From a virus (taxonomy: Duplodnaviria > Heunggongvirae > Uroviricota > Caudoviricetes > Crassvirales): DNA of 64,000 nucleotides. Position numbers and translations under genes: made by a program. The stretch spans positions 1-64,000 of IMG/VR virus record IMGVR_UViG_3300017605_000245; one strand, written 5' to 3'. The notes under the pieces are model-generated. The model was not told the DNA's origin, made no database searches, and saw nothing but the letters and a program-made list of their open reading frames with translations. This document shows, one piece after another, positions 1 to 64,000 of this stretch. How positions within the stretch are numbered: the first letter of the stretch is position 1; each line of letters starts with the position of its first letter.

Positions 1-445
1 CATCTCTAATAGTTGTAGCAGTATCAGAACCAATAACTTCACCTGTTACATAATAACCTACTATCTGTTCAAAGTTTTCAGGAGACAATTGATTCTCTAC
101 ACGAATTTCAACTTCATAGGTTCTTTGAGCAGCAACTGTTCCAGCTACAGCAAAACCATCAACTTTCATTGATTTCATTACATCTGCCGCATATGCTTTA
201 CATGTAATTTTCTCAACATAACGAGGGTTGATTTTATCCGAGAATTCGTAATTTAAGTTTTTACTTGAATCTCCTGCAGTTTTTTGCAGAAAGTAAAAAG
301 GTTTGCCTTCTGCTGGTGCGGAGCCATCTTTAGACAAAAGTTTAATTTCCTTATCACTCGCTCCAGTGATAAAAGTTGGAACTGTAGTTTCTGTCGCAAC
401 AGCATTACCTACAATAAGTTCGCCTACTTGATTCGGTCCAAACAT
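1..445 (-). CDS. Partial CDS (N-terminus in window, ATG at 445, frame open to position 2) of unknown virion-module protein
   Basis: Reverse-strand ATG at 443-445. I checked every in-frame triplet down to position 2 and found no stop. Translation begins MFGPNQVGELIVGNAVATETT... It lies downstream of the capsid genes in the same orientation. It is missing from the ORF track only because it runs off the window. Confidence 0.45.
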   Translation of the reverse strand, partial: MFGPNQVGELIVGNAVATETTVPTFITGASDKEIKLLSKDGSAPAEGKPFYFLQKTAGDSSKNLNYEFSDKINPRYVEKITCKAYAADVMKSMKVDGFAVAGTVAAQRTYEVEIRVENQLSPENFEQIVGYYVTGEVIGSDTATTIRD

Positions 446-482
446 AATTTAATTTAATTTTAGTTAATAAAAATTTTTAAGT

Positions 483-1229
483 TTATTCGTTTCTTTGATC
501 CAATTGAATCTTAGATTCTAAATTTTGAGGTTTGTAATCTCTTAGTGCAAGTTCCACCGCACGATCTAAAATCTCACGATGTATTTCTTTATTTAACTCA
601 CAGGCTGTTTCTGTAAAGATTCCGTCGATAGTTAAATCTTCATTAGGGAATAACACCTTAAGGTCTGTTAAAATAATTGGTTTAGGGTTTTTTAAATACC
701 TTAGCTTATAGGTTAAACTTCCAGTAATATTATATGGTGATAATATTTCAACAACTTTACTATTATTAAGTGTTGAATAATCAATTCGCCAAGCTATAGA
801 ACTGTCAGGTGTTTTAAATGGATTCTTAATTTGAATGTTAAACTCATCATGAGTGACAGGTTTAACATTAATCAAGGTGTTGTTAAAACAATCTGTAGAA
901 GTTATCTTAGCTTGCTCATTAATAATTAAAAATACATCTGCAGGGATATTAAAGAACCTTGCAGATGGATATATATTTAAAGAATTTGTAAACGAAGTCG
1001 AATTGTTATAGTTCTTAATTAACTCTTTTAAATCTTGTCTTCGTTTTTCAGAACTTTCAAATCCTTTCTGTTTACGATTACTTTGAGCATCATAATAATC
1101 TTTAACGATTTCCAATTGGGCTTTCGTAAGATAAACTGACTTTTCATACAGATCGATACCTGGAGCAGACTGTCCTGCAATAGAGTTATATAGAATGTCA
1201 AACTCGTGACTCATTTCTAAATTAGTCAT
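483..1229 (-). CDS. Hypothetical protein, head/neck module by position
   Basis: 248-aa ORF tightly packed after the MCP-proximal genes in the same orientation. No recognisable motif. Confidence 0.4.
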   Translation of the reverse strand: MTNLEMSHEFDILYNSIAGQSAPGIDLYEKSVYLTKAQLEIVKDYYDAQSNRKQKGFESSEKRRQDLKELIKNYNNSTSFTNSLNIYPSARFFNIPADVFLIINEQAKITSTDCFNNTLINVKPVTHDEFNIQIKNPFKTPDSSIAWRIDYSTLNNSKVVEILSPYNITGSLTYKLRYLKNPKPIILTDLKVLFPNEDLTIDGIFTETACELNKEIHREILDRAVELALRDYKPQNLESKIQLDQRNE

Positions 1230-1231
1230 AT

Positions 1232-2089
1232 TTATTTAGCTTTATTAATTTTAGCTTCAATAATTGAACGTACTTCTTGATTTCTAGGTTCATCTAAATA
1301 TTTGATAGCATTATCTAATGTAGCAATTTCTCCTGCGTTACATAAATCTAAACCGTCAGCAGTTGAATATTTATTAGATTTTCTAATAATAACTTTAGCT
1401 TCGATAGCTTCATTAACTAAAAGTCTAGTATGGAAAGAAACGTCTTTCATTACAGATACAAACCTTGCAGGTTCTTTATCTAGAATTTTAAGAATCTCTT
1501 GTTGTAACCAATCTTTAGTTGTATCTTTAGATATTAATTTATTTGATAACAATTTCAATACACCAATAAGTTGTTCTTGGTTCTCTTCAATTTTACCATA
1601 TAATTTAAATGCTTCAAATTTAACATCAAATTTCTTTTTATCTTCAAGCATTTCTTCATTATCTCTCGTAATAGCAAACTGATATGATTGATTTGAATGA
1701 CGATCTTTCCATGAAGGAGCAACATCATCTTTACAATATAACAGAATTTTATACGAGATATAATCCATAGGATTACTTAAATCAAAATTATTTGCAGTAT
1801 CTTCTTTAAATAAAGACACATAATAGTTAGTCCAGAAATCTCCATATACTGATAGATTTAAACCTGTCGCTTTTTCAAGATAAAGTTTCTCATCTTCTGT
1901 CAATACATTCTTAATTGCACCGTTTCTTTGTAGTGGTGCTGAGAATTTTTTAACTGAGTTGGTAAGCATACCACCAGAAATAACGTGGTTCTTTTCAACA
2001 TTTGCAGCCATTCCTCTATTACGAGGAATAAATTTTACAATAATTGTTTCGTTAGGTAATGTAAAACTACCTTTTAATACTTCTTCCAT
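1232..2089 (-). CDS. Hypothetical protein, head module by position (downstream of major capsid gene)
   Basis: 285-aa ORF, 3-nt gap to the next gene. Sits immediately after the putative MCP in transcription order. No motif recognised. Confidence 0.4.
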   Translation of the reverse strand: MEEVLKGSFTLPNETIIVKFIPRNRGMAANVEKNHVISGGMLTNSVKKFSAPLQRNGAIKNVLTEDEKLYLEKATGLNLSVYGDFWTNYYVSLFKEDTANNFDLSNPMDYISYKILLYCKDDVAPSWKDRHSNQSYQFAITRDNEEMLEDKKKFDVKFEAFKLYGKIEENQEQLIGVLKLLSNKLISKDTTKDWLQQEILKILDKEPARFVSVMKDVSFHTRLLVNEAIEAKVIIRKSNKYSTADGLDLCNAGEIATLDNAIKYLDEPRNQEVRSIIEAKINKAK

Positions 2090-2213
2090 TTTTCTTCTTC
2101 TCTTAATATTTTAAAAAAGGGAGTTTTTGAGGAACTCCCGATTAAAACCTTTATTTATTATTTTAAAGTGCAACTCTAAAGCAAATGAATAGAGGGACAC
2201 TATATGATTATAT

Positions 2214-3725
2214 TTAGTCTATAATCGATGGTTTCAAAGTTGCAGTTCTTCCTGCATCTTTAACCATTGCACCATAACCTTCACATAAAGCAGTCATAGT
2301 TGCAGAATCTTCCATCAACTGCATCTCACCACCTCTACGTCCAGTAAATGGATTTCTAATACCTGCGATATAACCACGAAGTTCGTCAGAACCTTGTACT
2401 TTTACTTTTTGGATATTAGGCTCTTCCATTGAACCAATGTAAAGAATATCATAACGATAAGATTCAGCTACACCACCATCAGGGTGAAGTACTTTATTTC
2501 TTACTTTATCGTCATACATTGGATCTACTTCCAACATAACGTGAATGTTGTTAGGAGCTCTCCATTCTGTGAATTGGAATCCTGCAACATAAGCGTTAGC
2601 GTGGAATTTAGAAGTTGTTTTGTTGATTGAGTTAGTACCAGTGTTATCAAATGGTAAATTCATCCAACCTGAAGCTTCTGCTGTTACAGCTCTATGGAAC
2701 TGAGCAGCTCCTCTTTCACCTGTACGTAACATGAATTTTCTTTCAGCCCAATCAAGTTTACCTTCACATAATTCAGAAAGTAAATCTTCTAATAGACGAA
2801 TAGAGAATCTGTTATAAGTAACCGTGTTAGAAACTTCCATTTGCTCACGGATTCCAGAACCAGCTTTAATTTCAATATTAGCATTACCTTTATTCAAATA
2901 TCTACCATTTTCATCACGGTTGGTTTTACCAAACATAACGGTTTTAGATTTAATTCTAGATAAAGCTTTTTCAAACTGCCAATATACTTCCTGCATCCAA
3001 GTTGCAGATTTGTGTACTTTTCCTGTGTTAGGGTCACGAGTTTCAATCCCTGCAAAATAAACAGGTTCAACTTTACAATCAATCATCTTACCAGAAACTT
3101 TATGCTCCATACGAATAGACGTAAGAGAGTTTCTCATTAAGTAAGGAGATGTAAATTGAATACCCGCACCTTGAATAGACAACTCGTCCTCAACAGGAGC
3201 ACCCTCAATTGAGAACTTCATTCCTGCTAATAGCTCATCACCTGGAATACCTGCTAATGATTCTTGACCACCCCATGCTTCACAAGTGTAAACATAATTT
3301 TGTCCTTCTTCATATGGCTCTTCAAGAATTCTCATTTGATAAACGTCTGGTCTATGACCAACAATCAAATGCATTTTAGTAAACCATTTTTCAGGGAATA
3401 CTAATTCGAAGGTTGCACGAGCGGCACCAACGCCAGTTGTAGCACCAGTAACAACAGCACCATTATAACGAGCTTCCACAAGTGGAATATTTCTATCATC
3501 ACTTCCAACTACTTTCCATACGAAATCATCCGATGTAGGTAATACTTTTTCAGGAAATAAAGATAATGTTGTATCCAGGTTTTTCATACCTGAATTTTGT
3601 AAAAGCACAGTAGTTAGTGGAGTGATAAGCTGAGGCTTACTTCCAAATATAGCACCAATGTGGTTTTTTAAGGTTAATCCTGACCAGGCTTTACCTTTAG
3701 TCATGACAAATTTTCCGATACTCAT
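2214..3725 (-). CDS. Putative major capsid protein (~55 kDa)
   Basis: 503-aa ORF directly downstream of an acidic scaffold-like gene and the portal/terminase genes (canonical TerL-portal-scaffold-MCP order). Size and Gly/Thr-rich composition fit large HK97/T4-type capsid proteins. No direct sequence match could be run. Confidence 0.5.
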   Translation of the reverse strand: MSIGKFVMTKGKAWSGLTLKNHIGAIFGSKPQLITPLTTVLLQNSGMKNLDTTLSLFPEKVLPTSDDFVWKVVGSDDRNIPLVEARYNGAVVTGATTGVGAARATFELVFPEKWFTKMHLIVGHRPDVYQMRILEEPYEEGQNYVYTCEAWGGQESLAGIPGDELLAGMKFSIEGAPVEDELSIQGAGIQFTSPYLMRNSLTSIRMEHKVSGKMIDCKVEPVYFAGIETRDPNTGKVHKSATWMQEVYWQFEKALSRIKSKTVMFGKTNRDENGRYLNKGNANIEIKAGSGIREQMEVSNTVTYNRFSIRLLEDLLSELCEGKLDWAERKFMLRTGERGAAQFHRAVTAEASGWMNLPFDNTGTNSINKTTSKFHANAYVAGFQFTEWRAPNNIHVMLEVDPMYDDKVRNKVLHPDGGVAESYRYDILYIGSMEEPNIQKVKVQGSDELRGYIAGIRNPFTGRRGGEMQLMEDSATMTALCEGYGAMVKDAGRTATLKPSIID

Positions 3726-3753
3726 AGTTAATAATTATTTAAATTTAATTGTA

Positions 3754-4836
3754 TTATAGGTTTAGTTCGTCACCAATTCCAATGTCATAACTATTCTTGT
3801 CAGACATCCAGGCAGGTGTACCTGAATCTTTGTAAGCGCCTTTCTTAACAATTGCTTCTAAATCATTAATTGCTTTAGATTTTGCAGAAGTTGCTACTTT
3901 ATTATAATCTTTAAAACCGTTAGTAAGTTCATAGAAGTAATACATTCGAGCTTCAAAGTCAATTGGATTCTCACGTCTTTCTTTCATAAACTTATTTTCA
4001 AAACTTCCATCAACAGGTGATTTACCTACAATCTCGTTTATAGATTTATAAACTTTATCTTGAATTGCTTTTGTTGGGGTATAACCGTTAATTAAATCTT
4101 TACGATCAAAAATTGTTTCTTTAAGAATCTTCTCACTTTTCTCATTAGCCTCTTTTTCAAGTCTTACGTTTTCTTCATAAGCATCTTTCTGCTCTTGAAT
4201 TTTTCGAGAATTAAATTCTTTTAATGAACTAGTGGATTCAAGTGCGTCTTCAATAATCGCATCTTCACCTAAATCTACTAATCTACTTAATAATCTACCA
4301 GCTTTCTTTTCATCTAATCCTTGATTTAAATAATCTTGATAGATAATCTGTTTAGCAGTTTCAATATTTGTTTTTAAATATTCCTCATCTATATTTTCTA
4401 GATCTTTAATCTCTGCCTGACTACGAGCAATTGCTTCAATATCTAATTTAGATAAATAATCTTCAGCTAAAATTCTAGATTGAGTTGTAACTTCATTCTT
4501 TAGAGCATCTGCAAATTCTTCTGCAGTTTTAATCTCTGTCTTTTCAATGTCCAGTGAAGGTAGCAACCCTTGTTCATGAATAAAAGTAGCTAGAGAAGAA
4601 TATATGTTGGAAGAAGAATCGCCACTCTCATCATCTTCGTCACTACCTTCATCTTGGTCATCTTCACTATCTACTTCCTCTGGATCTTCATCCTCGACAG
4701 CACTATTTGGTTTTTGTGGTTCTTGACCACCATTATTTTCATTGTCTTCGTTCGACTCTTCGTCTTGAGGAAAATCATCAAAATTAAACTCAAAATTATC
4801 GTCAAACAAATTCATTCCTAAATCTTCTTCTTCCAT
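3754..4836 (-). CDS. Putative scaffolding protein
   Basis: 360 aa with an extremely acidic N-terminal ~90 residues (EEEDL...DEDPEEVDSEDDQDEGSDEDDESGD). The remainder is predicted helical/coiled-coil and K/E-rich. Located between portal and MCP genes. Confidence 0.5.
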   Translation of the reverse strand: MEEEDLGMNLFDDNFEFNFDDFPQDEESNEDNENNGGQEPQKPNSAVEDEDPEEVDSEDDQDEGSDEDDESGDSSSNIYSSLATFIHEQGLLPSLDIEKTEIKTAEEFADALKNEVTTQSRILAEDYLSKLDIEAIARSQAEIKDLENIDEEYLKTNIETAKQIIYQDYLNQGLDEKKAGRLLSRLVDLGEDAIIEDALESTSSLKEFNSRKIQEQKDAYEENVRLEKEANEKSEKILKETIFDRKDLINGYTPTKAIQDKVYKSINEIVGKSPVDGSFENKFMKERRENPIDFEARMYYFYELTNGFKDYNKVATSAKSKAINDLEAIVKKGAYKDSGTPAWMSDKNSYDIGIGDELNL

Positions 4837-4946
4837 CGTTGATTTATATTAAATTTATTTAAAGTTGCAAATATAATGTATTTTATGAAAAATTCCAAAT
4901 AATTAGATTGTTATATATAACTATTTGGAAAATTTCAATAGCCTTT

Positions 4947-7343
4947 TTACACGCTTTTCTTTTTAATTCTAGCAATACTCTGGTCTACTTTCTTCGCATC
5001 CATAGTATCTTTATGTTTCTGCATATCATCGTTCAGACTTTTCATCTTTAAAAGATAATCATTCTTACTCTTCTCAACGTCTAGATTAAATTTATCTCTA
5101 TCTAGAGGAGATTCAATACCGTCATCTATAGTTTCTACTTCGGAACCTTTCATTTGCATTTCAAGTTCTTTAATATAAACTTTAGTTTCATTATCACGTT
5201 GATTCATGATATCTTGAAGATTAAGTTTATCTTTTTCTTGTTGAGCTTGTTGTTGCATTTGTTGTTCTTGAACTTTAGCTTGTTGTTGAGATTGTTCTGA
5301 ATTACGCTGATGCATCTCTTCTTCTGCAGTTTCAAGTTTTCTACGCATATCCATAAGTGAAGGACTAAAATAAATATCCATAATAGTCGACATAGATCCA
5401 CCATTCTGAATGAAAGCTTGAGCATATTGCTTAATAGCTTGTTCAAGTTCCATAGTCTTAGGTGTATTCGTAATAAGAATACCATAATCAGATTCTGCAA
5501 ATTCTTCGCCTTCTAAATTTAAAAGTTGAATAGTTTGATCGTCTAAAATATACTGTACTTTCTTATTCTCTTTACCTCTTAATGCAACTTTAGCTGTTTC
5601 TAAGAACGCTTCTAATACTCTAAGTTTACATGATTCATGTAACATAAACCAATATTCCGTAATATGTGAAGATTGATTTACTGCGCGTTCTACACCACCT
5701 AGTGTTTCACGATTTGAAATCTGACCTTCTCTTTGTTGAGATACTCCACAAAGCTCACCCATTTCCATTTTAATGAATTCAAGTAGTTGTATGTGTTGTT
5801 GAATATAACTACCCGTTTCCATATCAATAGAACGTCCACCAACAGTGTTCATAGAACCTGCTAATTTACCTGTGGATGCTCCATGATTACCTTCTTTAAA
5901 AGAATCTGTTACTGCGATCTTATTGACTACTGCAAAGTGTAACCATTTCTCTACTTCCCAATTAGCAGGAATCTTAGCTAAATCTAGTTCTAAGATTTTA
6001 CCGTAGTTTGTAGAGATTGCTTTATTTAATCTGTCATAAAGAGCATCGTACATATATTGATGATTCTTTGCTCTATCAACTAGTGATACCGCACGACCTT
6101 GATTTGTATTATAGATTTGTCCAATAATACCTAAATGTCCTTTAGAAGGATTATTAGACTTAGTATATTGAACTGGTAAAGGACGCATTTTAAGATAGAT
6201 ATCTTTACCTAATTTAACTCCTTCCCAACCTTCAGTAATCCAAAAGTCAGTTGTCTCTTCACCCATATTCTTATCTGCAATATATTCTTCAGATTCAAAT
6301 CTATATTGAACTTCACCATACTCATCATAGAACTTAACTTTTTTAACTCTACGTAAAGATTTCCATCTTACTTTAAGTTCTCTAAGGTTTCCATTTTCAT
6401 CTGTAAAATTAGAACCAAAGTGATGTCCATTTAATTCTGCAATATTGAATATAGAATCAACCATACCTGCATTAGTAGTTGAATCCCTAAATAAAGTATG
6501 ATTATCATTATCTTCAGAATAAGAACCATTACTACTTGTTGTAGTATATTCCATTAGATAATCAATATCTTCAGGTTTTAATTCATCAAAGTATTCATCT
6601 ACTAATTGATTTGCAGATTTATAATCTTCCATTATAATAATAGAAGCATCTTCAAATCTATCAGAATTACCACTTCTAATGGCATGTACTTTTAAAGGAT
6701 TAAGTTTAGTTAAACGTGGTTCATCAAATAATATATCTACAAGATATATTTCTTCAGCCATAATTAAGGCATCTTTGAATCCTTTACTAAATTTTTGTGC
6801 AAATTCTCCTTCTTGAAAATAATATTTTAGAATTTGATTTGCCATTTTCTCACGAAGGTCTTGATAACTATATTTCATATATTTATCTAGTTCCTTCAAT
6901 TTACCTTGTAATTCTTCATCTGAATAATTAGCTTGAAAGAATTGAGCAAGTTGTTCAGTTAAATATTTCTTTTTATCTTCTTCCTTTTTTGTAATTGCGT
7001 CAGAATCGGTAACTACAACAGACCAATCAAATCTTCTCTTTATCTCCTCACCTACAAGTAAATCTACTTTAGGTACAATAATAGGATAATGTGGGATATT
7101 ATCAGGAATATAAGAAGCATCGATCTGATTAGGATTAACTGTATTAGTTAAATCTCGAATATCTACAATACCATTATAAAGATTTAAATTAATAATCTTA
7201 TTTTGTAATGTTTGACGAACTTCTTCATTATGATAAAAAGAGTGTGTATCAGCATAATCCAAATTATCTTTACGCCATTCCTTATTTTTCTTTGAAAAAG
7301 GAAGACGTTGTCTAGGAAGTTGCACATTATTAATTCTACTCAT
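4947..7343 (-). CDS. Putative portal protein
   Basis: 798-aa ORF immediately downstream of the terminase large subunit and upstream of scaffold/MCP. Q-rich coiled-coil C-terminal tail. The assignment is positional. Confidence 0.5.
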   Translation of the reverse strand: MSRINNVQLPRQRLPFSKKNKEWRKDNLDYADTHSFYHNEEVRQTLQNKIINLNLYNGIVDIRDLTNTVNPNQIDASYIPDNIPHYPIIVPKVDLLVGEEIKRRFDWSVVVTDSDAITKKEEDKKKYLTEQLAQFFQANYSDEELQGKLKELDKYMKYSYQDLREKMANQILKYYFQEGEFAQKFSKGFKDALIMAEEIYLVDILFDEPRLTKLNPLKVHAIRSGNSDRFEDASIIIMEDYKSANQLVDEYFDELKPEDIDYLMEYTTTSSNGSYSEDNDNHTLFRDSTTNAGMVDSIFNIAELNGHHFGSNFTDENGNLRELKVRWKSLRRVKKVKFYDEYGEVQYRFESEEYIADKNMGEETTDFWITEGWEGVKLGKDIYLKMRPLPVQYTKSNNPSKGHLGIIGQIYNTNQGRAVSLVDRAKNHQYMYDALYDRLNKAISTNYGKILELDLAKIPANWEVEKWLHFAVVNKIAVTDSFKEGNHGASTGKLAGSMNTVGGRSIDMETGSYIQQHIQLLEFIKMEMGELCGVSQQREGQISNRETLGGVERAVNQSSHITEYWFMLHESCKLRVLEAFLETAKVALRGKENKKVQYILDDQTIQLLNLEGEEFAESDYGILITNTPKTMELEQAIKQYAQAFIQNGGSMSTIMDIYFSPSLMDMRRKLETAEEEMHQRNSEQSQQQAKVQEQQMQQQAQQEKDKLNLQDIMNQRDNETKVYIKELEMQMKGSEVETIDDGIESPLDRDKFNLDVEKSKNDYLLKMKSLNDDMQKHKDTMDAKKVDQSIARIKKKSV

Positions 7344-7414
7344 AATTTATATGTTTGTAAGATGTGTTATTAAACTCCACAATATACGAAATTTATTTTA
7401 ATATTCAAAGTATT

Positions 7415-9676
7415 TTAATCAGTATTAAAGAATATATCTTTGTTTCCAATAGCCGTTTGCTTCTTATAGTTTTTAGTAAAGAAGTTGTCGTTCGATATAT
7501 GTTTATAATTAGTATCTTGATTCGCCTTAGCCGTTTGGGTTCTCTTGTAACGTTCTTCACGTAAGATCATTAACATACCCATTGCAGATACACGGTCAAA
7601 GTTACCATCACTATTCCACTTAATACACTCCTCAAGATAAGCGATACTTCTAATAGTATGTAGGTTTAATTTATCATCCTCATCATCTCCACTAGATGCT
7701 TTAGATAACATCCAGTCAGCTTGAAGTTTTCTACCCCACTTATTAAGTTCTGCATTAGCGTGTGTACCTTTAGCATTATTACCATAAGCAGCTAACGCTT
7801 TAGTAAGACCCATGTCTTTTACAATCTGAGGTGTATCACATAATCTATGTGTAGCATTCTGTTTATCAAAGTAACTAAATAGACCTTTTAAGTTTTTCTC
7901 ATAGTTAGCTTCTCCATTATAAAACTCAATTGTACGTAATGCAATTTCATAAGCTTCTTCTGCTAATCTTGGACGAGCAGAGTATTCACATACAATTCTA
8001 TCTGTAAATGTATCTAGTCCTTGAATACTAAATAATGATGTACCTGTATCAGCATCAACAGGGTCAATACCAAAGATATATCTACCTCTAGGTATTTCAC
8101 CATTAGCATTACGTTTAGGCATTTCAAATATTTCTAAACATCCTGTCTTATTAGAATCTTTATCATAACTTCTAATAGGATATAAATCGTCATTAGGTTT
8201 CCATTCAATACCTTGTGCAGTACGAACTAATTCTCCTACATAATGTTCGGCTAAGAACTTCTCACGTTGAGGTGCAATACTTTCTAGATATTCCTTTAAA
8301 TCAGATACAGGAAATAAAGTACCTTCAGTACGCATAACTGCTTCCTGTGGAGTAATAGGCAACTCAGCTTTCTTCTGCGTAATTGCATTTGGATCTTGAG
8401 AGTTATATTTAACTACATATCTCTCAGATAGAATTTCTATTAATGATTTAATTACATCAGGTTCTCCGTTTATAGGATCATAACAAGCATTACGATTTAA
8501 ATAGGCTCCCCAGAAATGACCACAAGTCGTATCTCCTGTTGTACCTTTATCAAATACATTTGGAATACCGTAAATGTTATATGCAGAACAATTGTAAAAT
8601 AATTTCTCAGATCCTTCAAAAGATCCTCCTTCAACTCCACCTGTACCTGCAGCAAGCATTAAACCTACAGCAATTCCACCATCTTCAAAACCTGGTCTAT
8701 TTACGTTCCAGGCTTTCTCTAGATTATCAAAGATTCCGTCTTCCTCATAATGACAGAAGACTCCCCTCGCACCCCTCGCTTTATCAGGATTATCCTTTAA
8801 TGATATTGCGTGTACAGAAGACATTAGTCCTTTACGTACACCATACTCATCAGTAAATCCTAACTGTACAACCATCTCACGCTTACCATCAATTAATCTG
8901 GTTTTAGCTAACGGAGTAGTTTCTGCAATATGATCTAGTACCTCTAATATTTTACCAAACAAACCTTTATCTCCTTGAAGATAAGATTTCTCATTTGCTA
9001 AGTGAAAATTAACGTTACCTGCTCCTGGATATACAAACATGTTTCTAGGAGACATTGCAGCGTTCTTAAATGACATACCTACACCCCTTGACTTTAAGTT
9101 CTTAGCATGTTTACCATTACATCTACATTGGTCTAAGTAATGGAAGAATAGATAATCACCTAACCATGGTTTAGGGAATCGTTTAACACGGTCTCCAGAC
9201 TTAGCACCTTCTTTAGTTTGTACTAACCAGATTGGACTATAGTTCCAATAGAAATATAAATATCCAGGTATCCATTCACCATCTGATTCACGAATCATTC
9301 CGTACTTCCACTTATGTAATTCATCTTTCCAGAATTGAGCAAAAGCAGATTTAGGATTAGGATTAACAGTTAAGTTAGTATATCTACCATGTTTCTCATA
9401 AAACATTGCTCGTTCTCTAAAGAAATCCATATCCTCAAGAATATGAGGATTTGTTATATCGACATCAATTCTACCATCATTGTAGAATTCGTTTTCCTTA
9501 GGTCTATCTTTAGCAAATCCTCGTATGTCTTCGGGTTGAATTAATCGTTTAATAAACTCAACATGTGTTATATAATCAAGTAGGTCTAACCATACTTCTT
9601 TTGGTAGCGAATCTTTTAATTCTTGTGTAAATGGTGTTTGGAATTTATTGAATTTATAATATTCTAATTCTTCCAT
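7415..9676 (-). CDS. terL: Terminase large subunit
   Basis: 753 aa. The C-terminal region has the RNaseH-like nuclease signature IFGIDPVDADTGTSLFSIQG (G-x-D-P ... S pattern of terminase nuclease domains). An upstream hydrophobic stretch ending in DE (MVVQLGFTDE) looks Walker-B-like. Sits at the head of the portal/scaffold/MCP operon. Confidence 0.7.
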   Translation of the reverse strand: MEELEYYKFNKFQTPFTQELKDSLPKEVWLDLLDYITHVEFIKRLIQPEDIRGFAKDRPKENEFYNDGRIDVDITNPHILEDMDFFRERAMFYEKHGRYTNLTVNPNPKSAFAQFWKDELHKWKYGMIRESDGEWIPGYLYFYWNYSPIWLVQTKEGAKSGDRVKRFPKPWLGDYLFFHYLDQCRCNGKHAKNLKSRGVGMSFKNAAMSPRNMFVYPGAGNVNFHLANEKSYLQGDKGLFGKILEVLDHIAETTPLAKTRLIDGKREMVVQLGFTDEYGVRKGLMSSVHAISLKDNPDKARGARGVFCHYEEDGIFDNLEKAWNVNRPGFEDGGIAVGLMLAAGTGGVEGGSFEGSEKLFYNCSAYNIYGIPNVFDKGTTGDTTCGHFWGAYLNRNACYDPINGEPDVIKSLIEILSERYVVKYNSQDPNAITQKKAELPITPQEAVMRTEGTLFPVSDLKEYLESIAPQREKFLAEHYVGELVRTAQGIEWKPNDDLYPIRSYDKDSNKTGCLEIFEMPKRNANGEIPRGRYIFGIDPVDADTGTSLFSIQGLDTFTDRIVCEYSARPRLAEEAYEIALRTIEFYNGEANYEKNLKGLFSYFDKQNATHRLCDTPQIVKDMGLTKALAAYGNNAKGTHANAELNKWGRKLQADWMLSKASSGDDEDDKLNLHTIRSIAYLEECIKWNSDGNFDRVSAMGMLMILREERYKRTQTAKANQDTNYKHISNDNFFTKNYKKQTAIGNKDIFFNTD

Positions 9677-11163
9677 TCTGACTGGTGGATTACGATTACA
9701 TTTGTTGATAAAATAATTTTAGCTACAGATACTGCATTTTCTAATGCACATCTAGTAACTTTAAGTGGGTCTACGATATTATCATTGAACATGTTTCTAC
9801 TTAAATCAAAAGTATATATTTCAACACCATCTTCTATCACTAGATTATTTTCTTTAAAAATAGTACAATATGGTTTCTGTAAACTATCTAAAATTGTTTC
9901 TTCAATTGCAGTAGAACTAACGGTCCTAAATGGGATAGTAGCTTTAATTAAAGCGTAACCTCCACCTTCAACAATACCTTCTTCTAATGCACATTGTGTA
10001 GCTTTGATAGCATCATCGTATCTATCAAATCTTTCTTTCATTTCTAATTCAGATTTACCACCAACTTTAATGATTGCTATTTTACCTGTTAGGTTTTCAA
10101 TACGTTGTTGTAGTAATTCTTTATCATATTCTTCTAGTTCAGGAGAAGTAAGTAACTCTTTAAAATTCTCTATAATCTCATCTACATTAACATCAGGATG
10201 ACGTAATAATACAGACACTGATTTAGAGACCTTACAAGACTTTAATTTACCTGTGACAGATAAAGTATAGTTTTTAGATAGATCGTTGATTACAGTGGAT
10301 CCTGTGAAGTCAGAGATATCTCTTAATAAGTCTTTACGATGTGTAGAAAATCCTGGTGATTTAATTACTGCTAATTTAATAGCTCCTGACAGTACGTTTG
10401 TTTCTAATAAACGTAACACATTTTCATGCACATGTTCTGTAATAATAAGAAGTGATTCATTATTCTCAGCACATGATTTAAAGATATATTCAAATGATTT
10501 TAGATTGTCTAGTTTTCCATCTAATATTAGAACTCTAGGATCTTCTAGTTCACATTCACCTTTTTTAGGATTAGTAATAAAATGTTTGGAAATATAAGAA
10601 GTCTGTAGTGACATTCCGTCAATTAATTCCAACTTATCTTCTAGATTATTACTCTCTTCAACTTTAACTATATCAGCAAAATCAAAAGCCTGTTGAATAG
10701 TATTCCCAATTTGTACATCGTTATTAGCAGATATACTAGCAACGTGTTTAATGTCTTCACGTTTTAATGACTTAGAGTTATTTTTAAGTTCTAATAAAAC
10801 CTTTGGTATAATCTCGTCAAAAGCTTTATTAATATCGTTTGATGGAAAGTCTTTTAAATTTTCAATAAAGGCTGTTGCCAATACTGTAGCGGTGGTAGTT
10901 CCATCACCTGCTTCCTCTACTGTTTTCTCTGCAGCTTGTTTTACAAGTTCAGCACCAATGTTCTCAACTACATCTTCGAAGTGAATAGTTTTAGCAACAG
11001 ATACACCATCTTTAGTGATAATGTATTTACCAAACTCTTTATCACTAGGAATAATAACTGTTGAACCATTAGGTCCCATCGTGCTTCCGACAGCTTTACC
11101 TAGAGTAGATATACCTCGGTATAATCTTTCTCTAGCTTCTTTATCAAATACTATTTCTTTCAT
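9664..11163 (-). CDS. groEL: GroEL-like group I chaperonin (Cpn60), phage-encoded, lacks C-terminal GGM tail
   Basis: The N-terminus aligns with GroEL along its length: KEIVFDKEAR...TLGPNG...ITKDGVSVAK, then the invariant nucleotide-binding motif EEAGDGTTTATVLA, and a C-terminal VEGGGYAL that matches GroEL (I)VAGGGVAL. 499 aa versus ~548 for bacterial GroEL. Confidence 0.85.
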   Translation of the reverse strand: MKEIVFDKEARERLYRGISTLGKAVGSTMGPNGSTVIIPSDKEFGKYIITKDGVSVAKTIHFEDVVENIGAELVKQAAEKTVEEAGDGTTTATVLATAFIENLKDFPSNDINKAFDEIIPKVLLELKNNSKSLKREDIKHVASISANNDVQIGNTIQQAFDFADIVKVEESNNLEDKLELIDGMSLQTSYISKHFITNPKKGECELEDPRVLILDGKLDNLKSFEYIFKSCAENNESLLIITEHVHENVLRLLETNVLSGAIKLAVIKSPGFSTHRKDLLRDISDFTGSTVINDLSKNYTLSVTGKLKSCKVSKSVSVLLRHPDVNVDEIIENFKELLTSPELEEYDKELLQQRIENLTGKIAIIKVGGKSELEMKERFDRYDDAIKATQCALEEGIVEGGGYALIKATIPFRTVSSTAIEETILDSLQKPYCTIFKENNLVIEDGVEIYTFDLSRNMFNDNIVDPLKVTRCALENAVSVAKIILSTNVIVIHQSEWKN

Positions 11164-11165
11164 CT

Positions 11166-11732
11166 TTATATTTCTCCAAAACCTTCTTCAAAAACGTTTA
11201 AGGTTTTACTACCTTTAGTACGTCCTTCCATTTCTTGTTTCTCTTTTAAAATCTCTTTTTCAGCAGCTTTTAAGTTCTGCATAATCTTAGGTAATTTTTC
11301 TTGTGCAGCAACAATCATTGGTAATGTTGTAACTGTACCACCTTTATCTGTACGTTCTCTTAATAGTACATCTGTCATTCTTAGATATTCACCTACGTCA
11401 TTTGCGGACTTTAATGCATCTTTATATAGTTTCTCTAGAACTGTCTCTGAACGTCTAGTATAAAAATCTATGGCATCCTGTATACGTTGATCTATCTTCC
11501 AATCATAAGGTAAGTCAATGTCTCTAATGATCTCTTGTTTACGCTCCTCATCTTCTGCAATAATTAAATAATCTGATTTAATATCACAATAATAATAGAC
11601 AAATAACATTTCTTTTAAAGCTGTAGCCTTATCTCTACTTTTATCTTTCTTTAAGATTGCTTTAAATGGAAGAAGTCCCCAACATTCTTCGCGAACATTG
11701 AGAACCCCATCTTTAAATTCAAATAATCTCAT
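11166..11732 (-). CDS. Hypothetical protein (terminase small subunit possible by position only)
   Basis: 188-aa ORF upstream of the chaperonin and TerL genes. No motif recognised. Confidence 0.3.
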   Translation of the reverse strand: MRLFEFKDGVLNVREECWGLLPFKAILKKDKSRDKATALKEMLFVYYYCDIKSDYLIIAEDEERKQEIIRDIDLPYDWKIDQRIQDAIDFYTRRSETVLEKLYKDALKSANDVGEYLRMTDVLLRERTDKGGTVTTLPMIVAAQEKLPKIMQNLKAAEKEILKEKQEMEGRTKGSKTLNVFEEGFGEI

Positions 11733-12121
11733 TATTTCTTTCTAGTTCTAGTTTTCTTAACAGGAGTTTCTTCAACTTGTTTTTCAGAATCTAAACCGTT
11801 TCTAAGATTTTCAGTTGCTGTTCGATATGCTTGAAGTTCTGTATCATATTTATGTTCTAATTCTCTATATCTTTCAATATAGTTATTTAAATTTGTATAC
11901 AAACCATTAATTTCTGTTTCTGAACGATTTAGTTTATCTTCTAATTCTAGCTTTTCAGTAACAACATCTTCTTTAAGAACTTTCTGATACCAACCATACA
12001 ATAGGGGTAGTATAATACCATTAATTAATCCTACCTGTTCTAAGGTAATCATATTAAAAATTACAGCTACTGCTGTTGAAAGGATAACTGCTGACCCTAT
12101 GTAAAAAATTGTGTTCTTCAT
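11732..12121 (-). CDS. Membrane-anchored coiled-coil protein
   Basis: N-terminal hydrophobic helix (IFYIGSAVILSTAVAVIFNMI ... GIILPLLYGWY), followed by a coiled-coil and a basic tail (KKTRTRKK). Start overlaps the upstream gene stop by 1 nt. Confidence 0.35.
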   Translation of the reverse strand: MKNTIFYIGSAVILSTAVAVIFNMITLEQVGLINGIILPLLYGWYQKVLKEDVVTEKLELEDKLNRSETEINGLYTNLNNYIERYRELEHKYDTELQAYRTATENLRNGLDSEKQVEETPVKKTRTRKK

Positions 12122-12122
12122 A

Positions 12123-12482
12123 TTATTGTTTATATTTAGCTTTAATCATTCTATCTTCTACTATTGCAAATGTATATGTTTCAAATGTAATAGGGTCTAA
12201 CTTAATTCTCTGAATGTATTCATGTGAGTTCTCGGGATTAATTTCCTTAATCATCATCTTTTCTAAGTCTAGAATTACTCTTTGACCTACTTCAACATCT
12301 TTAACCATACTACCTTTAGCAAGGATATATTGTGTTTCAGACATTACATTATCAGATAAAATTAAATTGTTATCTGGGTTTTCTCTATTTAAAGTAATGA
12401 TTACTTTATTAAACATTGGTTCCTTATCTAGTAATGGAATAACTAATTCTACTTCTTCTCTATTCAGATTATTCTCTGTCAT
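12123..12482 (-). CDS. Possible GroES/gp31-like co-chaperonin (weak)
   Basis: 119 aa, two genes upstream of the GroEL-like gene. A beta-rich segment ILAKGSMVKDVEVGQRVILD resembles GroES VLAVGNG...VKVGDIVIF, and phage T4 encodes the co-chaperonin gp31 for its capsid. The resemblance was judged by eye only. Confidence 0.3.
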   Translation of the reverse strand: MTENNLNREEVELVIPLLDKEPMFNKVIITLNRENPDNNLILSDNVMSETQYILAKGSMVKDVEVGQRVILDLEKMMIKEINPENSHEYIQRIKLDPITFETYTFAIVEDRMIKAKYKQ

Positions 12483-12726
12483 CTTCTTTTAATTTAAATG
12501 TATTTTTATTAATATACAACTTCCCTATATATTTAAAATAGAAAGTTGTTTTCATTTCTTCTAACTCTTCTCTGGTTAGACCAGTTAATTCTAATTCTCT
12601 TATTTTCTCTTGTGCAAACTTAAATTGAGATTCTATAATCTCTCTTATTTCAACATCTCTTAAATTGTATTTTAATCCTAAACTATGAATTAATTGATTT
12701 ACTTTCTCTTCGTGGATTTTCTTCAT
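12469..12726 (-). CDS. Hypothetical protein
   Basis: 85-aa ORF in a tightly overlapping minus-strand series. K/E-rich. Confidence 0.3.
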   Translation of the reverse strand: MKKIHEEKVNQLIHSLGLKYNLRDVEIREIIESQFKFAQEKIRELELTGLTREELEEMKTTFYFKYIGKLYINKNTFKLKEDDRE

Positions 12727-13102
12727 ATATAAGTCTAAAATTAAATATTAATTTAAACTGTTTTGTCTTCTTATCAATATCAGGAACATAGTTTTTATTA
12801 ATCTGATTATCCATAATCACTTTAGACTTTCTTAATGACGATAATAAATTCTCAATAGAACCTATCTGAATACCCATCTCGTCAGATATAAGTACCTTCG
12901 TATCATAATCAAATACCTCCTTCCATAATATCTTATTATTTGTAATCTCTTTACTTAATTCATAGTGACGATATAATAGCAAAGATAATAAGACTTGTTG
13001 TTGTTTATTAAGTTTATGTAGAGGTCTTGTGAACTCTATCCACTTAAAGAAGAAGTCTTTAATTCTAATATTAATATTTGCTATCTTTTCATCTTTATTC
13101 AT
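12683..13102 (-). CDS. Hypothetical protein
   Basis: 139-aa ORF in the same operon series. Confidence 0.3.
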   Translation of the reverse strand: MNKDEKIANINIRIKDFFFKWIEFTRPLHKLNKQQQVLLSLLLYRHYELSKEITNNKILWKEVFDYDTKVLISDEMGIQIGSIENLLSSLRKSKVIMDNQINKNYVPDIDKKTKQFKLIFNFRLIYEENPRRESKSINS

Positions 13103-13766
13103 TTTCTAAATAGTTAATAATGTCTGTTAATATTAGATTTCTATGATTAGCTGTTAATGTTTTAAATCCTACTAATCCTGAATCCTGTAATTTAAGAATT
13201 CTGTGTAAACAACTATTACCATTGATAGATTTGTCTATTTGTTCTTTAGAACCACAGAAAATCATTTTACTACCTTTACCAAGTCTAGTAAGAATAGTTC
13301 TAAAATCGCTATAATCCATATCTTGAAATTCATCTACAATAACTACAGACTTAATGAATGTAACTCCTTTAGCAACTTCAATAGGCATAATCTTAATATC
13401 TCCTTCTTTCAACATCTTATCTGTTTGTTCTTTACCTTGACAAACCTCTAAGTTCTGTATAATAGGAAAGGTATAAGGAGCCATCTTTTCTTCCAGTGTT
13501 CCAGGAAGAGCAGCTAAGTTATTCTTTAACATAGGACGTGTAATCCATATATTATCAATACTAAACTCTTTACTTCTCTTTCTATACGCTTTTAATGCAG
13601 TATGTACTGCAGCTAATGATTTACCTGAACCAAAGTCTCCTAATAAGAAGTTTACATCGTACTGATAAAATAAAGCTACAAACTCTTTTTGTTCTTCGTT
13701 TAATTCAACTTTCAATTTAGGTTCTGTTTTCAGTTCCTGTTTCTCACTATTTAGAGTCTTTGCCAT
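13095..13766 (-). CDS. phoH: PhoH-like ATPase
   Basis: Walker A GDFGSGKS. PhoH-family blocks ITRPMLKNNLAALPGTLEEKMAPYTFP and VVIVDEFQDM...ILTRLGKGSKMIFCGSKEQID. The ORF track starts at 13841, but the MAKTLNS start at 13766 avoids overlap with the upstream gene. PhoH is common in large phages. Confidence 0.75.
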   Translation of the reverse strand: MAKTLNSEKQELKTEPKLKVELNEEQKEFVALFYQYDVNFLLGDFGSGKSLAAVHTALKAYRKRSKEFSIDNIWITRPMLKNNLAALPGTLEEKMAPYTFPIIQNLEVCQGKEQTDKMLKEGDIKIMPIEVAKGVTFIKSVVIVDEFQDMDYSDFRTILTRLGKGSKMIFCGSKEQIDKSINGNSCLHRILKLQDSGLVGFKTLTANHRNLILTDIINYLENE

Positions 13767-14064
13767 TGATAAATTTATTATATTCGTAAATATTTTCAAA
13801 TTCTTGCAATTCATTTTTAGATCCACATCTAAAACACACATCGTTATCTACATCATCTGTGATAATATGTAAGCTTTTACAGTATTTACATGCTACAACT
13901 GGTTCACTGTCATAGTCTTTTTTATCTTCTTTCATAATCTTAATTCTATTTTCTAAATCAGTTACCCACTCAGTATCATATACTGGAAATGGAGCCATAC
14001 TATTGTAATAGTTAACGTGGACCAGTAATTTCTCTAGATGTTTGAGTGTTATATTCCTTTTCAT
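13747..14064 (-). CDS. Small zinc-ribbon protein
   Basis: 105 aa with CKYC...CFRC (two CxxC pairs). Confidence 0.35.
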   Translation of the reverse strand: MKRNITLKHLEKLLVHVNYYNSMAPFPVYDTEWVTDLENRIKIMKEDKKDYDSEPVVACKYCKSLHIITDDVDNDVCFRCGSKNELQEFENIYEYNKFINGKDSK

Positions 14065-14272
14065 TATTAATCGTTATTTCAATTTTCCATCTATCCTCTA
14101 TTTGATTTAAATCTAATTTGTATCTACAACTAGAGTGTCTTTGTTTAAATCTCTCTATTCGCTCCTCAAATTCTATAATATAATCTAATGAGTCATTCAG
14201 TGATTCTTTATATACCGTGTATGTTTTATTTAACATCATTAGTTTCTTTAAAGTTACACCAATCTTCCTCAT
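14012..14272 (-). CDS. Hypothetical protein
   Basis: 86-aa ORF in the overlapping operon series. Confidence 0.3.
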   Translation of the reverse strand: MRKIGVTLKKLMMLNKTYTVYKESLNDSLDYIIEFEERIERFKQRHSSCRYKLDLNQIEDRWKIEITINNEKEYNTQTSREITGPR

Positions 14273-14525
14273 TCATTAAATCAGGAAACTTATCAGGATT
14301 ACATGATTGACTAACATACAGCTTACCAGGTACTGAACAACCACATTTCTCACATGCACCAGCTATTAAACAACCTTTACATAACAGCATTCTATAAGCA
14401 ATCTGTTCTTGTATATGTTCACCAACTAAACCTACATTATCTAACATCATTCTAGAATTACCTTCTAGATATTGTCTAATATTCTTAAGTGTTATCTTCC
14501 CCATCTTCTTTATGTAGTTTAGCAA
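14226..14525 (-). CDS. Cys-rich hypothetical protein
   Basis: 99 aa with a CKGCLIAGACEKCGC cluster, a possible metal-binding knot. Confidence 0.3.
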   Translation of the reverse strand: MLNYIKKMGKITLKNIRQYLEGNSRMMLDNVGLVGEHIQEQIAYRMLLCKGCLIAGACEKCGCSVPGKLYVSQSCNPDKFPDLMNEEDWCNFKETNDVK

Positions 14526-14751
14526 GTACTAAAAACATTTCCATATTATCTAAATCTCTACCATAAATAGGTTGAGTATATTCATTTAGATTCTCTTCTG
14601 TAAATTCTATATCAGGATAACTTAATCTTAGTTCCTGAGAGAGACTTTCCATCTCTCCCATTATACTATAAAACCCTTTAATATGTTTCTTTATCTTCTT
14701 ATCTTCTTGGAGTTTCATTTGTCTAACTCCTTGCTTCATAAAGTTACTCAT
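14485..14751 (-). CDS. Hypothetical protein
   Basis: 88-aa ORF. Confidence 0.3.
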   Translation of the reverse strand: MSNFMKQGVRQMKLQEDKKIKKHIKGFYSIMGEMESLSQELRLSYPDIEFTEENLNEYTQPIYGRDLDNMEMFLVLAKLHKEDGEDNT

Positions 14752-15002
14752 TATTTACCGTGTGTCATTAAATAGTTATATTCATCTCTTGTTAATATAA
14801 CACAATCTAGTTCTAATTCAATGTCCATTAAATCATCTTTAGGATAATGTTTTGTATGCTTAACATATTCTGTGTGATTTCTAATTGCATCAAATAACAT
14901 TGTATTCTTCTCAAACATTAGATTAGATTCATTTAATCCATCGTTATATAAGTTCTGAGTAATTGTTTTCTTAATATATAAATTGTCCATCTTCTTAATC
15001 AT
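14751..15002 (-). CDS. Hypothetical protein
   Basis: 83-aa ORF. Stop/start overlaps with its neighbours. Confidence 0.3.
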   Translation of the reverse strand: MIKKMDNLYIKKTITQNLYNDGLNESNLMFEKNTMLFDAIRNHTEYVKHTKHYPKDDLMDIELELDCVILTRDEYNYLMTHGK

Positions 15003-15288
15003 TCATTTTGTAATTTAAACGTTGTTCACCTACTATTTTATTTCCTTCTCTATTAAACATTAACTTCTCTTTAATGTAACCAGTCTTGTTTCTAACAAAG
15101 ATTTGAGCAACTAATACATTACCTTCATCAAGGTAAAGACCTACATTAACATCGTTTAATCTATCACCCATATACTTCTTTGAGAAGTAATTGTATCTTA
15201 AGAATACATCTGCTTGATTTACTGTAAGGTCTTCTTTAATCTCATTGAACTTTTGCTCAACATCTAGAAATAATTTATTTTGATTCAT
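14995..15288 (-). CDS. Hypothetical protein
   Basis: 97-aa ORF. Confidence 0.3.
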   Translation of the reverse strand: MNQNKLFLDVEQKFNEIKEDLTVNQADVFLRYNYFSKKYMGDRLNDVNVGLYLDEGNVLVAQIFVRNKTGYIKEKLMFNREGNKIVGEQRLNYKMND

Positions 15289-15408
15289 TATATTGTCTGA
15301 TTTGTTCTAAGGTTATTTTAATTTGTTCTTGAAGGTCTTTCTTCATATAAGCTTCTAATTCTTCTTTAGAAATATTCCATTCTTCATTAAAAAATATTTG
15401 TTCTTCCA

Positions 15409-15639
15409 TTATAGTGTTTCATTATATCTATTAACTAGATATTGTGTGAATGCTCCATTATCAAAGTTCTTACTCATATCTAGATAAATTCTAATATCAA
15501 TTGAACTACCATCTGGTAAAGTAACTCTACACTTCTCAAACTTACATGTAGCTACCCAGTCTTCAAATCCTACTGGTTGCTGGTCTGTATAAACTACATT
15601 TATCTCAAAACAACATTCTGTATCTAATCCTATTTTCAT
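15409..15639 (-). CDS. Hypothetical protein
   Basis: 76-aa ORF. Confidence 0.3.
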   Translation of the reverse strand: MKIGLDTECCFEINVVYTDQQPVGFEDWVATCKFEKCRVTLPDGSSIDIRIYLDMSKNFDNGAFTQYLVNRYNETL

Positions 15640-15711
15640 ATCTCATTATTTATAGTACAAAGATAAGGAATGTTTTTGACATATGCAAGTAAAAAGTGAA
15701 TTATTTTTAAA

Positions 15712-16254
15712 TTATTTTTTCTTATCCATATTTAACGATTCCACACCCCATTGTTGGTCTTGAATTAATCTGAAAGTACGTGCAATAGCAAAACTTGTTA
15801 TCTTAAAGTATTCAAATTTCAATCCATAATCTAAAGAGTTTAATTTATTCAAAACTGTTCCTTCTATATCAGAAGGATTTATTTCATTAGAATTTTTAGT
15901 GAAAATAAATGAAGCTACTTCACTTGAAGCAATATTACTAATTGTTGTTTCAGGATGATATAGTGTGTCATATAATTTTTGAATATCTACAATAGAATAA
16001 CCAATAGCTGAAGAAATAGTAATAGTTTTACTGTCTTTAGTGGTCACTGTTTGTGTAGGTGTGTCACCAATTCTCAATCTTGATTCTTGAATATAAACAC
16101 TGTCAAAATATGGTATTTTAAAATAAATACCTTTTTCTAATAGTTTTGTCTTATTGCCATTTCTAACTCTTATTCCTTGTTGCCAAGGTTGAATTATCAC
16201 CCAAATTTTAAATACATCAAAAATGTATTCGAAGAACTCTTTTATTTGTAACAT
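15712..16254 (-). CDS. SPFH/band-7 (stomatin/HflC-like) domain protein
   Basis: The N-terminal block VIIQPWQQGIRVRNGNKTKLLEKGIYFKIPYFDSVYIQESRL matches the SPFH pattern (V.QGE.GVV.RFGK...L.PGLHF.IPFID.V..V.LR). Start overlaps the upstream protease gene stop by 1 nt, which points to translational coupling. Confidence 0.6.
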   Translation of the reverse strand: MLQIKEFFEYIFDVFKIWVIIQPWQQGIRVRNGNKTKLLEKGIYFKIPYFDSVYIQESRLRIGDTPTQTVTTKDSKTITISSAIGYSIVDIQKLYDTLYHPETTISNIASSEVASFIFTKNSNEINPSDIEGTVLNKLNSLDYGLKFEYFKITSFAIARTFRLIQDQQWGVESLNMDKKK

Positions 16255-16787
16255 TATTTCTTACCTACTTTAAGTCTACCAAAATCCTTTCTATAAATAA
16301 CTACATCGTCTCCTGCAAAATACTGTTTAATTTCTTTAGATGTTAACCCAAGTTTCTTAAATTTAGTAGCAAGTCTCTCATTAATTTCTTTTAGTTGTTT
16401 ATACTCTTCCTCTTTATTGAAAGGTGTCTTTCTAAATTTACCACCAAACTCCATATCACCCATATGAAATAGAATCCATAATAAATCATCTGTTACATAT
16501 ACTGGTGCAGTACAATCTGTTAATAAGAAAGTACCTGCGGAAGCAATACCGCCAACTAAATGTACATTACAATCTGGATGACCGTTGATGAAATGAATAA
16601 GTGCATTCATAGAAACCATACATCCACCTGGTGTTGTTATAAATAAATCTACTGAAGGTACTCCTACAAGTACATCTATTAACTCTTGCACTGTCTCTGG
16701 TGTAATCTCGTCATTAAAGATACGGACATATCTTACGAACTCTGCTTCTTGTTCAAACATATTATTAGTTTTAAATTTGTAGTACAA
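16254..16787 (-). CDS. ClpP/NfeD-like serine protease (S14/S49-type fold)
   Basis: ITTPGGCMVSMNALIHFI...VGGIASAGTFLL parallels ClpP INSPGG...AIYDTM...GQAASMGAFLL, including the catalytic Ser position. It could be the prohead protease or an NfeD partner of the adjacent SPFH gene. Confidence 0.6.
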   Translation of the reverse strand: MYYKFKTNNMFEQEAEFVRYVRIFNDEITPETVQELIDVLVGVPSVDLFITTPGGCMVSMNALIHFINGHPDCNVHLVGGIASAGTFLLTDCTAPVYVTDDLLWILFHMGDMEFGGKFRKTPFNKEEEYKQLKEINERLATKFKKLGLTSKEIKQYFAGDDVVIYRKDFGRLKVGKK

Positions 16788-16855
16788 AGATAATGAATTA
16801 ATTTCACATATCCAAATTTATTTGCAATTATTTTCAACTTATTTCACAATTAGAC

Positions 16856-16888
16856 ATAAAAAAACCCGCTACAATTAAGTAGCAGGTT
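16856..16888 (-). terminator. Rho-independent terminator-like hairpin (minus strand)
   Basis: Minus-strand read: CTGCTAC-TTAATT-GTAGCGG followed by TTTTTTT. The stop codon of the upstream gene lies in the loop. Confidence 0.45.
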
Positions 16889-17096
16889 CAAAATCCTTAT
16901 TATATTTGAGTATTCGTTTCAATAACTTATCTGGTTCTAATATTTTTAGAAGTTGAGTCTTATTCAGACCATACACGTCTGTGTAATCATGCAATTCTAT
17001 ATAACCCATCTTAAACTGCATTCTATATTCCAATACTTTTATCAGTTCTTTAATCTTATTTTCGTAATTGTTACGAGGACTGTTTCTTTTTGCCAT
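16875..17096 (-). CDS. Hypothetical protein
   Basis: 73 aa. First gene of the minus-strand block, followed by a terminator-like hairpin. Confidence 0.3.
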   Translation of the reverse strand: MAKRNSPRNNYENKIKELIKVLEYRMQFKMGYIELHDYTDVYGLNKTQLLKILEPDKLLKRILKYNKDFEPAT

Positions 17097-17601
17097 GACT
17101 TCAATTTAAATTAGATATAAAAATCCCCTAAGCCGACGTTTAAGTCAGTTAACGAGATATCACTATTCGCTTCAACTTATAAACCTTATATGATTGCCGT
17201 ACGTATGCTTAATAGCTTCACCCTCATGATACCCCAATGTTATATCACCCAATCAATTTCAATTCCATCTCTCGATGTTTAAAGTCCTTTTCACAACTAC
17301 CGGAGAAACCTCATCCACTATGTCGTATATTATTCCAATACTGCAGATTACTACCCGATGTCTTTAGGTCTAATACTTTCGCCTCAACCTCGATACTCTT
17401 TTGGAGTGTTGTTCACATTAATTACTGCAAATATACAAAATAAGTTTGACAATTCCTAATTTTTTTGCAACTATTTTATATGAAAAACTCATTATTTTTG
17501 TGAGTACCTGTATTTACTGGGATTTTAACCTTAAAAATATTTTTTTGGTAATTTTACAAATGATTTTCATTAACGTATGTGTAGACTAATTAGAATCATC
17601 A

Positions 17602-17683
17602 CCCCACCTTCATCGAACTTTGGGGATATACCCCGTAGTAAATTAGAAGTTTCAGTCCACTTAGGTCGAACTTCGGGGAAATA
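17602..17683 (+). promoter_or_regulatory. Two 27-nt imperfect direct repeats (R1 17602-17630, R2 17655-17683) upstream of the isolated GC-rich gene
   Basis: cCaCcTtcaTCGAACTTtGGGGAtATA versus cCaCtTaggTCGAACTTcGGGGAaATA: 21 of 27 positions identical, spaced 53 nt apart. R1 can also fold as ccccA(14)Tgggg. Candidate operator or promoter element; function unproven. Confidence 0.35.
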
Positions 17684-17752
17684 GTTTCCTTTTATGTTTA
17701 ACCAGAGCTACTGATGTCATGTATCGACCTTAGCTCACAATACTCACACACT

Positions 17753-18205
17753 ATGAATAAATTACACCTTACCACAGCACCAAGACTTGCAATGAATCGT
17801 AATGCAGCAGGTGAATTAGTTCCTTCCATTGACACTGTTAGTGGATTACAGGACATCAATGTTGCAGGATACTTAGTGTCTATCAAGCCTTCACCTATCG
17901 AGTACACACGTGCTGATGGTACTACAGGTACAGCCTACCAAGGTGTGTCCTTAGTAGCTAACGACAAAGGCGTTGAGACTACTGTAACAGTGTTAATCAA
18001 TGGTTCTGCTATTGAGAACGTTGAAGCAGGACAGACTTATTGGTTGACAGAACGTGTATCTAAAGACGGTCAGTACACTAACTACACACAAGGTGACTTG
18101 TTAGTAATGACTGCTGTTGACGCATCTGTTGCTACTAACAGACGTGCTGCATTACTTGCTAAAGCTGCTGAGGCTACTGCACCAGCTGTTGCTATTGCAC
18201 AGTAG
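17753..18205 (+). CDS. Stand-alone gene with atypical GC-richer, 'highly expressed' codon usage; function unknown (Ala-rich C-terminus)
   Basis: ORF 17714-18205. The more plausible start is MNKLHLTTAPRL at 17753. Codons are almost exclusively the gct/ggt/act/gtt/cgt/gac/aac type (Arg = cgt, whereas other genes use aga). Local GC is well above its surroundings. Flanked by a 600-nt ORF-free leader and its own terminator. Confidence 0.5.
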   Translation: MNKLHLTTAPRLAMNRNAAGELVPSIDTVSGLQDINVAGYLVSIKPSPIEYTRADGTTGTAYQGVSLVANDKGVETTVTVLINGSAIENVEAGQTYWLTERVSKDGQYTNYTQGDLLVMTAVDASVATNRRAALLAKAAEATAPAVAIAQ

Positions 18206-18224
18206 TGATTTAACACCTAGAATA

Positions 18225-18258
18225 ATAGGGACGACTTAACCGTTGTCCTTATTATTTT
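18225..18258 (+). terminator. Rho-independent terminator
   Basis: GGGACGAC-TTAACC-GTTGTCC (7-8 bp stem with one G·U pair) followed by TTATTATTTTA, 20 nt after the stop at 18205. Confidence 0.6.
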
Positions 18259-18870
18259 ACCTATTAATTAGAGGCATCACTCAACAATTTCTTTCGTGGT
18301 AGAATTTTTAACACTCAATCATTATATGTTGCATAAATCTTTTACACCTATATATATTATGTGTGATGAGAGATGAGGTTGTGTGCTGTTTATCAATTCC
18401 CTAATCTCAACATATTCCCATATACTCATTAATTTGAGTCTCAACTATATCAAATATAGCCTTTATACATCATTTTACAATCACTAGTATAATCACATTT
18501 TACTACATATGTCGTGTTCAATCGGAACATTATGGTGTATAAATTGCTATTATCTTTACAATTCTAACTACAAATTACTAACTAAAACTACAATATTATG
18601 ATTAAATTAGCATACATTGTTGTACTTATGAATATCTTAATTGCAATTATACACAACAACGTTCATTCAATGATGGGTTGGATGTGCTGTATAATTTACA
18701 TTAGAGCATATGAACAACAATATTAAAACTGACTCCTAGCCTAAGGGTGGACATAGAAGGCATATTATTTACAATATAACCTATTATATATTGTATCTTA
18801 CATAAACTCTGTTTAGTAATTTATAGAGGAAAACTGGGATAGGCAGGAATAATTACACAATCTTTTTAAT

Positions 18871-18905
18871 AAGACTACAATGTAATGTTGTAGTCTTATT
18901 TTATT
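18871..18905 (+). terminator. Rho-independent terminator inside ORF-free region
   Basis: Perfect 10-bp stem AAGACTACAA / TTGTAGTCTT with 7-nt loop TGTAATG, followed by ATTTTATTATT. Confidence 0.65.
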
Positions 18906-19109
18906 ATTAACCATTAATCTTATATAACCATGGAACATTATTATATTGTTAAAGACTCACAACACAATGTTATTGTGCAGTCATCAATGCATGAACTAAC
19001 TATAGGTGGATTATATCACACAGATAATGGTTCAATGATACCACTTCAACTAATTTGTTTAAACTAACTAAATATACATTATATATTATACTTATAAATT
19101 ATATCAAAA

Positions 19110-19138
19110 GAATGCTGTCATTGTATAGCATTCTTTTT
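19110..19138 (+). terminator. Rho-independent terminator inside ORF-free region
   Basis: GAATGCT-GTCATTGTAT-AGCATTC (7-bp stem) followed by TTTTTAA. Confidence 0.55.
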
Positions 19139-19449
19139 AATGCATCATTTCACATTCCCAAGGTGTGACTATTATAAGTTACTGTCCAGTCAGTATTTAC
19201 AGAGTAAGAACTGCTTATAATAGAATGCAGAGGGTTTACATTTTAATAACCAGAGATGATAGAAGGTGTGCTGGCTCACCGTGAACATTACACAAAAATA
19301 ACTTTATAATGAAATCCCATATTACCTTTGGATGTAGTTTGTACTACTAGTTATACACAACAAAAATGTCAAGTTATCTCTAACCTCACTTAAATGTGCA
19401 ATAGAGTTTTTATAGACATTTACTTTTTAACCAACAAATAAAAATAATT

Positions 19450-19782
19450 ATGAACACAAAAACATTTTATGGACTATGTGCAGTTATCTCATCATTTGTA
19501 TTATTTTGTGTAGCATTCACAATATATACAATATGTACTGCACCTTCAAATGATAATTTAAATGTATCGTTACCTGAAGAAATTAAAGTAGCTGAACAAA
19601 ATGATAAGCTAATAGTATTAAGTGTATCAGATTCTATATATTTAGGATATGATAACAAAACAGAATATGATTTAGAATTAATTAACAATGATTCTATTCG
19701 TGTATACTCCGTTGTAAGTGATACAACATATTATTGTCATCCAAATGACCTATTACAGGTATTAGTAGATGATAATCAATAA
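19450..19782 (+). CDS. Membrane-anchored hypothetical protein
   Basis: 110 aa with N-terminal TM helix (FYGLCAVISSFVLFCVAFTIYTIC). First gene of the plus-strand block. Confidence 0.35.
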   Translation: MNTKTFYGLCAVISSFVLFCVAFTIYTICTAPSNDNLNVSLPEEIKVAEQNDKLIVLSVSDSIYLGYDNKTEYDLELINNDSIRVYSVVSDTTYYCHPNDLLQVLVDDNQ

Positions 19783-19997
19783 ATAATAAAGTTATGAGCC
19801 CTTTGTGGTACTGTGTAATTCATATCTAATGTCATGACAGTGTAGACATTTATTTAATAATATAAAATACCACATTTATATGATTATTATCTTAGGTATA
19901 ATATTACTATGGGTAGTAATAATACCAATATATATTGTATTTAACTTAATTAGACAATCAATTATTAATTGGAACAAATAACAAAACTAAAAACATT

Positions 19998-20561
19998 ATG
20001 AAAAAACTATTATCAATTGCATTAATTGTTATCAGTATGGTAACATATGCTCAGACAGAAAAAGAAAGCTATTTCTCATTATCATCTAAGTTTGATGTGA
20101 AGAATGCTATCGTTGGTAGCGAACCAACAAATAATAAATCAGCATTAGATTTGCATTTAAATGCTAATATGGTTAAAAACAATTTTGAATTATCTATGGG
20201 TTATGAAACATTTCATACAATTGGATTTGAGAAATATTCTGTAGATTTTGGATGGCACTTTCCAAGATATATACCAATCTTTAATAAAGAGATTGATATT
20301 ACTATTGTACCATCTATAGGATTTAGTATGATTAATCGATATGATTTAGGTATTAAATCTATTACAGGTGAAACATTAAATAGAATGGGATTTGTAGCAA
20401 TACAAGGAAATCTTTCTTTTAGAGTTCCATTAACAGATACTATATTATTAGATTATACCATTGAAGCACAAGGAAGACCTGATAGAGAATTTCTATATCC
20501 TGAAACTACAAAATCTTCAGTTATATTTAGTAATTTAGTAGGAATACATTATAAATTTTAA
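19998..20561 (+). CDS. Secreted outer-membrane beta-barrel-like protein (OmpX/Lom-like size class)
   Basis: Bacteroidetes-style signal peptide MKKLLSIALIVISMVTYAQ. Alternating hydrophobic beta-strand pattern. C-terminal ...GIHYKF ends in an aromatic residue (the OMP C-terminal signature). 187 aa fits an 8-strand barrel. Confidence 0.5.
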   Translation: MKKLLSIALIVISMVTYAQTEKESYFSLSSKFDVKNAIVGSEPTNNKSALDLHLNANMVKNNFELSMGYETFHTIGFEKYSVDFGWHFPRYIPIFNKEIDITIVPSIGFSMINRYDLGIKSITGETLNRMGFVAIQGNLSFRVPLTDTILLDYTIEAQGRPDREFLYPETTKSSVIFSNLVGIHYKF

Positions 20562-20562
20562 T

Positions 20563-20826
20563 ATGTTTGTAATACATAATGGTCGTTGGGTGAATAATAG
20601 TAGCCCAACAACACCATTAACTGCGATGGAACAACATGCAGTAGCTAGACATATTAAAACTACAATGTCATCACTATTTGGTACATTTGAAGCTACACCA
20701 AATAAGATTAATGCTATTAATCAAATTGTACAATCAGACGAAACTAAATCATTATTAATTAACAGAATTTTAAACTCTACACCTAAAAAGCTAAAAGAAA
20801 TTAAATTGTTTTTAGGTGTTAAATAA
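20563..20826 (+). CDS. Hypothetical protein
   Basis: 87-aa ORF, 2-nt spacing from the upstream gene. Confidence 0.3.
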   Translation: MFVIHNGRWVNNSSPTTPLTAMEQHAVARHIKTTMSSLFGTFEATPNKINAINQIVQSDETKSLLINRILNSTPKKLKEIKLFLGVK

Positions 20827-21208
20827 TAATATTATGAAAAATATAATTGTAATTGTTAAAAAACAAAAAGAATTAGATATTCCTTCTAAAGGTACATTGG
20901 GTGGTTCGGTTCCATTGTTACGAATAGGAAGAATAAATAATCCTAAAATAAAAAGTTAAACATTGAATTTGTAAATAAAAGGTAAAATTAAGACTGAAAG
21001 GTAGCCGAGGTTGTAATCTCCTCATCTAATTTACAAAAAGATACTAAGCCTGAATTGACAGGATGTTAGAGATATTGGGGCAGCACCAATACTTGTTAGA
21101 CTAACAGTAAAGTCGCTAACGGAGTAATCCTAATATTTTCAATGTTTTTAAAACAGTTTTAATACTTTCTGTAAAAAAGTATTATTTTTAACTAATTAAT
21201 CTATAATT

Positions 21209-21463
21209 ATGAGTAATTTACAAAGATTAACAAATAATGCTTTTGGTATAAGAAAGTATTTAGCTAAAAAAGGTTTTGATGTTGGAGGTAAAGGTAGAAA
21301 ACCAAATGAAATATTAATTAAATTCTTAAAAGAACATAATTTAAAATATGAAAAATGGAATTCTAGATATAAAGGTTTCTTTACTGCAGAATTATCAAAT
21401 GCAATAACAGTTTCGGATAATTGGGAACTATTTAAAATTTGGATTAATAATCAAACAAAATAA
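21209..21463 (+). CDS. Hypothetical basic protein
   Basis: 84-aa ORF, K/R-rich. Confidence 0.35.
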   Translation: MSNLQRLTNNAFGIRKYLAKKGFDVGGKGRKPNEILIKFLKEHNLKYEKWNSRYKGFFTAELSNAITVSDNWELFKIWINNQTK

Positions 21464-21469
21464 TAATTT

Positions 21470-21788
21470 GGGCTCGACTGGTTTTGACCTGATACGTGGA
21501 AAATATAATTCAGCACTGAGAGATAACAGTATAAAACTAAGGTGAATTTTATTAAATGGCAAAAATCAAGTTTCAGCTAATATGGCTAAAGTTATGACAT
21601 TAATTAACTCTGACATCATCGCGAATGAGCCAGAAATGTTAATGGCTGCCTAGTTGCCTTTCTTGCATGGTATAATGCAAGTGGTGGAGAATTAAGTCAA
21701 ACACCAATTGAATTTAATTCCTTAAAAGCTGTATAAAATTATATTAAAAGTTTATTGGGATACGGCGGTTCGACTCCGCCCGAGTCCA
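21470..21788 (+). ncRNA. ssrA: tmRNA-like gene (SsrA-like), with candidate tag reading frame 21619-21651 (ANEPEMLMAA-stop)
   Basis: 5' end GGGCUCG-A-CUGGUUUUGAC resembles the tmRNA 5' motif (E. coli GGGGCUG-A-UUCUGGAUUCGAC). 3' end has a canonical T-arm GGCGG-TTCGACT-CCGCC, then CGAGUCC plus discriminator A. These pair with the 5' GGGCUCG, including a G3·U70 wobble (the tRNA-Ala identity element that tmRNAs keep). The internal short frame GCG AAT GAG CCA GAA ATG TTA ATG GCT GCC TAG encodes ANEPEMLMAA (compare E. coli ANDENYALAA). CCA is not encoded. Confidence 0.55.
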
Positions 21789-21815
21789 CTTGTCAATCGT
21801 GTAAAGTTGATTGTA

Positions 21816-21856
21816 AGTCGTTGAGGGTACGACTATAAATAATAACCCTCATTTTA
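21816..21856 (+). terminator. Terminator-like hairpins after the tmRNA-like gene
   Basis: AGTCG-TTGAGGGTA-CGACT and an outer TGAGGG...CCCTCA, followed by TTTTA. Weaker than the other terminators. Confidence 0.35.
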
Positions 21857-21883
21857 CTAACTAAACTAAATTAATTAAATATT

Positions 21884-22210
21884 ATGGAAAACTCAACAGT
21901 ATTACAACAGGCAGGTTATAAAGGTGTAAAGATTACATCTATAATTAATGCAATTAAATCTAAAGAAATCTATGACAATCTAAGATTAGTACAACAAGAT
22001 GAATTTAGAAGAATTGAAAACAGATATAATAAACTTGGTTATTTAACACAACCATATTTTACATATCTTTGGTCACTATATTGGAACTTTGTATTAAATG
22101 ATTTTAGATTTGAAGATAAAACTAAAACATGGTCTATTCCAAGTAAAATTAAAAACTTTAAAAGAGAACATATTGGTATGACAATATTAAAATCACTACA
22201 AAATGAATAA
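21884..22210 (+). CDS. Hypothetical protein
   Basis: 108-aa ORF. Confidence 0.35.
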   Translation: MENSTVLQQAGYKGVKITSIINAIKSKEIYDNLRLVQQDEFRRIENRYNKLGYLTQPYFTYLWSLYWNFVLNDFRFEDKTKTWSIPSKIKNFKREHIGMTILKSLQNE

Positions 22211-22451
22211 AGAAATTAACTTTAAATTCATATATATTATATTGTTGATAATTATATGTGGAATTATTTATGGTGATTATCTCATATATTTATGGAGTAT
22301 TAAAAATAACAGAATGTCTGATTTTATATGTGGAAATTGTTTAGCAATATCTTTAATATTAGGATTTTTGTTAATTGCTACAGATATTCTTGATAATATT
22401 ATTGAAAATACTTATAAATTTCTAACTAAAAAACGAACTATTAGATTTTAA
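22203..22451 (+). CDS. Small 2-TM membrane protein (distant member of the tandem family)
   Basis: 82 aa, two hydrophobic helices, basic C-terminus TKKRTIRF. Confidence 0.35.
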   Translation: MNKEINFKFIYIILLIIICGIIYGDYLIYLWSIKNNRMSDFICGNCLAISLILGFLLIATDILDNIIENTYKFLTKKRTIRF

Positions 22452-22453
22452 TT

Positions 22454-22735
22454 ATGAAAAATACAACTATTAATAAATTAGGGTTAATGTTATTAGCCCT
22501 AATTGGTTTACTATTATCAATCTCGTGTAAAGAAAATATACCTCGAGATAAAACTATATGTATTCCGAGATTTAGTCTTGGTCAAACAGCTTATATGAAA
22601 CCTGATTCATTAAAAGTTATCATTGATGACGTTAATGATAAAATGGATAAAGGTTATTCATATGGTGTTGTATGGTATACTAAAAACAGAGAACCTCAAT
22701 ATGATTCATATGTATATGAATACATGTTTTATTAA
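22454..22735 (+). CDS. Putative lipoprotein
   Basis: Signal peptide with a lipobox-like LLSISC (Cys about 24 residues in). 93 aa. Confidence 0.4.
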   Translation: MKNTTINKLGLMLLALIGLLLSISCKENIPRDKTICIPRFSLGQTAYMKPDSLKVIIDDVNDKMDKGYSYGVVWYTKNREPQYDSYVYEYMFY

Positions 22736-22746
22736 ATTATAATATT

Positions 22747-23004
22747 ATGAAATATACATTTATTGTTATATGGTTGTTAATACAATCTATAGCATGGTCA
22801 ATTTACATTAGTGTAATGCATTCAGCTTATTTTATATGGAATTTTAAACGATTAAATCATAATTTTACATATAGAACATCAATATCAGACCATGAAATAA
22901 ATCATGGATTTGGTGGTTTATCTACACATCCTTCATATTTTCATTATTTATGGAATATTAAAAAAGATACATTTAACTTTAAATTTAGAAAATATGAGAA
23001 TTAA
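22747..23004 (+). CDS. Small 2-TM membrane protein, family member (C-terminal FNFKFRK motif)
   Basis: 85 aa, two TM helices, C-terminus ...FNFKFRKYEN. Confidence 0.35.
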   Translation: MKYTFIVIWLLIQSIAWSIYISVMHSAYFIWNFKRLNHNFTYRTSISDHEINHGFGGLSTHPSYFHYLWNIKKDTFNFKFRKYEN

Positions 23005-23224
23005 AGGTAAAACAATTATTCAGATAATAGCTTTTATACTTAGTATTATAGGTATTTGGTCTGCTATTAATATCTTTAATAATCCAAATGTGGCAGAAGG
23101 ATTAAAAGTATTAGGTGCTTTTATTGTTGCATTTTCTGCAGTATGTCTTATTGGACTAATAATAGTATTTATTAGTAATATTTGGGATGAGACTTATTAT
23201 ATTAATCTTAAATTTAGGAAATAA
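22994..23224 (+). CDS. Small 2-TM membrane protein, tandem paralog (C-terminal INLKFRK)
   Basis: The ORF track gives 22904-23224. The internal start MRIKGKTIIQ at 22994 avoids overlap with the upstream gene. 76 aa, two TM helices, C-terminus WDETYYINLKFRK. Confidence 0.35.
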   Translation: MRIKGKTIIQIIAFILSIIGIWSAINIFNNPNVAEGLKVLGAFIVAFSAVCLIGLIIVFISNIWDETYYINLKFRK

Positions 23225-23457
23225 TGAAAATAACTATTGGAGATATTGTAACATATCTCATAATTTCAGCATGGATTGGTATTACGGGATATGGTGGTTA
23301 TCTTTTAATTATAAGTAAAACTAAACTTACTGATTTTGAATCGTTTTGTGTTGCTGCTATATGTTTCACAGGATTTTTAGCAGTTATATTTGTAGTAGTA
23401 ATCATTCACCAAAATTGGGATAAAAAATTAACAATTAACTTTAAATTACGTAAATAA
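23224..23457 (+). CDS. Small 2-TM membrane protein, tandem paralog (C-terminal INFKLRK)
   Basis: 77 aa, two TM helices, C-terminus WDKKLTINFKLRK. This closely parallels the preceding gene. Confidence 0.35.
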   Translation: MKITIGDIVTYLIISAWIGITGYGGYLLIISKTKLTDFESFCVAAICFTGFLAVIFVVVIIHQNWDKKLTINFKLRK

Positions 23458-23459
23458 AA

Positions 23460-24047
23460 ATGAAAAACATTTTTACAATTGTAGCTGTAGCAAGCATGAT
23501 GTTTGCCTCTACACAATCTTTTGCACAAACATCTAAGGATGTTACAGGAACTGTTAATAATACAGTAAATCAAGTTAGCGGTCAAGCTACAAATATTGTT
23601 GATAAAACATCAAACGGTATTGGTGTATTGCACGATGATGTTAAAGATCTTTTAGGTGTTGCTCATGAAGATCTAAAAGTAATTGCACCAAAGATTGAAT
23701 CTGCTATCACAGAGATTGCTAAAGGTCTTAAAACAGGTGCAGCTAATGTTTGGGAGATATTAGTCAAACAACAATTAGTGTGGTCACTATGTTATCTATT
23801 AATATTTATATTAGCTATTGCATCATGGATTCATTTCTATTACAGATTTAATAAAGGTTCTCGTGAAGTAAACGAAGACGGTGAATGGCGTGCTGCGAAT
23901 ATTGCAATTGCAGCTATTACGTGTATATTATCAATTGCAATATCTATTGCTGCAGTACAAAATCTTGAACCAATGATGACAGGTTTCTTTAACCCAGAAT
24001 TTGGTGCTATGCGTAACATTATTCAATTTGCTACACAGTTTAAATAA
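23460..24047 (+). CDS. Secreted/membrane protein
   Basis: Signal peptide MKNIFTIVAVASMMFASTQSFAQ, plus two later TM helices. Confidence 0.4.
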   Translation: MKNIFTIVAVASMMFASTQSFAQTSKDVTGTVNNTVNQVSGQATNIVDKTSNGIGVLHDDVKDLLGVAHEDLKVIAPKIESAITEIAKGLKTGAANVWEILVKQQLVWSLCYLLIFILAIASWIHFYYRFNKGSREVNEDGEWRAANIAIAAITCILSIAISIAAVQNLEPMMTGFFNPEFGAMRNIIQFATQFK

Positions 24048-24769
24048 TGAGTAATAAGCTTGAAAGAGAGTTAATCAAACTCCAACAGAAGGAAGAAAGT
24101 AATTCTGTTAAAATTGAAGATCAAGCTCAATTACTATTAGCTGCACCAAAAGAAGATATTGCGATTCTTGAACGTGTAAATATGGATTATCAAATTCATA
24201 AAAATCGTAACATTGTTGCAAAACGAGATAAAATTAACGCTTTTAAGACATTATTTAATAGTCAAGTATATACTGGTGCTCAATTAAGAGATATGTGTGA
24301 TCATTATGATTTAAAATGCTTAAAAGTATCTGAATACAAAGGTAAATTAGATGCTCAACTTGCATCTAAATTAAAAGTTTTTGAAACGGAGAAAAATGTT
24401 ACATTAAATTCTCGTAATCTATTCATACTCGCAGCAGCTGAATCATTTAATAAAAATAATGATAATTCAAATTTAAATTGTATTGTATTATACAGTGAAC
24501 ACGAAAAAGATTATAAAGGAAAATTAGAGGTTGAAGATGTGTTAACAGTAATACATTCTTGGGGTGATAATTTTAAATCTATACGTAAATATAGATTTTT
24601 AATGAATGCTGCAATATTAACAGCAATCTTATTCTTTGGAGTATCTCTTATTGGTCATTCAATGATAGCAACAACAATCTTTGCAGTAATATCTGCATTA
24701 TGTGTCTTATTAGGATGTTTAACAGAAACAACAGAAAGTAAATTATGGAACGTTTTAGAAACAGAATAG
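24047..24769 (+). CDS. Membrane-anchored hypothetical protein
   Basis: 240 aa with a soluble N-terminus and two C-terminal TM helices. Confidence 0.35.
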   Translation: MSNKLERELIKLQQKEESNSVKIEDQAQLLLAAPKEDIAILERVNMDYQIHKNRNIVAKRDKINAFKTLFNSQVYTGAQLRDMCDHYDLKCLKVSEYKGKLDAQLASKLKVFETEKNVTLNSRNLFILAAAESFNKNNDNSNLNCIVLYSEHEKDYKGKLEVEDVLTVIHSWGDNFKSIRKYRFLMNAAILTAILFFGVSLIGHSMIATTIFAVISALCVLLGCLTETTESKLWNVLETE

Positions 24770-25035
24770 CGCTCTTCGCAATTGCGTGGATTATATTACT
24801 ACCAATTGCCGTTAAATGGTATGGTAATTTAGATTACAAAAGAGTATATACTGATGAATATAAAAATTATTTATCAGATACTGAAAAAATTCAAAGATTT
24901 GGACCTTCAAATATTGACAACTATAATGCATATTATAGTCAAACTAAAACAATTGAAGAAACTAGAACAAATATTCCATTTGTATGGAATTATAAAGTTT
25001 TAGAAAAAACTCCAATGAAAGTATTTACAGAATAA
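24745..25035 (+). CDS. Hypothetical protein with N-terminal TM helix
   Basis: 96-aa ORF. Confidence 0.3.
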   Translation: MERFRNRIALFAIAWIILLPIAVKWYGNLDYKRVYTDEYKNYLSDTEKIQRFGPSNIDNYNAYYSQTKTIEETRTNIPFVWNYKVLEKTPMKVFTE

Positions 25036-25043
25036 ATAATGGT

Positions 25044-25114
25044 AGGTGTATATTGTAATGGTAGCATGTGGTGGTCACGTCACTTCGGTACAGGTTCGAT
25101 TCCTGTTATACCTT
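25044..25114 (+). tRNA. tRNA-like gene (anticodon tentatively CAC, Val; D and anticodon stems imperfect)
   Basis: Canonical T-arm ACAGG-TTCGATT-CCTGT. 7-bp acceptor stem AGGTGTA / TATACCT with one G·U pair. D-loop contains GG. Putative anticodon loop gU-CAC-gt. The first pair of both the D and anticodon stems is a T·T mismatch. 70 nt plus discriminator. Confidence 0.5.
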
Positions 25115-25156
25115 CAAATCATTTTTCATAATAGTGATTTTTAGTTAGTTAGTAGA

Positions 25157-25190
25157 AAGTGGGTGAAGATAGTAGCCCACTTTTTTTTTT
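25157..25190 (+). terminator. Rho-independent terminator
   Basis: AGTGGG-TGAAGATAGTA-CCCACT followed by a T10 run. Confidence 0.7.
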
Positions 25191-25241
25191 AAAATCAATT
25201 ATGAATATAAAATTAGTAAATAATAAATTAAAATAATTATT

Positions 25242-26207
25242 ATGACAAAAGAAGAATTATTAGTTAAGGCTAAAAAAGATTATCCTATTGGTACAGCATT
25301 TAAATCTGTATATGGTTATCCTGGAATAGTAACAAGTGAACCTATTCTTGTAGCAGCTCAAGATCATATTTATGTAGAATGTAGAGATGGTGTAAAAAGA
25401 CTTATTTATCAAAATGGTGATTGGGCTATAATAAATCCAGGACCTAGACGTTCTGCAATGTTAAATATAAATACAGAATCACAACGATTTGTGCTACCTG
25501 AGAAATGGTGTGTTAAAGGTTTAGATAATATTGAAATTGTAAATTATTTTAAACAAAATAGTAAAAATAATTTTATATATTCACAAAATCAACAATATTT
25601 TCATTCTGAAAATTTAATAAGAGGAGCGATGTGGATTCTTTCAGTAAGACCTCATCATTCACATACTGAAATAACATTTGCAGAATTTAAAAAACATGTA
25701 CTAAAAATAAAAGATAAACCTATTATGGAAACAAAAGTTAAAGTATTAAAACATGAGATTACTGAAGTTCAAAATGAAGATGGTAGTATTCTTAGATTAG
25801 GTGATGAAGTTATTCATAATAATCTAAAACAAGCTCGTAAACATTTTATAGAACCTTCTAAGATTACGTCATTTATGAAAGATGATGATAAAATCTTAGC
25901 TACTACTACTTATCGTGATGGTAAATTAGGTATTAATATTAATAAATTAGAACTTCATATTGATTCGTTCGTATTACCTATCAACTGGTATGTAAAAATT
26001 ACTGCAGAAAATAGACAGATTGTTAGAGTTTGGTTTGAAGATGTTAAAAATTACGGTCGTCAGTATGTGTTTAGTAATGGTGCCTATTATGGTGAAAAAG
26101 TTCTTACTAATAATTTAAAAGCAGGTCAAGCCAATGATAATATCTCTAATATGCTAGGTGACTTAATTACATTTGAAGAATTTCAAAAATACGTTTTAAA
26201 TCAATAA
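25242..26207 (+). CDS. Hypothetical protein with internal repeat (FVLPxxW(C/Y)VK...)
   Basis: 321 aa. Two copies of a ~25-aa segment: FVLPEKWCVKGLDNIEIVNYF and FVLPINWYVKITAENRQIVRVWF. Confidence 0.4.
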   Translation: MTKEELLVKAKKDYPIGTAFKSVYGYPGIVTSEPILVAAQDHIYVECRDGVKRLIYQNGDWAIINPGPRRSAMLNINTESQRFVLPEKWCVKGLDNIEIVNYFKQNSKNNFIYSQNQQYFHSENLIRGAMWILSVRPHHSHTEITFAEFKKHVLKIKDKPIMETKVKVLKHEITEVQNEDGSILRLGDEVIHNNLKQARKHFIEPSKITSFMKDDDKILATTTYRDGKLGININKLELHIDSFVLPINWYVKITAENRQIVRVWFEDVKNYGRQYVFSNGAYYGEKVLTNNLKAGQANDNISNMLGDLITFEEFQKYVLNQ

Positions 26208-26446
26208 ATTATGAAAAGTTATTGGAATTTAGTATGTGTTACATACTTTCAAATTGGTGTAAACATTATTGGTTTACCTGAAATTATTACCCACAATCAG
26301 TATGAACCTGATAAGCAATATCAAAACGAATCTGCTTATCATAATTAAATAAATTATGAAACAATATGAAAAACACTATCTTGACATTCTTGATGAAGAT
26401 GGTTGGATGGATTGCAGTGGAACTGCATCTTAATTAAATTAAAACT

Positions 26447-26647
26447 ATGTACAAACAACTCTCACAAATACGTGAAACAGGACAAGGTTCTGTAACGTAT
26501 AATTTTGCAGATGGGACTAAACAAGTCGCCACAATTAACTCACAAGTCTTTTACGATGAAAAAGGTCGTAAAAAGGATTTGAATGTAGTAGTAAGTATCT
26601 TTCAATCTACGGCTCATGATTTGAAAGCTATCTCATTTGAATTTTAA
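26447..26647 (+). CDS. Hypothetical protein
   Basis: 66-aa ORF. Confidence 0.3.
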   Translation: MYKQLSQIRETGQGSVTYNFADGTKQVATINSQVFYDEKGRKKDLNVVVSIFQSTAHDLKAISFEF

Positions 26648-26705
26648 TTAATTAACAATATAGAGTATAATTGAAATATATTATACTCTATTTAAAATTA
26701 TTATT

Positions 26706-27470
26706 ATGGAACCAAGAGATTTTGAAAATGGTGGATATTATACACACCAAAACGGAGCAATTCTTAAATATAATGGTGATTTAAGAAACTTACATTATAT
26801 TAGATCTACACAAACTGCCTTTTTACTAAATGCAAATGGTGGTTGGACAGGTAATGGATTTAGAAAATCTACACCTGAAGAAACACATTGGTTAAATGTA
26901 TGTATTCAAAAACGTAGGTTTATTAATAAAGATATTGCGTTGAGAGCATTTAACCCTAAACATCCATCTAGATTTCTTAATGGACTTGATTCTGTCTTAA
27001 GTTCAGAAGGTGAAATGTTTCATATTGGTGATACTATTCCATATAATAAAATATGTGAATTTGAATTAAGAAATAATGTTTTGAGAATTTGGCATTGTGA
27101 CCCATCTTTTAGTACACCAATGAAAGAAGGTCCTTCTAAACAGCCAGGAAATTGTTTTTGGATTGAAAATATTAACAGTATTAAAAAATTCAAACAACCA
27201 TTATTCACAACTGAAGACGGTGTAGATATTTTTGAAGGTGATACTGTTCATATGGTCGATAGATTTGACTATTCAATAACAGATGGAATTGTAAATAATA
27301 AAGATTTTGGTTGTAATAAAACAAGATTTTCATCAAAAGAAAATGCTGAAGATTATGTTGTTTTAAATAAACCTTGTTTAACTTACGGTGATATTCAAGA
27401 ATTTTTAAAAGTTGAGAATTGTGAGAAAGTATATGACTTAGCTGCTGCTAAAATAAAAACACAAGGATAA
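26706..27470 (+). CDS. Hypothetical protein
   Basis: 254-aa ORF. No motif recognised. Confidence 0.4.
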   Translation: MEPRDFENGGYYTHQNGAILKYNGDLRNLHYIRSTQTAFLLNANGGWTGNGFRKSTPEETHWLNVCIQKRRFINKDIALRAFNPKHPSRFLNGLDSVLSSEGEMFHIGDTIPYNKICEFELRNNVLRIWHCDPSFSTPMKEGPSKQPGNCFWIENINSIKKFKQPLFTTEDGVDIFEGDTVHMVDRFDYSITDGIVNNKDFGCNKTRFSSKENAEDYVVLNKPCLTYGDIQEFLKVENCEKVYDLAAAKIKTQG

Positions 27471-27943
27471 TGAAAATATATTTAAAATTAGACAAAAAAC
27501 CTAAAACAGTAAGAGAATTACTTAAGATTTTATTTAGTAGTTATTTTAGTACACAACAAACTCATAATGTTGCTACTTATTTTGATGAACAATGTACTAA
27601 AACACAATGTACTAGTAACAGATTGAGGAGTTTTGATGACATTTTTGATATTGTACACACATATTTTCCAACAGTATCAGATAAAACTATTTTTAAATAT
27701 TTGTTAACATTAGATGTCAAATCTAAAGTTGGTACAACTAGTAATTTACATATTGGTTCTTGCGGAGGTATTAAACGTATAAGAGTTTTATATTATACAG
27801 GTACAAGTGATAATTGTACAAGTTTAGATAGAATTTTAAATCAAACTAAATATGATTCTAAATATTCTATGAGAGAACTATTCAATATGATTAATATTAA
27901 AACTCAAGAAGAATTTACAGCGTTAATTAGTGTTAAAAAATAA
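27470..27943 (+). CDS. Hypothetical protein
   Basis: 157-aa ORF. Start overlaps the upstream stop. Confidence 0.35.
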   Translation: MKIYLKLDKKPKTVRELLKILFSSYFSTQQTHNVATYFDEQCTKTQCTSNRLRSFDDIFDIVHTYFPTVSDKTIFKYLLTLDVKSKVGTTSNLHIGSCGGIKRIRVLYYTGTSDNCTSLDRILNQTKYDSKYSMRELFNMINIKTQEEFTALISVKK

Positions 27944-28042
27944 TGCATTGGTATCTATTTATGTTAAACTTTAAATTTCAAAATAAGAAAACTGTTACAA
28001 ATTAAACTATGACTCAGTTTAATTTAAAAAGTAATAGTATGA

Positions 28043-29905
28043 ATGAAGAAAAGTAAAGTATTATATGATATTGAAGTATTTAAGAACTTCTTTTGTGTAG
28101 GTCTAAAAGATTATGTTACTAAAAAGATTACCTTCTATGAAATATCTGAAGAAAGAAATGATTTAGATTTAATCTATAAATGGTTTAAAACCTATGACGG
28201 ATTTCTAATATCATTTAATGGAGTTTGGTACGACAATATGATTATTAAGTATTTACTAGAGAACTATAGTAAATATCAACATCTTGATTGGATTAATATT
28301 ACATTAGATTTAAAATATTTCTCAGATAAAGTAATTAATGATGAATTTGATGACCAAGATATTAAACGTATTAAATGGACTAAAACAAATTGGATCGATA
28401 TAGATTTATTCTGCTATTGGTCTAAGATGTTACGTATGTCTAAAAAGATTAGCTTAAAATCATTAGGAATTCAATTAGCATACCCTGTAGTTCAAGAACT
28501 TCCTTACAAACCTGATACAGTGTTGACTAAAGAAGATTTACCTAAGCTTCGGTATTATAACTATACCCACGATTTAGGTATTCTTGAATTACTATTGGAT
28601 AACATGGAAGGTGATGTTAAATTACGTGCAAATATTAATCAACAATATAATCTTGATTGCTGGTCATGGGATGCACCTAAAATAGCATCAGAATCTCTTT
28701 TAAGCGACTATTGCAGTAAGACACGTAAAAAGACCTTTGAAGTTCGTAAAGAACGATTTGAGAAGCCTTTTATACCTTTAGTAGATTGTCTTAAAGGATT
28801 TGACCCAGGATTTAAATTACCTATCTTTCAAAAGTTATGGGTTGACATCTTAAATTCTAATAATAGTTTTAGTAAAGAGATTCTTGTTACACACGGAAAT
28901 ACTAATATAAGATTGACATATGGAATTGGTGGATTACATTCTATTAATGAGAATGAAGTCTATGAAACTACAGAAGATGAACAAGTCGTCACATCTGATG
29001 TAGCTTCACTATATCCTAATCTTATTATTAACTATTTATGTATTAGATTTCCAGAGGTATTAGAACGCTACAAAGAGGTTAAATTTGAAAGACTTGAAGC
29101 TAAAAAGAATAAGGATAAAGCTAAAGACACATTTCTTAAACTTATTCTTAACAGTACTTCAGGTTTATTAGACAATAGTCATTCGTGGTTGTATTATCCT
29201 GAAGGTGCAATGAGATTAAGATTGATTGGTCAACTAATATTGACTAAATGTATCGAACAATGTGTAATTAACAATTGGAAAGTTGTCTCAGCTAATACAG
29301 ATGGTATTGAAGTTATTGTTCCAAAACACATGTTGCGACAATATCAAGATATATTAGATATGACTTGTAGAAAATTTGGTTTAGATTTAGAACATGAGTT
29401 TTATAGTAAAATTATTTATAAAAATGTAAATAATTATACAGCTATTACTAATGATGGTAAATTGAAACAAAAAGGTTTATTTATACATAATCCAATATTA
29501 GGTAATTCAACAGATGAATTAGTGATTGCTAAAGCTTTAGAAGCTTACTACACTAAAGACATTCAACCTAGAGAATTTATATCTAATCCTGATAAGTATA
29601 ATCTACATATCTTTGACTTTTGTAAATCAAATAAGATTGGTAAAGATTTTAAAGTAATCTGGAATAATCAGGAACAACAACAGCTTAATCGCTACTACTT
29701 TAGTAAAAATGCTCCATTTCTCTTTAAACAGAAGCATGGTACAGGAACTTTACAACATGTTAACGTAGGTCAAGGAGTGCAACTATATAATGAACACAAA
29801 GACTTTTCTTGGGATAAACGAGAGATTAATTATGCTTATTATATTAGTGCTATACAAAAGATTATTGACGAAATTGCAAATTATAATCAACTAACTTTAT
29901 TTTAA
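28043..29905 (+). CDS. Family B DNA polymerase (compact, 620 aa) with 3'-5' exonuclease domain
   Basis: Exo I LYDIEVF (D-x-E). Exo II SFNGVWYDNMII. Pol motif A DVASLYPNLII (DxxSLYPS). Motif B KLILNSTSGLL (KxxxNSxYG). Motif C ANTDGIEVIV (DTD). Confidence 0.7.
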   Translation: MKKSKVLYDIEVFKNFFCVGLKDYVTKKITFYEISEERNDLDLIYKWFKTYDGFLISFNGVWYDNMIIKYLLENYSKYQHLDWINITLDLKYFSDKVINDEFDDQDIKRIKWTKTNWIDIDLFCYWSKMLRMSKKISLKSLGIQLAYPVVQELPYKPDTVLTKEDLPKLRYYNYTHDLGILELLLDNMEGDVKLRANINQQYNLDCWSWDAPKIASESLLSDYCSKTRKKTFEVRKERFEKPFIPLVDCLKGFDPGFKLPIFQKLWVDILNSNNSFSKEILVTHGNTNIRLTYGIGGLHSINENEVYETTEDEQVVTSDVASLYPNLIINYLCIRFPEVLERYKEVKFERLEAKKNKDKAKDTFLKLILNSTSGLLDNSHSWLYYPEGAMRLRLIGQLILTKCIEQCVINNWKVVSANTDGIEVIVPKHMLRQYQDILDMTCRKFGLDLEHEFYSKIIYKNVNNYTAITNDGKLKQKGLFIHNPILGNSTDELVIAKALEAYYTKDIQPREFISNPDKYNLHIFDFCKSNKIGKDFKVIWNNQEQQQLNRYYFSKNAPFLFKQKHGTGTLQHVNVGQGVQLYNEHKDFSWDKREINYAYYISAIQKIIDEIANYNQLTLF

Positions 29906-29906
29906 A

Positions 29907-30113
29907 ATGGAGAGAAATAATTCTGAGATTAGTGTTTATATTGATTTAATAATGGATTATTATAATATATCTAATCCGATTAAAATTGCTGAATTGATTG
30001 AAGAAGAATTTGATATTTTTATATCGATTCACCAAATATCTGATTATTTAGATATTAATAAAAAAGAAGATTATGAGAAGGAATCTTTAAAAATGTATAA
30101 CCAATATTATTAA
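29907..30113 (+). CDS. Hypothetical acidic protein
   Basis: 68-aa ORF. Confidence 0.3.
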   Translation: MERNNSEISVYIDLIMDYYNISNPIKIAELIEEEFDIFISIHQISDYLDINKKEDYEKESLKMYNQYY

Positions 30114-30124
30114 ATAAATAAATT

Positions 30125-31687
30125 ATGAATCCATTATTATATGTAGATTTTTATAAACCTCATCATCAGGATATGTACCCTGAAAATATGACAAAACTTT
30201 ATTCTAATTTTACACCACGTAAAAGTAGATTAAAAGGAATTGACAATGTTGTTGTATTCGGTATTCAACATTTCGTATTAGAATATCTTATTAAAAAGTT
30301 TAATAATGATTTTTTTGGAAAACCTAAATTTAATACAAATCATTATGGTACTATTTTACCAGGAGTTATTGAAGAATATCGTCGTCATGTGTCAATTGAT
30401 ACAAAACGAATTGAAGCATTATGGGATTTAGGTTATTTACCTATTGAAATTAAAGCTTTAGATGAAGGTACTTTATGTCCTATTGGTGTACCAATGATGA
30501 CTATTACAAATACTCATCCTGATTTTGCATGGTTAGTTAACTATTTAGAAACTTTAATTAGTTGTCAATTATGGCAACCAGTTACTTCAGCAACAATTGC
30601 TTATGAATATAAAAAGATTCTTAATAAATATGCTATTGAAACTACAGGTTCAACTGAAGGAGTACAATGGCAAGCTCATGATTTTTCAATGCGTGGTATG
30701 TCTTCTGTTGAGTCTGCCATTCTTTCTGGTATGGGTCATCTTACATCTTTTACAGGAACTGATGTTATACCTGCAATTTATGCACTTGAAACATCTTATC
30801 AAGCGACTGGATTAATTGGTGCTTCTGTACCTGCTACTGAGCATTCTGTTATGTGTATGGGTACTAAAGAAAGTGAAATTGAAACTTTTCAAAGACTTTT
30901 AAATACATATCCAACAGGAATTCTATCTGTAGTATCTGATACTTGGGATTTATGGAAAGTTTGTACAGAATATTTACCAGCTTTAAAAGATCAAATCTTA
31001 GCTAGAGATGGTAAATTAGTTATTCGTCCTGACTCAGGAGATCCAGTAGATATTATTTGTGGTAATGGTGGTTTCTATACAAATGAAATAGGTTTAAACT
31101 TTGATGTAAAATTCCAAGAACAATCTAATGAAAGTAAAGGAGTAATTGAATTACTTTGGAATGCTTTCGGAGGAACTGTTAATGAACAAGGTTATAAAGT
31201 ATTAGATTCACATATTGGAGCTATTTATGGTGATAGTATTACTATGGACAGAGCTATTCAGATCTGTGAGAGACTTAAAGCTAAAGGTTTTGCAAGTACT
31301 AATATTGTATTAGGTATAGGAAGTTATACTTATCAATACAATACTCGTGATACATTTGGATTTGCAATGAAAGCAACGTACGGGGAAACATTAGAATTTG
31401 ATAATGATTACAGTGTTAATGGAGATAGTATTTACAAGTCTGTAGGGAGAGAAATATTTAAAGATCCAATTACAGATGATGGCACTAAGAAATCTAAAAA
31501 AGGTTTATTATGTGTTGTCAACGATACATTAGTTGCGGGATTAAAAGAAGGGGAAATTGCGGTACTTGATCAGTGTAGTAGTTATCAAGAATCACTTGGT
31601 TTACTTACAACAGTATTTAAAGACGGTAAACTTATTAAAGAAACTACTTTGGATGAGATTAGAGAACGTTTAAATTCTACATTATAA
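30125..31687 (+). CDS. Nicotinamide phosphoribosyltransferase-like (NAMPT/NadV family; alternatively a NARP1 Namat-type enzyme)
   Basis: LLYVDFYKPHHQDMYPENMTKLYSNFTPRKSR matches the NAMPT N-terminal block (TDSYK.THY.QYP......Y...R). HDFSMRGMSS and IRPDSGDPVD match the NAMPT GFGxRG and (V/I)RPDSG(D/N)P blocks. 520 aa. Confidence 0.8.
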   Translation: MNPLLYVDFYKPHHQDMYPENMTKLYSNFTPRKSRLKGIDNVVVFGIQHFVLEYLIKKFNNDFFGKPKFNTNHYGTILPGVIEEYRRHVSIDTKRIEALWDLGYLPIEIKALDEGTLCPIGVPMMTITNTHPDFAWLVNYLETLISCQLWQPVTSATIAYEYKKILNKYAIETTGSTEGVQWQAHDFSMRGMSSVESAILSGMGHLTSFTGTDVIPAIYALETSYQATGLIGASVPATEHSVMCMGTKESEIETFQRLLNTYPTGILSVVSDTWDLWKVCTEYLPALKDQILARDGKLVIRPDSGDPVDIICGNGGFYTNEIGLNFDVKFQEQSNESKGVIELLWNAFGGTVNEQGYKVLDSHIGAIYGDSITMDRAIQICERLKAKGFASTNIVLGIGSYTYQYNTRDTFGFAMKATYGETLEFDNDYSVNGDSIYKSVGREIFKDPITDDGTKKSKKGLLCVVNDTLVAGLKEGEIAVLDQCSSYQESLGLLTTVFKDGKLIKETTLDEIRERLNSTL

Positions 31688-32637
31688 TGAAAGTATTAAA
31701 TTTAACAAATAACGAAACCTCAGATATTAAATTTGAGGTTTCTAACTTTCCAGATGGTCAACAACAGGTTAAAATATTAGATTTTAATTATGTATTAAAA
31801 GGTAATTATTCACCAGAATATAAGATTGAATGTTCTAAAATATTTAATAATCCGATTCAAATTAAAGCAAGATTAAATAACTTTCAAGATTTAGAGTTAC
31901 TTATTTGTGTAACTAAATCTTTAAGAGGATTAGGTGTTAAAGAAATTCATTTATATGCACCATATTTCTTAGGAAGTAGAAGTGATAGAAAATTTGAAAC
32001 AGGTTCTAATAATTATCTTAAAGATGTTATATGTCCTATTATAAATTCTCTTAACTTTGAATCTGTAATAGTAATTGACCCTCATAGTGATGTACTTGAA
32101 GCTTGTTTAAACAACTTTAAAAAGTTTAGTAATTTAGATTTAGTAAAATGGATAATTAGTAATAATCCTCAAAATACTAAACCTTTATCTGATTTTATTC
32201 TAATATCACCTGATGCAGGTGCAAATAAGAAAATCTTTAAAGTTGCTGAACAAATTGGTTATACTGGAGATATTATTACTTGTAGTAAATCTAGAGATAT
32301 TGATGGTAAATTAACTAAAACTGAAGTTCCTATTAAAGCTCCTCATTTTGGTAAAGATATGATTATTATAGATGATATTTGTGATGGAGGGGCTACTTTT
32401 CTAAATATAGCTAAAGAATTTCATAAAAAATATGAAGAAGCTTATGATTGGAAAGGAATTAAACCTAAAATCTATTTAATAGTAACTCATGGAATCTTTT
32501 CTAAAGGTTTTAAAGAACTCAATCAATATTTTGATGGTATATACTGTACTAACAGTTATAGTGATTTAAATAGTCCTGAAATGTCTTTAAAATATGATAA
32601 CACATTATATAAAGTTAAACAATTAAATGTATTTTAA
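31687..32637 (+). CDS. Ribose-phosphate pyrophosphokinase (Prs) family protein (PRPP synthetase or NARP1 Adps-type)
   Basis: PRPP-binding loop MIIIDDICDGGATF (Prs VDDMIDTGGT). ILISPDAGANKK (Prs VVSPDxGGV). 316 aa. Start overlaps the NAMPT-like stop (TAATG). Confidence 0.75.
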   Translation: MKVLNLTNNETSDIKFEVSNFPDGQQQVKILDFNYVLKGNYSPEYKIECSKIFNNPIQIKARLNNFQDLELLICVTKSLRGLGVKEIHLYAPYFLGSRSDRKFETGSNNYLKDVICPIINSLNFESVIVIDPHSDVLEACLNNFKKFSNLDLVKWIISNNPQNTKPLSDFILISPDAGANKKIFKVAEQIGYTGDIITCSKSRDIDGKLTKTEVPIKAPHFGKDMIIIDDICDGGATFLNIAKEFHKKYEEAYDWKGIKPKIYLIVTHGIFSKGFKELNQYFDGIYCTNSYSDLNSPEMSLKYDNTLYKVKQLNVF

Positions 32638-32829
32638 ATGAAAAACAAAGTAGAATGCCCGTGTTGTTTAGGTACGGGTCAGCATATGGAGGCTAAGGAA
32701 ACTAAAGGTTTTAAGTATGAAGACTGTACACTATGTAATAAGACAGGTGTTGTAGAACAACAAATTGCAGATGACTATGTCTTTGCAAATTCAGGTGAAG
32801 AGAATTTTGAATCAAACGAGGATTGGTAA
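32638..32829 (+). CDS. Small DnaJ-type zinc-finger protein
   Basis: 63 aa with CPCCLGTGQH and CTLCNKTGVV (CxxCxGxG repeats). Acidic C-terminus. Confidence 0.4.
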   Translation: MKNKVECPCCLGTGQHMEAKETKGFKYEDCTLCNKTGVVEQQIADDYVFANSGEENFESNEDW

Positions 32830-32923
32830 TGAAACATGAAGTAAGAGTTATTCCTAAAGAGGAAATTTTAGCTGACAGATGTAACCAATATCAATTTATT
32901 AACTTTTTTGAAGAAGAATAATA

Positions 32924-33529
32924 ATGATAAACGCTTTTATATTAGATCTAAATCTTTTATCAGAGCACAATCTTTCAGTTGAAGAATTTATTACGTTATG
33001 TAAAGTGAATGATAGAAATCTTAACTATCATATAGAACTTAAACAAGATGTATTAAATTCATTAGAGACAAAACTATTCATTAAACAAATAATTGAAGAA
33101 AATGAAAAAATAATATTAGTTAGAGAGAAAGGTAAAATCTTAATTGATTTACTTTCTATTGAAGGAGTGGACTCTTTTAAAAACAAAAAAATTATTAAAC
33201 GGTCATCTAGAGCAGTAAATAATGAAATCGAAGATTTTGTTGAAACTTATCGTAATCTATGGAAAGGTCTCAAACCTGGCGCTGCAGGTTCTAGTAAAAC
33301 TTGTACTGAAAAGTTACAGCGATGGATGTTTGAAAATCCTACATATGATAAGAAAGACATATTGAGCGCAGCAAAACGATATATTAATTCGTTAGATAAT
33401 TATAAATATTTACAATCTGCTGATTATTTTGTATTTAAAAAAGATGGAAAAGAAGAATCATCACGGTTATCTACATTTATTGACGATGTAGATGCAATGG
33501 AAGATGGTTGGACAAGTAATCTACAGTAA
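32924..33529 (+). CDS. Hypothetical protein
   Basis: 201-aa ORF. Confidence 0.35.
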   Translation: MINAFILDLNLLSEHNLSVEEFITLCKVNDRNLNYHIELKQDVLNSLETKLFIKQIIEENEKIILVREKGKILIDLLSIEGVDSFKNKKIIKRSSRAVNNEIEDFVETYRNLWKGLKPGAAGSSKTCTEKLQRWMFENPTYDKKDILSAAKRYINSLDNYKYLQSADYFVFKKDGKEESSRLSTFIDDVDAMEDGWTSNLQ

Positions 33530-33531
33530 AT

Positions 33532-34056
33532 ATGGAAGAAGAAATATGGAAAGATGTTGTTGGATTTGAAAATCTTTATCAAATTAGTAATTTAGGACAA
33601 GTTAAAAGTTTAGAACGAACTATTAAAAATAGAAAAATTAAAAGTAAAATAATAAAAACATTTCTTATTAATAATAAGTATTTAAAATGTACTTTGCATA
33701 AAGAAAATAAATCTTTTAAATTTTTTATACATAGATTAGTTTGTTTACACTTTTTACCAATTATTGAAAATAAGAATCAAGTCAATCATATTGATAAAAA
33801 TTCTTTAAATAATAATTTGAATAACTTAGAATGGGTATCTCGTATTGAAAACATGTGTCATGCATACAAAACAATAAAAACATCTTCAAAATATACAGGT
33901 GTTTATTGGAAGAATAGGGAACAAAAATGGTTTTCTGAAATAAGTATTAATAATAAAAATATTTATTTAGGTAGATTTGACAATGAAGAAGATGCATACC
34001 AAGCTCGAGTAAATTACGAAATTGAGAATAATATTAATAATAAATATTTATGGTAA
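33532..34056 (+). CDS. HNH homing endonuclease (NUMOD4-like N-terminus + HNH + AP2-like C-terminus)
   Basis: WKDVVGFENLYQISNLGQVKSL (NUMOD4-like). HIDKNSLNNNLNNLEW (HNH H-N-N). YTGVYWKNREQKWFSEISINNKNIYLGRFDNEEDA (AP2/ERF-like DNA-binding domain). Confidence 0.6.
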   Translation: MEEEIWKDVVGFENLYQISNLGQVKSLERTIKNRKIKSKIIKTFLINNKYLKCTLHKENKSFKFFIHRLVCLHFLPIIENKNQVNHIDKNSLNNNLNNLEWVSRIENMCHAYKTIKTSSKYTGVYWKNREQKWFSEISINNKNIYLGRFDNEEDAYQARVNYEIENNINNKYLW

Positions 34057-34228
34057 CATTTGAAGAGTTCGAGAAGACTGTATACTATACAGCAACGAAA
34101 ATAGTAGTACCACTACTACATATAAGACTTGATAAAGTTGATTATATGAAAAATGGTAAATATTTACCTGATAAAGTAAAAGGTAAATTATTAGAGTTAT
34201 ATGAGACAAACTTTAAAAAATAAATAAT

Positions 34229-34780
34229 ATGAATGATACAATAACACATACTTCAACACAGGTGCCTGCAAGTACTAACTTCCAACATATTCATTTAAAA
34301 GATGAACAAAATATTAAGGTTGGTTCGTTTTACTATTACTCAAATGTAAATAATTGTAAACTTATTACAATTGATATGTTAGGTAATGTAATTCGTTCAA
34401 ACAGAAATGCGTTAGCAGGATTTAAAGCATTTATGGACAGAAGTTCATATGTGATGTTTAACTGTAATTTATTGAATCTTAATGAAGTTCAGGAATTACA
34501 AAAATTGTTTAAAACAGCATATATTCAAAAAGTACCTCTTGGTTATGGTGCAGGATTCCAATATCATTGTGGATTCTTTACACCACAAGGTGCTAATAGT
34601 ACATATGCTCGTCGTTTTGATAATCAAGCTAAAGAAGTAGGTACTATTGTTTCAGTTATAGAAAGACCTATTGTAAATAGAAATCTGTTATTAAAACTTA
34701 CACCTGAACAATTGGTTAAATATCAAGGTTATAAATATCCAGGTAATGCTGCTAAATATCTAAATTCAATTTTAAAATAA
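34229..34780 (+). CDS. Hypothetical protein
   Basis: 183-aa ORF. Confidence 0.35.
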   Translation: MNDTITHTSTQVPASTNFQHIHLKDEQNIKVGSFYYYSNVNNCKLITIDMLGNVIRSNRNALAGFKAFMDRSSYVMFNCNLLNLNEVQELQKLFKTAYIQKVPLGYGAGFQYHCGFFTPQGANSTYARRFDNQAKEVGTIVSVIERPIVNRNLLLKLTPEQLVKYQGYKYPGNAAKYLNSILK

Positions 34781-34781
34781 T

Positions 34782-35204
34782 ATGGAGACTAAGCTTTATG
34801 TAAAACTAGAAGATGTTCCTAAAACTAAATTCCGTAAAGACTTTATTAAAAAGTTTTTAAAAGGAAAAGTTATTAATAGTTATTCAGATGCTGATTGTAA
34901 TATCCTTCAATGTGAAGGTGGTAGATTCCGTAGTATTACAGAACTTCATCAAATGTGTCAAGCAAGATTTCCAAAAACTTCATTTGAAGCTATTGTGAGA
35001 ATTGTTAAGGAACTTATTGATGAAGATGCTTGTGTGTCTATGGTATGGTGTACACAAATCAACAAAGTAGTTCTAAAATATTTTGATAGAGCTACTAAAT
35101 CTTACATGACTAAAATGAGTCGTGAAAACTATTATAACTCTAAAGGAGTTGATGGATATTCTTTATCTGATTACGAACAAATTATTGACAAACTAAATAA
35201 ATAA
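34782..35204 (+). CDS. Hypothetical protein
   Basis: 140-aa ORF. Confidence 0.35.
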   Translation: METKLYVKLEDVPKTKFRKDFIKKFLKGKVINSYSDADCNILQCEGGRFRSITELHQMCQARFPKTSFEAIVRIVKELIDEDACVSMVWCTQINKVVLKYFDRATKSYMTKMSRENYYNSKGVDGYSLSDYEQIIDKLNK

Positions 35205-35220
35205 ACTAAATAAATAAAAA

Positions 35221-35820
35221 ATGAAAGAAGTTAAATGTACTAATACAGGTGGTTATAGATTAACAGAAAATAATCTATATAATGTTTTACGTGAAGAAGG
35301 TAATTTTTATATTCTGCGAAACGATGCAGGAAAAACTGTAAGATATTCTAATGAATTCTTTACAGAAGAAGTGGAAGAAGCTGTAGTTGCAGCAAGAACT
35401 GAAGAAGATGTTATTGCAAGTATTCGTGTTACGGACGGTGTAGTTGAGTTTACAGATTTCAACAACGAAACTAGACGTGTACCTAATACTTTTATTACCA
35501 ATATAAGAGTAGATGCTTCATGTGGTATTAAAGATGTTGTAGGTGTAGATGAGTTTGGACAACAAATTGACACAATTGTTGATGAATTTGAAGACAATGA
35601 TTATCTTGATTTAAGAAAAGCAATCTTCAAAAAAGGTATTCAAACTTATATTCAAAACTCACCAAGTAATGCCGCATTGTACTTATTAAGTACAGCAGTA
35701 GGTAATATTATTGATGAATATGAAGCAGTTTTAACAGAACTTGCAGATACTACATCAAGTAGACTGAGAAATCCTAACTCAGGAAATGATATTACTGCGT
35801 GGCTGATTGCTAGAGAATAA
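35221..35820 (+). CDS. Hypothetical protein
   Basis: 199-aa ORF. Confidence 0.35.
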   Translation: MKEVKCTNTGGYRLTENNLYNVLREEGNFYILRNDAGKTVRYSNEFFTEEVEEAVVAARTEEDVIASIRVTDGVVEFTDFNNETRRVPNTFITNIRVDASCGIKDVVGVDEFGQQIDTIVDEFEDNDYLDLRKAIFKKGIQTYIQNSPSNAALYLLSTAVGNIIDEYEAVLTELADTTSSRLRNPNSGNDITAWLIARE

Positions 35821-35840
35821 TATTAATTTTAAAACTTGGA

Positions 35841-36965
35841 ATGATAGAAAATGAAGGAGAACAAGGAAATAGTTTATTCCAAAGAGTTTATGACAACATT
35901 GAGAACCGTAGAGAACGTGTTCTAAGTGGTAAAATTAACTGTATACCATGGAATCTTCCTCGATTTGAGGAAGAATCTCCAGGTATCGAACAGGGTAAAT
36001 ATTATTTACCAACAGCCAATAGTAAAGTAGGTAAAACTCAAGTTACAGATTGGTTATTTGTCTACAATCCAATACAACAGATTATTGACAAAGGTCTGAA
36101 TATAAGATTAAAGATATTTTACTTTTCATTAGAGATGTCAAAAGAGGAAAAGATGTTAGCTTGTTTTGCTAATATCTTGTACATTAAAGAGGGAATAAGA
36201 ATCAGTCCCGTTGATTTAAAGTCGACCAAATCTTCTAAAGTACTTGATGAAAAGACTCTAGCTATAATCCAAAAATACAGACCTTACTTCGATAAGATTG
36301 AAGAGGTTGTAGAATTCATTGACGACATTCGTCATCCTTTCGGAATGTATGACTTAGTCCGAAGATACGCATTAGCAAATGGTAAAGTACACACTCGTCA
36401 AATTAATATAGACGGTGTTATTACAGAAGTAGAGGATTATTATGAACCAAATGACCCCGACGAGTATGTAATGGTAATTATTGACCATATTAGTTTAATT
36501 TCCACTGAAAAAAGAAAAGGTGTACAATTGAATTTACACGAGAGTATCTCAGTATTATCTTCAGATTATTTAATTAAATTGAGAAATCGATTTAAATATA
36601 TTCCAGTTGTTATTCAACAACAAAGTGCCGCTCAAGAGTCAGTAGAGAATAAGAAAGCTAATCGTTTAAAACCTACAATGGACGGTTTGGCTGACAACAA
36701 GCTTACTGCAAGAGATGCAAATGTAATTATCGGACTATTTAGTCCGTTTAGACATGAAATTGAGAAATATCAAGGTTACGATATAACTTTCTTTCGTGAC
36801 AATATTCGCTTTTTAGAAATTTTAGGAGGTCGTGAAGGTGGTGGTGGAACAATATGTCCACTCTATTTCGATGGTGCTGTAAATTATTTTAAAGAACTTC
36901 CATTACCAAATGACCCACGTTTAGAGCAAGCTAAAGACCTTGTTCGTAAAATTAGAGATAAATAA
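35841..36965 (+). CDS. DnaB/gp41-like replicative DNA helicase (RecA-fold domain only)
   Basis: Walker A TANSKVGKT. DnaB H1a signature FSLEMS. Walker B VIIDHISLI. C-terminal block RLKPTMDGLADNKLTARDANVIIGLF resembles the DnaB R...SDLRESG.IEQDAD region. Confidence 0.7.
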   Translation: MIENEGEQGNSLFQRVYDNIENRRERVLSGKINCIPWNLPRFEEESPGIEQGKYYLPTANSKVGKTQVTDWLFVYNPIQQIIDKGLNIRLKIFYFSLEMSKEEKMLACFANILYIKEGIRISPVDLKSTKSSKVLDEKTLAIIQKYRPYFDKIEEVVEFIDDIRHPFGMYDLVRRYALANGKVHTRQINIDGVITEVEDYYEPNDPDEYVMVIIDHISLISTEKRKGVQLNLHESISVLSSDYLIKLRNRFKYIPVVIQQQSAAQESVENKKANRLKPTMDGLADNKLTARDANVIIGLFSPFRHEIEKYQGYDITFFRDNIRFLEILGGREGGGGTICPLYFDGAVNYFKELPLPNDPRLEQAKDLVRKIRDK

Positions 36966-36996
36966 TTTAATAGTGGAGGTATAGGTCGGATGAAAA

Positions 36997-37764
36997 ATGA
37001 TGTTTGAGTTACCAAAAGAAGTAAGTAAAGCTACTAGAGTAAATCCTAAAAAATTAATTCTATTTAGTAAGCCAAAGGTTGGCAAAACAGAAATGCTCAG
37101 TAAATTACCTAATTGTTTGTTATTAGACTTAGAAGACGGTTCCAATTTCGTAGATGCTTTGAAAATCAACGTCCTTGATATAGCACGAAAAAATGAAATC
37201 AGTCCTATTGCCGCTCTAAAACAAGTGATTGATAAGCTTAAACAAGCAAACAAAGAGAAAGGTGGATTTGTTTATAAATATGGTGCTATCGATACCGTTA
37301 CAGCGTTAGAAGATATTGTACTATTATTAGCAAACAAAATGTATAGAGATACACCCATGGGTCGAAATTGGCAAGGTGATGACGTAACAACATTACCTAA
37401 TGGTGCAGGATATCAATATACAAGAAAAGCATTATGGTTAGTTTTAGAAGAGCTTGAAGAATGTTTTGATACATTAATCATCCTTGGACATCTAAAAGAT
37501 AAAATGATTGAAAAAGAAGGTAAGGAAATGACTGAAAGAGGTCTTGACCTTATTGGAAAATCAGCAGCAATCTTATGTTCACAGGTAGATGCTATCGGAT
37601 ATGTTTATCGAGAAGAGAATGAAACTATTGTAAATTTTGCACCATCTGAATCTATGATTTGTGGTTCAAGAAGTGAGCATTTAAAGAATAAGAAGATTAC
37701 TGTAATTACATCTGATGAGCAAGGAAAACTCACAGTAGATTGGAGTCAGATTTTTATTGACTAA
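36997..37764 (+). CDS. RecA-like NTPase of the AAA_24/Sak4-like type
   Basis: Walker A LILFSKPKVGKT. Walker B-like LLLDLEDG. Its size and placement beside helicase and primase genes are typical of phage Sak4-like ATPases. Confidence 0.5.
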   Translation: MMFELPKEVSKATRVNPKKLILFSKPKVGKTEMLSKLPNCLLLDLEDGSNFVDALKINVLDIARKNEISPIAALKQVIDKLKQANKEKGGFVYKYGAIDTVTALEDIVLLLANKMYRDTPMGRNWQGDDVTTLPNGAGYQYTRKALWLVLEELEECFDTLIILGHLKDKMIEKEGKEMTERGLDLIGKSAAILCSQVDAIGYVYREENETIVNFAPSESMICGSRSEHLKNKKITVITSDEQGKLTVDWSQIFID

Positions 37765-37846
37765 TTAATATTAACAGATGTTGGGTGATAACGTTAAGCA
37801 CAAATTTTTAATATATATAATCCAGATAAAATAAAATATAAGCCTT

Positions 37847-38431
37847 ATGAAATTTAATTTAAATGATAATTCGTTAACAAGTGGTGGGTCAAAAGTATTT
37901 AACAATGGTATTGCAGGTCTTACTAAAAATGTAAGTGTCTCTGTAAGCAGAAAAACAGCAGAAGAACAAGATACTGCTCCTGATTATAAAGTGCTAATCA
38001 CAGATGACTCAGGTGCACAAATCAATCAAGGATTCTACTATCCAACAACTAATCCACAACTTACTGATGATGAGAATCAAAAGAAAGCGGGTTATTTAAT
38101 TGGTAGAATTCTATCTGTCTCAAATGCCGTTGTACCAGAAGGATATGAATATCCAGATGTAAATGGAAAATCTCCAAAAGAGATTGTTGATTTATTATTT
38201 AAGACAATTAAGGAAAATGCCGATGGTCAGAAAGTAAATGTGTTCACTACTTATGGTAGAAAGACACAACCTTCACAATATATGGGTCTAAGATTCTTCG
38301 ACTTTATAGAACGAGCTACTGATAACAGTAGACTTCGTGCTAAAGGAGACGATATGTTAGAACGTCTTGTAGAGGATGCTCCTGCAAATTCAGGCGAGAG
38401 TAAAACATCAGGTACAGGAGATATTTGGTAA
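37847..38431 (+). CDS. Hypothetical protein (ssDNA-binding role possible from position only)
   Basis: 194 aa with an acidic C-terminal tail. Located between the recombination ATPase and primase genes. No OB-fold motif recognised by eye. Confidence 0.3.
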   Translation: MKFNLNDNSLTSGGSKVFNNGIAGLTKNVSVSVSRKTAEEQDTAPDYKVLITDDSGAQINQGFYYPTTNPQLTDDENQKKAGYLIGRILSVSNAVVPEGYEYPDVNGKSPKEIVDLLFKTIKENADGQKVNVFTTYGRKTQPSQYMGLRFFDFIERATDNSRLRAKGDDMLERLVEDAPANSGESKTSGTGDIW

Positions 38432-38442
38432 TAATAATGGTG

Positions 38443-38516
38443 AGTTAAGTAACTAAAGTGGTAAAGTCCCTCTTCGAAAGTTGGGGAGTCTGGGGGTTCG
38501 AATCCCCCCTTAACTG
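38443..38516 (+). tRNA. tRNA-like gene (anticodon ambiguous; GAA, Phe, if a standard 7-nt loop)
   Basis: Perfect 7-bp acceptor AGTTAAG / CTTAACT. Canonical T-arm GGGGG-TTCGAAT-CCCCC. D-loop contains GG. The anticodon stem pairs poorly under standard numbering; a 4-bp stem with a 9-nt loop is the alternative fold. Confidence 0.5.
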
Positions 38517-38809
38517 CAAATTAATAACTAAAATTGTATTATAATGAAAATAGCAACAATAGATTTAAGTAAATATGAAAAAGGAATTAATCCTTTCATT
38601 GAATTAGTTTGGAGAGAAGCTATTAATGAGGAAATAACTGAAGTATTTGAAGTACTTTCTAAAATTAAATAAAATATGAAAAGTAAAGAAAAGATTATAA
38701 ACAAGATTTTGGATGAAATTAAAAGTTATCCTATAATAGATTTTATTGCTTCACCTATTACAGAAGAAGTAAGAATAGACAATCACATTTATTATGTGCA
38801 ACATTAACT

Positions 38810-39847
38810 ATGACAATAAATTTAAATCAATCGAAGGAATTAATATCTAAACGTGCTATATTACGAGAATATACAGATTTAGATATCTTTAGAAAGTATT
38901 TAGATGTTGGTCAAGATGCTATTCCAGGTACAGTTATGCTGTCTCCATTACGGAAAGAAACAAGACCTTCATTTGGATTCTTTTTAGGTGAAAGTGGTGA
39001 AATATGCTTTAAAGACCATCTCTTAGGTGGTGGTGATTTTGTACGATTTGTACAAATGAAATATGGATTAACATATTTTGAGGCTTTAAGTAAAATAGCA
39101 ATTGATTTTGAAATTTCAGATAATTATATCTGTAAAAACTTTGCAAAGACTAAGTTTAATAATACTAGAACTGATTATCCTACAAGAGAAGAATTATTGA
39201 GTAAAGTTACATCATTACGTTTAGGTAAAAATAGACGTAGATGGGCTTCACACGATAAAGAATTTTGGACTAGTTTTGGAATTACTCTTGAAGTTCTAGA
39301 ATTATATAGAGTTGAACCTATATCTTACATCCACATTAACGGTAAAATCTTTAAAGCAGATAAACATGCTTATTGTTTCACAGAAGTAAAAGACGGCGTT
39401 GAAACATATAAAATTTATCAACCATTTAGTGAAAACTTTAAATGGATTAACGGACATAACGATTCCGTATGGCAAGGTTGGGAACAATTACCTAATAGTG
39501 AACACGATTTAATCATTACTAAATCGTTAAAAGATGTAATGGCTTTAAAAGGTGTTTTAGACGTCTCTGCTGTATCTTTACAGTCAGAGAATATAATTCC
39601 AAAGAAACATGTTTTTGACCAATTAGCAAAGAGATTTAAGGTTATTTATGCTCTATATGATAATGACTTCGATAAGGATGTTAACTGGGGTAAACAATTT
39701 GGAGATAAAATATCTTCAGAATTAGGATTAATTCCTTTATATATTCCTGATGAATATAAATCTAAGGATTTTAGTGATTTAGTTAAAAATGTAGGAGAAA
39801 TAAAAGCAAAAGAAATACTAACAGAAAAAATGATGTTACCTTTTTAA
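38810..39847 (+). CDS. DnaG-like DNA primase with degenerate (Cys-less) zinc-ribbon and TOPRIM domain
   Basis: SPLRKETRPSFGFFLGESGEICFKDHLLGGGDFVRFV aligns with the DnaG zinc-binding block CPFHDEKTPSFSV...FHCFGCGAHGNAIDFL, but the Cys/His ligands are replaced. TOPRIM-like DLIITKSLKDVMAL and YALYDNDFDKDVNWGKQ. Confidence 0.6.
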   Translation: MTINLNQSKELISKRAILREYTDLDIFRKYLDVGQDAIPGTVMLSPLRKETRPSFGFFLGESGEICFKDHLLGGGDFVRFVQMKYGLTYFEALSKIAIDFEISDNYICKNFAKTKFNNTRTDYPTREELLSKVTSLRLGKNRRRWASHDKEFWTSFGITLEVLELYRVEPISYIHINGKIFKADKHAYCFTEVKDGVETYKIYQPFSENFKWINGHNDSVWQGWEQLPNSEHDLIITKSLKDVMALKGVLDVSAVSLQSENIIPKKHVFDQLAKRFKVIYALYDNDFDKDVNWGKQFGDKISSELGLIPLYIPDEYKSKDFSDLVKNVGEIKAKEILTEKMMLPF

Positions 39848-39848
39848 T

Positions 39849-40091
39849 ATGACGAATGATGAAATTATAACAAAGATTAGAGAATATCTGAAGTGGTCTC
39901 ACAATAGTGACAAAGAGATTACAATTACAGATAGATTAAAAGAAGACCTTGAGTTAGATAGTATAGATATTATAGAACTAACTCTTGAAATTGAACAAGC
40001 TTTCAATATGAGAATACCTGATAACGAAATAGAATATTGTAAAACAGTTAAAGACCTTTTAAATTCAATACACAAATATGAAAGAACTTGA
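39849..40091 (+). CDS. Acyl carrier protein-like
   Basis: 80 aa. DLELDSIDIIELTLEIEQAFNMRIPDNE matches the ACP phosphopantetheine-attachment block ([28 protein letters not shown]), with the Ser in DSID. Confidence 0.6.
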   Translation: MTNDEIITKIREYLKWSHNSDKEITITDRLKEDLELDSIDIIELTLEIEQAFNMRIPDNEIEYCKTVKDLLNSIHKYERT

Positions 40092-40509
40092 AGATAAAAT
40101 TTTAAATTATTTAAACCAAAAACCACCTCTTGTTCCAAGAATGAGACTTGACATACATGGAAATCTCAGTAGAGATAGTAATCGTAAAATTATTTATGAT
40201 TTACATCCGTTTAAAACAGGACTACATGTTTTAGATAATCGTTATCGAAAATACTATACAGGTGTAACATTGAACTACATTACTTACGATTTGTTAAAAG
40301 CAAAGTATCGTAAAAGTGATGTAGCTAAATGTTTAAAAGAATTACATTTAAACGGTAAAATTAAGTCATTAAGATGTCCTGACATTAAACAAGTGGTATT
40401 TGAAAATAATCAGTCTATGCATGTAAATTATGTAAGAGGTGGTTATGGGAGCACAAACATTGAAGTATTACACGAATATTTAAATCAATTTATAAAAGAT
40501 GAACAATAA
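40078..40509 (+). CDS. Hypothetical basic protein
   Basis: 143-aa ORF. Start overlaps the ACP gene's end. Confidence 0.3.
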   Translation: MKELEDKILNYLNQKPPLVPRMRLDIHGNLSRDSNRKIIYDLHPFKTGLHVLDNRYRKYYTGVTLNYITYDLLKAKYRKSDVAKCLKELHLNGKIKSLRCPDIKQVVFENNQSMHVNYVRGGYGSTNIEVLHEYLNQFIKDEQ

Positions 40510-40897
40510 ACATTTAGTTGCCGTATACGGTTCTTTAAGAGCTGGATTACACAATCACAGATTATTAGACAATGAAGAATCAACACAGCTTGGTACATTT
40601 AAAACACCACCAATTTACAAACTATTTAGTTTAGGTGGATTTCCAGGGTTACATAAAGATGGTACAACAGAAGTTACTGTAGAGGTATATGAAGTATCTG
40701 AAGATGTATTTAAATCTTTAGATAGATTAGAAGGTTATTATCCTGACAGACTTGACTATTCAATGTATGTTAGAGAACAAATTGAAACACCATTTGGTGA
40801 TGCTTGGATTTATTTTTACAACTCTGATAGATACAGTCAAAATAAGATGGTAGAATCAGGTGATTGGACAGAATATATGAATTTAAAATCAGCTTAA
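40499..40897 (+). CDS. Gamma-glutamyl cyclotransferase-like (AIG2/GGCT fold)
   Basis: LVAVYGSLRAGLHNHRLL...LGGFPGL...VEVYEVSEDVFKSLDRLEGYYP follows the GGCT pattern (YGTL..G..N...L...YP.L......V.G.L..V....LD..EG). Confidence 0.6.
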   Translation: MNNKHLVAVYGSLRAGLHNHRLLDNEESTQLGTFKTPPIYKLFSLGGFPGLHKDGTTEVTVEVYEVSEDVFKSLDRLEGYYPDRLDYSMYVREQIETPFGDAWIYFYNSDRYSQNKMVESGDWTEYMNLKSA

Positions 40898-40898
40898 T

Positions 40899-41138
40899 AT
40901 GTTACCAACAGCAGAAGAATTTTTAAGTAATACATCTATGTTAAATAAAAAACTTTTTCCTAAAAAAGAAAGAGATTTTGACCAAGCAGTAGATAGGATG
41001 AAGGAGTTCGCAAAACTTCATGTTGAAGCAGCTTTGAATAAAGCAAGCAAAGAAGCTCAATTAACAGGAGATGGTCTGTATGAATGGGTAGATGAAGACT
41101 CTATATTAAATGCATATCCATTAACAAATATTAAATAA
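40899..41138 (+). CDS. Hypothetical protein
   Basis: 79-aa ORF. Confidence 0.3.
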   Translation: MLPTAEEFLSNTSMLNKKLFPKKERDFDQAVDRMKEFAKLHVEAALNKASKEAQLTGDGLYEWVDEDSILNAYPLTNIK

Positions 41139-41141
41139 ATT

Positions 41142-41528
41142 ATGAAAAAATTATTATTATTATTCTTAATGCTATTCACATTTAGTGGATTTGCACAAGA
41201 TAAACAGTTTATTAAAAACTACAATTCTGCAATTCTTATTAACGCAGATGGTAGTAATAGTGATTGGCAAGTTTTAGACACAAGACTTATCTTCAATTAT
41301 GGTGGAGATAATACTAAAATTAAAATGTATGCTAATTCTAAAGTATTTAATTTTACAAGAATTGGTGAAACAACTAAAGGTACTACACCTGGAGGTATGA
41401 AACACTATAATTTAAAATTAATGGACGATGAAACAGGTGAAACAGTATTGTTACAAATGTTCGTAGATGAAAAATATGGTTGTAGGTTTGTAGATAATAA
41501 CGGAGATATGCTCCAATTAAGTAATTAA
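41142..41528 (+). CDS. Secreted hypothetical protein
   Basis: Signal peptide MKKLLLLFLMLFTFSGFAQ. 128 aa. Confidence 0.35.
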   Translation: MKKLLLLFLMLFTFSGFAQDKQFIKNYNSAILINADGSNSDWQVLDTRLIFNYGGDNTKIKMYANSKVFNFTRIGETTKGTTPGGMKHYNLKLMDDETGETVLLQMFVDEKYGCRFVDNNGDMLQLSN

Positions 41529-41948
41529 ATGAATAAAGAATTTATACCTTATGAAGAAACTTTAGTTCTATTAAATTTAGGATTTGATGAAGATTGTGTA
41601 GCTTCTTATCGTACACACAATAAGTATAAAGGAGAATTAGACTTTCAATATACAAGTTCTTCATATTTAGAAGAAGAAAATAAAATAAAGTGGATAAAAT
41701 GTATTAAAGCACCTCTTTATCAACAAGCCTTTAGATGGTTTAGAGAGAAATATGACTTACATCCTTCATTTACTCGTTGGCAAGAATTTAACGTTAAGTT
41801 TAAGTCTGATATATTTCCTACATTATATAAAGTACTAATAATTGATGAAAATATTAAAAATACAAAAAATGTAGGTAACTATAATATTTATGAAGAAGCA
41901 GAATTAGCTTGTCTAAGAAAATTAATTGAAATAGTAAAAAATAAATAA
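41529..41948 (+). CDS. Hypothetical protein
   Basis: 139-aa ORF. Confidence 0.3.
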   Translation: MNKEFIPYEETLVLLNLGFDEDCVASYRTHNKYKGELDFQYTSSSYLEEENKIKWIKCIKAPLYQQAFRWFREKYDLHPSFTRWQEFNVKFKSDIFPTLYKVLIIDENIKNTKNVGNYNIYEEAELACLRKLIEIVKNK

Positions 41949-41958
41949 ATTTAACAAA

Positions 41959-42657
41959 ATGAAAAAAATTGGAATCGTAGCTTGGGGAACAAGTGTAAAC
42001 ACTTTCGGAGTAACAACAATGTATGCAGACTTTTTTAGTAAATTTGGTGTAGTTGAAATGATTATGCCTAATGAGACAGAAGCTCGTGATTTAGACTTAT
42101 TAGTATTACCTGGTGGTCCAGATGTAGATACAAGAAGATATCTTGAGAAAGGTGATAAACTATCTTATTGGACACAAAAACCATGTCCTTATAAAGAAAG
42201 ATTTGATGCTGAATTATTACCTTTATATATGGAAAAAAATACTCCTATATTTGGTATCTGTAGAGGTCATCAGACACTATACGTAGAACTTGGAGGTAAA
42301 TTGTTTCAAGACTTATGGGAAGAAGGTTACGACCATCCAACAAATGGTGAGAATCGTAAAACTAAAGTACACTTTGTTAAAACAAACGCAAGAGCTGCGC
42401 AAGGTTTAGCCTTACAATTACCTGCTAAATTTGAAGTGAATTCTATTCACCACCAAGCGGTAGACCACAGACATATGCCTCAGATAGGAACGGTATTAGC
42501 TTGTCATACAAGTAAAGCAGGTAATATTGATGGTATCATTGAAGCAATGACATACTTTCCTGATTATCCTGCACATACAGTACAGTGGCATCCAGAAGAA
42601 ATTAGAGATGATTTCTCAATAGCTTTGATTGAACAATTATTAACTTTAAATGACTAA
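41959..42657 (+). CDS. Class I glutamine amidotransferase-like / peptidase C26 (gamma-glutamyl hydrolase, PuuD-like)
   Basis: LVLPGGPD. Nucleophile elbow GICRGHQ. Later HHQ and W...HPE blocks. Confidence 0.65.
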   Translation: MKKIGIVAWGTSVNTFGVTTMYADFFSKFGVVEMIMPNETEARDLDLLVLPGGPDVDTRRYLEKGDKLSYWTQKPCPYKERFDAELLPLYMEKNTPIFGICRGHQTLYVELGGKLFQDLWEEGYDHPTNGENRKTKVHFVKTNARAAQGLALQLPAKFEVNSIHHQAVDHRHMPQIGTVLACHTSKAGNIDGIIEAMTYFPDYPAHTVQWHPEEIRDDFSIALIEQLLTLND

Positions 42658-42659
42658 TT

Positions 42660-42887
42660 ATGCACGCTACTGCTACAGAACAAAAAAAGTTTAATCCTAT
42701 TACTTTAGAACTTACATTTGAAACGCAAGCAGAATTAGACAACATTAAAAAATTCATTAGAAATGTATCTGCAGATTCACTAAAAGAAGCAGTAGCAATA
42801 CATTCTATTCCTGTGTCAAAACAATTAGATATTCAAACTATTGTAAATTTTATTAATGTTGTAAACACTGCTTTAAAAAATACTTAA
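42660..42887 (+). CDS. Hypothetical protein
   Basis: 75-aa ORF. Confidence 0.3.
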   Translation: MHATATEQKKFNPITLELTFETQAELDNIKKFIRNVSADSLKEAVAIHSIPVSKQLDIQTIVNFINVVNTALKNT

Positions 42888-42889
42888 AT

Positions 42890-43804
42890 ATGCAAACGCT
42901 AAGAAAAAAGAAAATTACTTTATTTAGACCTACAATTTATAGTCGTCATCCATCTCACGATATTCTACGATTAAAACATCGTAAAATTCAAGTATTACCT
43001 TATCGTTCTGTAATTCGTTTTGGCTCAACGACAGAATGTAACGATACTATTGATAAAGGTGGTCAAAGAATTGAAATTAATTCTATTCAGTCTATTAAGA
43101 ATTCAGCCTCTAAACTTCTAATGAAACAGAAATTTATGGAGGCTGAAGTTAAAACTGCAAAATGGTGTAAATATGAACAAATTAATAATGTAGCTGAAGG
43201 TGGTATTGGATTTACTATCAACAATACTACTACTGACCAAATCGAATTTCCAATTGTAGCTAAAGCACATCATGGTTCTAAAGGTCGCGGTAATACGTTA
43301 ATTAAATCTCTTGAAGAATTTGAAGCTTGGAAAGTTGGTAAAACACTTAACCATTATATCTTTGAGAAATTTATGAACTTTGGTCATGAATTCAGATTAC
43401 ATGTAACTGAACAAGGTTGTTTCTACACTTGTAGAAAAGCTTTAAAGGCAGATGTACCTGAAGACCAAAAATGGAGACGTCATGACGATATCTGTGTGTG
43501 GTTCTTAGAAGATTCTGAACATTTTCATAAACCTAATTCATGGGATGATATTGTAGCGGATTGTGTGAAAGCTTTAAAAGCTATTGGTGCAGATATTCTT
43601 TCATTTGACGTAAGAGTTCAAACTCCTACCGATAGTAAAGGTAATAGACGTGAATATCAAGATTTCATTTTACTAGAATGTAATAGTGCTAGTTCAATGG
43701 ATAATGGTAGAGACGAAGTTTCTGTATGTGCTCAGAAATATATTGATGAAATTCCTAAAGTAATTATTGAAAAAGCTAAGAAACATGGTTTATACAGTAG
43801 ATAA
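42890..43804 (+). CDS. ATP-grasp ligase (RimK/GshB-like)
   Basis: KLLMKQKF...FPIVAKAHHGSKGRGNTLIKSLEEFEAW...YIFEKFMNFGHEFRLHV follows the RimK/ATP-grasp pattern (K..q..l....g...P.v.KP..Gs.G.Gv......E.......y..QEfI....dyRv.v). Confidence 0.6.
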   Translation: MQTLRKKKITLFRPTIYSRHPSHDILRLKHRKIQVLPYRSVIRFGSTTECNDTIDKGGQRIEINSIQSIKNSASKLLMKQKFMEAEVKTAKWCKYEQINNVAEGGIGFTINNTTTDQIEFPIVAKAHHGSKGRGNTLIKSLEEFEAWKVGKTLNHYIFEKFMNFGHEFRLHVTEQGCFYTCRKALKADVPEDQKWRRHDDICVWFLEDSEHFHKPNSWDDIVADCVKALKAIGADILSFDVRVQTPTDSKGNRREYQDFILLECNSASSMDNGRDEVSVCAQKYIDEIPKVIIEKAKKHGLYSR

Positions 43805-43825
43805 GTTTAAAAGAATTTAAATAAA

Positions 43826-44878
43826 ATGAAAAAAAGAAAAAATTTAGTTATAATGTATGCTGATGGTAGAGTAAATGACTCCATCAGCGACTTACTTAAG
43901 AATTTAGCGGAAGAAGTTACTGTTGTAAATCATCGTAATCCTACATCAAGACCTGACTTACTTATATTTACAGGAGGTGAAGATGTACATCCTTCTTTCT
44001 ATAATGAACAGACAGGTGCTTATACACAATGTAATATTAAAAGAGATAATGTTGAAAGAGACACTTTTGATATGTATTATGATGTACCTAAATTAGGTAT
44101 TTGTAGAGGATCACAATTCTTAACTGTAATGAGTGGAGGTAAACTTGCTCAACATGTTGAAAATCATGGTAATTCTCATACTATTGAGAATATCTTCGGT
44201 GGTAAAATGACAGTTACATCAACACACCATCAAATGATGTACCCATTTAATATTAAAGATAAATCTAACTATGAGTTAATAGCGTGGTCTGAATACTTTA
44301 GAAGTAAAGCTTACTTAAACGGAGACAATAAAGAAATTGATACACCTAATGATTTCTTAGAACCTGAGGTAGTATATTATAAACCAAGTCAATCATTATG
44401 TATTCAAGGTCATCCTGAGTTTAATACAGCATCTGAAGAATTTGTAGATTTCACATTAAATCTTATTAAAAAGTATATCTTTAACGAAGTAGGTCAATTT
44501 AAGAATGATGAAGTTCAAGACGTATTAGATGCTATTGAACAAGCTCAATTTATTCCTCTTAATAAGAAAGTAACTACTACGGAGAGTTTAGGTTGGCATA
44601 CATTTAATCCTAATCCAGGAATTGAAGCACAATCTTTTAAAGTTAGAACATCGCCACCTAAAATCATTGATTTACTACGTAGACAATACGAAGAAGAATT
44701 GAAACATGAAAGACATGAAACAATTCCACAAATGAAGCAATCAGAGACTATTCGTCGTTTTCTAGATTCAACTGAAGATCTTAATAAAACAGATAATGTT
44801 TCTGAAACCGAATCAACTGAAAATAAACGTAGTGTTTCAAGTTATTATTTCAAAGGTATCAATAATTATAAAAAATAA
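43826..44878 (+). CDS. Second class I glutamine amidotransferase-like / C26 hydrolase with C-terminal extension
   Basis: LLIFTGGEDV. GICRGSQFL. STHHQM. CIQGHPEF. 350 aa. Confidence 0.6.
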   Translation: MKKRKNLVIMYADGRVNDSISDLLKNLAEEVTVVNHRNPTSRPDLLIFTGGEDVHPSFYNEQTGAYTQCNIKRDNVERDTFDMYYDVPKLGICRGSQFLTVMSGGKLAQHVENHGNSHTIENIFGGKMTVTSTHHQMMYPFNIKDKSNYELIAWSEYFRSKAYLNGDNKEIDTPNDFLEPEVVYYKPSQSLCIQGHPEFNTASEEFVDFTLNLIKKYIFNEVGQFKNDEVQDVLDAIEQAQFIPLNKKVTTTESLGWHTFNPNPGIEAQSFKVRTSPPKIIDLLRRQYEEELKHERHETIPQMKQSETIRRFLDSTEDLNKTDNVSETESTENKRSVSSYYFKGINNYKK

Positions 44879-44883
44879 ACAAA

Positions 44884-45696
44884 ATGAATAAATATAATAT
44901 TACAATCGGCTCTGACCCTGAAGTGTTTTTAGAAAAAAATGGTGAAATCGTATCTGCAATTGATTTAATTCCAGGTACTAAATGGGAACCTCATCCAATT
45001 ACAGATAAAGGTCATTTCATTCAAACTGACAATATTGCTTTCGAATTCAACATTCCACCTTCTAAAACGGAAGGTGAGTTTGTAGAGAATATTAATTTTG
45101 TCATGAATTATCTAGACGTAATTGCAAAAGCAAATGGTGGTGAATTATCGAAAAAGTCGAGTGGTTTAATTGCTGAAGAACATTTGGTTCATCCTCAAGC
45201 AATGGAATTTGGTTGTGAACCTGATTTCAATCCTTACATTCAAGATGTAAACCCTCGACCTGAAGCAGTAGATACAAATCTTAGATGTGTTGGTGGTCAT
45301 ATCCATATCGGATATCCTAATCCAAGTCAAGAAACATCTGAGAAAATTGTAAAAGCTTTCGACATGTTTGTAGCATTACCTGCGTTATTGATTGATACAG
45401 ATGAACGTAGACGTGAACTGTATGGTAAAGCAGGCGCTTTTAGATTTAAAGACCCATGGGGTGTAGAATGTCGTGTATTATCCAATTTCTGGATTCACTC
45501 TGATGAATTGATGAGTTGGGTTTACAGAAATACAATCAAAGCAGTGAACGCTGTTTTAGATGGTGAAATTGATGATTTACTTGAAAAATACTCAGCAAGA
45601 GTAGTAGATGCTATTAACACTAATGATAAATCGTTAGCTAAAGAACTAATAAGAGATATTTTTCAAAAAGAAGTAGAAGAAGTATTAACAAAATAA
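44884..45696 (+). CDS. GS/GCS2-like carboxylate-amine ligase (amidoligase)
   Basis: N-terminal ITIGSDPEVFL (G-x-[DE]-x-E-hhh, as in YbdK/GCS2 TLGVEEEFLLVD). GGHIHIG (the HVHVG block of GS-like ligases). Nearly the same gene set was noted in phage amidoligase operons in published comparative-genomic work. Confidence 0.5.
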   Translation: MNKYNITIGSDPEVFLEKNGEIVSAIDLIPGTKWEPHPITDKGHFIQTDNIAFEFNIPPSKTEGEFVENINFVMNYLDVIAKANGGELSKKSSGLIAEEHLVHPQAMEFGCEPDFNPYIQDVNPRPEAVDTNLRCVGGHIHIGYPNPSQETSEKIVKAFDMFVALPALLIDTDERRRELYGKAGAFRFKDPWGVECRVLSNFWIHSDELMSWVYRNTIKAVNAVLDGEIDDLLEKYSARVVDAINTNDKSLAKELIRDIFQKEVEEVLTK

Positions 45697-45712
45697 CAAA
45701 ATAACAAAGCCA

Positions 45713-47638
45713 ATGTGTGGAATTTTTGGTCAAGCAACGAACAATCCTAATAAAATTAATCAGTCTAATATTAAAATATTAGGTATGGCAAATGAAACAA
45801 GAGGTCGAAACTCTTGTGGAATAACCTATGACGGTGAAATATATCTAGGATTAGATAAAGATAAATTATTTACAGACTTTGCAAAAGGTAAAACTTTTAA
45901 AGCAAAGAAATATCCTGTAATGTTTGGTCATACCAGACAAGCAAGTGTAGGAGTTATTAATCATCATAATGCTCATCCATTTGGTTTTGGTGACCATAAT
46001 GAAGGTTATGAATTTATTGCAGTACATAACGGTACATTATTGAATCATGACGAATTAGCGAAGAAATATGAAATTGATACATTTCCTTCTTATTTAAACG
46101 ATAACAATATAAAATCGTATCGTACAAAAATTGATAGTGAAATTCTGTTAGAAATTATTCATAAAACAAATAGTTTAAAGGTTTTATCTGAATACAATGG
46201 TAGAGCGGCTTTAGTTTGGACAGATACTAAGAATCCTAATACAATTTATTTGTATAGTGGTAAAAGTGTACCTAGTGAAGGTGACGGACCAAACTTAGCA
46301 GTTGAAGAAAGACCTTTAAATGTATGGGTTGAAAATAAAAACAGTTTCTATTTCTCATCATTACCTGAAAGTTTGTATATAATAGGTGGTGATGCGAATA
46401 ATGTATTTCAAATCGATTACAACACTGTATATGCTGTTAAAAATGGTGATTTTAAACACGCTAGTAAAATTCTTATTAGTAGAAAGAAATGTTATCATGA
46501 ACGGAAGACGGTTTACGGGAGTACAACACATACAACAACGAATTCCAGCGTGGGGAACTCGTTTAGAAATCCTAATGCGTGTGGTTATGACCTCAATCGC
46601 AAAAGAACTATAGACACATCTGCGGTTGCTGATTATAGTTTTCAGAAAATTCACATTTTAGATGACAAATCTATCTTACAAGGTAAAACTAAAGATGGAA
46701 CTTACATTCAATCTTTTAGATATTATAGAAATGGTCATTTACTAAATGGAATTTGGATGTACATTCCTGAATATGGTTTCTATCCTGTAGCACAAACTGA
46801 AACACAAATGCATGATTTTATAAATCGTCATATGGGTGAAAAGTTTGATACTGTTACTGGTGAGTTTGATGTATTTAAGAAAATGAAAGTAGGTGAAGGA
46901 ATTATTGCTTTTAGTACTGTACCTGAAGGACTTGAAATGTGTAAATATTTTGTAGAAGGTGTAAGATTGGAAGACCTTATTGACTATAAAGTAATGGTTA
47001 ATCATAAAGCTCAAGGACTTAGAGATTTCTTTGACCCAATGAAAATGAGTCATATGGCTACAGACCCTGTTGTAAGTCTTTGTAGAGGTGCTCTTGACGC
47101 ACAAGGAATTTATTTCAATGGTGTATTATTTACAGGTATTTATGAAGGTTTAGACTATGATAAGAAATATTATTGTAGACACGGTAATTTATGGAAAACT
47201 AAATCTTTAGTTGAAACAGACGAACCTTTAGTAATTCAATTATCTTACGAAAAGAAACCTGACCCTACATTTTCAGCTAAAACATTGGATGCAACTATCC
47301 ATACATTAGCTACAATGGAATCTGATTACATTCGTGAACAAGTTCAAACTAAAATTGATTTTGATTTAAAAAAGAAATCTGATTTAGAAACGGAGGTTAA
47401 TGAAGTTGATGAAACATATTTTGATAATGAAAATAAAGAAGTTGTGACTAAAGCACAAATTGCTGAATTCTTATCAGAATCAATTGTTGAGTCGTTCGAA
47501 ACCATGGGAAACGAAATAGAAAGTTTAGAGATAGACTTAGAAAGATTTCCAGACCACGAATATACAAAAGCCGTAAAAAGTACGGTAATTGATATCAAAC
47601 TGTTATTAAGTGAATATACTAGAAAGTTAAAAAATTAA
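45713..47638 (+). CDS. Class II (Ntn) glutamine amidotransferase domain protein with long C-terminal extension
   Basis: Starts MCGIFGQ (N-terminal nucleophile Cys, as in GlmS/PurF/AsnB MCGI). 641 aa. I found no PP-loop SGGxDS in the C-terminal part, so it is not an AsnB/QueC-type synthetase by this test. Confidence 0.6.
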   Translation: MCGIFGQATNNPNKINQSNIKILGMANETRGRNSCGITYDGEIYLGLDKDKLFTDFAKGKTFKAKKYPVMFGHTRQASVGVINHHNAHPFGFGDHNEGYEFIAVHNGTLLNHDELAKKYEIDTFPSYLNDNNIKSYRTKIDSEILLEIIHKTNSLKVLSEYNGRAALVWTDTKNPNTIYLYSGKSVPSEGDGPNLAVEERPLNVWVENKNSFYFSSLPESLYIIGGDANNVFQIDYNTVYAVKNGDFKHASKILISRKKCYHERKTVYGSTTHTTTNSSVGNSFRNPNACGYDLNRKRTIDTSAVADYSFQKIHILDDKSILQGKTKDGTYIQSFRYYRNGHLLNGIWMYIPEYGFYPVAQTETQMHDFINRHMGEKFDTVTGEFDVFKKMKVGEGIIAFSTVPEGLEMCKYFVEGVRLEDLIDYKVMVNHKAQGLRDFFDPMKMSHMATDPVVSLCRGALDAQGIYFNGVLFTGIYEGLDYDKKYYCRHGNLWKTKSLVETDEPLVIQLSYEKKPDPTFSAKTLDATIHTLATMESDYIREQVQTKIDFDLKKKSDLETEVNEVDETYFDNENKEVVTKAQIAEFLSESIVESFETMGNEIESLEIDLERFPDHEYTKAVKSTVIDIKLLLSEYTRKLKN

Positions 47639-47642
47639 TCAA

Positions 47643-49355
47643 ATGAAAGAAAAAATTGTTGTTACAATAAATAATGAGAGTCTACCTCAATCACAATGTA
47701 GAAAATTTGACGCAGGTTGGTATAAAATTGGAGATATAAATGTTCAAAATTCAGGAGGATGTTACTTTATAGGAGACCAATTCTATAGAGAGGAAACAGG
47801 TAGAGTTGTTTTCGATTTAAGAAAAGGTAGTTATGTATTGAAAAATCAAGATGTTGTTGAAGGTATCATTACCTTTGACAACGCTGGTTACAATTTAGGA
47901 CATTTCACTTATTCTGATGCAGATATTGTAGTAAATACTGTTTCAGGTAATAAATATCCTCTTATTTCTGAAGAAATCATTCTTGATAATAAGAAATATA
48001 AAGAGAGATTATCTAATGGTGAATATTATGACATTGAGTTATTACCTTCATCTCAATTTAATAAGATAACTCCACCTACTAACGATTACAAAACAAGTTT
48101 ACCTTATGACTCAAAAGGTATTACTGACGTTTATTTAGATAAACATGTAAAATCAGATGTTAAAATTCACCCAAAAGTAGAAGATTATTCTAAAATCTTA
48201 GAAGGTCTTTCTTTCGGTCTTGAATTTGAAACTGTGGCAGGTGTGTTACCTACAAGAATTTTAGATAAAACAGCTTTAATTCCATTGAGAGATGGTTCTA
48301 TTGCAGGTATTGAATACGTTACAGTTCCTTTAGAGGGTGCGAAAGGTATTCAAACGTTATTGACAACTGTTGAAGAACTTAATAAAAGAACTAAGTTTGA
48401 TGACACTTGTTCAATGCATTTACATTTAGGTAACGTACCAAGAACTAAAGAATTTATTTTAGCATTTTTCAAATTAAGTTTGAAATTTCAGAATGATATC
48501 TTTGAAATGTTCCCATTATACAAAAAGTATAATTTTGGTGTAAAACGTAAAAACTATAGTAAACCTTACGATAGATATCAATTCTTATCTCAAATGGATA
48601 AGTCGATTAATTCTAATAATATTAACGATAATTTTGACGTACTATATTCGTATTTATCACAAGGAGAACCTTTTGGTGTGGTAAATAATGATTTGAAAAA
48701 CGTTGATAGTCATCCTGCAGATAGAAATGGTACTCAAAAATGGAATATCGCAAATCGTTACTATTTCCATAATTTCATTCCATTAATCTTTGGTAATAAA
48801 CAAACGATTGAGTTTAGAATTCATACCCCAACGTATGATGCTAATAAAATATTATTCTTCTTATATTTTAATTCAATCTTAGTTAATTTTACTAAGAAAT
48901 ATGAACGTGAAATTCTACAAGACCCATATTTTCTTTCTCAATTTAAAGGTTTAAAATCTCTAGTAATTTACTATATTGAAAACAACGTTAAATCTGTTAG
49001 TCGTATAAGATTTAGAGATTTTATTATAGATTCTATTGATAAAAGAAAAGGTGAAATTGCAAATCAATCTGCAAAAGGAGATATTGTAGGTAAAGAAAAT
49101 AATGTTAGATGTTCTACATATATCAATTGGAAGTCATATATGAAGATAACTGATTCTACAATAAGTGGTAACTTAATTCATTCACTTTCTGAATTAGATA
49201 TGTGTTATCAAGAAAGAAGACAACTTATCTTAGACACATATCATGCTAATAAAATCAGTCTTACTCAAGCTAGAGTTGAGAGTGATGCTTTAGAGAAAGA
49301 TTACAGAACAAGAAGAGATATTATTAGTAAAACTAACGAACCTGTAGAATGGTAG
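47643..49355 (+). CDS. Second GS/GCS2-like amidoligase candidate (large)
   Basis: GLEFETVAG (G-x-E-x-E) and SMHLHLG parallel the motifs of the 44884-45696 protein. 570 aa. Confidence 0.4.
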   Translation: MKEKIVVTINNESLPQSQCRKFDAGWYKIGDINVQNSGGCYFIGDQFYREETGRVVFDLRKGSYVLKNQDVVEGIITFDNAGYNLGHFTYSDADIVVNTVSGNKYPLISEEIILDNKKYKERLSNGEYYDIELLPSSQFNKITPPTNDYKTSLPYDSKGITDVYLDKHVKSDVKIHPKVEDYSKILEGLSFGLEFETVAGVLPTRILDKTALIPLRDGSIAGIEYVTVPLEGAKGIQTLLTTVEELNKRTKFDDTCSMHLHLGNVPRTKEFILAFFKLSLKFQNDIFEMFPLYKKYNFGVKRKNYSKPYDRYQFLSQMDKSINSNNINDNFDVLYSYLSQGEPFGVVNNDLKNVDSHPADRNGTQKWNIANRYYFHNFIPLIFGNKQTIEFRIHTPTYDANKILFFLYFNSILVNFTKKYEREILQDPYFLSQFKGLKSLVIYYIENNVKSVSRIRFRDFIIDSIDKRKGEIANQSAKGDIVGKENNVRCSTYINWKSYMKITDSTISGNLIHSLSELDMCYQERRQLILDTYHANKISLTQARVESDALEKDYRTRRDIISKTNEPVEW

Positions 49356-50053
49356 TACAACATTATATTAAAGAAACCCGTTATGGGTTACATGCAGATT
49401 ATTCTAAATTATTAGGACCAGATTGGTCAATCTTTTTGAAAGATATGTTAGAGTCGGACTATGCTTCATATTTAGCACATATGCTTGACCAGATTTACCT
49501 TTCAGGTGATAAAGTATATCCTACTAAAAAAGAAGATCTATTTAAGGCATTTACAGCTACCAATTTTGACGAGATTAAAGTCGTCATTATTGGTTCTGAG
49601 CCTAAAAATGAATTATCTAATGGTTTAGCCTTTGGTACATACGGTGCAGTAAAAGACCCCATTAAATGTCCTCATTTGAATTTAATTCAAGATAACTTAA
49701 AGTTTAATAAACTCGTATCTGAACATAGATTCTTTGACCGTTCAATGGTAAGTTGGACACAACAAGGTGTGATGATGTTAAATTCCTCATTGGTTGCAGA
49801 TAGTACACTTCCAAATAAATATTCTCTGTATTTCAGAAATTTTACAAGAGAAGTAATAAAAGCACTATCTGAAGAAAAAGCAGGAATTGTATTTGCTTTC
49901 ACAAGTACAGAATTATATAACTTGTATAAAGATAGTATTGATGACGCATATCATTATATCTTTCATTATCCAGTTGTAGACATGTCTTGTGATATCTTTG
50001 ATGATATTAATGAAAAATTAAAAGACACGCGTGAAATACCTATTATATGGTAA
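49349..50053 (+). CDS. Uracil-DNA glycosylase family-1 homolog with substituted catalytic residues
   Basis: [41 protein letters not shown] aligns with UNG [57 protein letters not shown] matches [23 protein letters not shown] aligns with HPSPLS. The water-activating GQDPYH is GSEPKN here (D to E, Y to K, H to N). Confidence 0.6.
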   Translation: [234 protein letters not shown]

Positions 50054-50523
50054 ATAAGGAACTCATTTTTATACCAGAAAATGTTCCAAGTTTAAAAAAC
50101 AGTAAAGTTAAAACCTCGAGAGGTATTTTCTCATCTACAACGGTGAAGAAGTACCTCTCTTCTTTAGGAATCCAAAGATATTCTACTAGACGTAAAGAAG
50201 TGATTGGTTATAAGACAAGACCTAATCACATCGAATCTTTACGTGGACAATTCGAAGAAGCTTTGAAGAATAAAGGAGAGCCTATACTATTATCGTTTCA
50301 TTTTGTAAGAAATACTAAAAGATTATTTGATTTTGGAAATGCTACTGAGTTAATCTTTGATTTACTTACCGCACATGACATTATTTCAGATGATAATATT
50401 AGTATTGTAATACCGTCAGTTATGACAATTGATGGTACATTACCTAATGAAGATAATATAAGACATCTACAATGGTATAGTGTAGATAAAGAAAAACCTG
50501 GAGTATTTCTTAAAATAAGTTAA
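50047..50523 (+). CDS. Hypothetical protein
   Basis: 158-aa ORF. Confidence 0.3.
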   Translation: MVNKELIFIPENVPSLKNSKVKTSRGIFSSTTVKKYLSSLGIQRYSTRRKEVIGYKTRPNHIESLRGQFEEALKNKGEPILLSFHFVRNTKRLFDFGNATELIFDLLTAHDIISDDNISIVIPSVMTIDGTLPNEDNIRHLQWYSVDKEKPGVFLKIS

Positions 50524-50542
50524 TACGATTATAAACAAAAAT

Positions 50543-50836
50543 ATGAAAAAAGAAACGTTACAAAAAATAATCTCTTTAGCTTCATTCGTATTTGAAGACA
50601 AAGATTATAATAAATTTGTAAAGTTAATCGTTAGCGATGAGTATACCTCCGCAAGGTTGATTTTAGAAGATAAAATGGAAGAATTTGATATAATTCTTTT
50701 ATTAGAAGAACAAGATGAAGTAATCTTATCTCAATACAAAATGACTAAAGAATTAGAGGACACTGTAATGAATCTAATTGAAGAGGAAAATAATGTCGAG
50801 AGAAAAGAAATTAGAGAATTTATTGAGCGATGTTGA
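50543..50836 (+). CDS. Hypothetical acidic protein
   Basis: 97-aa ORF. Confidence 0.3.
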   Translation: MKKETLQKIISLASFVFEDKDYNKFVKLIVSDEYTSARLILEDKMEEFDIILLLEEQDEVILSQYKMTKELEDTVMNLIEEENNVERKEIREFIERC

Positions 50837-51800
50837 GAACATAGACTTAACGTTAAGCTATAGTCGAGTATCTGACTTCGATAGGAACGGTCCAAAAGCC
50901 TTACTAGAGAAGTCTAGACTTGACAATCAAGGTGTTAAAATGGGTTCTATTATTGACGATATGTTGTTTAGTCCTGACGACTTTAAGACTAGATACTACA
51001 TATCTGAATTTAATGAACCAACTGCAACATTAGGTACATTGGCTGAGATAATCATTAAAAATTATGAAGAAATCCCAGATGTACCTGAAATATTAAATAT
51101 TATTTCAAGAAGCGGACTATGGAAATCCGTGAAAAACCAAGATTTACTTATTAAGAATTTCAATACTCCTGAATTCTGGGGATATTTGACAGATATTTTT
51201 AATAGTAGAAATAAAATTTTAATTACTAATGAGGAAAAGAGCAAGGCGGAAGAAATTACCACAGTACTTGTAAATCATCCATTTAGTAAACATATCTTTA
51301 GTGCTGATTTAGAACATATTTATCAACATAAATTTGAAACTCAAATTGGGCAGTTTAAATTTAGAGGAATAATAGATATTGTATCAATTGACCACAAAAA
51401 GAAAAAGGTTTATTTTATAGATTTGAAAACTGGTGCAGGTTCAGCAAATGAATTTACATCAAGTTTTGTTAAATTTAGATATTATCTTCAAGAAGCAGTT
51501 TATCAATTAGCTTTTGAACAAGTATGTAAAGATTTAGAATTGACGGGCTATGAACAAGCTCCTTTCGAATTCTTATACATTGGTTTAAAAGAACGAATTC
51601 CTGTGAGGTTTGTCATAACTCAGAAGTGGCACGATAGTGCTTTAAATGGCTTTAAAACAACCTCAGGTTATGAATATAAAGGATTGTACCAACTAGTAGA
51701 TGAAATATATTTTCATTGGAGAAACAAAGTGTACGATTTACCTAAAAATATTTATGATGGGAACGGAATAATTGAAATTGAAGATAATTTTATAAATTAA
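50778..51800 (+). CDS. PD-(D/E)xK nuclease (RecB/Cas4-like exonuclease)
   Basis: GIIDIVSIDHKKKKVYFIDLKTGAGS ... YYLQEAVYQLAF matches the D...(E/I)DLKTG...QxxxY signature of RecB-family nucleases. The true start may be the internal Met at 50793. Confidence 0.55.
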   Translation: MKRKIMSREKKLENLLSDVENIDLTLSYSRVSDFDRNGPKALLEKSRLDNQGVKMGSIIDDMLFSPDDFKTRYYISEFNEPTATLGTLAEIIIKNYEEIPDVPEILNIISRSGLWKSVKNQDLLIKNFNTPEFWGYLTDIFNSRNKILITNEEKSKAEEITTVLVNHPFSKHIFSADLEHIYQHKFETQIGQFKFRGIIDIVSIDHKKKKVYFIDLKTGAGSANEFTSSFVKFRYYLQEAVYQLAFEQVCKDLELTGYEQAPFEFLYIGLKERIPVRFVITQKWHDSALNGFKTTSGYEYKGLYQLVDEIYFHWRNKVYDLPKNIYDGNGIIEIEDNFIN

Positions 51801-51803
51801 TAG

Positions 51804-52325
51804 ATGTATAATAAATCCAAAACATATTTATTACCACTTGTATCTGAATTAATACATTTTGAAAAGGACTTTATTAAGTACATACATAATACATTTATGT
51901 ATATTCAAAATGATAACACACCATATATCTGTTTATTACACGATTTCTCATTTAGGAATCCTGAGTTTACAGCATATGAACATCGCTTAACATCTAATGA
52001 TTTATTTGTTAAGCATATTGATTTAGACAATCAAGTACTATATGTATTTGAATTTCCAAAAGATTATATTCAGGAATACTACTCGTTAGCTGATTCTAAA
52101 TATTCAGAATTTGGTAACGATGCTAAAGAACTAATATTAAAATTTTGGTCAGATATATATAAGGGTAATCCCGAAGCAATTCCTGTTTTGGTTGGAATCA
52201 AGCAAATCTTGTATAAAGATAACAAATTAAGAGAAAAATTACAAAGAGAGTTAAAGGTTGAAATTGATGAAAATCAAGAGTTAGGTGAAAATGTAGATGT
52301 AGAAAAAGAAACTTTTAAAATGTAA
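51804..52325 (+). CDS. Hypothetical protein
   Basis: 173-aa ORF. Confidence 0.3.
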   Translation: MYNKSKTYLLPLVSELIHFEKDFIKYIHNTFMYIQNDNTPYICLLHDFSFRNPEFTAYEHRLTSNDLFVKHIDLDNQVLYVFEFPKDYIQEYYSLADSKYSEFGNDAKELILKFWSDIYKGNPEAIPVLVGIKQILYKDNKLREKLQRELKVEIDENQELGENVDVEKETFKM

Positions 52326-52335
52326 TTTTTAATTA

Positions 52336-54264
52336 ATGAATTTAAATAAATCAAAATTAAACGATATTAAAACTCCATGGGGAGAAATTGGTTATCCTGT
52401 ATTCAAAAGAACTTACGCAAGACGACTTCAAGAAGATAAAATAGACTCACCAACTGAAGAATTTGTAGATACTGTCACTCGAATTGTAGAAGCATCCAAT
52501 ATTCAGTTAAATGTAGGTTTTACTGAAGCAGAACAATATAGACTTGCCGAAATATTATTATCCTTAAAAGGTTCTGTTGCAGGAAGATTTTGGTGGCAAT
52601 TAGGTACACATACTGTAGATAAATTAGGATTATTGTCTTTACAGAATTGTGCATTTACCATTGTAAACGACCCAGTAAAACCTTTTACTTGGGCATTTGA
52701 TGCTCTAATGCTTGGATCTGGTGTAGGTTTTAATATTCAAAGACACAACGTTTATGAATTACCTCGAGTACAAGATAAAATTACAATCACAAGAGTAGAT
52801 AGTAAAGATGCTGATTTTATTGTACCTGATTCAAGAGAAGGGTGGGTTAAACTTTTAGCAAAAGTACTGAAAGCTCATTTTTATGGTAAAGAAGGTTTCA
52901 CTTATTCCACAATTAATATTAGAGGTAAAGGTGCACCGATTAAAAGTTTTGGTGGAACAGCATCTGGTCCAGAAGAATTATGTGCGGGTATTGCAGAAAT
53001 TCATAATTTATTAAACAAACGAGCAGGCAAAAAGGTTCGACCTATTGATTGTTTAGATATTATGAACATTATTGGACAAATTGTTGTATCTGGAAATGTG
53101 AGAAGAAGTGCTCAGATAGCAATTGGTGACCCTGATGACGTTGATTACTTAACTGCGAAGAGATGGGATTTAGGTACAATTCCTAATTGGAGAAATAATT
53201 CAAATAATTCTGTTGCTGTAAGTAATTTAAATGATTTACATCCTTTATTTTGGGAGACCTATAATCAAGGTGAACCATATGGAATGATAAATTTACATTC
53301 GTCACGAAAATACGGATTATTAGGTGATACTAGATATCCTGACCCTAGAGTAGAAGGCTATAATCCTTGTGCAGAACAATCGTTAGAAGACAAAGAAACA
53401 TGTTGTTTAGCTGAAGTATTTTTACCGAATATTAATTCTGCCGCAGAATTATTAGAAGTTTGTCAATATCTTTACAGAATAAATAAACATAGTCTCTCTT
53501 TACCTTGTCATTTAAAAGATACTGAAAAAATTGTAAATAAGAATATGCGAATGGGTATCGGTATTACGGGTACTTTTCAAGCCACGGAAGAACAGAGAAG
53601 TTGGTTGAGAGATTGTTATGAAAAACTTAGAGAATATGATAAGTATTATTCTAAAAAGAATGGTTTTCCAGAATCAATAAAATTAACAACATCTAAACCA
53701 AGTGGTACTTTAAGTTTACTGGCAGGTGTCACACCTGGCGCAAATGTAAATCCTGCAGGACCATTCTACTTACGAAGAGTTCGTATGGCAGTAGATAGTC
53801 CTTTATTGGTACAATGTGAAAAGAATGGATATCCTATTGAATGGCGTAGAAATTTTGATAAAAGTATTGACCATACTACAAAGGTAGTAACATTCCCTTG
53901 TTCTGTGCCCGAACATACTCCAATTGCCGCCACTACTACCGCAATTCAACAACTTGAATTTATTAAATGGGTTCAAGAGAATTGGTCAGATAATGCTGTT
54001 TCTGTGACTGTTACTTATAAGATGGATGAATTGGAAGGTATTAAAAAATGGTTAGCTGAGAATTATACTGAAAATGTAAAATCAGTATCTTTCTTACTGT
54101 ACGCTGGACACGGTTTTGACCAAGCTCCATACGAAACTATTAGTGAAGAAGAATATTTGGAATTAGTATCTAAAGTCACACCTATTACATATTTAGAAGT
54201 AATAGATGAATCCTCTATGGATGGAATGGATGAATGTAGTTCTGGAGCATGTCCTATAAAATAA
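52336..54264 (+). CDS. Ribonucleotide reductase, probably class II (NrdJ-like, monomeric)
   Basis: VFKRTYARR (RNR N-terminal Y.RTY.R). Active-site block NPCAEQSL...ETCCLAEVFL (RNR NPCGE...C.L.S.NL). C-terminal Cys pair CSSGACPIK. No NrdB-like gene nearby. Confidence 0.6.
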   Translation: MNLNKSKLNDIKTPWGEIGYPVFKRTYARRLQEDKIDSPTEEFVDTVTRIVEASNIQLNVGFTEAEQYRLAEILLSLKGSVAGRFWWQLGTHTVDKLGLLSLQNCAFTIVNDPVKPFTWAFDALMLGSGVGFNIQRHNVYELPRVQDKITITRVDSKDADFIVPDSREGWVKLLAKVLKAHFYGKEGFTYSTINIRGKGAPIKSFGGTASGPEELCAGIAEIHNLLNKRAGKKVRPIDCLDIMNIIGQIVVSGNVRRSAQIAIGDPDDVDYLTAKRWDLGTIPNWRNNSNNSVAVSNLNDLHPLFWETYNQGEPYGMINLHSSRKYGLLGDTRYPDPRVEGYNPCAEQSLEDKETCCLAEVFLPNINSAAELLEVCQYLYRINKHSLSLPCHLKDTEKIVNKNMRMGIGITGTFQATEEQRSWLRDCYEKLREYDKYYSKKNGFPESIKLTTSKPSGTLSLLAGVTPGANVNPAGPFYLRRVRMAVDSPLLVQCEKNGYPIEWRRNFDKSIDHTTKVVTFPCSVPEHTPIAATTTAIQQLEFIKWVQENWSDNAVSVTVTYKMDELEGIKKWLAENYTENVKSVSFLLYAGHGFDQAPYETISEEEYLELVSKVTPITYLEVIDESSMDGMDECSSGACPIK

Positions 54265-54325
54265 TTTACTTTTTGTTAGGTGGTCTCATATATTTTTTGT
54301 ATATTTGTAAAAATACAGCAAAAAT

Positions 54326-54832
54326 ATGTTAGATAAATTAAATGCAAAACTTGTAGAAACAAGATCTAGTAAATCAGGTAGCACTTACAAAGTGTTTACA
54401 TTTGAATGTGAAAATTGCGGATACGATATTAAAAGTCAATTATCTCAATTAAAAACTCATTCAGGTAAATGTCGAAAATGTGCTCAAAGAAAAAGACCTT
54501 ATGAACACATTTTAAATGAATTAATTCATACTTGTAATAGAAAAAACAGTCATGATGTCACAATTGAATATGATGATTTTATAGACTTAATAAAAGAATC
54601 TAAGTGTCACTATTGTGATAAAGAACTTGTTTTTAATCCCCATACAAGAGATGAGAATTCAAATTATGTTTCAAGAGCTTACCAGTTAGATCGAAAAGAT
54701 AACAGTTTAGGATATGTAAAAGAAAATTTAGTAACTTGTTGTTGGAATTGTAATAGAATGAAATCAGATATTTATACATATGAAGAATTTTCACTATTAA
54801 GTCCAATACTAAAACAAATACACAATAAGTGA
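54326..54832 (+). CDS. HNH endonuclease
   Basis: CHYCDKEL...AYQLDRKDNSLGYVKENLVTCCWNCNRMK (HNH C..C...H/R...D..N...N...C..CN..K). N-terminal zinc-ribbon CENCG...CRKC. Confidence 0.5.
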   Translation: MLDKLNAKLVETRSSKSGSTYKVFTFECENCGYDIKSQLSQLKTHSGKCRKCAQRKRPYEHILNELIHTCNRKNSHDVTIEYDDFIDLIKESKCHYCDKELVFNPHTRDENSNYVSRAYQLDRKDNSLGYVKENLVTCCWNCNRMKSDIYTYEEFSLLSPILKQIHNK

Positions 54833-54897
54833 TTTACAAATATTTAGGAATACCGTGTTGGGTATATAGTTTATATCTGACAGAGAATTAATAAATT

Positions 54898-55113
54898 ATG
54901 AAAAAATTTCTAATTAAAATAACAAATGTTACTACAACAACAGGTGGTGGTAAACGAAAACCTTTACGGTGGAGACAAAATCAAAATATAACTAAATATA
55001 CAACAGATTTAGAATATTATCAAAAAGATTTTGCAAGTTTTTATTATTGTGGGAGACCTTATTTTAAAACTACAACCTCTAAAGTTGTTATTTTAAAAGA
55101 GATTTCTTTATAA
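54898..55113 (+). CDS. Hypothetical protein
   Basis: 71-aa ORF. Confidence 0.25.
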   Translation: MKKFLIKITNVTTTTGGGKRKPLRWRQNQNITKYTTDLEYYQKDFASFYYCGRPYFKTTTSKVVILKEISL

Positions 55114-55216
55114 CAATTAATAATAAGCTGAAAAAGGGTTTGTAGTAGGCAAAAGAATCTCTCCCAGAAACCCTGAAATACCCATTAAGATCGACTGTAG
55201 GAGAGATTTTATTTAT

Positions 55217-56413
55217 ATGGATAGACATGAAATTCAACAAAAAGCTGTTGAAGAATGGTTAGGTAGTAACAAAATAGGTACATTAGCTGTCAGTACTGGC
55301 GTTGGTAAAACTTTTATGTCACTACATTGTCTTCACACAATGCCTAAAAATGATGGTAAGGTTCACCTCTTTTTAGCAGAACAAGTAGATAGAAAGCAAG
55401 ACCTAGAATCAGATATTGAGAAGTTTGATAAACTATTTAATACTAGAACTTTAAGAGACTACATTTTAAAATTTAAAACCTACCAAGCTGTTTATAAAGC
55501 AAAAGAATATGAATTTGGTTTAGTAATAGCGGATGAATTACACAATGCTTTAAGTCCTGAATATTCAAAATTCTTTTATAATAATAAATATGATGCTATT
55601 GTAGGTTTATCTGCCACTATTGACCGTAAAACAAGTTATGAGATTGATGGTCAAATAGTAACTAAAGGTAAAATGTTAGACGAAATAGCACCAATATGTT
55701 TTACATATACATTAGCTGAGGCTAAAAATGATGGTGTTGGACGTAATCTAAACGTTTACGTGATTTATCAAGAGTTAAATTCTGTTAATAAAACAGTTAG
55801 TGCAGGTAATGCAACTAAGAAATTCTTTCAGACTGAACTTGAAGCTTATTCTTATTGGGATAAGGAACATAAGAAGTCGTGGTTTCTATTAGATCCTGCA
55901 ATGAAAGATTTAAAAATTAGAATTACATCTACTAAAAGGAGTAATATCTTATTTAATTTACCTTCTAAAATTGAAACTGTTAAAAAGTTAGTAGATTATA
56001 TTGAAGGTAAAACTATACTATTTGGTAATAGTTTAGATAGTTTATTAAAAGTTACACCAAATGTTGTATCTTCTAGATATTCCGAAGATAAAAATAAGGA
56101 AATCAGAGATAATTTTGACAATGATAAAATTAGTTTAATTGGGTCATTTAAGAAATTAAGACAAGGTGCTAACTTAAAAGGTTTAGACAACTGTATTGTA
56201 ATGTCATATTATTCATCAGAAGGACATCAAATTCAACAATGGGGAAGACTTCGTAGAAATGGAGACAAAGTAGGTAATGTCTTTATTCTTCTTACAAAGA
56301 ACACTCAGGAAGAAATTTGGTATTCTAAAATGATGGAAAATATGCAAGATTTTAATATAATCTATTGTGATTCAGTTGATGATTGTATAACAAAATATAA
56401 AAATAATAAATGA
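55217..56413 (+). CDS. Superfamily II (DEAD/DEAH-like) helicase
   Basis: Walker A STGVGKTF. Motif II VIADELHN. Motif III GLSATI. C-terminal helicase-domain-like region (QWGRLRR). Confidence 0.6.
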   Translation: MDRHEIQQKAVEEWLGSNKIGTLAVSTGVGKTFMSLHCLHTMPKNDGKVHLFLAEQVDRKQDLESDIEKFDKLFNTRTLRDYILKFKTYQAVYKAKEYEFGLVIADELHNALSPEYSKFFYNNKYDAIVGLSATIDRKTSYEIDGQIVTKGKMLDEIAPICFTYTLAEAKNDGVGRNLNVYVIYQELNSVNKTVSAGNATKKFFQTELEAYSYWDKEHKKSWFLLDPAMKDLKIRITSTKRSNILFNLPSKIETVKKLVDYIEGKTILFGNSLDSLLKVTPNVVSSRYSEDKNKEIRDNFDNDKISLIGSFKKLRQGANLKGLDNCIVMSYYSSEGHQIQQWGRLRRNGDKVGNVFILLTKNTQEEIWYSKMMENMQDFNIIYCDSVDDCITKYKNNK

Positions 56414-56838
56414 TAAAAGAATATACTATTGGAGATGTTATTACACGAGCACCAGGAAAATACGACAGACAATTCGCTAGTTGGCATAAAACTTTAATAT
56501 ATACACTTCCAGGTACTGATGCTAAAATACAGATTTCGGATATGTTTGGAGGATGTGGTATGCAGCAAATACATAATTGGAGTGGTAGTCAAGATATAAA
56601 AGGTATTGAATTATGTTTATCTAAATTATTATTAGAATTAGATAAAGAAACTCTAGGTTGGAAACCAGGATTAATTATGTGTCAAATTGGGAATAGCTAT
56701 TACAATTCTCGATTAGAAAAAGCTTTAATTAATGAAGGCTTTGAATTACAGATTGAATATGATAATTTAGCACATATGGACGGAGACACTCAACGAATTT
56801 ATTTTTTAAAACGTGAAAGACAAACTGACAGTGAATAA
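56410..56838 (+). CDS. Hypothetical protein
   Basis: 142-aa ORF. Confidence 0.3.
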   Translation: MIKEYTIGDVITRAPGKYDRQFASWHKTLIYTLPGTDAKIQISDMFGGCGMQQIHNWSGSQDIKGIELCLSKLLLELDKETLGWKPGLIMCQIGNSYYNSRLEKALINEGFELQIEYDNLAHMDGDTQRIYFLKRERQTDSE

Positions 56839-57109
56839 TTTAACTGAATATTTAGTTAAAACAAACGAAAGACGTTACAATATACTTAAAGCGATTGAAG
56901 AGGCACAAGAGTTAGCACTCATACTTACACAATCTTTATCTAAAGGTGTACCTGAAGAAAAGATTACTGAAGAAATAGGTGACTTAAAATTTAGATTAGG
57001 TGTAATTGAAAGTTATTATAGTAAGAGAGCTGTTAGACAGAGAATCTTATATAAGAAAAGTAAATGTGTTAAATATATTGGACAAGGTCGATATAAAAAT
57101 AATGTGTAA
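56813..57109 (+). CDS. Hypothetical protein
   Basis: 98-aa ORF. Confidence 0.3.
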   Translation: MKDKLTVNNLTEYLVKTNERRYNILKAIEEAQELALILTQSLSKGVPEEKITEEIGDLKFRLGVIESYYSKRAVRQRILYKKSKCVKYIGQGRYKNNV

Positions 57110-57606
57110 TGAGTCAAGTTAGATATATTTCAGATACTCATTTTGGTCATTTAAATATGGCTTTAAGAAGAGGGTTTAAGACCGTTGAAGAACACGACGA
57201 ACATCTTGTATCTGAATGGAATAAAGTAGTATCTAAAAAGGATGTAACATGGATTCTTGGAGATATTACTATGGAAAAAGGTAATTATGAAATACTTGAT
57301 AAACTTAACGGAATTAAAAAAGTTATATTAGGTAATCATGATGAACCTCAACACGTTCCTAAATTATTGGAATATGTAAATAAAGTTTGTGCTGTACAGT
57401 ATGTTAAATCTAAAGAATTTGGAAACTTAATTTTTAGTCATATACCTATACATCCACAAGAATTAGAATATAGATTTAATATTAATATTCATGGACATGT
57501 ACATGAAAATACTTTACCAGATAAACGTTATATTAATGTATCTGCAGAAGTTATTAATTATCAACCACAATTATTAAAACAATTAATATTCAATGACAGA
57601 AACTAG
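57109..57606 (+). CDS. Metallophosphoesterase (calcineurin-like)
   Basis: SDTHFGH, ILGDIT, LGNHDE, IHGHVHE: the metallophosphoesterase motif series. Confidence 0.6.
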   Translation: MSQVRYISDTHFGHLNMALRRGFKTVEEHDEHLVSEWNKVVSKKDVTWILGDITMEKGNYEILDKLNGIKKVILGNHDEPQHVPKLLEYVNKVCAVQYVKSKEFGNLIFSHIPIHPQELEYRFNINIHGHVHENTLPDKRYINVSAEVINYQPQLLKQLIFNDRN

Positions 57607-57922
57607 ATTTGATGAAGTTGTAGAAACTGTTTTAAATAGTATTCGAGATACTCTTGTTATAAAAGGACGAGAGTATCGTCGAAACAATAATCCATTTCAT
57701 AATTTTGATGTAGGTTCACAACGAAGTGGTCTTATACGTGAAAAAGTTTTAGATGGATTTCTATTAAAACATGAAATATCTATTGCAGATATCACAAACG
57801 ATTTAGAGAAAGGGATATTACCTAAAATTTCAACAATTGATGAGAAATTTGGAGATAATATTGTTTATCTAATTATAAAAATGGCTTCTATTATTGATAA
57901 AATAGAACAACAAGATGAGTAG
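57593..57922 (+). CDS. Hypothetical protein
   Basis: 109-aa ORF. Confidence 0.3.
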   Translation: MTETRFDEVVETVLNSIRDTLVIKGREYRRNNNPFHNFDVGSQRSGLIREKVLDGFLLKHEISIADITNDLEKGILPKISTIDEKFGDNIVYLIIKMASIIDKIEQQDE

Positions 57923-58697
57923 GACATTAGTTATAGGAGATATTCATGGAAATTATAAAGGTTTTAGACAAGCACTAGAACGATGTAATTTTAACAATGA
58001 CCGAGATACTCTAATTTCATTAGGAGATGTTGTAGATGGTCATAATGAATCTTTTGAAGTAGTTGAAGAATTACTTAGAATAAAGAATTTAATTCCGATT
58101 AAAGGTAACCATGATGATTGGTTTAATACTTGGATTCAAACTGGAGATAATCCTTCAAATTGGCAACAAGGTCAGAAAGCTACAGGAATGAGTTATTTAG
58201 CACATTCTAGACCAGAACAACCTTGGTTTGAATTTAATTTTGATAAAACTGGATTTGATATTTCAATTAAACCTAATGATATTCCAGATAATCATATTGA
58301 ATTCTTTGCAAATCAACTACCTTATTATATCGATAAAGATAATAATTTATTTGTACATGGAGGATTTAATCGTCATTATCCGTTAAAAGAACAAGGAGAT
58401 ATCTTATGGTGGGATAGAGACTTATGGTCACAAGCATTATCTTATAAAGGAATGTCTGCTGTTGAAGGAATTAAACATCCTAAATTTAAAATGGTCGATG
58501 AATTCAATGAGATATTTATAGGTCATACTTCAACTCAATTTTGGGGAGAAGATAAACCTATGAATGCTGCAAATATTTGGAATCTTGATACAGGTGGTGG
58601 TTGGAATGGTAGAGTAACAATAATGGATATAGATACCAAAGAATTCTGGCAATCAGATTTAGGTAAAGAATTATATCCAGAATTTAAAGGTAGATAA
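57915..58697 (+). CDS. PPP-family Ser/Thr phosphatase / ApaH-like metallophosphoesterase
   Basis: VIGDIHGN, LGDVVDGH (GDxVDRG-like), IKGNHDD: lambda-phosphatase/PPP signature blocks. Confidence 0.65.
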   Translation: MSRTLVIGDIHGNYKGFRQALERCNFNNDRDTLISLGDVVDGHNESFEVVEELLRIKNLIPIKGNHDDWFNTWIQTGDNPSNWQQGQKATGMSYLAHSRPEQPWFEFNFDKTGFDISIKPNDIPDNHIEFFANQLPYYIDKDNNLFVHGGFNRHYPLKEQGDILWWDRDLWSQALSYKGMSAVEGIKHPKFKMVDEFNEIFIGHTSTQFWGEDKPMNAANIWNLDTGGGWNGRVTIMDIDTKEFWQSDLGKELYPEFKGR

Positions 58698-59390
58698 ATG
58701 AGTAAAAATACAGTAGTCCTATTAGGACATTATGGTTCAGATGAGGTGATAAGTTGTTCAGCTTGGACAAGCACCTCTCGTGAACTTACAGATGAAAAGA
58801 GGAGTAGAATTCCTAAATTAATTAACATGTTATGGTCAGAAGGTCATGAGACACCATTTGAGAAGGCTACAATCCACTTTCTCGTAGATTGTGACATAGC
58901 ATCCCACATTCATCTTTTAAAGCATAGAATCGCTTCTATTAATGCTGAAAGTGCTAGATATAAAGAATTGAAGGAAGATAAAATGTATATTCCTGAAGAT
59001 TGGTATAAACCTTATCAAAATGATGATGACTATAAAGGTATTGCAAATACAGGTATTGGTCATACTAAATCTTTAGCTGACGCATTAAAAGTTTATTCTG
59101 AATTAGGTAATAGACTTTATCATGAATCATTAGAACAGTTATCTAAATACGGTAATCGTAAAAGAGCTAAAGAGTCTGCACGATTCTTTAAAGGTTATAA
59201 CTCTCAAATTCAATCTGACATTAGTTTTAATATGAGAAGTTTTGCTAATTTTATTAAACTCAGAAATAGTGAACATGCTCAATTAGAGATTAGAGAAATT
59301 GCACAACAAATGTGGGATTTAGTAGAAGGAATTGAAGGACAACCTTTCAAATATAGTTTGGAAGCAATTAGTAATCGAATTAATAAATAA
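58698..59390 (+). CDS. thyX: Flavin-dependent thymidylate synthase ThyX
   Basis: ThyX signature LKHRIASINAESARY (RHRxxSxNExSxRY). 230 aa. Confidence 0.75.
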   Translation: MSKNTVVLLGHYGSDEVISCSAWTSTSRELTDEKRSRIPKLINMLWSEGHETPFEKATIHFLVDCDIASHIHLLKHRIASINAESARYKELKEDKMYIPEDWYKPYQNDDDYKGIANTGIGHTKSLADALKVYSELGNRLYHESLEQLSKYGNRKRAKESARFFKGYNSQIQSDISFNMRSFANFIKLRNSEHAQLEIREIAQQMWDLVEGIEGQPFKYSLEAISNRINK

Positions 59391-59392
59391 TT

Positions 59393-59647
59393 ATGAGTGA
59401 TTTTAAAAAGAGATTAGAAGAAGAACATTCACTTCTTTTAGATAAAATTGATAAATTAGAAGATTTTACAAATAATATTGAGTTTAAAGAGATACCTGTC
59501 TCACAACAAAATTTATTACAAATTCAACTTCCAATAATGTATTCTTATGCAAATTGTTTAGCTTCAAGAATAGAAGATTTAGAGTTCTATATTTTAAATG
59601 AAGAAGAAATTATCAAAATAACTGATAAATATTTAAAAGAAAAGTAA
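59393..59647 (+). CDS. Hypothetical protein
   Basis: 84-aa ORF. Confidence 0.3.
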   Translation: MSDFKKRLEEEHSLLLDKIDKLEDFTNNIEFKEIPVSQQNLLQIQLPIMYSYANCLASRIEDLEFYILNEEEIIKITDKYLKEK

Positions 59648-59968
59648 ATGAAAAATAGAGAACAACTACAATTAGACAAACATGTTTTAGCTTGTATAAT
59701 GGAATGGTCTCAAGAAGATAAAGCTACTCAAGAACAATCTTCAGAATCTAAAGATTATGAATTAATCCAAAATGATATTAACAGTGTTGATGAAGGAGAT
59801 GGTGGTTTTTCAGCAACTGCTATTATTAAAAACATAAAAACTAATAAGTTTTTTGCTTTAGATTATGAAGAATGGGATTATGATTGGGAAAAAGGTGATT
59901 TTGAAAATTATAAACCTGAATTAATAGAAGTTTTTCCGAAACAAATAACAACAACAATTTATGAGTAA
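59648..59968 (+). CDS. Hypothetical acidic protein
   Basis: 106-aa ORF. Confidence 0.3.
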   Translation: MKNREQLQLDKHVLACIMEWSQEDKATQEQSSESKDYELIQNDINSVDEGDGGFSATAIIKNIKTNKFFALDYEEWDYDWEKGDFENYKPELIEVFPKQITTTIYE

Positions 59969-60263
59969 TATTTTAGAAAGAAAATTCACTCCTGGAGAAA
60001 TATGTGACATACTTTATGAAGGAGGTATTTATACTGAAGAAGGTGAACAAGAATTTGAAACAGTAGATGAAGAATTAACTTATTCTGATTTAGGAAAAGC
60101 GTATCTTCGTAAAGATTATGTTATTAAAGATTTGAAAACAGGTCTTTTCTATAAAGCAAATCTTATGATTGCTGATGATTTATCTTACGTTGAAGATGAA
60201 AATTGTAGAACACAATGGAAGGAAGTTCAAGAATTTACACAAGTAATAAAAATATATAAATAA
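59961..60263 (+). CDS. Hypothetical protein
   Basis: 100-aa ORF. Confidence 0.3.
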   Translation: MSNILERKFTPGEICDILYEGGIYTEEGEQEFETVDEELTYSDLGKAYLRKDYVIKDLKTGLFYKANLMIADDLSYVEDENCRTQWKEVQEFTQVIKIYK

Positions 60264-60266
60264 AAT

Positions 60267-60494
60267 ATGAATAGTACAATTAACACACCTAAAAGCTCTG
60301 TAATTAAGAGTTTATCATATGATGAAAACAGAAAAGATTTAACTGTAAGTTTTAAATCAGGTAAGCTTTATGTTTACACACCTGTTTCACAACAGTTTTT
60401 TAATAAATTACAACATGCTGAAAGTAAAGGTAAATTCTTTAATTCTAATATTAAGAATAATGAAGCTTTAACTTGTTTAAAACTGATTAAATAA
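60267..60494 (+). CDS. KTSC-domain protein
   Basis: SVIKSLSYDENRKDLTVSFKSGKLYVYTPVSQQFFNKLQHAESKGKFFNSNI matches the KTSC pattern (I.S..YD.....L.V.F..G..Y.Y..VP...F..L..A.S.G.YFN..I). Confidence 0.45.
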   Translation: MNSTINTPKSSVIKSLSYDENRKDLTVSFKSGKLYVYTPVSQQFFNKLQHAESKGKFFNSNIKNNEALTCLKLIK

Positions 60495-60747
60495 ATGAAG
60501 ATATATTCAATGCCGAGATTAAAAGATTTTTATGATGAACATGACCCAAGAGGTATGTCTTCATCAGAACATGATGGTTATCAGAAAGCTGTAGATGAAT
60601 ATTATAAATTAGGTTATTGGAATAAGTAATTAAATTAAGTTAAATATGAAAAGAAAAGACGAAATCAGAGATGGGGAAAGCCAAGACTTTTGCTATCAAC
60701 ACCCAGAAACGTGTTCAAATCCATTTTGTACACAACATAATTAAAAC

Positions 60748-60780
60748 AAAAAAACCCTACCTATTTCTAGGAGGGGTTTA
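60748..60780. terminator. Bidirectional terminator-like hairpin (A-run / hairpin / T-run)
   Basis: AAAAAAA-CCCTACCTA-TTTC-TAGGAGGG-TTT. 8-bp stem with one mismatch. Lies between convergent transcription units. Confidence 0.45.
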
Positions 60781-60914
60781 AATTTATCTCTATAGTAACA
60801 TAAGTACTATAGAAAGATTAGAACTTGGTAAATTACAGAATATTACATTAATAACACTAATGAAATTTACTGTATTTTATGGTATCACATTATGTGAACT
60901 ATTTACATGAATGC

Positions 60915-60960
60915 AAAAAGGGCTCACATAACCGTAATTGGTCGTGTGAGCCCTTTTTTT
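60915..60960. terminator. Bidirectional rho-independent terminator
   Basis: AAAAA-GGGCTCACA-(16-nt loop)-TGTGAGCCC-TTTTTTT. Perfect 9-bp stem flanked by an A-run and a T-run. It terminates the plus-strand block and the minus-strand gene that ends at 60968. Confidence 0.7.
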
Positions 60961-60967
60961 ACACCCT

Positions 60968-63900
60968 TTATTCATTGACTAAGCGATAGAATAATCCTTC
61001 CTCATATGGAGCAAGTAATCCTCTATTCATTCCTTGTAAGATAGCTTTAGAATCTTTATCAGGTCTTAATGAAGTTGGAAGTAATACTTTCTCAAAAACT
61101 TTATAAGCTCTTGGTGTACCATCTTTTCTTTCAGAGAACCATAATCCTGGTGATATTGTAAATTTACCTACATCCAATAAATCTTCAATTAAGTTCATTG
61201 AAGCAATTGGATTCTTAGTAACTTTATATGCATCATTAGGGTCAGTATAGAACGAAAGTTCTTGTTCTGTACGTCTAGCTAGCATTGCAATATACATTAA
61301 TGCTTCATCATCATCATCACCTGCCATACCTACTAATAACGGTACTAACATTGCTTGTAACATCATCATTATAGCTAACTCAGTAATTCCCTTTTTAATA
61401 TTAGATTTTTCATACTCAGTTAAAGTGTTCCAATCTTTACTAATTGTATCAAATTTAAGTTTAACAAGATTTTGAACTAAACCTCTAGTGATATATCTGA
61501 AAGTTGTTGTATAAAAACCTTCTTCATATTGTTGTAAAGATTCATTCCAATGTTTATCTTCTTCTGATAAATTTTCACGTTTAGTAAACATTTGAGCAGC
61601 ACCACGGTATCTTGCAATACCTAATGGTATGATGAACTTTTTATACATCATTAATAACTGACCCCACCAATGTCTTTGAATATCAGTTTGGAAGTTCTTA
61701 TCATATTCACCCATTGAATCAAAGATTTTCTTCTTGATGAATAATCTAACATTTTCTAAACCACCTTCTTCCCATTTAGTAGCTGTACTTTTATCTGTAT
61801 ATGTAAACTTAGTATTAAAAGATACTTCTTTAGTTTCAGCATCTTGGTCAACCATATCGAAGATTGAAGCAGCTTCTTTCTCAGCAACAACAACACCTTC
61901 TTTATTAATGTACTGACCCTTATCATTCATTACTTTAATAGACTTAAGTAAAGCCATGTTTAACACTGACTGAACCATATGTTCACCACCTGTCTGCATT
62001 ATCTGCAACATCTGTGGGTCTGTAATACCTTTCAATATAGTATTCTTAATAAAGTCATTCTGGTCGTGAGTTAAACCACCAAATACATCTGTTAATAAAT
62101 TTAATTGATTTACAAACGAATGCTTATTAGGTCTTCCCGCATCAGCTAATATATTAGGTAAATCCTTAGCATAAGCTAAATGTGCAGAACGTAATGCACC
62201 ACTATTAATATCTCCACCAATCTTAATCATAAATGTCTGAAATTCTGCATTTATAACATTGACAGGAGCGTTGAAGTAGTTTAGTGACATACCTAAGAAC
62301 GAAGTATGTTTATTTATAGATTGTACAATCTTGTTAACATCTTTACCTTTAATTTTAAATGCTTCCTCATAGAAAGTATTATATAAAGATTGATTGATAA
62401 TAGACTGTAACCTTTTATATTCGTTAGATTCAACACCTTCAAACGTAACATACTTAGTTTTAATACCAAATACATTTGATACTAAGTTATTAGTACCAGG
62501 TTTAGTCTTCAAATATTGTTTATCTCTAGATACATCTATAAATGAATTAAGTAACATTTCATTTTTAGACTTAACTTCAAAGTTAGTCTGATTGTAATGT
62601 TCTAATCTCATTAATGTTAATAAATCGAAAGATTGTTCTTTAAGTAACTGAGCATGTTTTTCAGGCTCACTAAACTTATTAACATTATTACGATACATGA
62701 TAGGAATATTATGAATTAACGTACCATCTTGACGATACATCTCTTGACTGTTATTCTCTAAATCATCAATCTTCCAATCTGTAAAGTTGGAAATCTTTTG
62801 TTTAATTGTATCTTTAACATTAACTCTACCTGAAGTAACACGTTCTAAGTTAGAAACTGTAGCATAAGGTAATGTATAGAAATCTACACCAAAACTTCTT
62901 CTAACTAACGAATTGTTTTTACCAAAAGTCTTTTCACTATTTATAGCAAGTTTAACAAACTCATCGTAAATAGCTTGTTCAGCCTTACTAAAGTTTAACT
63001 TATTCTTATATTTAGGATTAGGTACTAATAGACGACCTTCTTTAACTAAATTATCTTTTCTCCATTTAGTCAACTTTCCATATACTTCTTGAACTTCTCT
63101 AGATTGATTAATCTGATATTCAATCTTACCTTGTTTTCTAAGTTCAGCTTTAATTTTATTAACGTCATCTAAATATTTAGAATATTCATTAATATATTTA
63201 TCTCTAAACTCAATACTATATTCACCTTTTAAGAATGTTTCACCATCTTTAGTTGTTTCATATAGATTAGTAATATCATATTTACCTTTCTCTCGAACTA
63301 AGTCTTGATAAAGTTTATCTAAATTGAAATCATTACTACGAACAGCATTGTCAACAGTTGTCTTCATTTTAGTAATAACCTTCATTACAATCTGAATTAA
63401 TCTAGATTTAGTGTTAACAGCCGTTAATAAATTCTTATCAAAACCGTCGATATCTGCAGAAGGTTTATCTACTACATCGTTAATATCTTTCTCAATTCGT
63501 TCATCTAACTCAGTTTGTCTTAAAACAATCTGTTCATTCACCCATTCTTTCTTAGATAGTGGACTATCTGTAGGATATTCTTTAGCGATCTCAGCTCTAA
63601 ATTCTTGAACAACTTTCTCAGAATAGTAAGAATGTTTTAATTCTTGACGTAAAGATTCAGTAGTATAAGCTCTAAATTTAGACTTAACATCTTCATGAGT
63701 ACCTGCAATCAATCTTAACTTACGTTGAATCTCTTTAACAACCGTTTGCTCTTCAGGGGTCAAATTCTTAGTTCTAGTATCATTTAAAGTATCCATAATA
63801 GGCTTTAGTAAATCACTAGCACCTAAATAAGATTTATATCTCTCTATAGTTTCAAGCTTCTCTAACTCGTTAGTACTACCTTCAATTAAATCAAATACGT

Positions 63901-64000
63901 GATTAATCTGAGTAATCATAAAGTTTGTATAGTTATTAATAGCCTCAAGTTTATTAGTCTGTGCAGCAGCTGCTACTTCAGCATCTAACAATTTAACTTG
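60968..64000 (-). CDS. Partial CDS (C-terminal >1000 aa in window; N-terminus beyond 64000) of a large virion-associated protein (tape-measure or other large structural protein possible)
   Basis: The frame stays open to the window edge. The track's 'start' at 63991 is a TTG and the frame continues upstream. Mostly helical/coiled-coil composition with one hydrophobic segment (ITELAIMMMLQAMLVPLLVGMAG) followed by DDDDE. Own terminator downstream. Confidence 0.4.
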   Translation of the reverse strand, partial: QVKLLDAEVAAAAQTNKLEAINNYTNFMITQINHVFDLIEGSTNELEKLETIERYKSYLGASDLLKPIMDTLNDTRTKNLTPEEQTVVKEIQRKLRLIAGTHEDVKSKFRAYTTESLRQELKHSYYSEKVVQEFRAEIAKEYPTDSPLSKKEWVNEQIVLRQTELDERIEKDINDVVDKPSADIDGFDKNLLTAVNTKSRLIQIVMKVITKMKTTVDNAVRSNDFNLDKLYQDLVREKGKYDITNLYETTKDGETFLKGEYSIEFRDKYINEYSKYLDDVNKIKAELRKQGKIEYQINQSREVQEVYGKLTKWRKDNLVKEGRLLVPNPKYKNKLNFSKAEQAIYDEFVKLAINSEKTFGKNNSLVRRSFGVDFYTLPYATVSNLERVTSGRVNVKDTIKQKISNFTDWKIDDLENNSQEMYRQDGTLIHNIPIMYRNNVNKFSEPEKHAQLLKEQSFDLLTLMRLEHYNQTNFEVKSKNEMLLNSFIDVSRDKQYLKTKPGTNNLVSNVFGIKTKYVTFEGVESNEYKRLQSIINQSLYNTFYEEAFKIKGKDVNKIVQSINKHTSFLGMSLNYFNAPVNVINAEFQTFMIKIGGDINSGALRSAHLAYAKDLPNILADAGRPNKHSFVNQLNLLTDVFGGLTHDQNDFIKNTILKGITDPQMLQIMQTGGEHMVQSVLNMALLKSIKVMNDKGQYINKEGVVVAEKEAASIFDMVDQDAETKEVSFNTKFTYTDKSTATKWEEGGLENVRLFIKKKIFDSMGEYDKNFQTDIQRHWWGQLLMMYKKFIIPLGIARYRGAAQMFTKRENLSEEDKHWNESLQQYEEGFYTTTFRYITRGLVQNLVKLKFDTISKDWNTLTEYEKSNIKKGITELAIMMMLQAMLVPLLVGMAGDDDDEALMYIAMLARRTEQELSFYTDPNDAYKVTKNPIASMNLIEDLLDVGKFTISPGLWFSERKDGTPRAYKVFEKVLLPTSLRPDKDSKAILQGMNRGLLAPYEEGLFYRLVNE

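Follow-up and report, generated by a model that had tools for sequence, protein, structure and literature searches.

Family-1 uracil-DNA glycosylase homologues with a deleted leucine loop in the replication module of Crassvirales phages

Family-1 uracil-DNA glycosylases (UNGs) are encoded among the replication genes of poxviruses (D4/E4) and herpesviruses (BKRF3 of EBV, ORF46 of MHV68 and ORF46 of KSHV), where their role in replication is structural and independent of catalysis (PMC4450493, PMC5934625, 10.1101/2023.05.19.541466). In vaccinia virus, the processive polymerase complex contains D4 as a subunit (PMC4450493), the vUNG of MHV68 does not need its catalytic residues to bind the viral polymerase and processivity factor (10.1101/2023.05.19.541466), and a catalytically dead UNG rescues viral replication in EBV (PMC5934625). 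For phage family-A polymerases, UDG has been proposed as acting in trans (10.1101/2025.03.26.645540). The poxvirus and herpesvirus proteins are active glycosylases with all five UNG motifs, of which the Pro-rich, Gly-Ser and His/Leu motifs are needed for backbone compression and base flipping, as given in the motif list of PMC5934625. The UDGs of gut crAss phages likewise look catalytically competent, with GQDPYP and a His ('HPA') in an intact loop. Here we describe a crAss homologue that, unlike all of these, has lost the catalytic apparatus.

The stretch of DNA analysed (hereafter, the window) comprises 64,000 nucleotides of the IMG/VR record IMGVR_UViG_3300017605_000245 and covers all but ~12 kb of the phage contig. 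It belongs to a marine Crassvirales phage: its capsid protein is 63% identical to that of Cellulophaga phage phi14:2 (Crassvirales, Steigviridae), and further capsid matches are to gut crAss phages. Positions 43000-55000 matched nothing when searched by megablast against the phage collection, and relatives were reachable at the protein level only. The window also encodes PolA (28043-29905), DnaB (35841-36965) and Sak4 (36997-37764), and its primase gene lies at 38810-39847. The genes follow the order primase, variable island, UDG, RusA-like, PD-(D/E)XK and RNR, which is common to phi14:2, cr108_1, crAss001 and those metagenomic contigs whose length allows the comparison. The gene of interest is the conserved crAss 'UDG' of this replication module; it shares its syntenic slot with crAss001 Gp74 and cr108_1 gp035, both of which are among the closest matches to its product in the annotated phage collection, and is translationally coupled on both sides through start/stop overlaps with the Amidoligase_2 and RusA-like genes (Table 1). 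The original prediction had placed it near RNR and ThyX, and these genes indeed lie 2.3 kb and 8.6 kb downstream, respectively.

Table 1 Coordinates of the UDG-like gene, its motifs and its neighbours in the window
Feature	Position	Strand	Basis or remark
Rest of variable island: GGCT, GATase-I, ATP-grasp, GATase-I, COOH-NH2 ligase, GnAT class II	40499..47638	+	Pfam/PHROGs
Amidoligase_2 gene, last of amidoligase island	47643..49355	+	Stop overlaps UDG-like ATG (ATGGTAG)
UDG-fold ORF (family-1 UNG-derived), 234 aa, probably non-catalytic	49349..50053	+	Homology, AF2 model, profile scores
N-terminal extension, clade-specific, residues 1-23	49349..49417	+	AF2 secondary structure, clade conservation
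GSEPKN, counterpart of water-activating loop GQDPYH, residues 82-87	49592..49609	+	Alignments
NGLAFG, F95 = uracil-stacking Phe77	49619..49636	+	Alignment, clade conservation
DPIKCPHLN, degenerate counterpart of Pro-rich 'PPS' DNA-backbone loop	49655..49681	+	Alignments
MMLNSS, uracil-binding motif, N145 = Asn123	49772..49789	+	Alignment, clade conservation
AFTSTE, in place of Gly-Ser 'LWGS' motif	49895..49912	+	Alignment, clade conservation
Strand beta4 and stub of deleted His187/Leu191 'HPSPLS' leucine loop	49955..49990	+	Alignments
RusA-like resolvase gene	50047..50523	+	ATG overlaps UDG-like stop codon (ATGGTAA)
PD-(D/E)XK exonuclease, conserved crAss replication/recombination module	50778..51800	+	Pfam/PHROGs, synteny
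Class II (B12-dependent) ribonucleotide reductase	52336..54264	+	Pfam/PHROGs
ThyX flavin-dependent thymidylate synthase	58698..59390	+	Pfam Thy1 E=1.7e-33

The ORF encodes a genuine family-1 UNG homologue. As anticipated, the protein aligns with family-1 UDG along its length, and its size is alike (234 versus ~225 aa). A phmmer search of the PDB retrieved B. subtilis UDG (3zoq; E=1.8e-15) and ~40 further UNG chains, the NCBIfam ung models match with E=2.6e-25 and phrog_12143 with E=1e-23; the match cannot be put down to chance, because these E-values lie far below the chance level and synteny holds in >15 independent contigs. Structure prediction and comparison with solved UNGs returned the alpha/beta UDG fold: the AF2 model has a pLDDT of 96.7, Foldseek matched it to solved UNGs with TM 0.74-0.81, probability 1.0 and rmsd 2.3-3.0 A, and a BFVD fold search yielded the UNG fold and nothing further. 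The fold common to this protein, E. coli Ung, human UNG2 and 3zoq is thus predicted with high confidence to be intact. Unlike family-1 UNG, however, the protein scores far below the equivalog cut-offs of TIGR00628/NF003592 (89.5 versus 162 bits for NCBIfam ung; 75.6 versus 185.75 bits for TIGR00628), as well as below the gathering threshold of Pfam UDG (PF03167; 16.5 bits, GA 24.3). It also differs in an additional N-terminal segment, residues 2-17 of which form a beta-hairpin in the AF2 model (strands E2-6 and E13-17), with H5 and Y18 each conserved in 24/28 members of the clade described below; in the alignment, this extension was not found in crAss001, cr108_1 or cellular UNGs.

The window protein belongs to a loop-deleted clade with at least 28 full-length representatives (clusters at 50% identity), and its active site was compared with that of E. 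coli Ung, for which the numbering of D64, Y66, H67, F77, N123, H187 and L191 was verified. GSEPKN had been proposed as a mutated GQDPYH, and the alignments bear this out: residues 82-87 align with GQDPYH, Glu84 occupies the site of the catalytic Asp64, and Lys and Asn stand at the positions of Tyr66 and His67, the former without an aromatic residue. In addition, Gln63 is replaced by Ser, and the loop is two residues shorter than in UNG. Across the clade, the Asp site holds Glu in 19 of the 28 members and Q, T, N, C, F, H or R in the rest (E, T or Q in the closest relatives of the window protein), whereas Pro85 is kept in 27/28. Retention of the stacking Phe and of the uracil-pocket Asn was likewise foreseen correctly, F95 of GLAFG corresponding to E. 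coli F77 (Phe in 21/28) and N145 of MMLNSS to N123 (Asn in 27/28). This uracil-binding motif is the sole one of the five UNG motifs to be retained, the other four being degenerate or absent. The Ser of the Pro-rich loop is missing (its counterpart reads KCPHL) and, in the segment replacing the Gly-Ser motif, F184 is invariant and T185 present in 26/28 members.

The claim that the His of the HPSPLS loop had been kept did not survive the alignment. E. coli 'PHPSPLSAHRGFF' (13 aa) has 'PVVDM' (5 aa) as its counterpart in the window protein, which therefore lacks the His187/Leu191 loop and retains neither a His nor a Leu equivalent. H206 was considered as a substitute for the catalytic His and rejected, because this residue, which aligns with E. 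coli K184, is His in only 1/28 clade members and mostly Glu in the others. The substitutions lie inside the catalytic loops of UNG, not outside them, and the alteration of the active site is larger than the original prediction had seen. With Asp, Tyr/His and the catalytic His lost along with the Leu loop, the Ser of the Pro-rich loop and the Gly-Ser motif, ordinary uracil excision by the window protein appears unlikely from its sequence.

Among cultured phages, phi14:2 is the closest relative of the window phage and has the same gene order, including the amidoligase island. Its g042 product, annotated as 'uracil-DNA glycosylase', already carries Glu for Asp (GKEPYR) and Asp in place of the catalytic His; in contrast to the window protein, it retains the Tyr and a loop of full length, and its N-terminus is short. 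It represents an intermediate stage outside the loop-deleted clade. Scores against NCBIfam ung are graded across the series, from cr108_1 (163) and crAss001 (148) through phi14:2 (130) and P0004 (121) to the window protein. Among 172 representatives, loss of the catalytic pair Asp64/His187 is correlated: both residues occur together in 68/71 Asp-bearing sequences, His is kept in only 17/33 of those with Glu at position 64, and Gln63 is never kept once Asp64 is lost (0/53 with Glu). In a neighbour-joining tree, which is crude, built from a fast distance calculation and without support values, the loop-deleted forms are nested among xxEPY variants, their sisters, within a 77-tip clade almost entirely without Asp64. 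A sister subfamily carries Asp in place of Asn123. Tandem canonical and degenerate UNG domains exist in other larger, apparently non-phage proteins, and among the larger matches checked for domain fusions none involves the loop-deleted clade. A literature search covering degenerate UNGs of crAss and other phages, 'UDG-F1-like' proteins and the phage amidoligase island turned up no description of this clade.

Taken together, we consider the UDG-like protein to be a pseudo-glycosylase of the Crassvirales replication module with a non-excision role, most likely that of a polymerase/recombination accessory, and assign this reading a rough probability of 0.5. The protein would no longer flip or excise uracil from duplex DNA. 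The Asp that serves as general base has gone together with its partner Gln, as have the Tyr that excludes thymine, the His that acts on the leaving group and the entire Leu-intercalation loop; of the three Ser-containing DNA-pinching loops, the Pro-rich one is degenerate, the His/Leu one deleted and the Gly-Ser one changed to FTST. No more is left of the active site than the Asn of pyrimidine recognition, the stacking Phe and Pro85, and the residual Asn/Phe pocket may still contact single-stranded DNA or a pyrimidine. The 'binder' type of role suggested originally is plausible. The clade has gained the N-terminal hairpin and the invariant residues D130, R167 and F184. A second, non-catalytic job of the UDG fold presumably keeps the gene in these phages, most likely as an accessory or structural subunit that works alongside the DNA polymerase of the phage and the recombination proteins of neighbouring genes. 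By analogy, such a replisome role probably parallels that of poxvirus D4/E4 and the herpesvirus UNGs, although we know of no counterpart in the window phage of their partners (A20, processivity factors). Several points count against this reading. The EBV leucine loop itself reportedly mattered for the replication role, and the same loop is deleted here. Family-2 and family-3 UDGs work without the Asp or the His. Finally, the conservation of Asn145 (27/28), Pro85 (27/28) and a majority Glu (19/28) hints at continuing selection on a ligand pocket and possibly on chemistry.

These last observations are what would speak for a protein that is still a glycosylase, slow or of altered specificity, in which Glu84 would position the water and the pocket, opened by the loss of Tyr66, would admit pyrimidines that are thymine-like or 5-substituted, or else bases of single-stranded DNA, much as in MUG/TDG/SMUG-type enzymes, which do without the Asp/His pair; we regard this as unlikely. 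Along with Asn145, Phe95 and Pro85 being conserved and Glu being the commonest residue at the Asp site, xxEPY forms with His and all loops are frequent in phage UNG-like proteins (the 17/33 above), and one locus, L023, is canonical save for QD changed to NE (GNEPYH, PPSL, LLLNTV, LWG, HPSPM), which suggests that Glu is workable in the active site. The Asn123-to-Asp sister subfamily further indicates that specificity is being explored in the group; this change reportedly makes human UNG a cytosine glycosylase (Kavli et al. 1996). Against this, the Asp-site residue is not fixed in the window clade, and neither the His/Leu loop nor the Pro-rich and Gly-Ser motifs survive in the window protein. 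MUG/TDG and SMUG1 share its superfamily but belong to other families, the window protein deriving from family 1, and they retain the intercalation and DNA-binding loops that it lacks. The genomic setting does not favour a glycosylase for modified pyrimidines either, and this half of the original proposal was not supported: PHROGs and Pfam scans of the ORFs in the window, which covers all but ~12 kb of the contig, revealed no dUMP/dCMP hydroxymethylase, 5-hmdU kinase, aGPT-Pplase or similar enzyme and no base-modification kinase or transferase, and ThyX, the product of which is ordinary dTMP, is present. Nothing found positively indicates DNA base modification. Uracil-containing phage DNA was rejected as unsupported, given ThyX and the dUTPases of close relatives; neither a dUTPase nor a second, canonical UDG was found when looked for in the window.

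A different possibility is that the protein serves the amidoligase island by recognising pyrimidines or nucleotides, as a subunit or carrier for what the island enzymes build or modify, which could be an amino-acid- or peptide-decorated nucleobase, nucleotide or base in DNA. Amidoligase_2 lies directly upstream in 11/11 loop-deleted loci with upstream sequence, overlapping the UDG-like gene by 4-17 nt in most and directly abutting it in the remainder, and the degenerate forms of phi14:2, L013, L014, L017, L018 and L022 adjoin the island too. The gene does, then, close the amidoligase cluster in position, its ATG overlapping the Amidoligase_2 stop, but a functional tie was not supported, as the island and the UDG are separable. 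In crAss001 and Flavobacterium phage FpV4, the UDG adjoins the primase gene without the island (crAss001 nonetheless retaining its RusA-like, PD-(D/E)XK and RNR neighbours), cr108_1 combines the island with a fully canonical UDG, and Leptolyngbya phage Lbo-JY46 has the island with no UDG-like gene beside it, an unrelated protein being encoded there instead. Two ideas were tested and dismissed: the Lbo-JY46 gene following the amidoligase homologue as a cryptic UDG (BLASTP E=1.4, no PDB UNG match) and the FpV4 UDG as a degenerate form (it is canonical, with GQDPYP and HPA). The island upstream is a separable, variable insert; moreover, the loop-deleted loci all stem from a single phage lineage whose gene order is conserved, so that the adjacency may be inherited, and the RusA-like gene downstream is coupled equally tightly. 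Every loop-deleted member directly follows Amidoligase_2, and a link to the island is inseparable from shared ancestry, a point that also counts against the pseudo-glycosylase reading. We rate a part for the protein in the work of the island as quite improbable. Rated lower still is the more specific idea that the loop-deleted fold acts as a 'reader' of pyrimidines that does not cleave, recruited as the subunit for base recognition by the amidoligase/GATase/ATP-grasp/GGCT island in an amino-acid- or peptide-type pyrimidine modification; if true, it would amount to a base-modification pathway of a kind so far undescribed, acting on the nucleotide pool or on phage DNA. Least probable of all is a decaying relic heading to pseudogenisation. 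The gene is among the fastest-evolving of the region (33-47% identity to the window protein across relatives, versus 50-74% for RusA-like, 47-66% for PD-(D/E)XK and 52-79% for the COOH-NH2 ligase), and the residues of the water loop are highly variable, but full-length ORFs are intact in at least 28 divergent representatives, the fold is predicted very confidently and the clade has invariant residues and a conserved N-terminal addition. Purifying selection is also seen between L005 and L010 (97% amino-acid identity), the only available close pair of the clade, for which dN/dS is 0.12 on few substitutions.

Databases call these proteins 'uracil-DNA glycosylase' (phi14:2 g042; the JGI name for P0002), yet the loop-deleted clade almost certainly cannot act as one, and the capacity of marine crAss-like phages for dU repair is not to be read from annotation. 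The graded series (QD with His, xE with His, xE without His, loop deleted) and the Asn-to-Asp subfamily offer ready variants for dissecting UNG catalysis and specificity. Should the pseudo-glycosylase reading prove true, the replication function of the crAss-type UDG would have outlasted the removal of its active site, a natural experiment showing that an idea hitherto established for poxviruses and herpesviruses alone also applies to bacteriophages.

The UDG-like protein of the window is a genuine homologue of family-1 uracil-DNA glycosylases, as the original prediction held. Compared with PDB sequences using phmmer, it matched ~40 UNG chains and nothing else significantly, with the B. subtilis UDG 3zoq at the top (E=1.8e-15), followed by the E. 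coli, Vibrio, Coxiella, herpesvirus, mimivirus and human UNGs. The NCBIfam 'ung' equivalog models also match it (E=2.6e-25), with scores well under their curated cut-offs (89.5 versus 162 bits; 75.6 versus 185.75 for TIGR00628). The Pfam UDG score of 16.5 bits is below the gathering threshold of 24.3, and the top match in PHROGs is phrog_12143, a family of unknown function (E=1e-23). Structure prediction and superposition on UNG, the check proposed at the outset, gave a very confident AlphaFold2 model (mean pLDDT 96.7, pTM 0.92; input alignment of 119 sequences), which in Foldseek comparisons aligns with solved UNGs at TM 0.74-0.81 and rmsd 2.3-3.0 A.

For motif mapping, the protein was aligned to canonical UNGs and to E. 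coli Ung, the latter represented by what we take to be its reference sequence, which reproduces the textbook numbering D64/Y66/H67/F77/N123/H187/L191. The water-activating loop GQDPYH is altered to GSEPKN, as had been noticed, with Glu in place of Asp, Ser in place of Gln, a non-aromatic residue at the Tyr position and a length shorter by two residues. The PPS-type sequence of the Pro-rich loop is replaced by KCPHL and the LWGS of the Gly-Ser loop by FTST, and the 13-residue leucine loop, 'PHPSPLSAHRGFF', is cut to five residues (PVVDM), so that the protein has neither the catalytic His nor the intercalating Leu. The uracil-binding motif is kept (MMLNSS, with the pocket Asn N145), as is the stacking Phe (F95 within GLAFG), both correctly recognized originally. 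The His of the HPSPLS loop, thought to be retained as well, is not: the residue in question, H206 of 'IFHYP', was rejected because it aligns with E. coli K184 and its position is occupied by His in 1 of 28 members of the loop-deleted clade, usually by Glu. Overall, the window protein fails four of the five motifs required for UNG activity (PMC5934625), and its degeneracy, as judged from the alignment, far exceeds the initial description.

A word-indexed search yielded three close relatives only (35-47% identity), with the water loops DSEPTG, ADTPFP and GNQPFQ and without the His/Leu loop in all three. When a profile built from these four sequences was searched exhaustively with HMMER, 9,823 UNG-family proteins reached E<=1e-3, of which 100 reached E<=1e-30. 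Among 172 retrieved sequences of at most 300 aa aligned to E. coli Ung, the leucine loop is shortened to eight or fewer residues in 38, and a core of 28 displays the full window-type architecture. At the Asp site, 19 of these 28 carry Glu and the rest Q, T, N, C, F, H or R; Asn145 and Pro85 are each kept in 27, and Phe95 in 21. Residues D130, R167, F184, T185 and W234 are (nearly) invariant and specific to the clade, and so are H5 and Y18 within a new N-terminal segment, modelled by AlphaFold2 as a beta-hairpin. Across the alignment, Asp64 is accompanied by His187 in 68 of 71 Asp-bearing sequences, His187 is retained in just 17 of 33 Glu64 sequences, and Gln63 in none of 53 with Asp64 replaced by Glu. 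In a crude NJ tree, the loop-deleted forms fall inside a 77-tip clade almost wholly devoid of Asp64, with xxEPY forms as sister groups. At the syntenic gene of the window's phage lineage, a graded series extends from cr108_1 (QD with His), through the contig loci L013 and L014 (xE with His), to L017 and phi14:2 (xE without His) and to the loop-deleted window clade; NCBIfam ung scores drop in parallel (cr108_1 163, crAss001 148, phi14:2 130, P0004 121, window 89.5).

Two further kinds of variant were encountered. One phage subfamily (P0064, P0067, P0070, P0072, P0092, P0114, P0154, L013:9977-10693 and L014:9968-10696) combines G[KR]EPY (Asp64 to Glu) with TGIPFA and LLLD (Asn123 to Asp), mostly retaining the His loop; in L013 and L014, this form occupies the UDG slot immediately 3' of Amidoligase_2. 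An Asn-to-Asp change at the uracil-binding site converts human UNG to a cytosine-DNA glycosylase. In addition, three polypeptides contain tandem UNG domains: P0144 (438 aa) and P0106 (712 aa, also with an N-terminal HhH-GPD EndoIII-like domain) have a degenerate domain (GQEPPC or GAEPVS) after a canonical one (GQDPYH, HPSPLS), and the second copy of P0053 (464 aa) lacks the Tyr (GQDPGK). Thus, degenerate UNG domains also accompany active ones in cis.

The window derives from a crAss-like phage. In its major capsid protein it shares 63% identity with Cellulophaga phage phi14:2 (Crassvirales, Steigviridae), and further capsid matches are to gut crAss phages. Among annotated phages, relatives of the UDG-like protein occur mainly in crAss-like ones; most of the remainder are in Flavobacterium phages and in unannotated Listeria-phage records. 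The window gene order (primase, amidoligase island, UDG-like, RusA-like, small ORF, PD-(D/E)XK nuclease, RNR) recurs in phi14:2 (g036-g054), cr108_1 and every metagenomic contig with a close relative that is long enough to show it. The same arrangement is found in crAss001 (primase, UDG (Gp74), RusA-like resolvase, PD-(D/E)XK, RNR), with ThiF/E1-like and metalloprotease genes and no amidoligases at the island position. The window protein is thus, by position, an orthologue of the crAss 'UDG', which Yutin et al. include among nucleotide-metabolism genes (PMC7886860). Judging by this shared order, the UDG gene is part of a conserved crAss replication/recombination module and the island a variable adjoining insert.

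Features of the window in the region of the UDG-like gene and elsewhere
Feature	Position	Strand	Remarks
GroEL-type chaperonin	9664-11163	-	phrog_5725, E=2.5e-123; adjoins large terminase gene
Nicotinamide phosphoribosyltransferase and PRPP synthetase	30125-32637		adjacent genes
HNH / endonuclease VII-type genes	33532-34056 and 54326-54832		free-standing; inserted in replication region
Amidoligase island, seven genes	40499-49355		GGCT, GATase, ATP-grasp, GATase, COOH-NH2 ligase, GnAT-II, Amidoligase_2
Amidoligase_2 stop / UDG-like start overlap	49349-49355		ATGGTAG
UDG-like ORF	49349-50053	+	234 codons
UDG-like stop / RusA-like start overlap	50047-50053		ATGGTAA
Conserved 173-aa protein	51804-52325		no family match; 3' of PD-(D/E)XK nuclease
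ThyX	58698-59390		

The nicotinamide phosphoribosyltransferase and PRPP synthetase pair looks like NAD salvage; in Leptolyngbya phage Lbo-JY46 (L030:1-2679), the island is directly preceded by a comparable pair, PncB nicotinate phosphoribosyltransferase and PrsA. The HNH/endonuclease VII-type genes are probably homing endonucleases, and comparable inserts split RNR small-subunit genes in relatives (L001:13361-15362). The 173-aa protein is also encoded in phi14:2 and nearly all related metagenomic loci of sufficient length (30-64% identity); no counterpart was detected in cr108_1 or crAss001, both gut phages. Neither a second UDG nor a dUTPase was found in the window, outside which lie ~12 kb of the source contig; the relatives L001 and L027 have a dUTPase just downstream, following the 173-aa protein, where the window has none. 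There was no positive indication in the window of pyrimidine hypermodification of phage DNA.

Sequence and model show an intact UNG fold that is missing the catalytic pair, the Tyr that excludes thymine, the loop that flips the base and the DNA-contact motifs of the Pro-rich and Gly-Ser loops, and efficient uracil excision from duplex DNA has probably been lost. On the evidence available, the gene is still under selection. The ORF is intact in all clade representatives, and dN/dS is 0.12 for the sole close pair available (L005 versus L010, 97% amino-acid identity, GNQPF/W type). It evolves faster than most neighbours, with 33-47% identity to the window compared to 50-74% for the RusA-like and 47-66% for the PD-(D/E)XK proteins. 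A functionless relic is highly improbable in view of the dN/dS value, the pattern of conservation and the confidently predicted fold.

A slow or re-specified glycosylase using Glu84 also seems unlikely. Most clade members do carry Glu at the Asp site, part of the pocket is conserved, xxEPY variants exist with all other motifs intact (e.g., L023: GNEPYH, PPSL, LLLNTV, LWG, HPSPM), and a sister subfamily has replaced Asn123 with Asp; however, Glu is not fixed among the closest relatives and the base-flipping loops are gone. More doubtful still is that the protein is a component of the amidoligase island. In each of the 11 loop-deleted loci that include upstream sequence, the UDG-like gene adjoins the island, and in most of them the stop codon of one gene overlaps the start codon of the other; but all of these loci come from a single lineage in which gene order is conserved. 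Furthermore, the two are separable in four phages: the island, with its two class-I GATases and class-II GnAT, is conserved as a seven-gene unit in marine crAss-like phages, cr108_1 and the cyanophage Lbo-JY46, yet cr108_1 combines it with a fully canonical UDG (GQDPYP and PHPA), crAss001 and Flavobacterium phage FpV4 have canonical UDGs and no island, and in Lbo-JY46 the island is followed by an unrelated protein. At both junctions of the UDG-like gene, the gene upstream ends in Trp and stop codons that overlap the Met-Val with which the following gene starts, and this suggests translational coupling in both directions.

With excision lost, the protein would be kept for a non-catalytic role, most economically, given the position of its gene, as an accessory to the machinery of phage replication/recombination. 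We assign this pseudo-glycosylase reading a probability of about 0.5. Eukaryotic viruses offer precedents. In MHV68, vUNG does not need its catalytic residues to bind the viral polymerase and processivity factor, and virus with a catalytic vUNG mutant replicates normally (10.1101/2023.05.19.541466); catalytically dead UNG fully restores replication of an EBV knockout (PMC5934625); and the processive polymerase of vaccinia virus includes D4 as a subunit (PMC4450493). A recent preprint makes the case that UDGs encoded in trans are positioned in front of phage family-A polymerases on the template strand (10.1101/2025.03.26.645540). The Asn/Phe pocket that remains may still touch a pyrimidine and, speculatively, the intercalation loop would not be required on single-stranded template DNA. 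The window protein resembles, at most, the non-catalytic face of viral UNGs.

Although a derivative of family-1 UNG by homology, a protein failing four of five motifs and the curated thresholds ought not to be classed as a uracil-DNA glycosylase, the label that databases give to phi14:2 g042 and P0002. Our literature search turned up no account of phage UNGs with catalytic degeneracy, and non-catalytic viral UNG is an already established concept. The sequences point to a clade of natural pseudo-UNGs among marine crAss-like phages, with a function that we infer, and phi14:2, growing on Cellulophaga baltica, is a cultivable relative that makes this finding testable.
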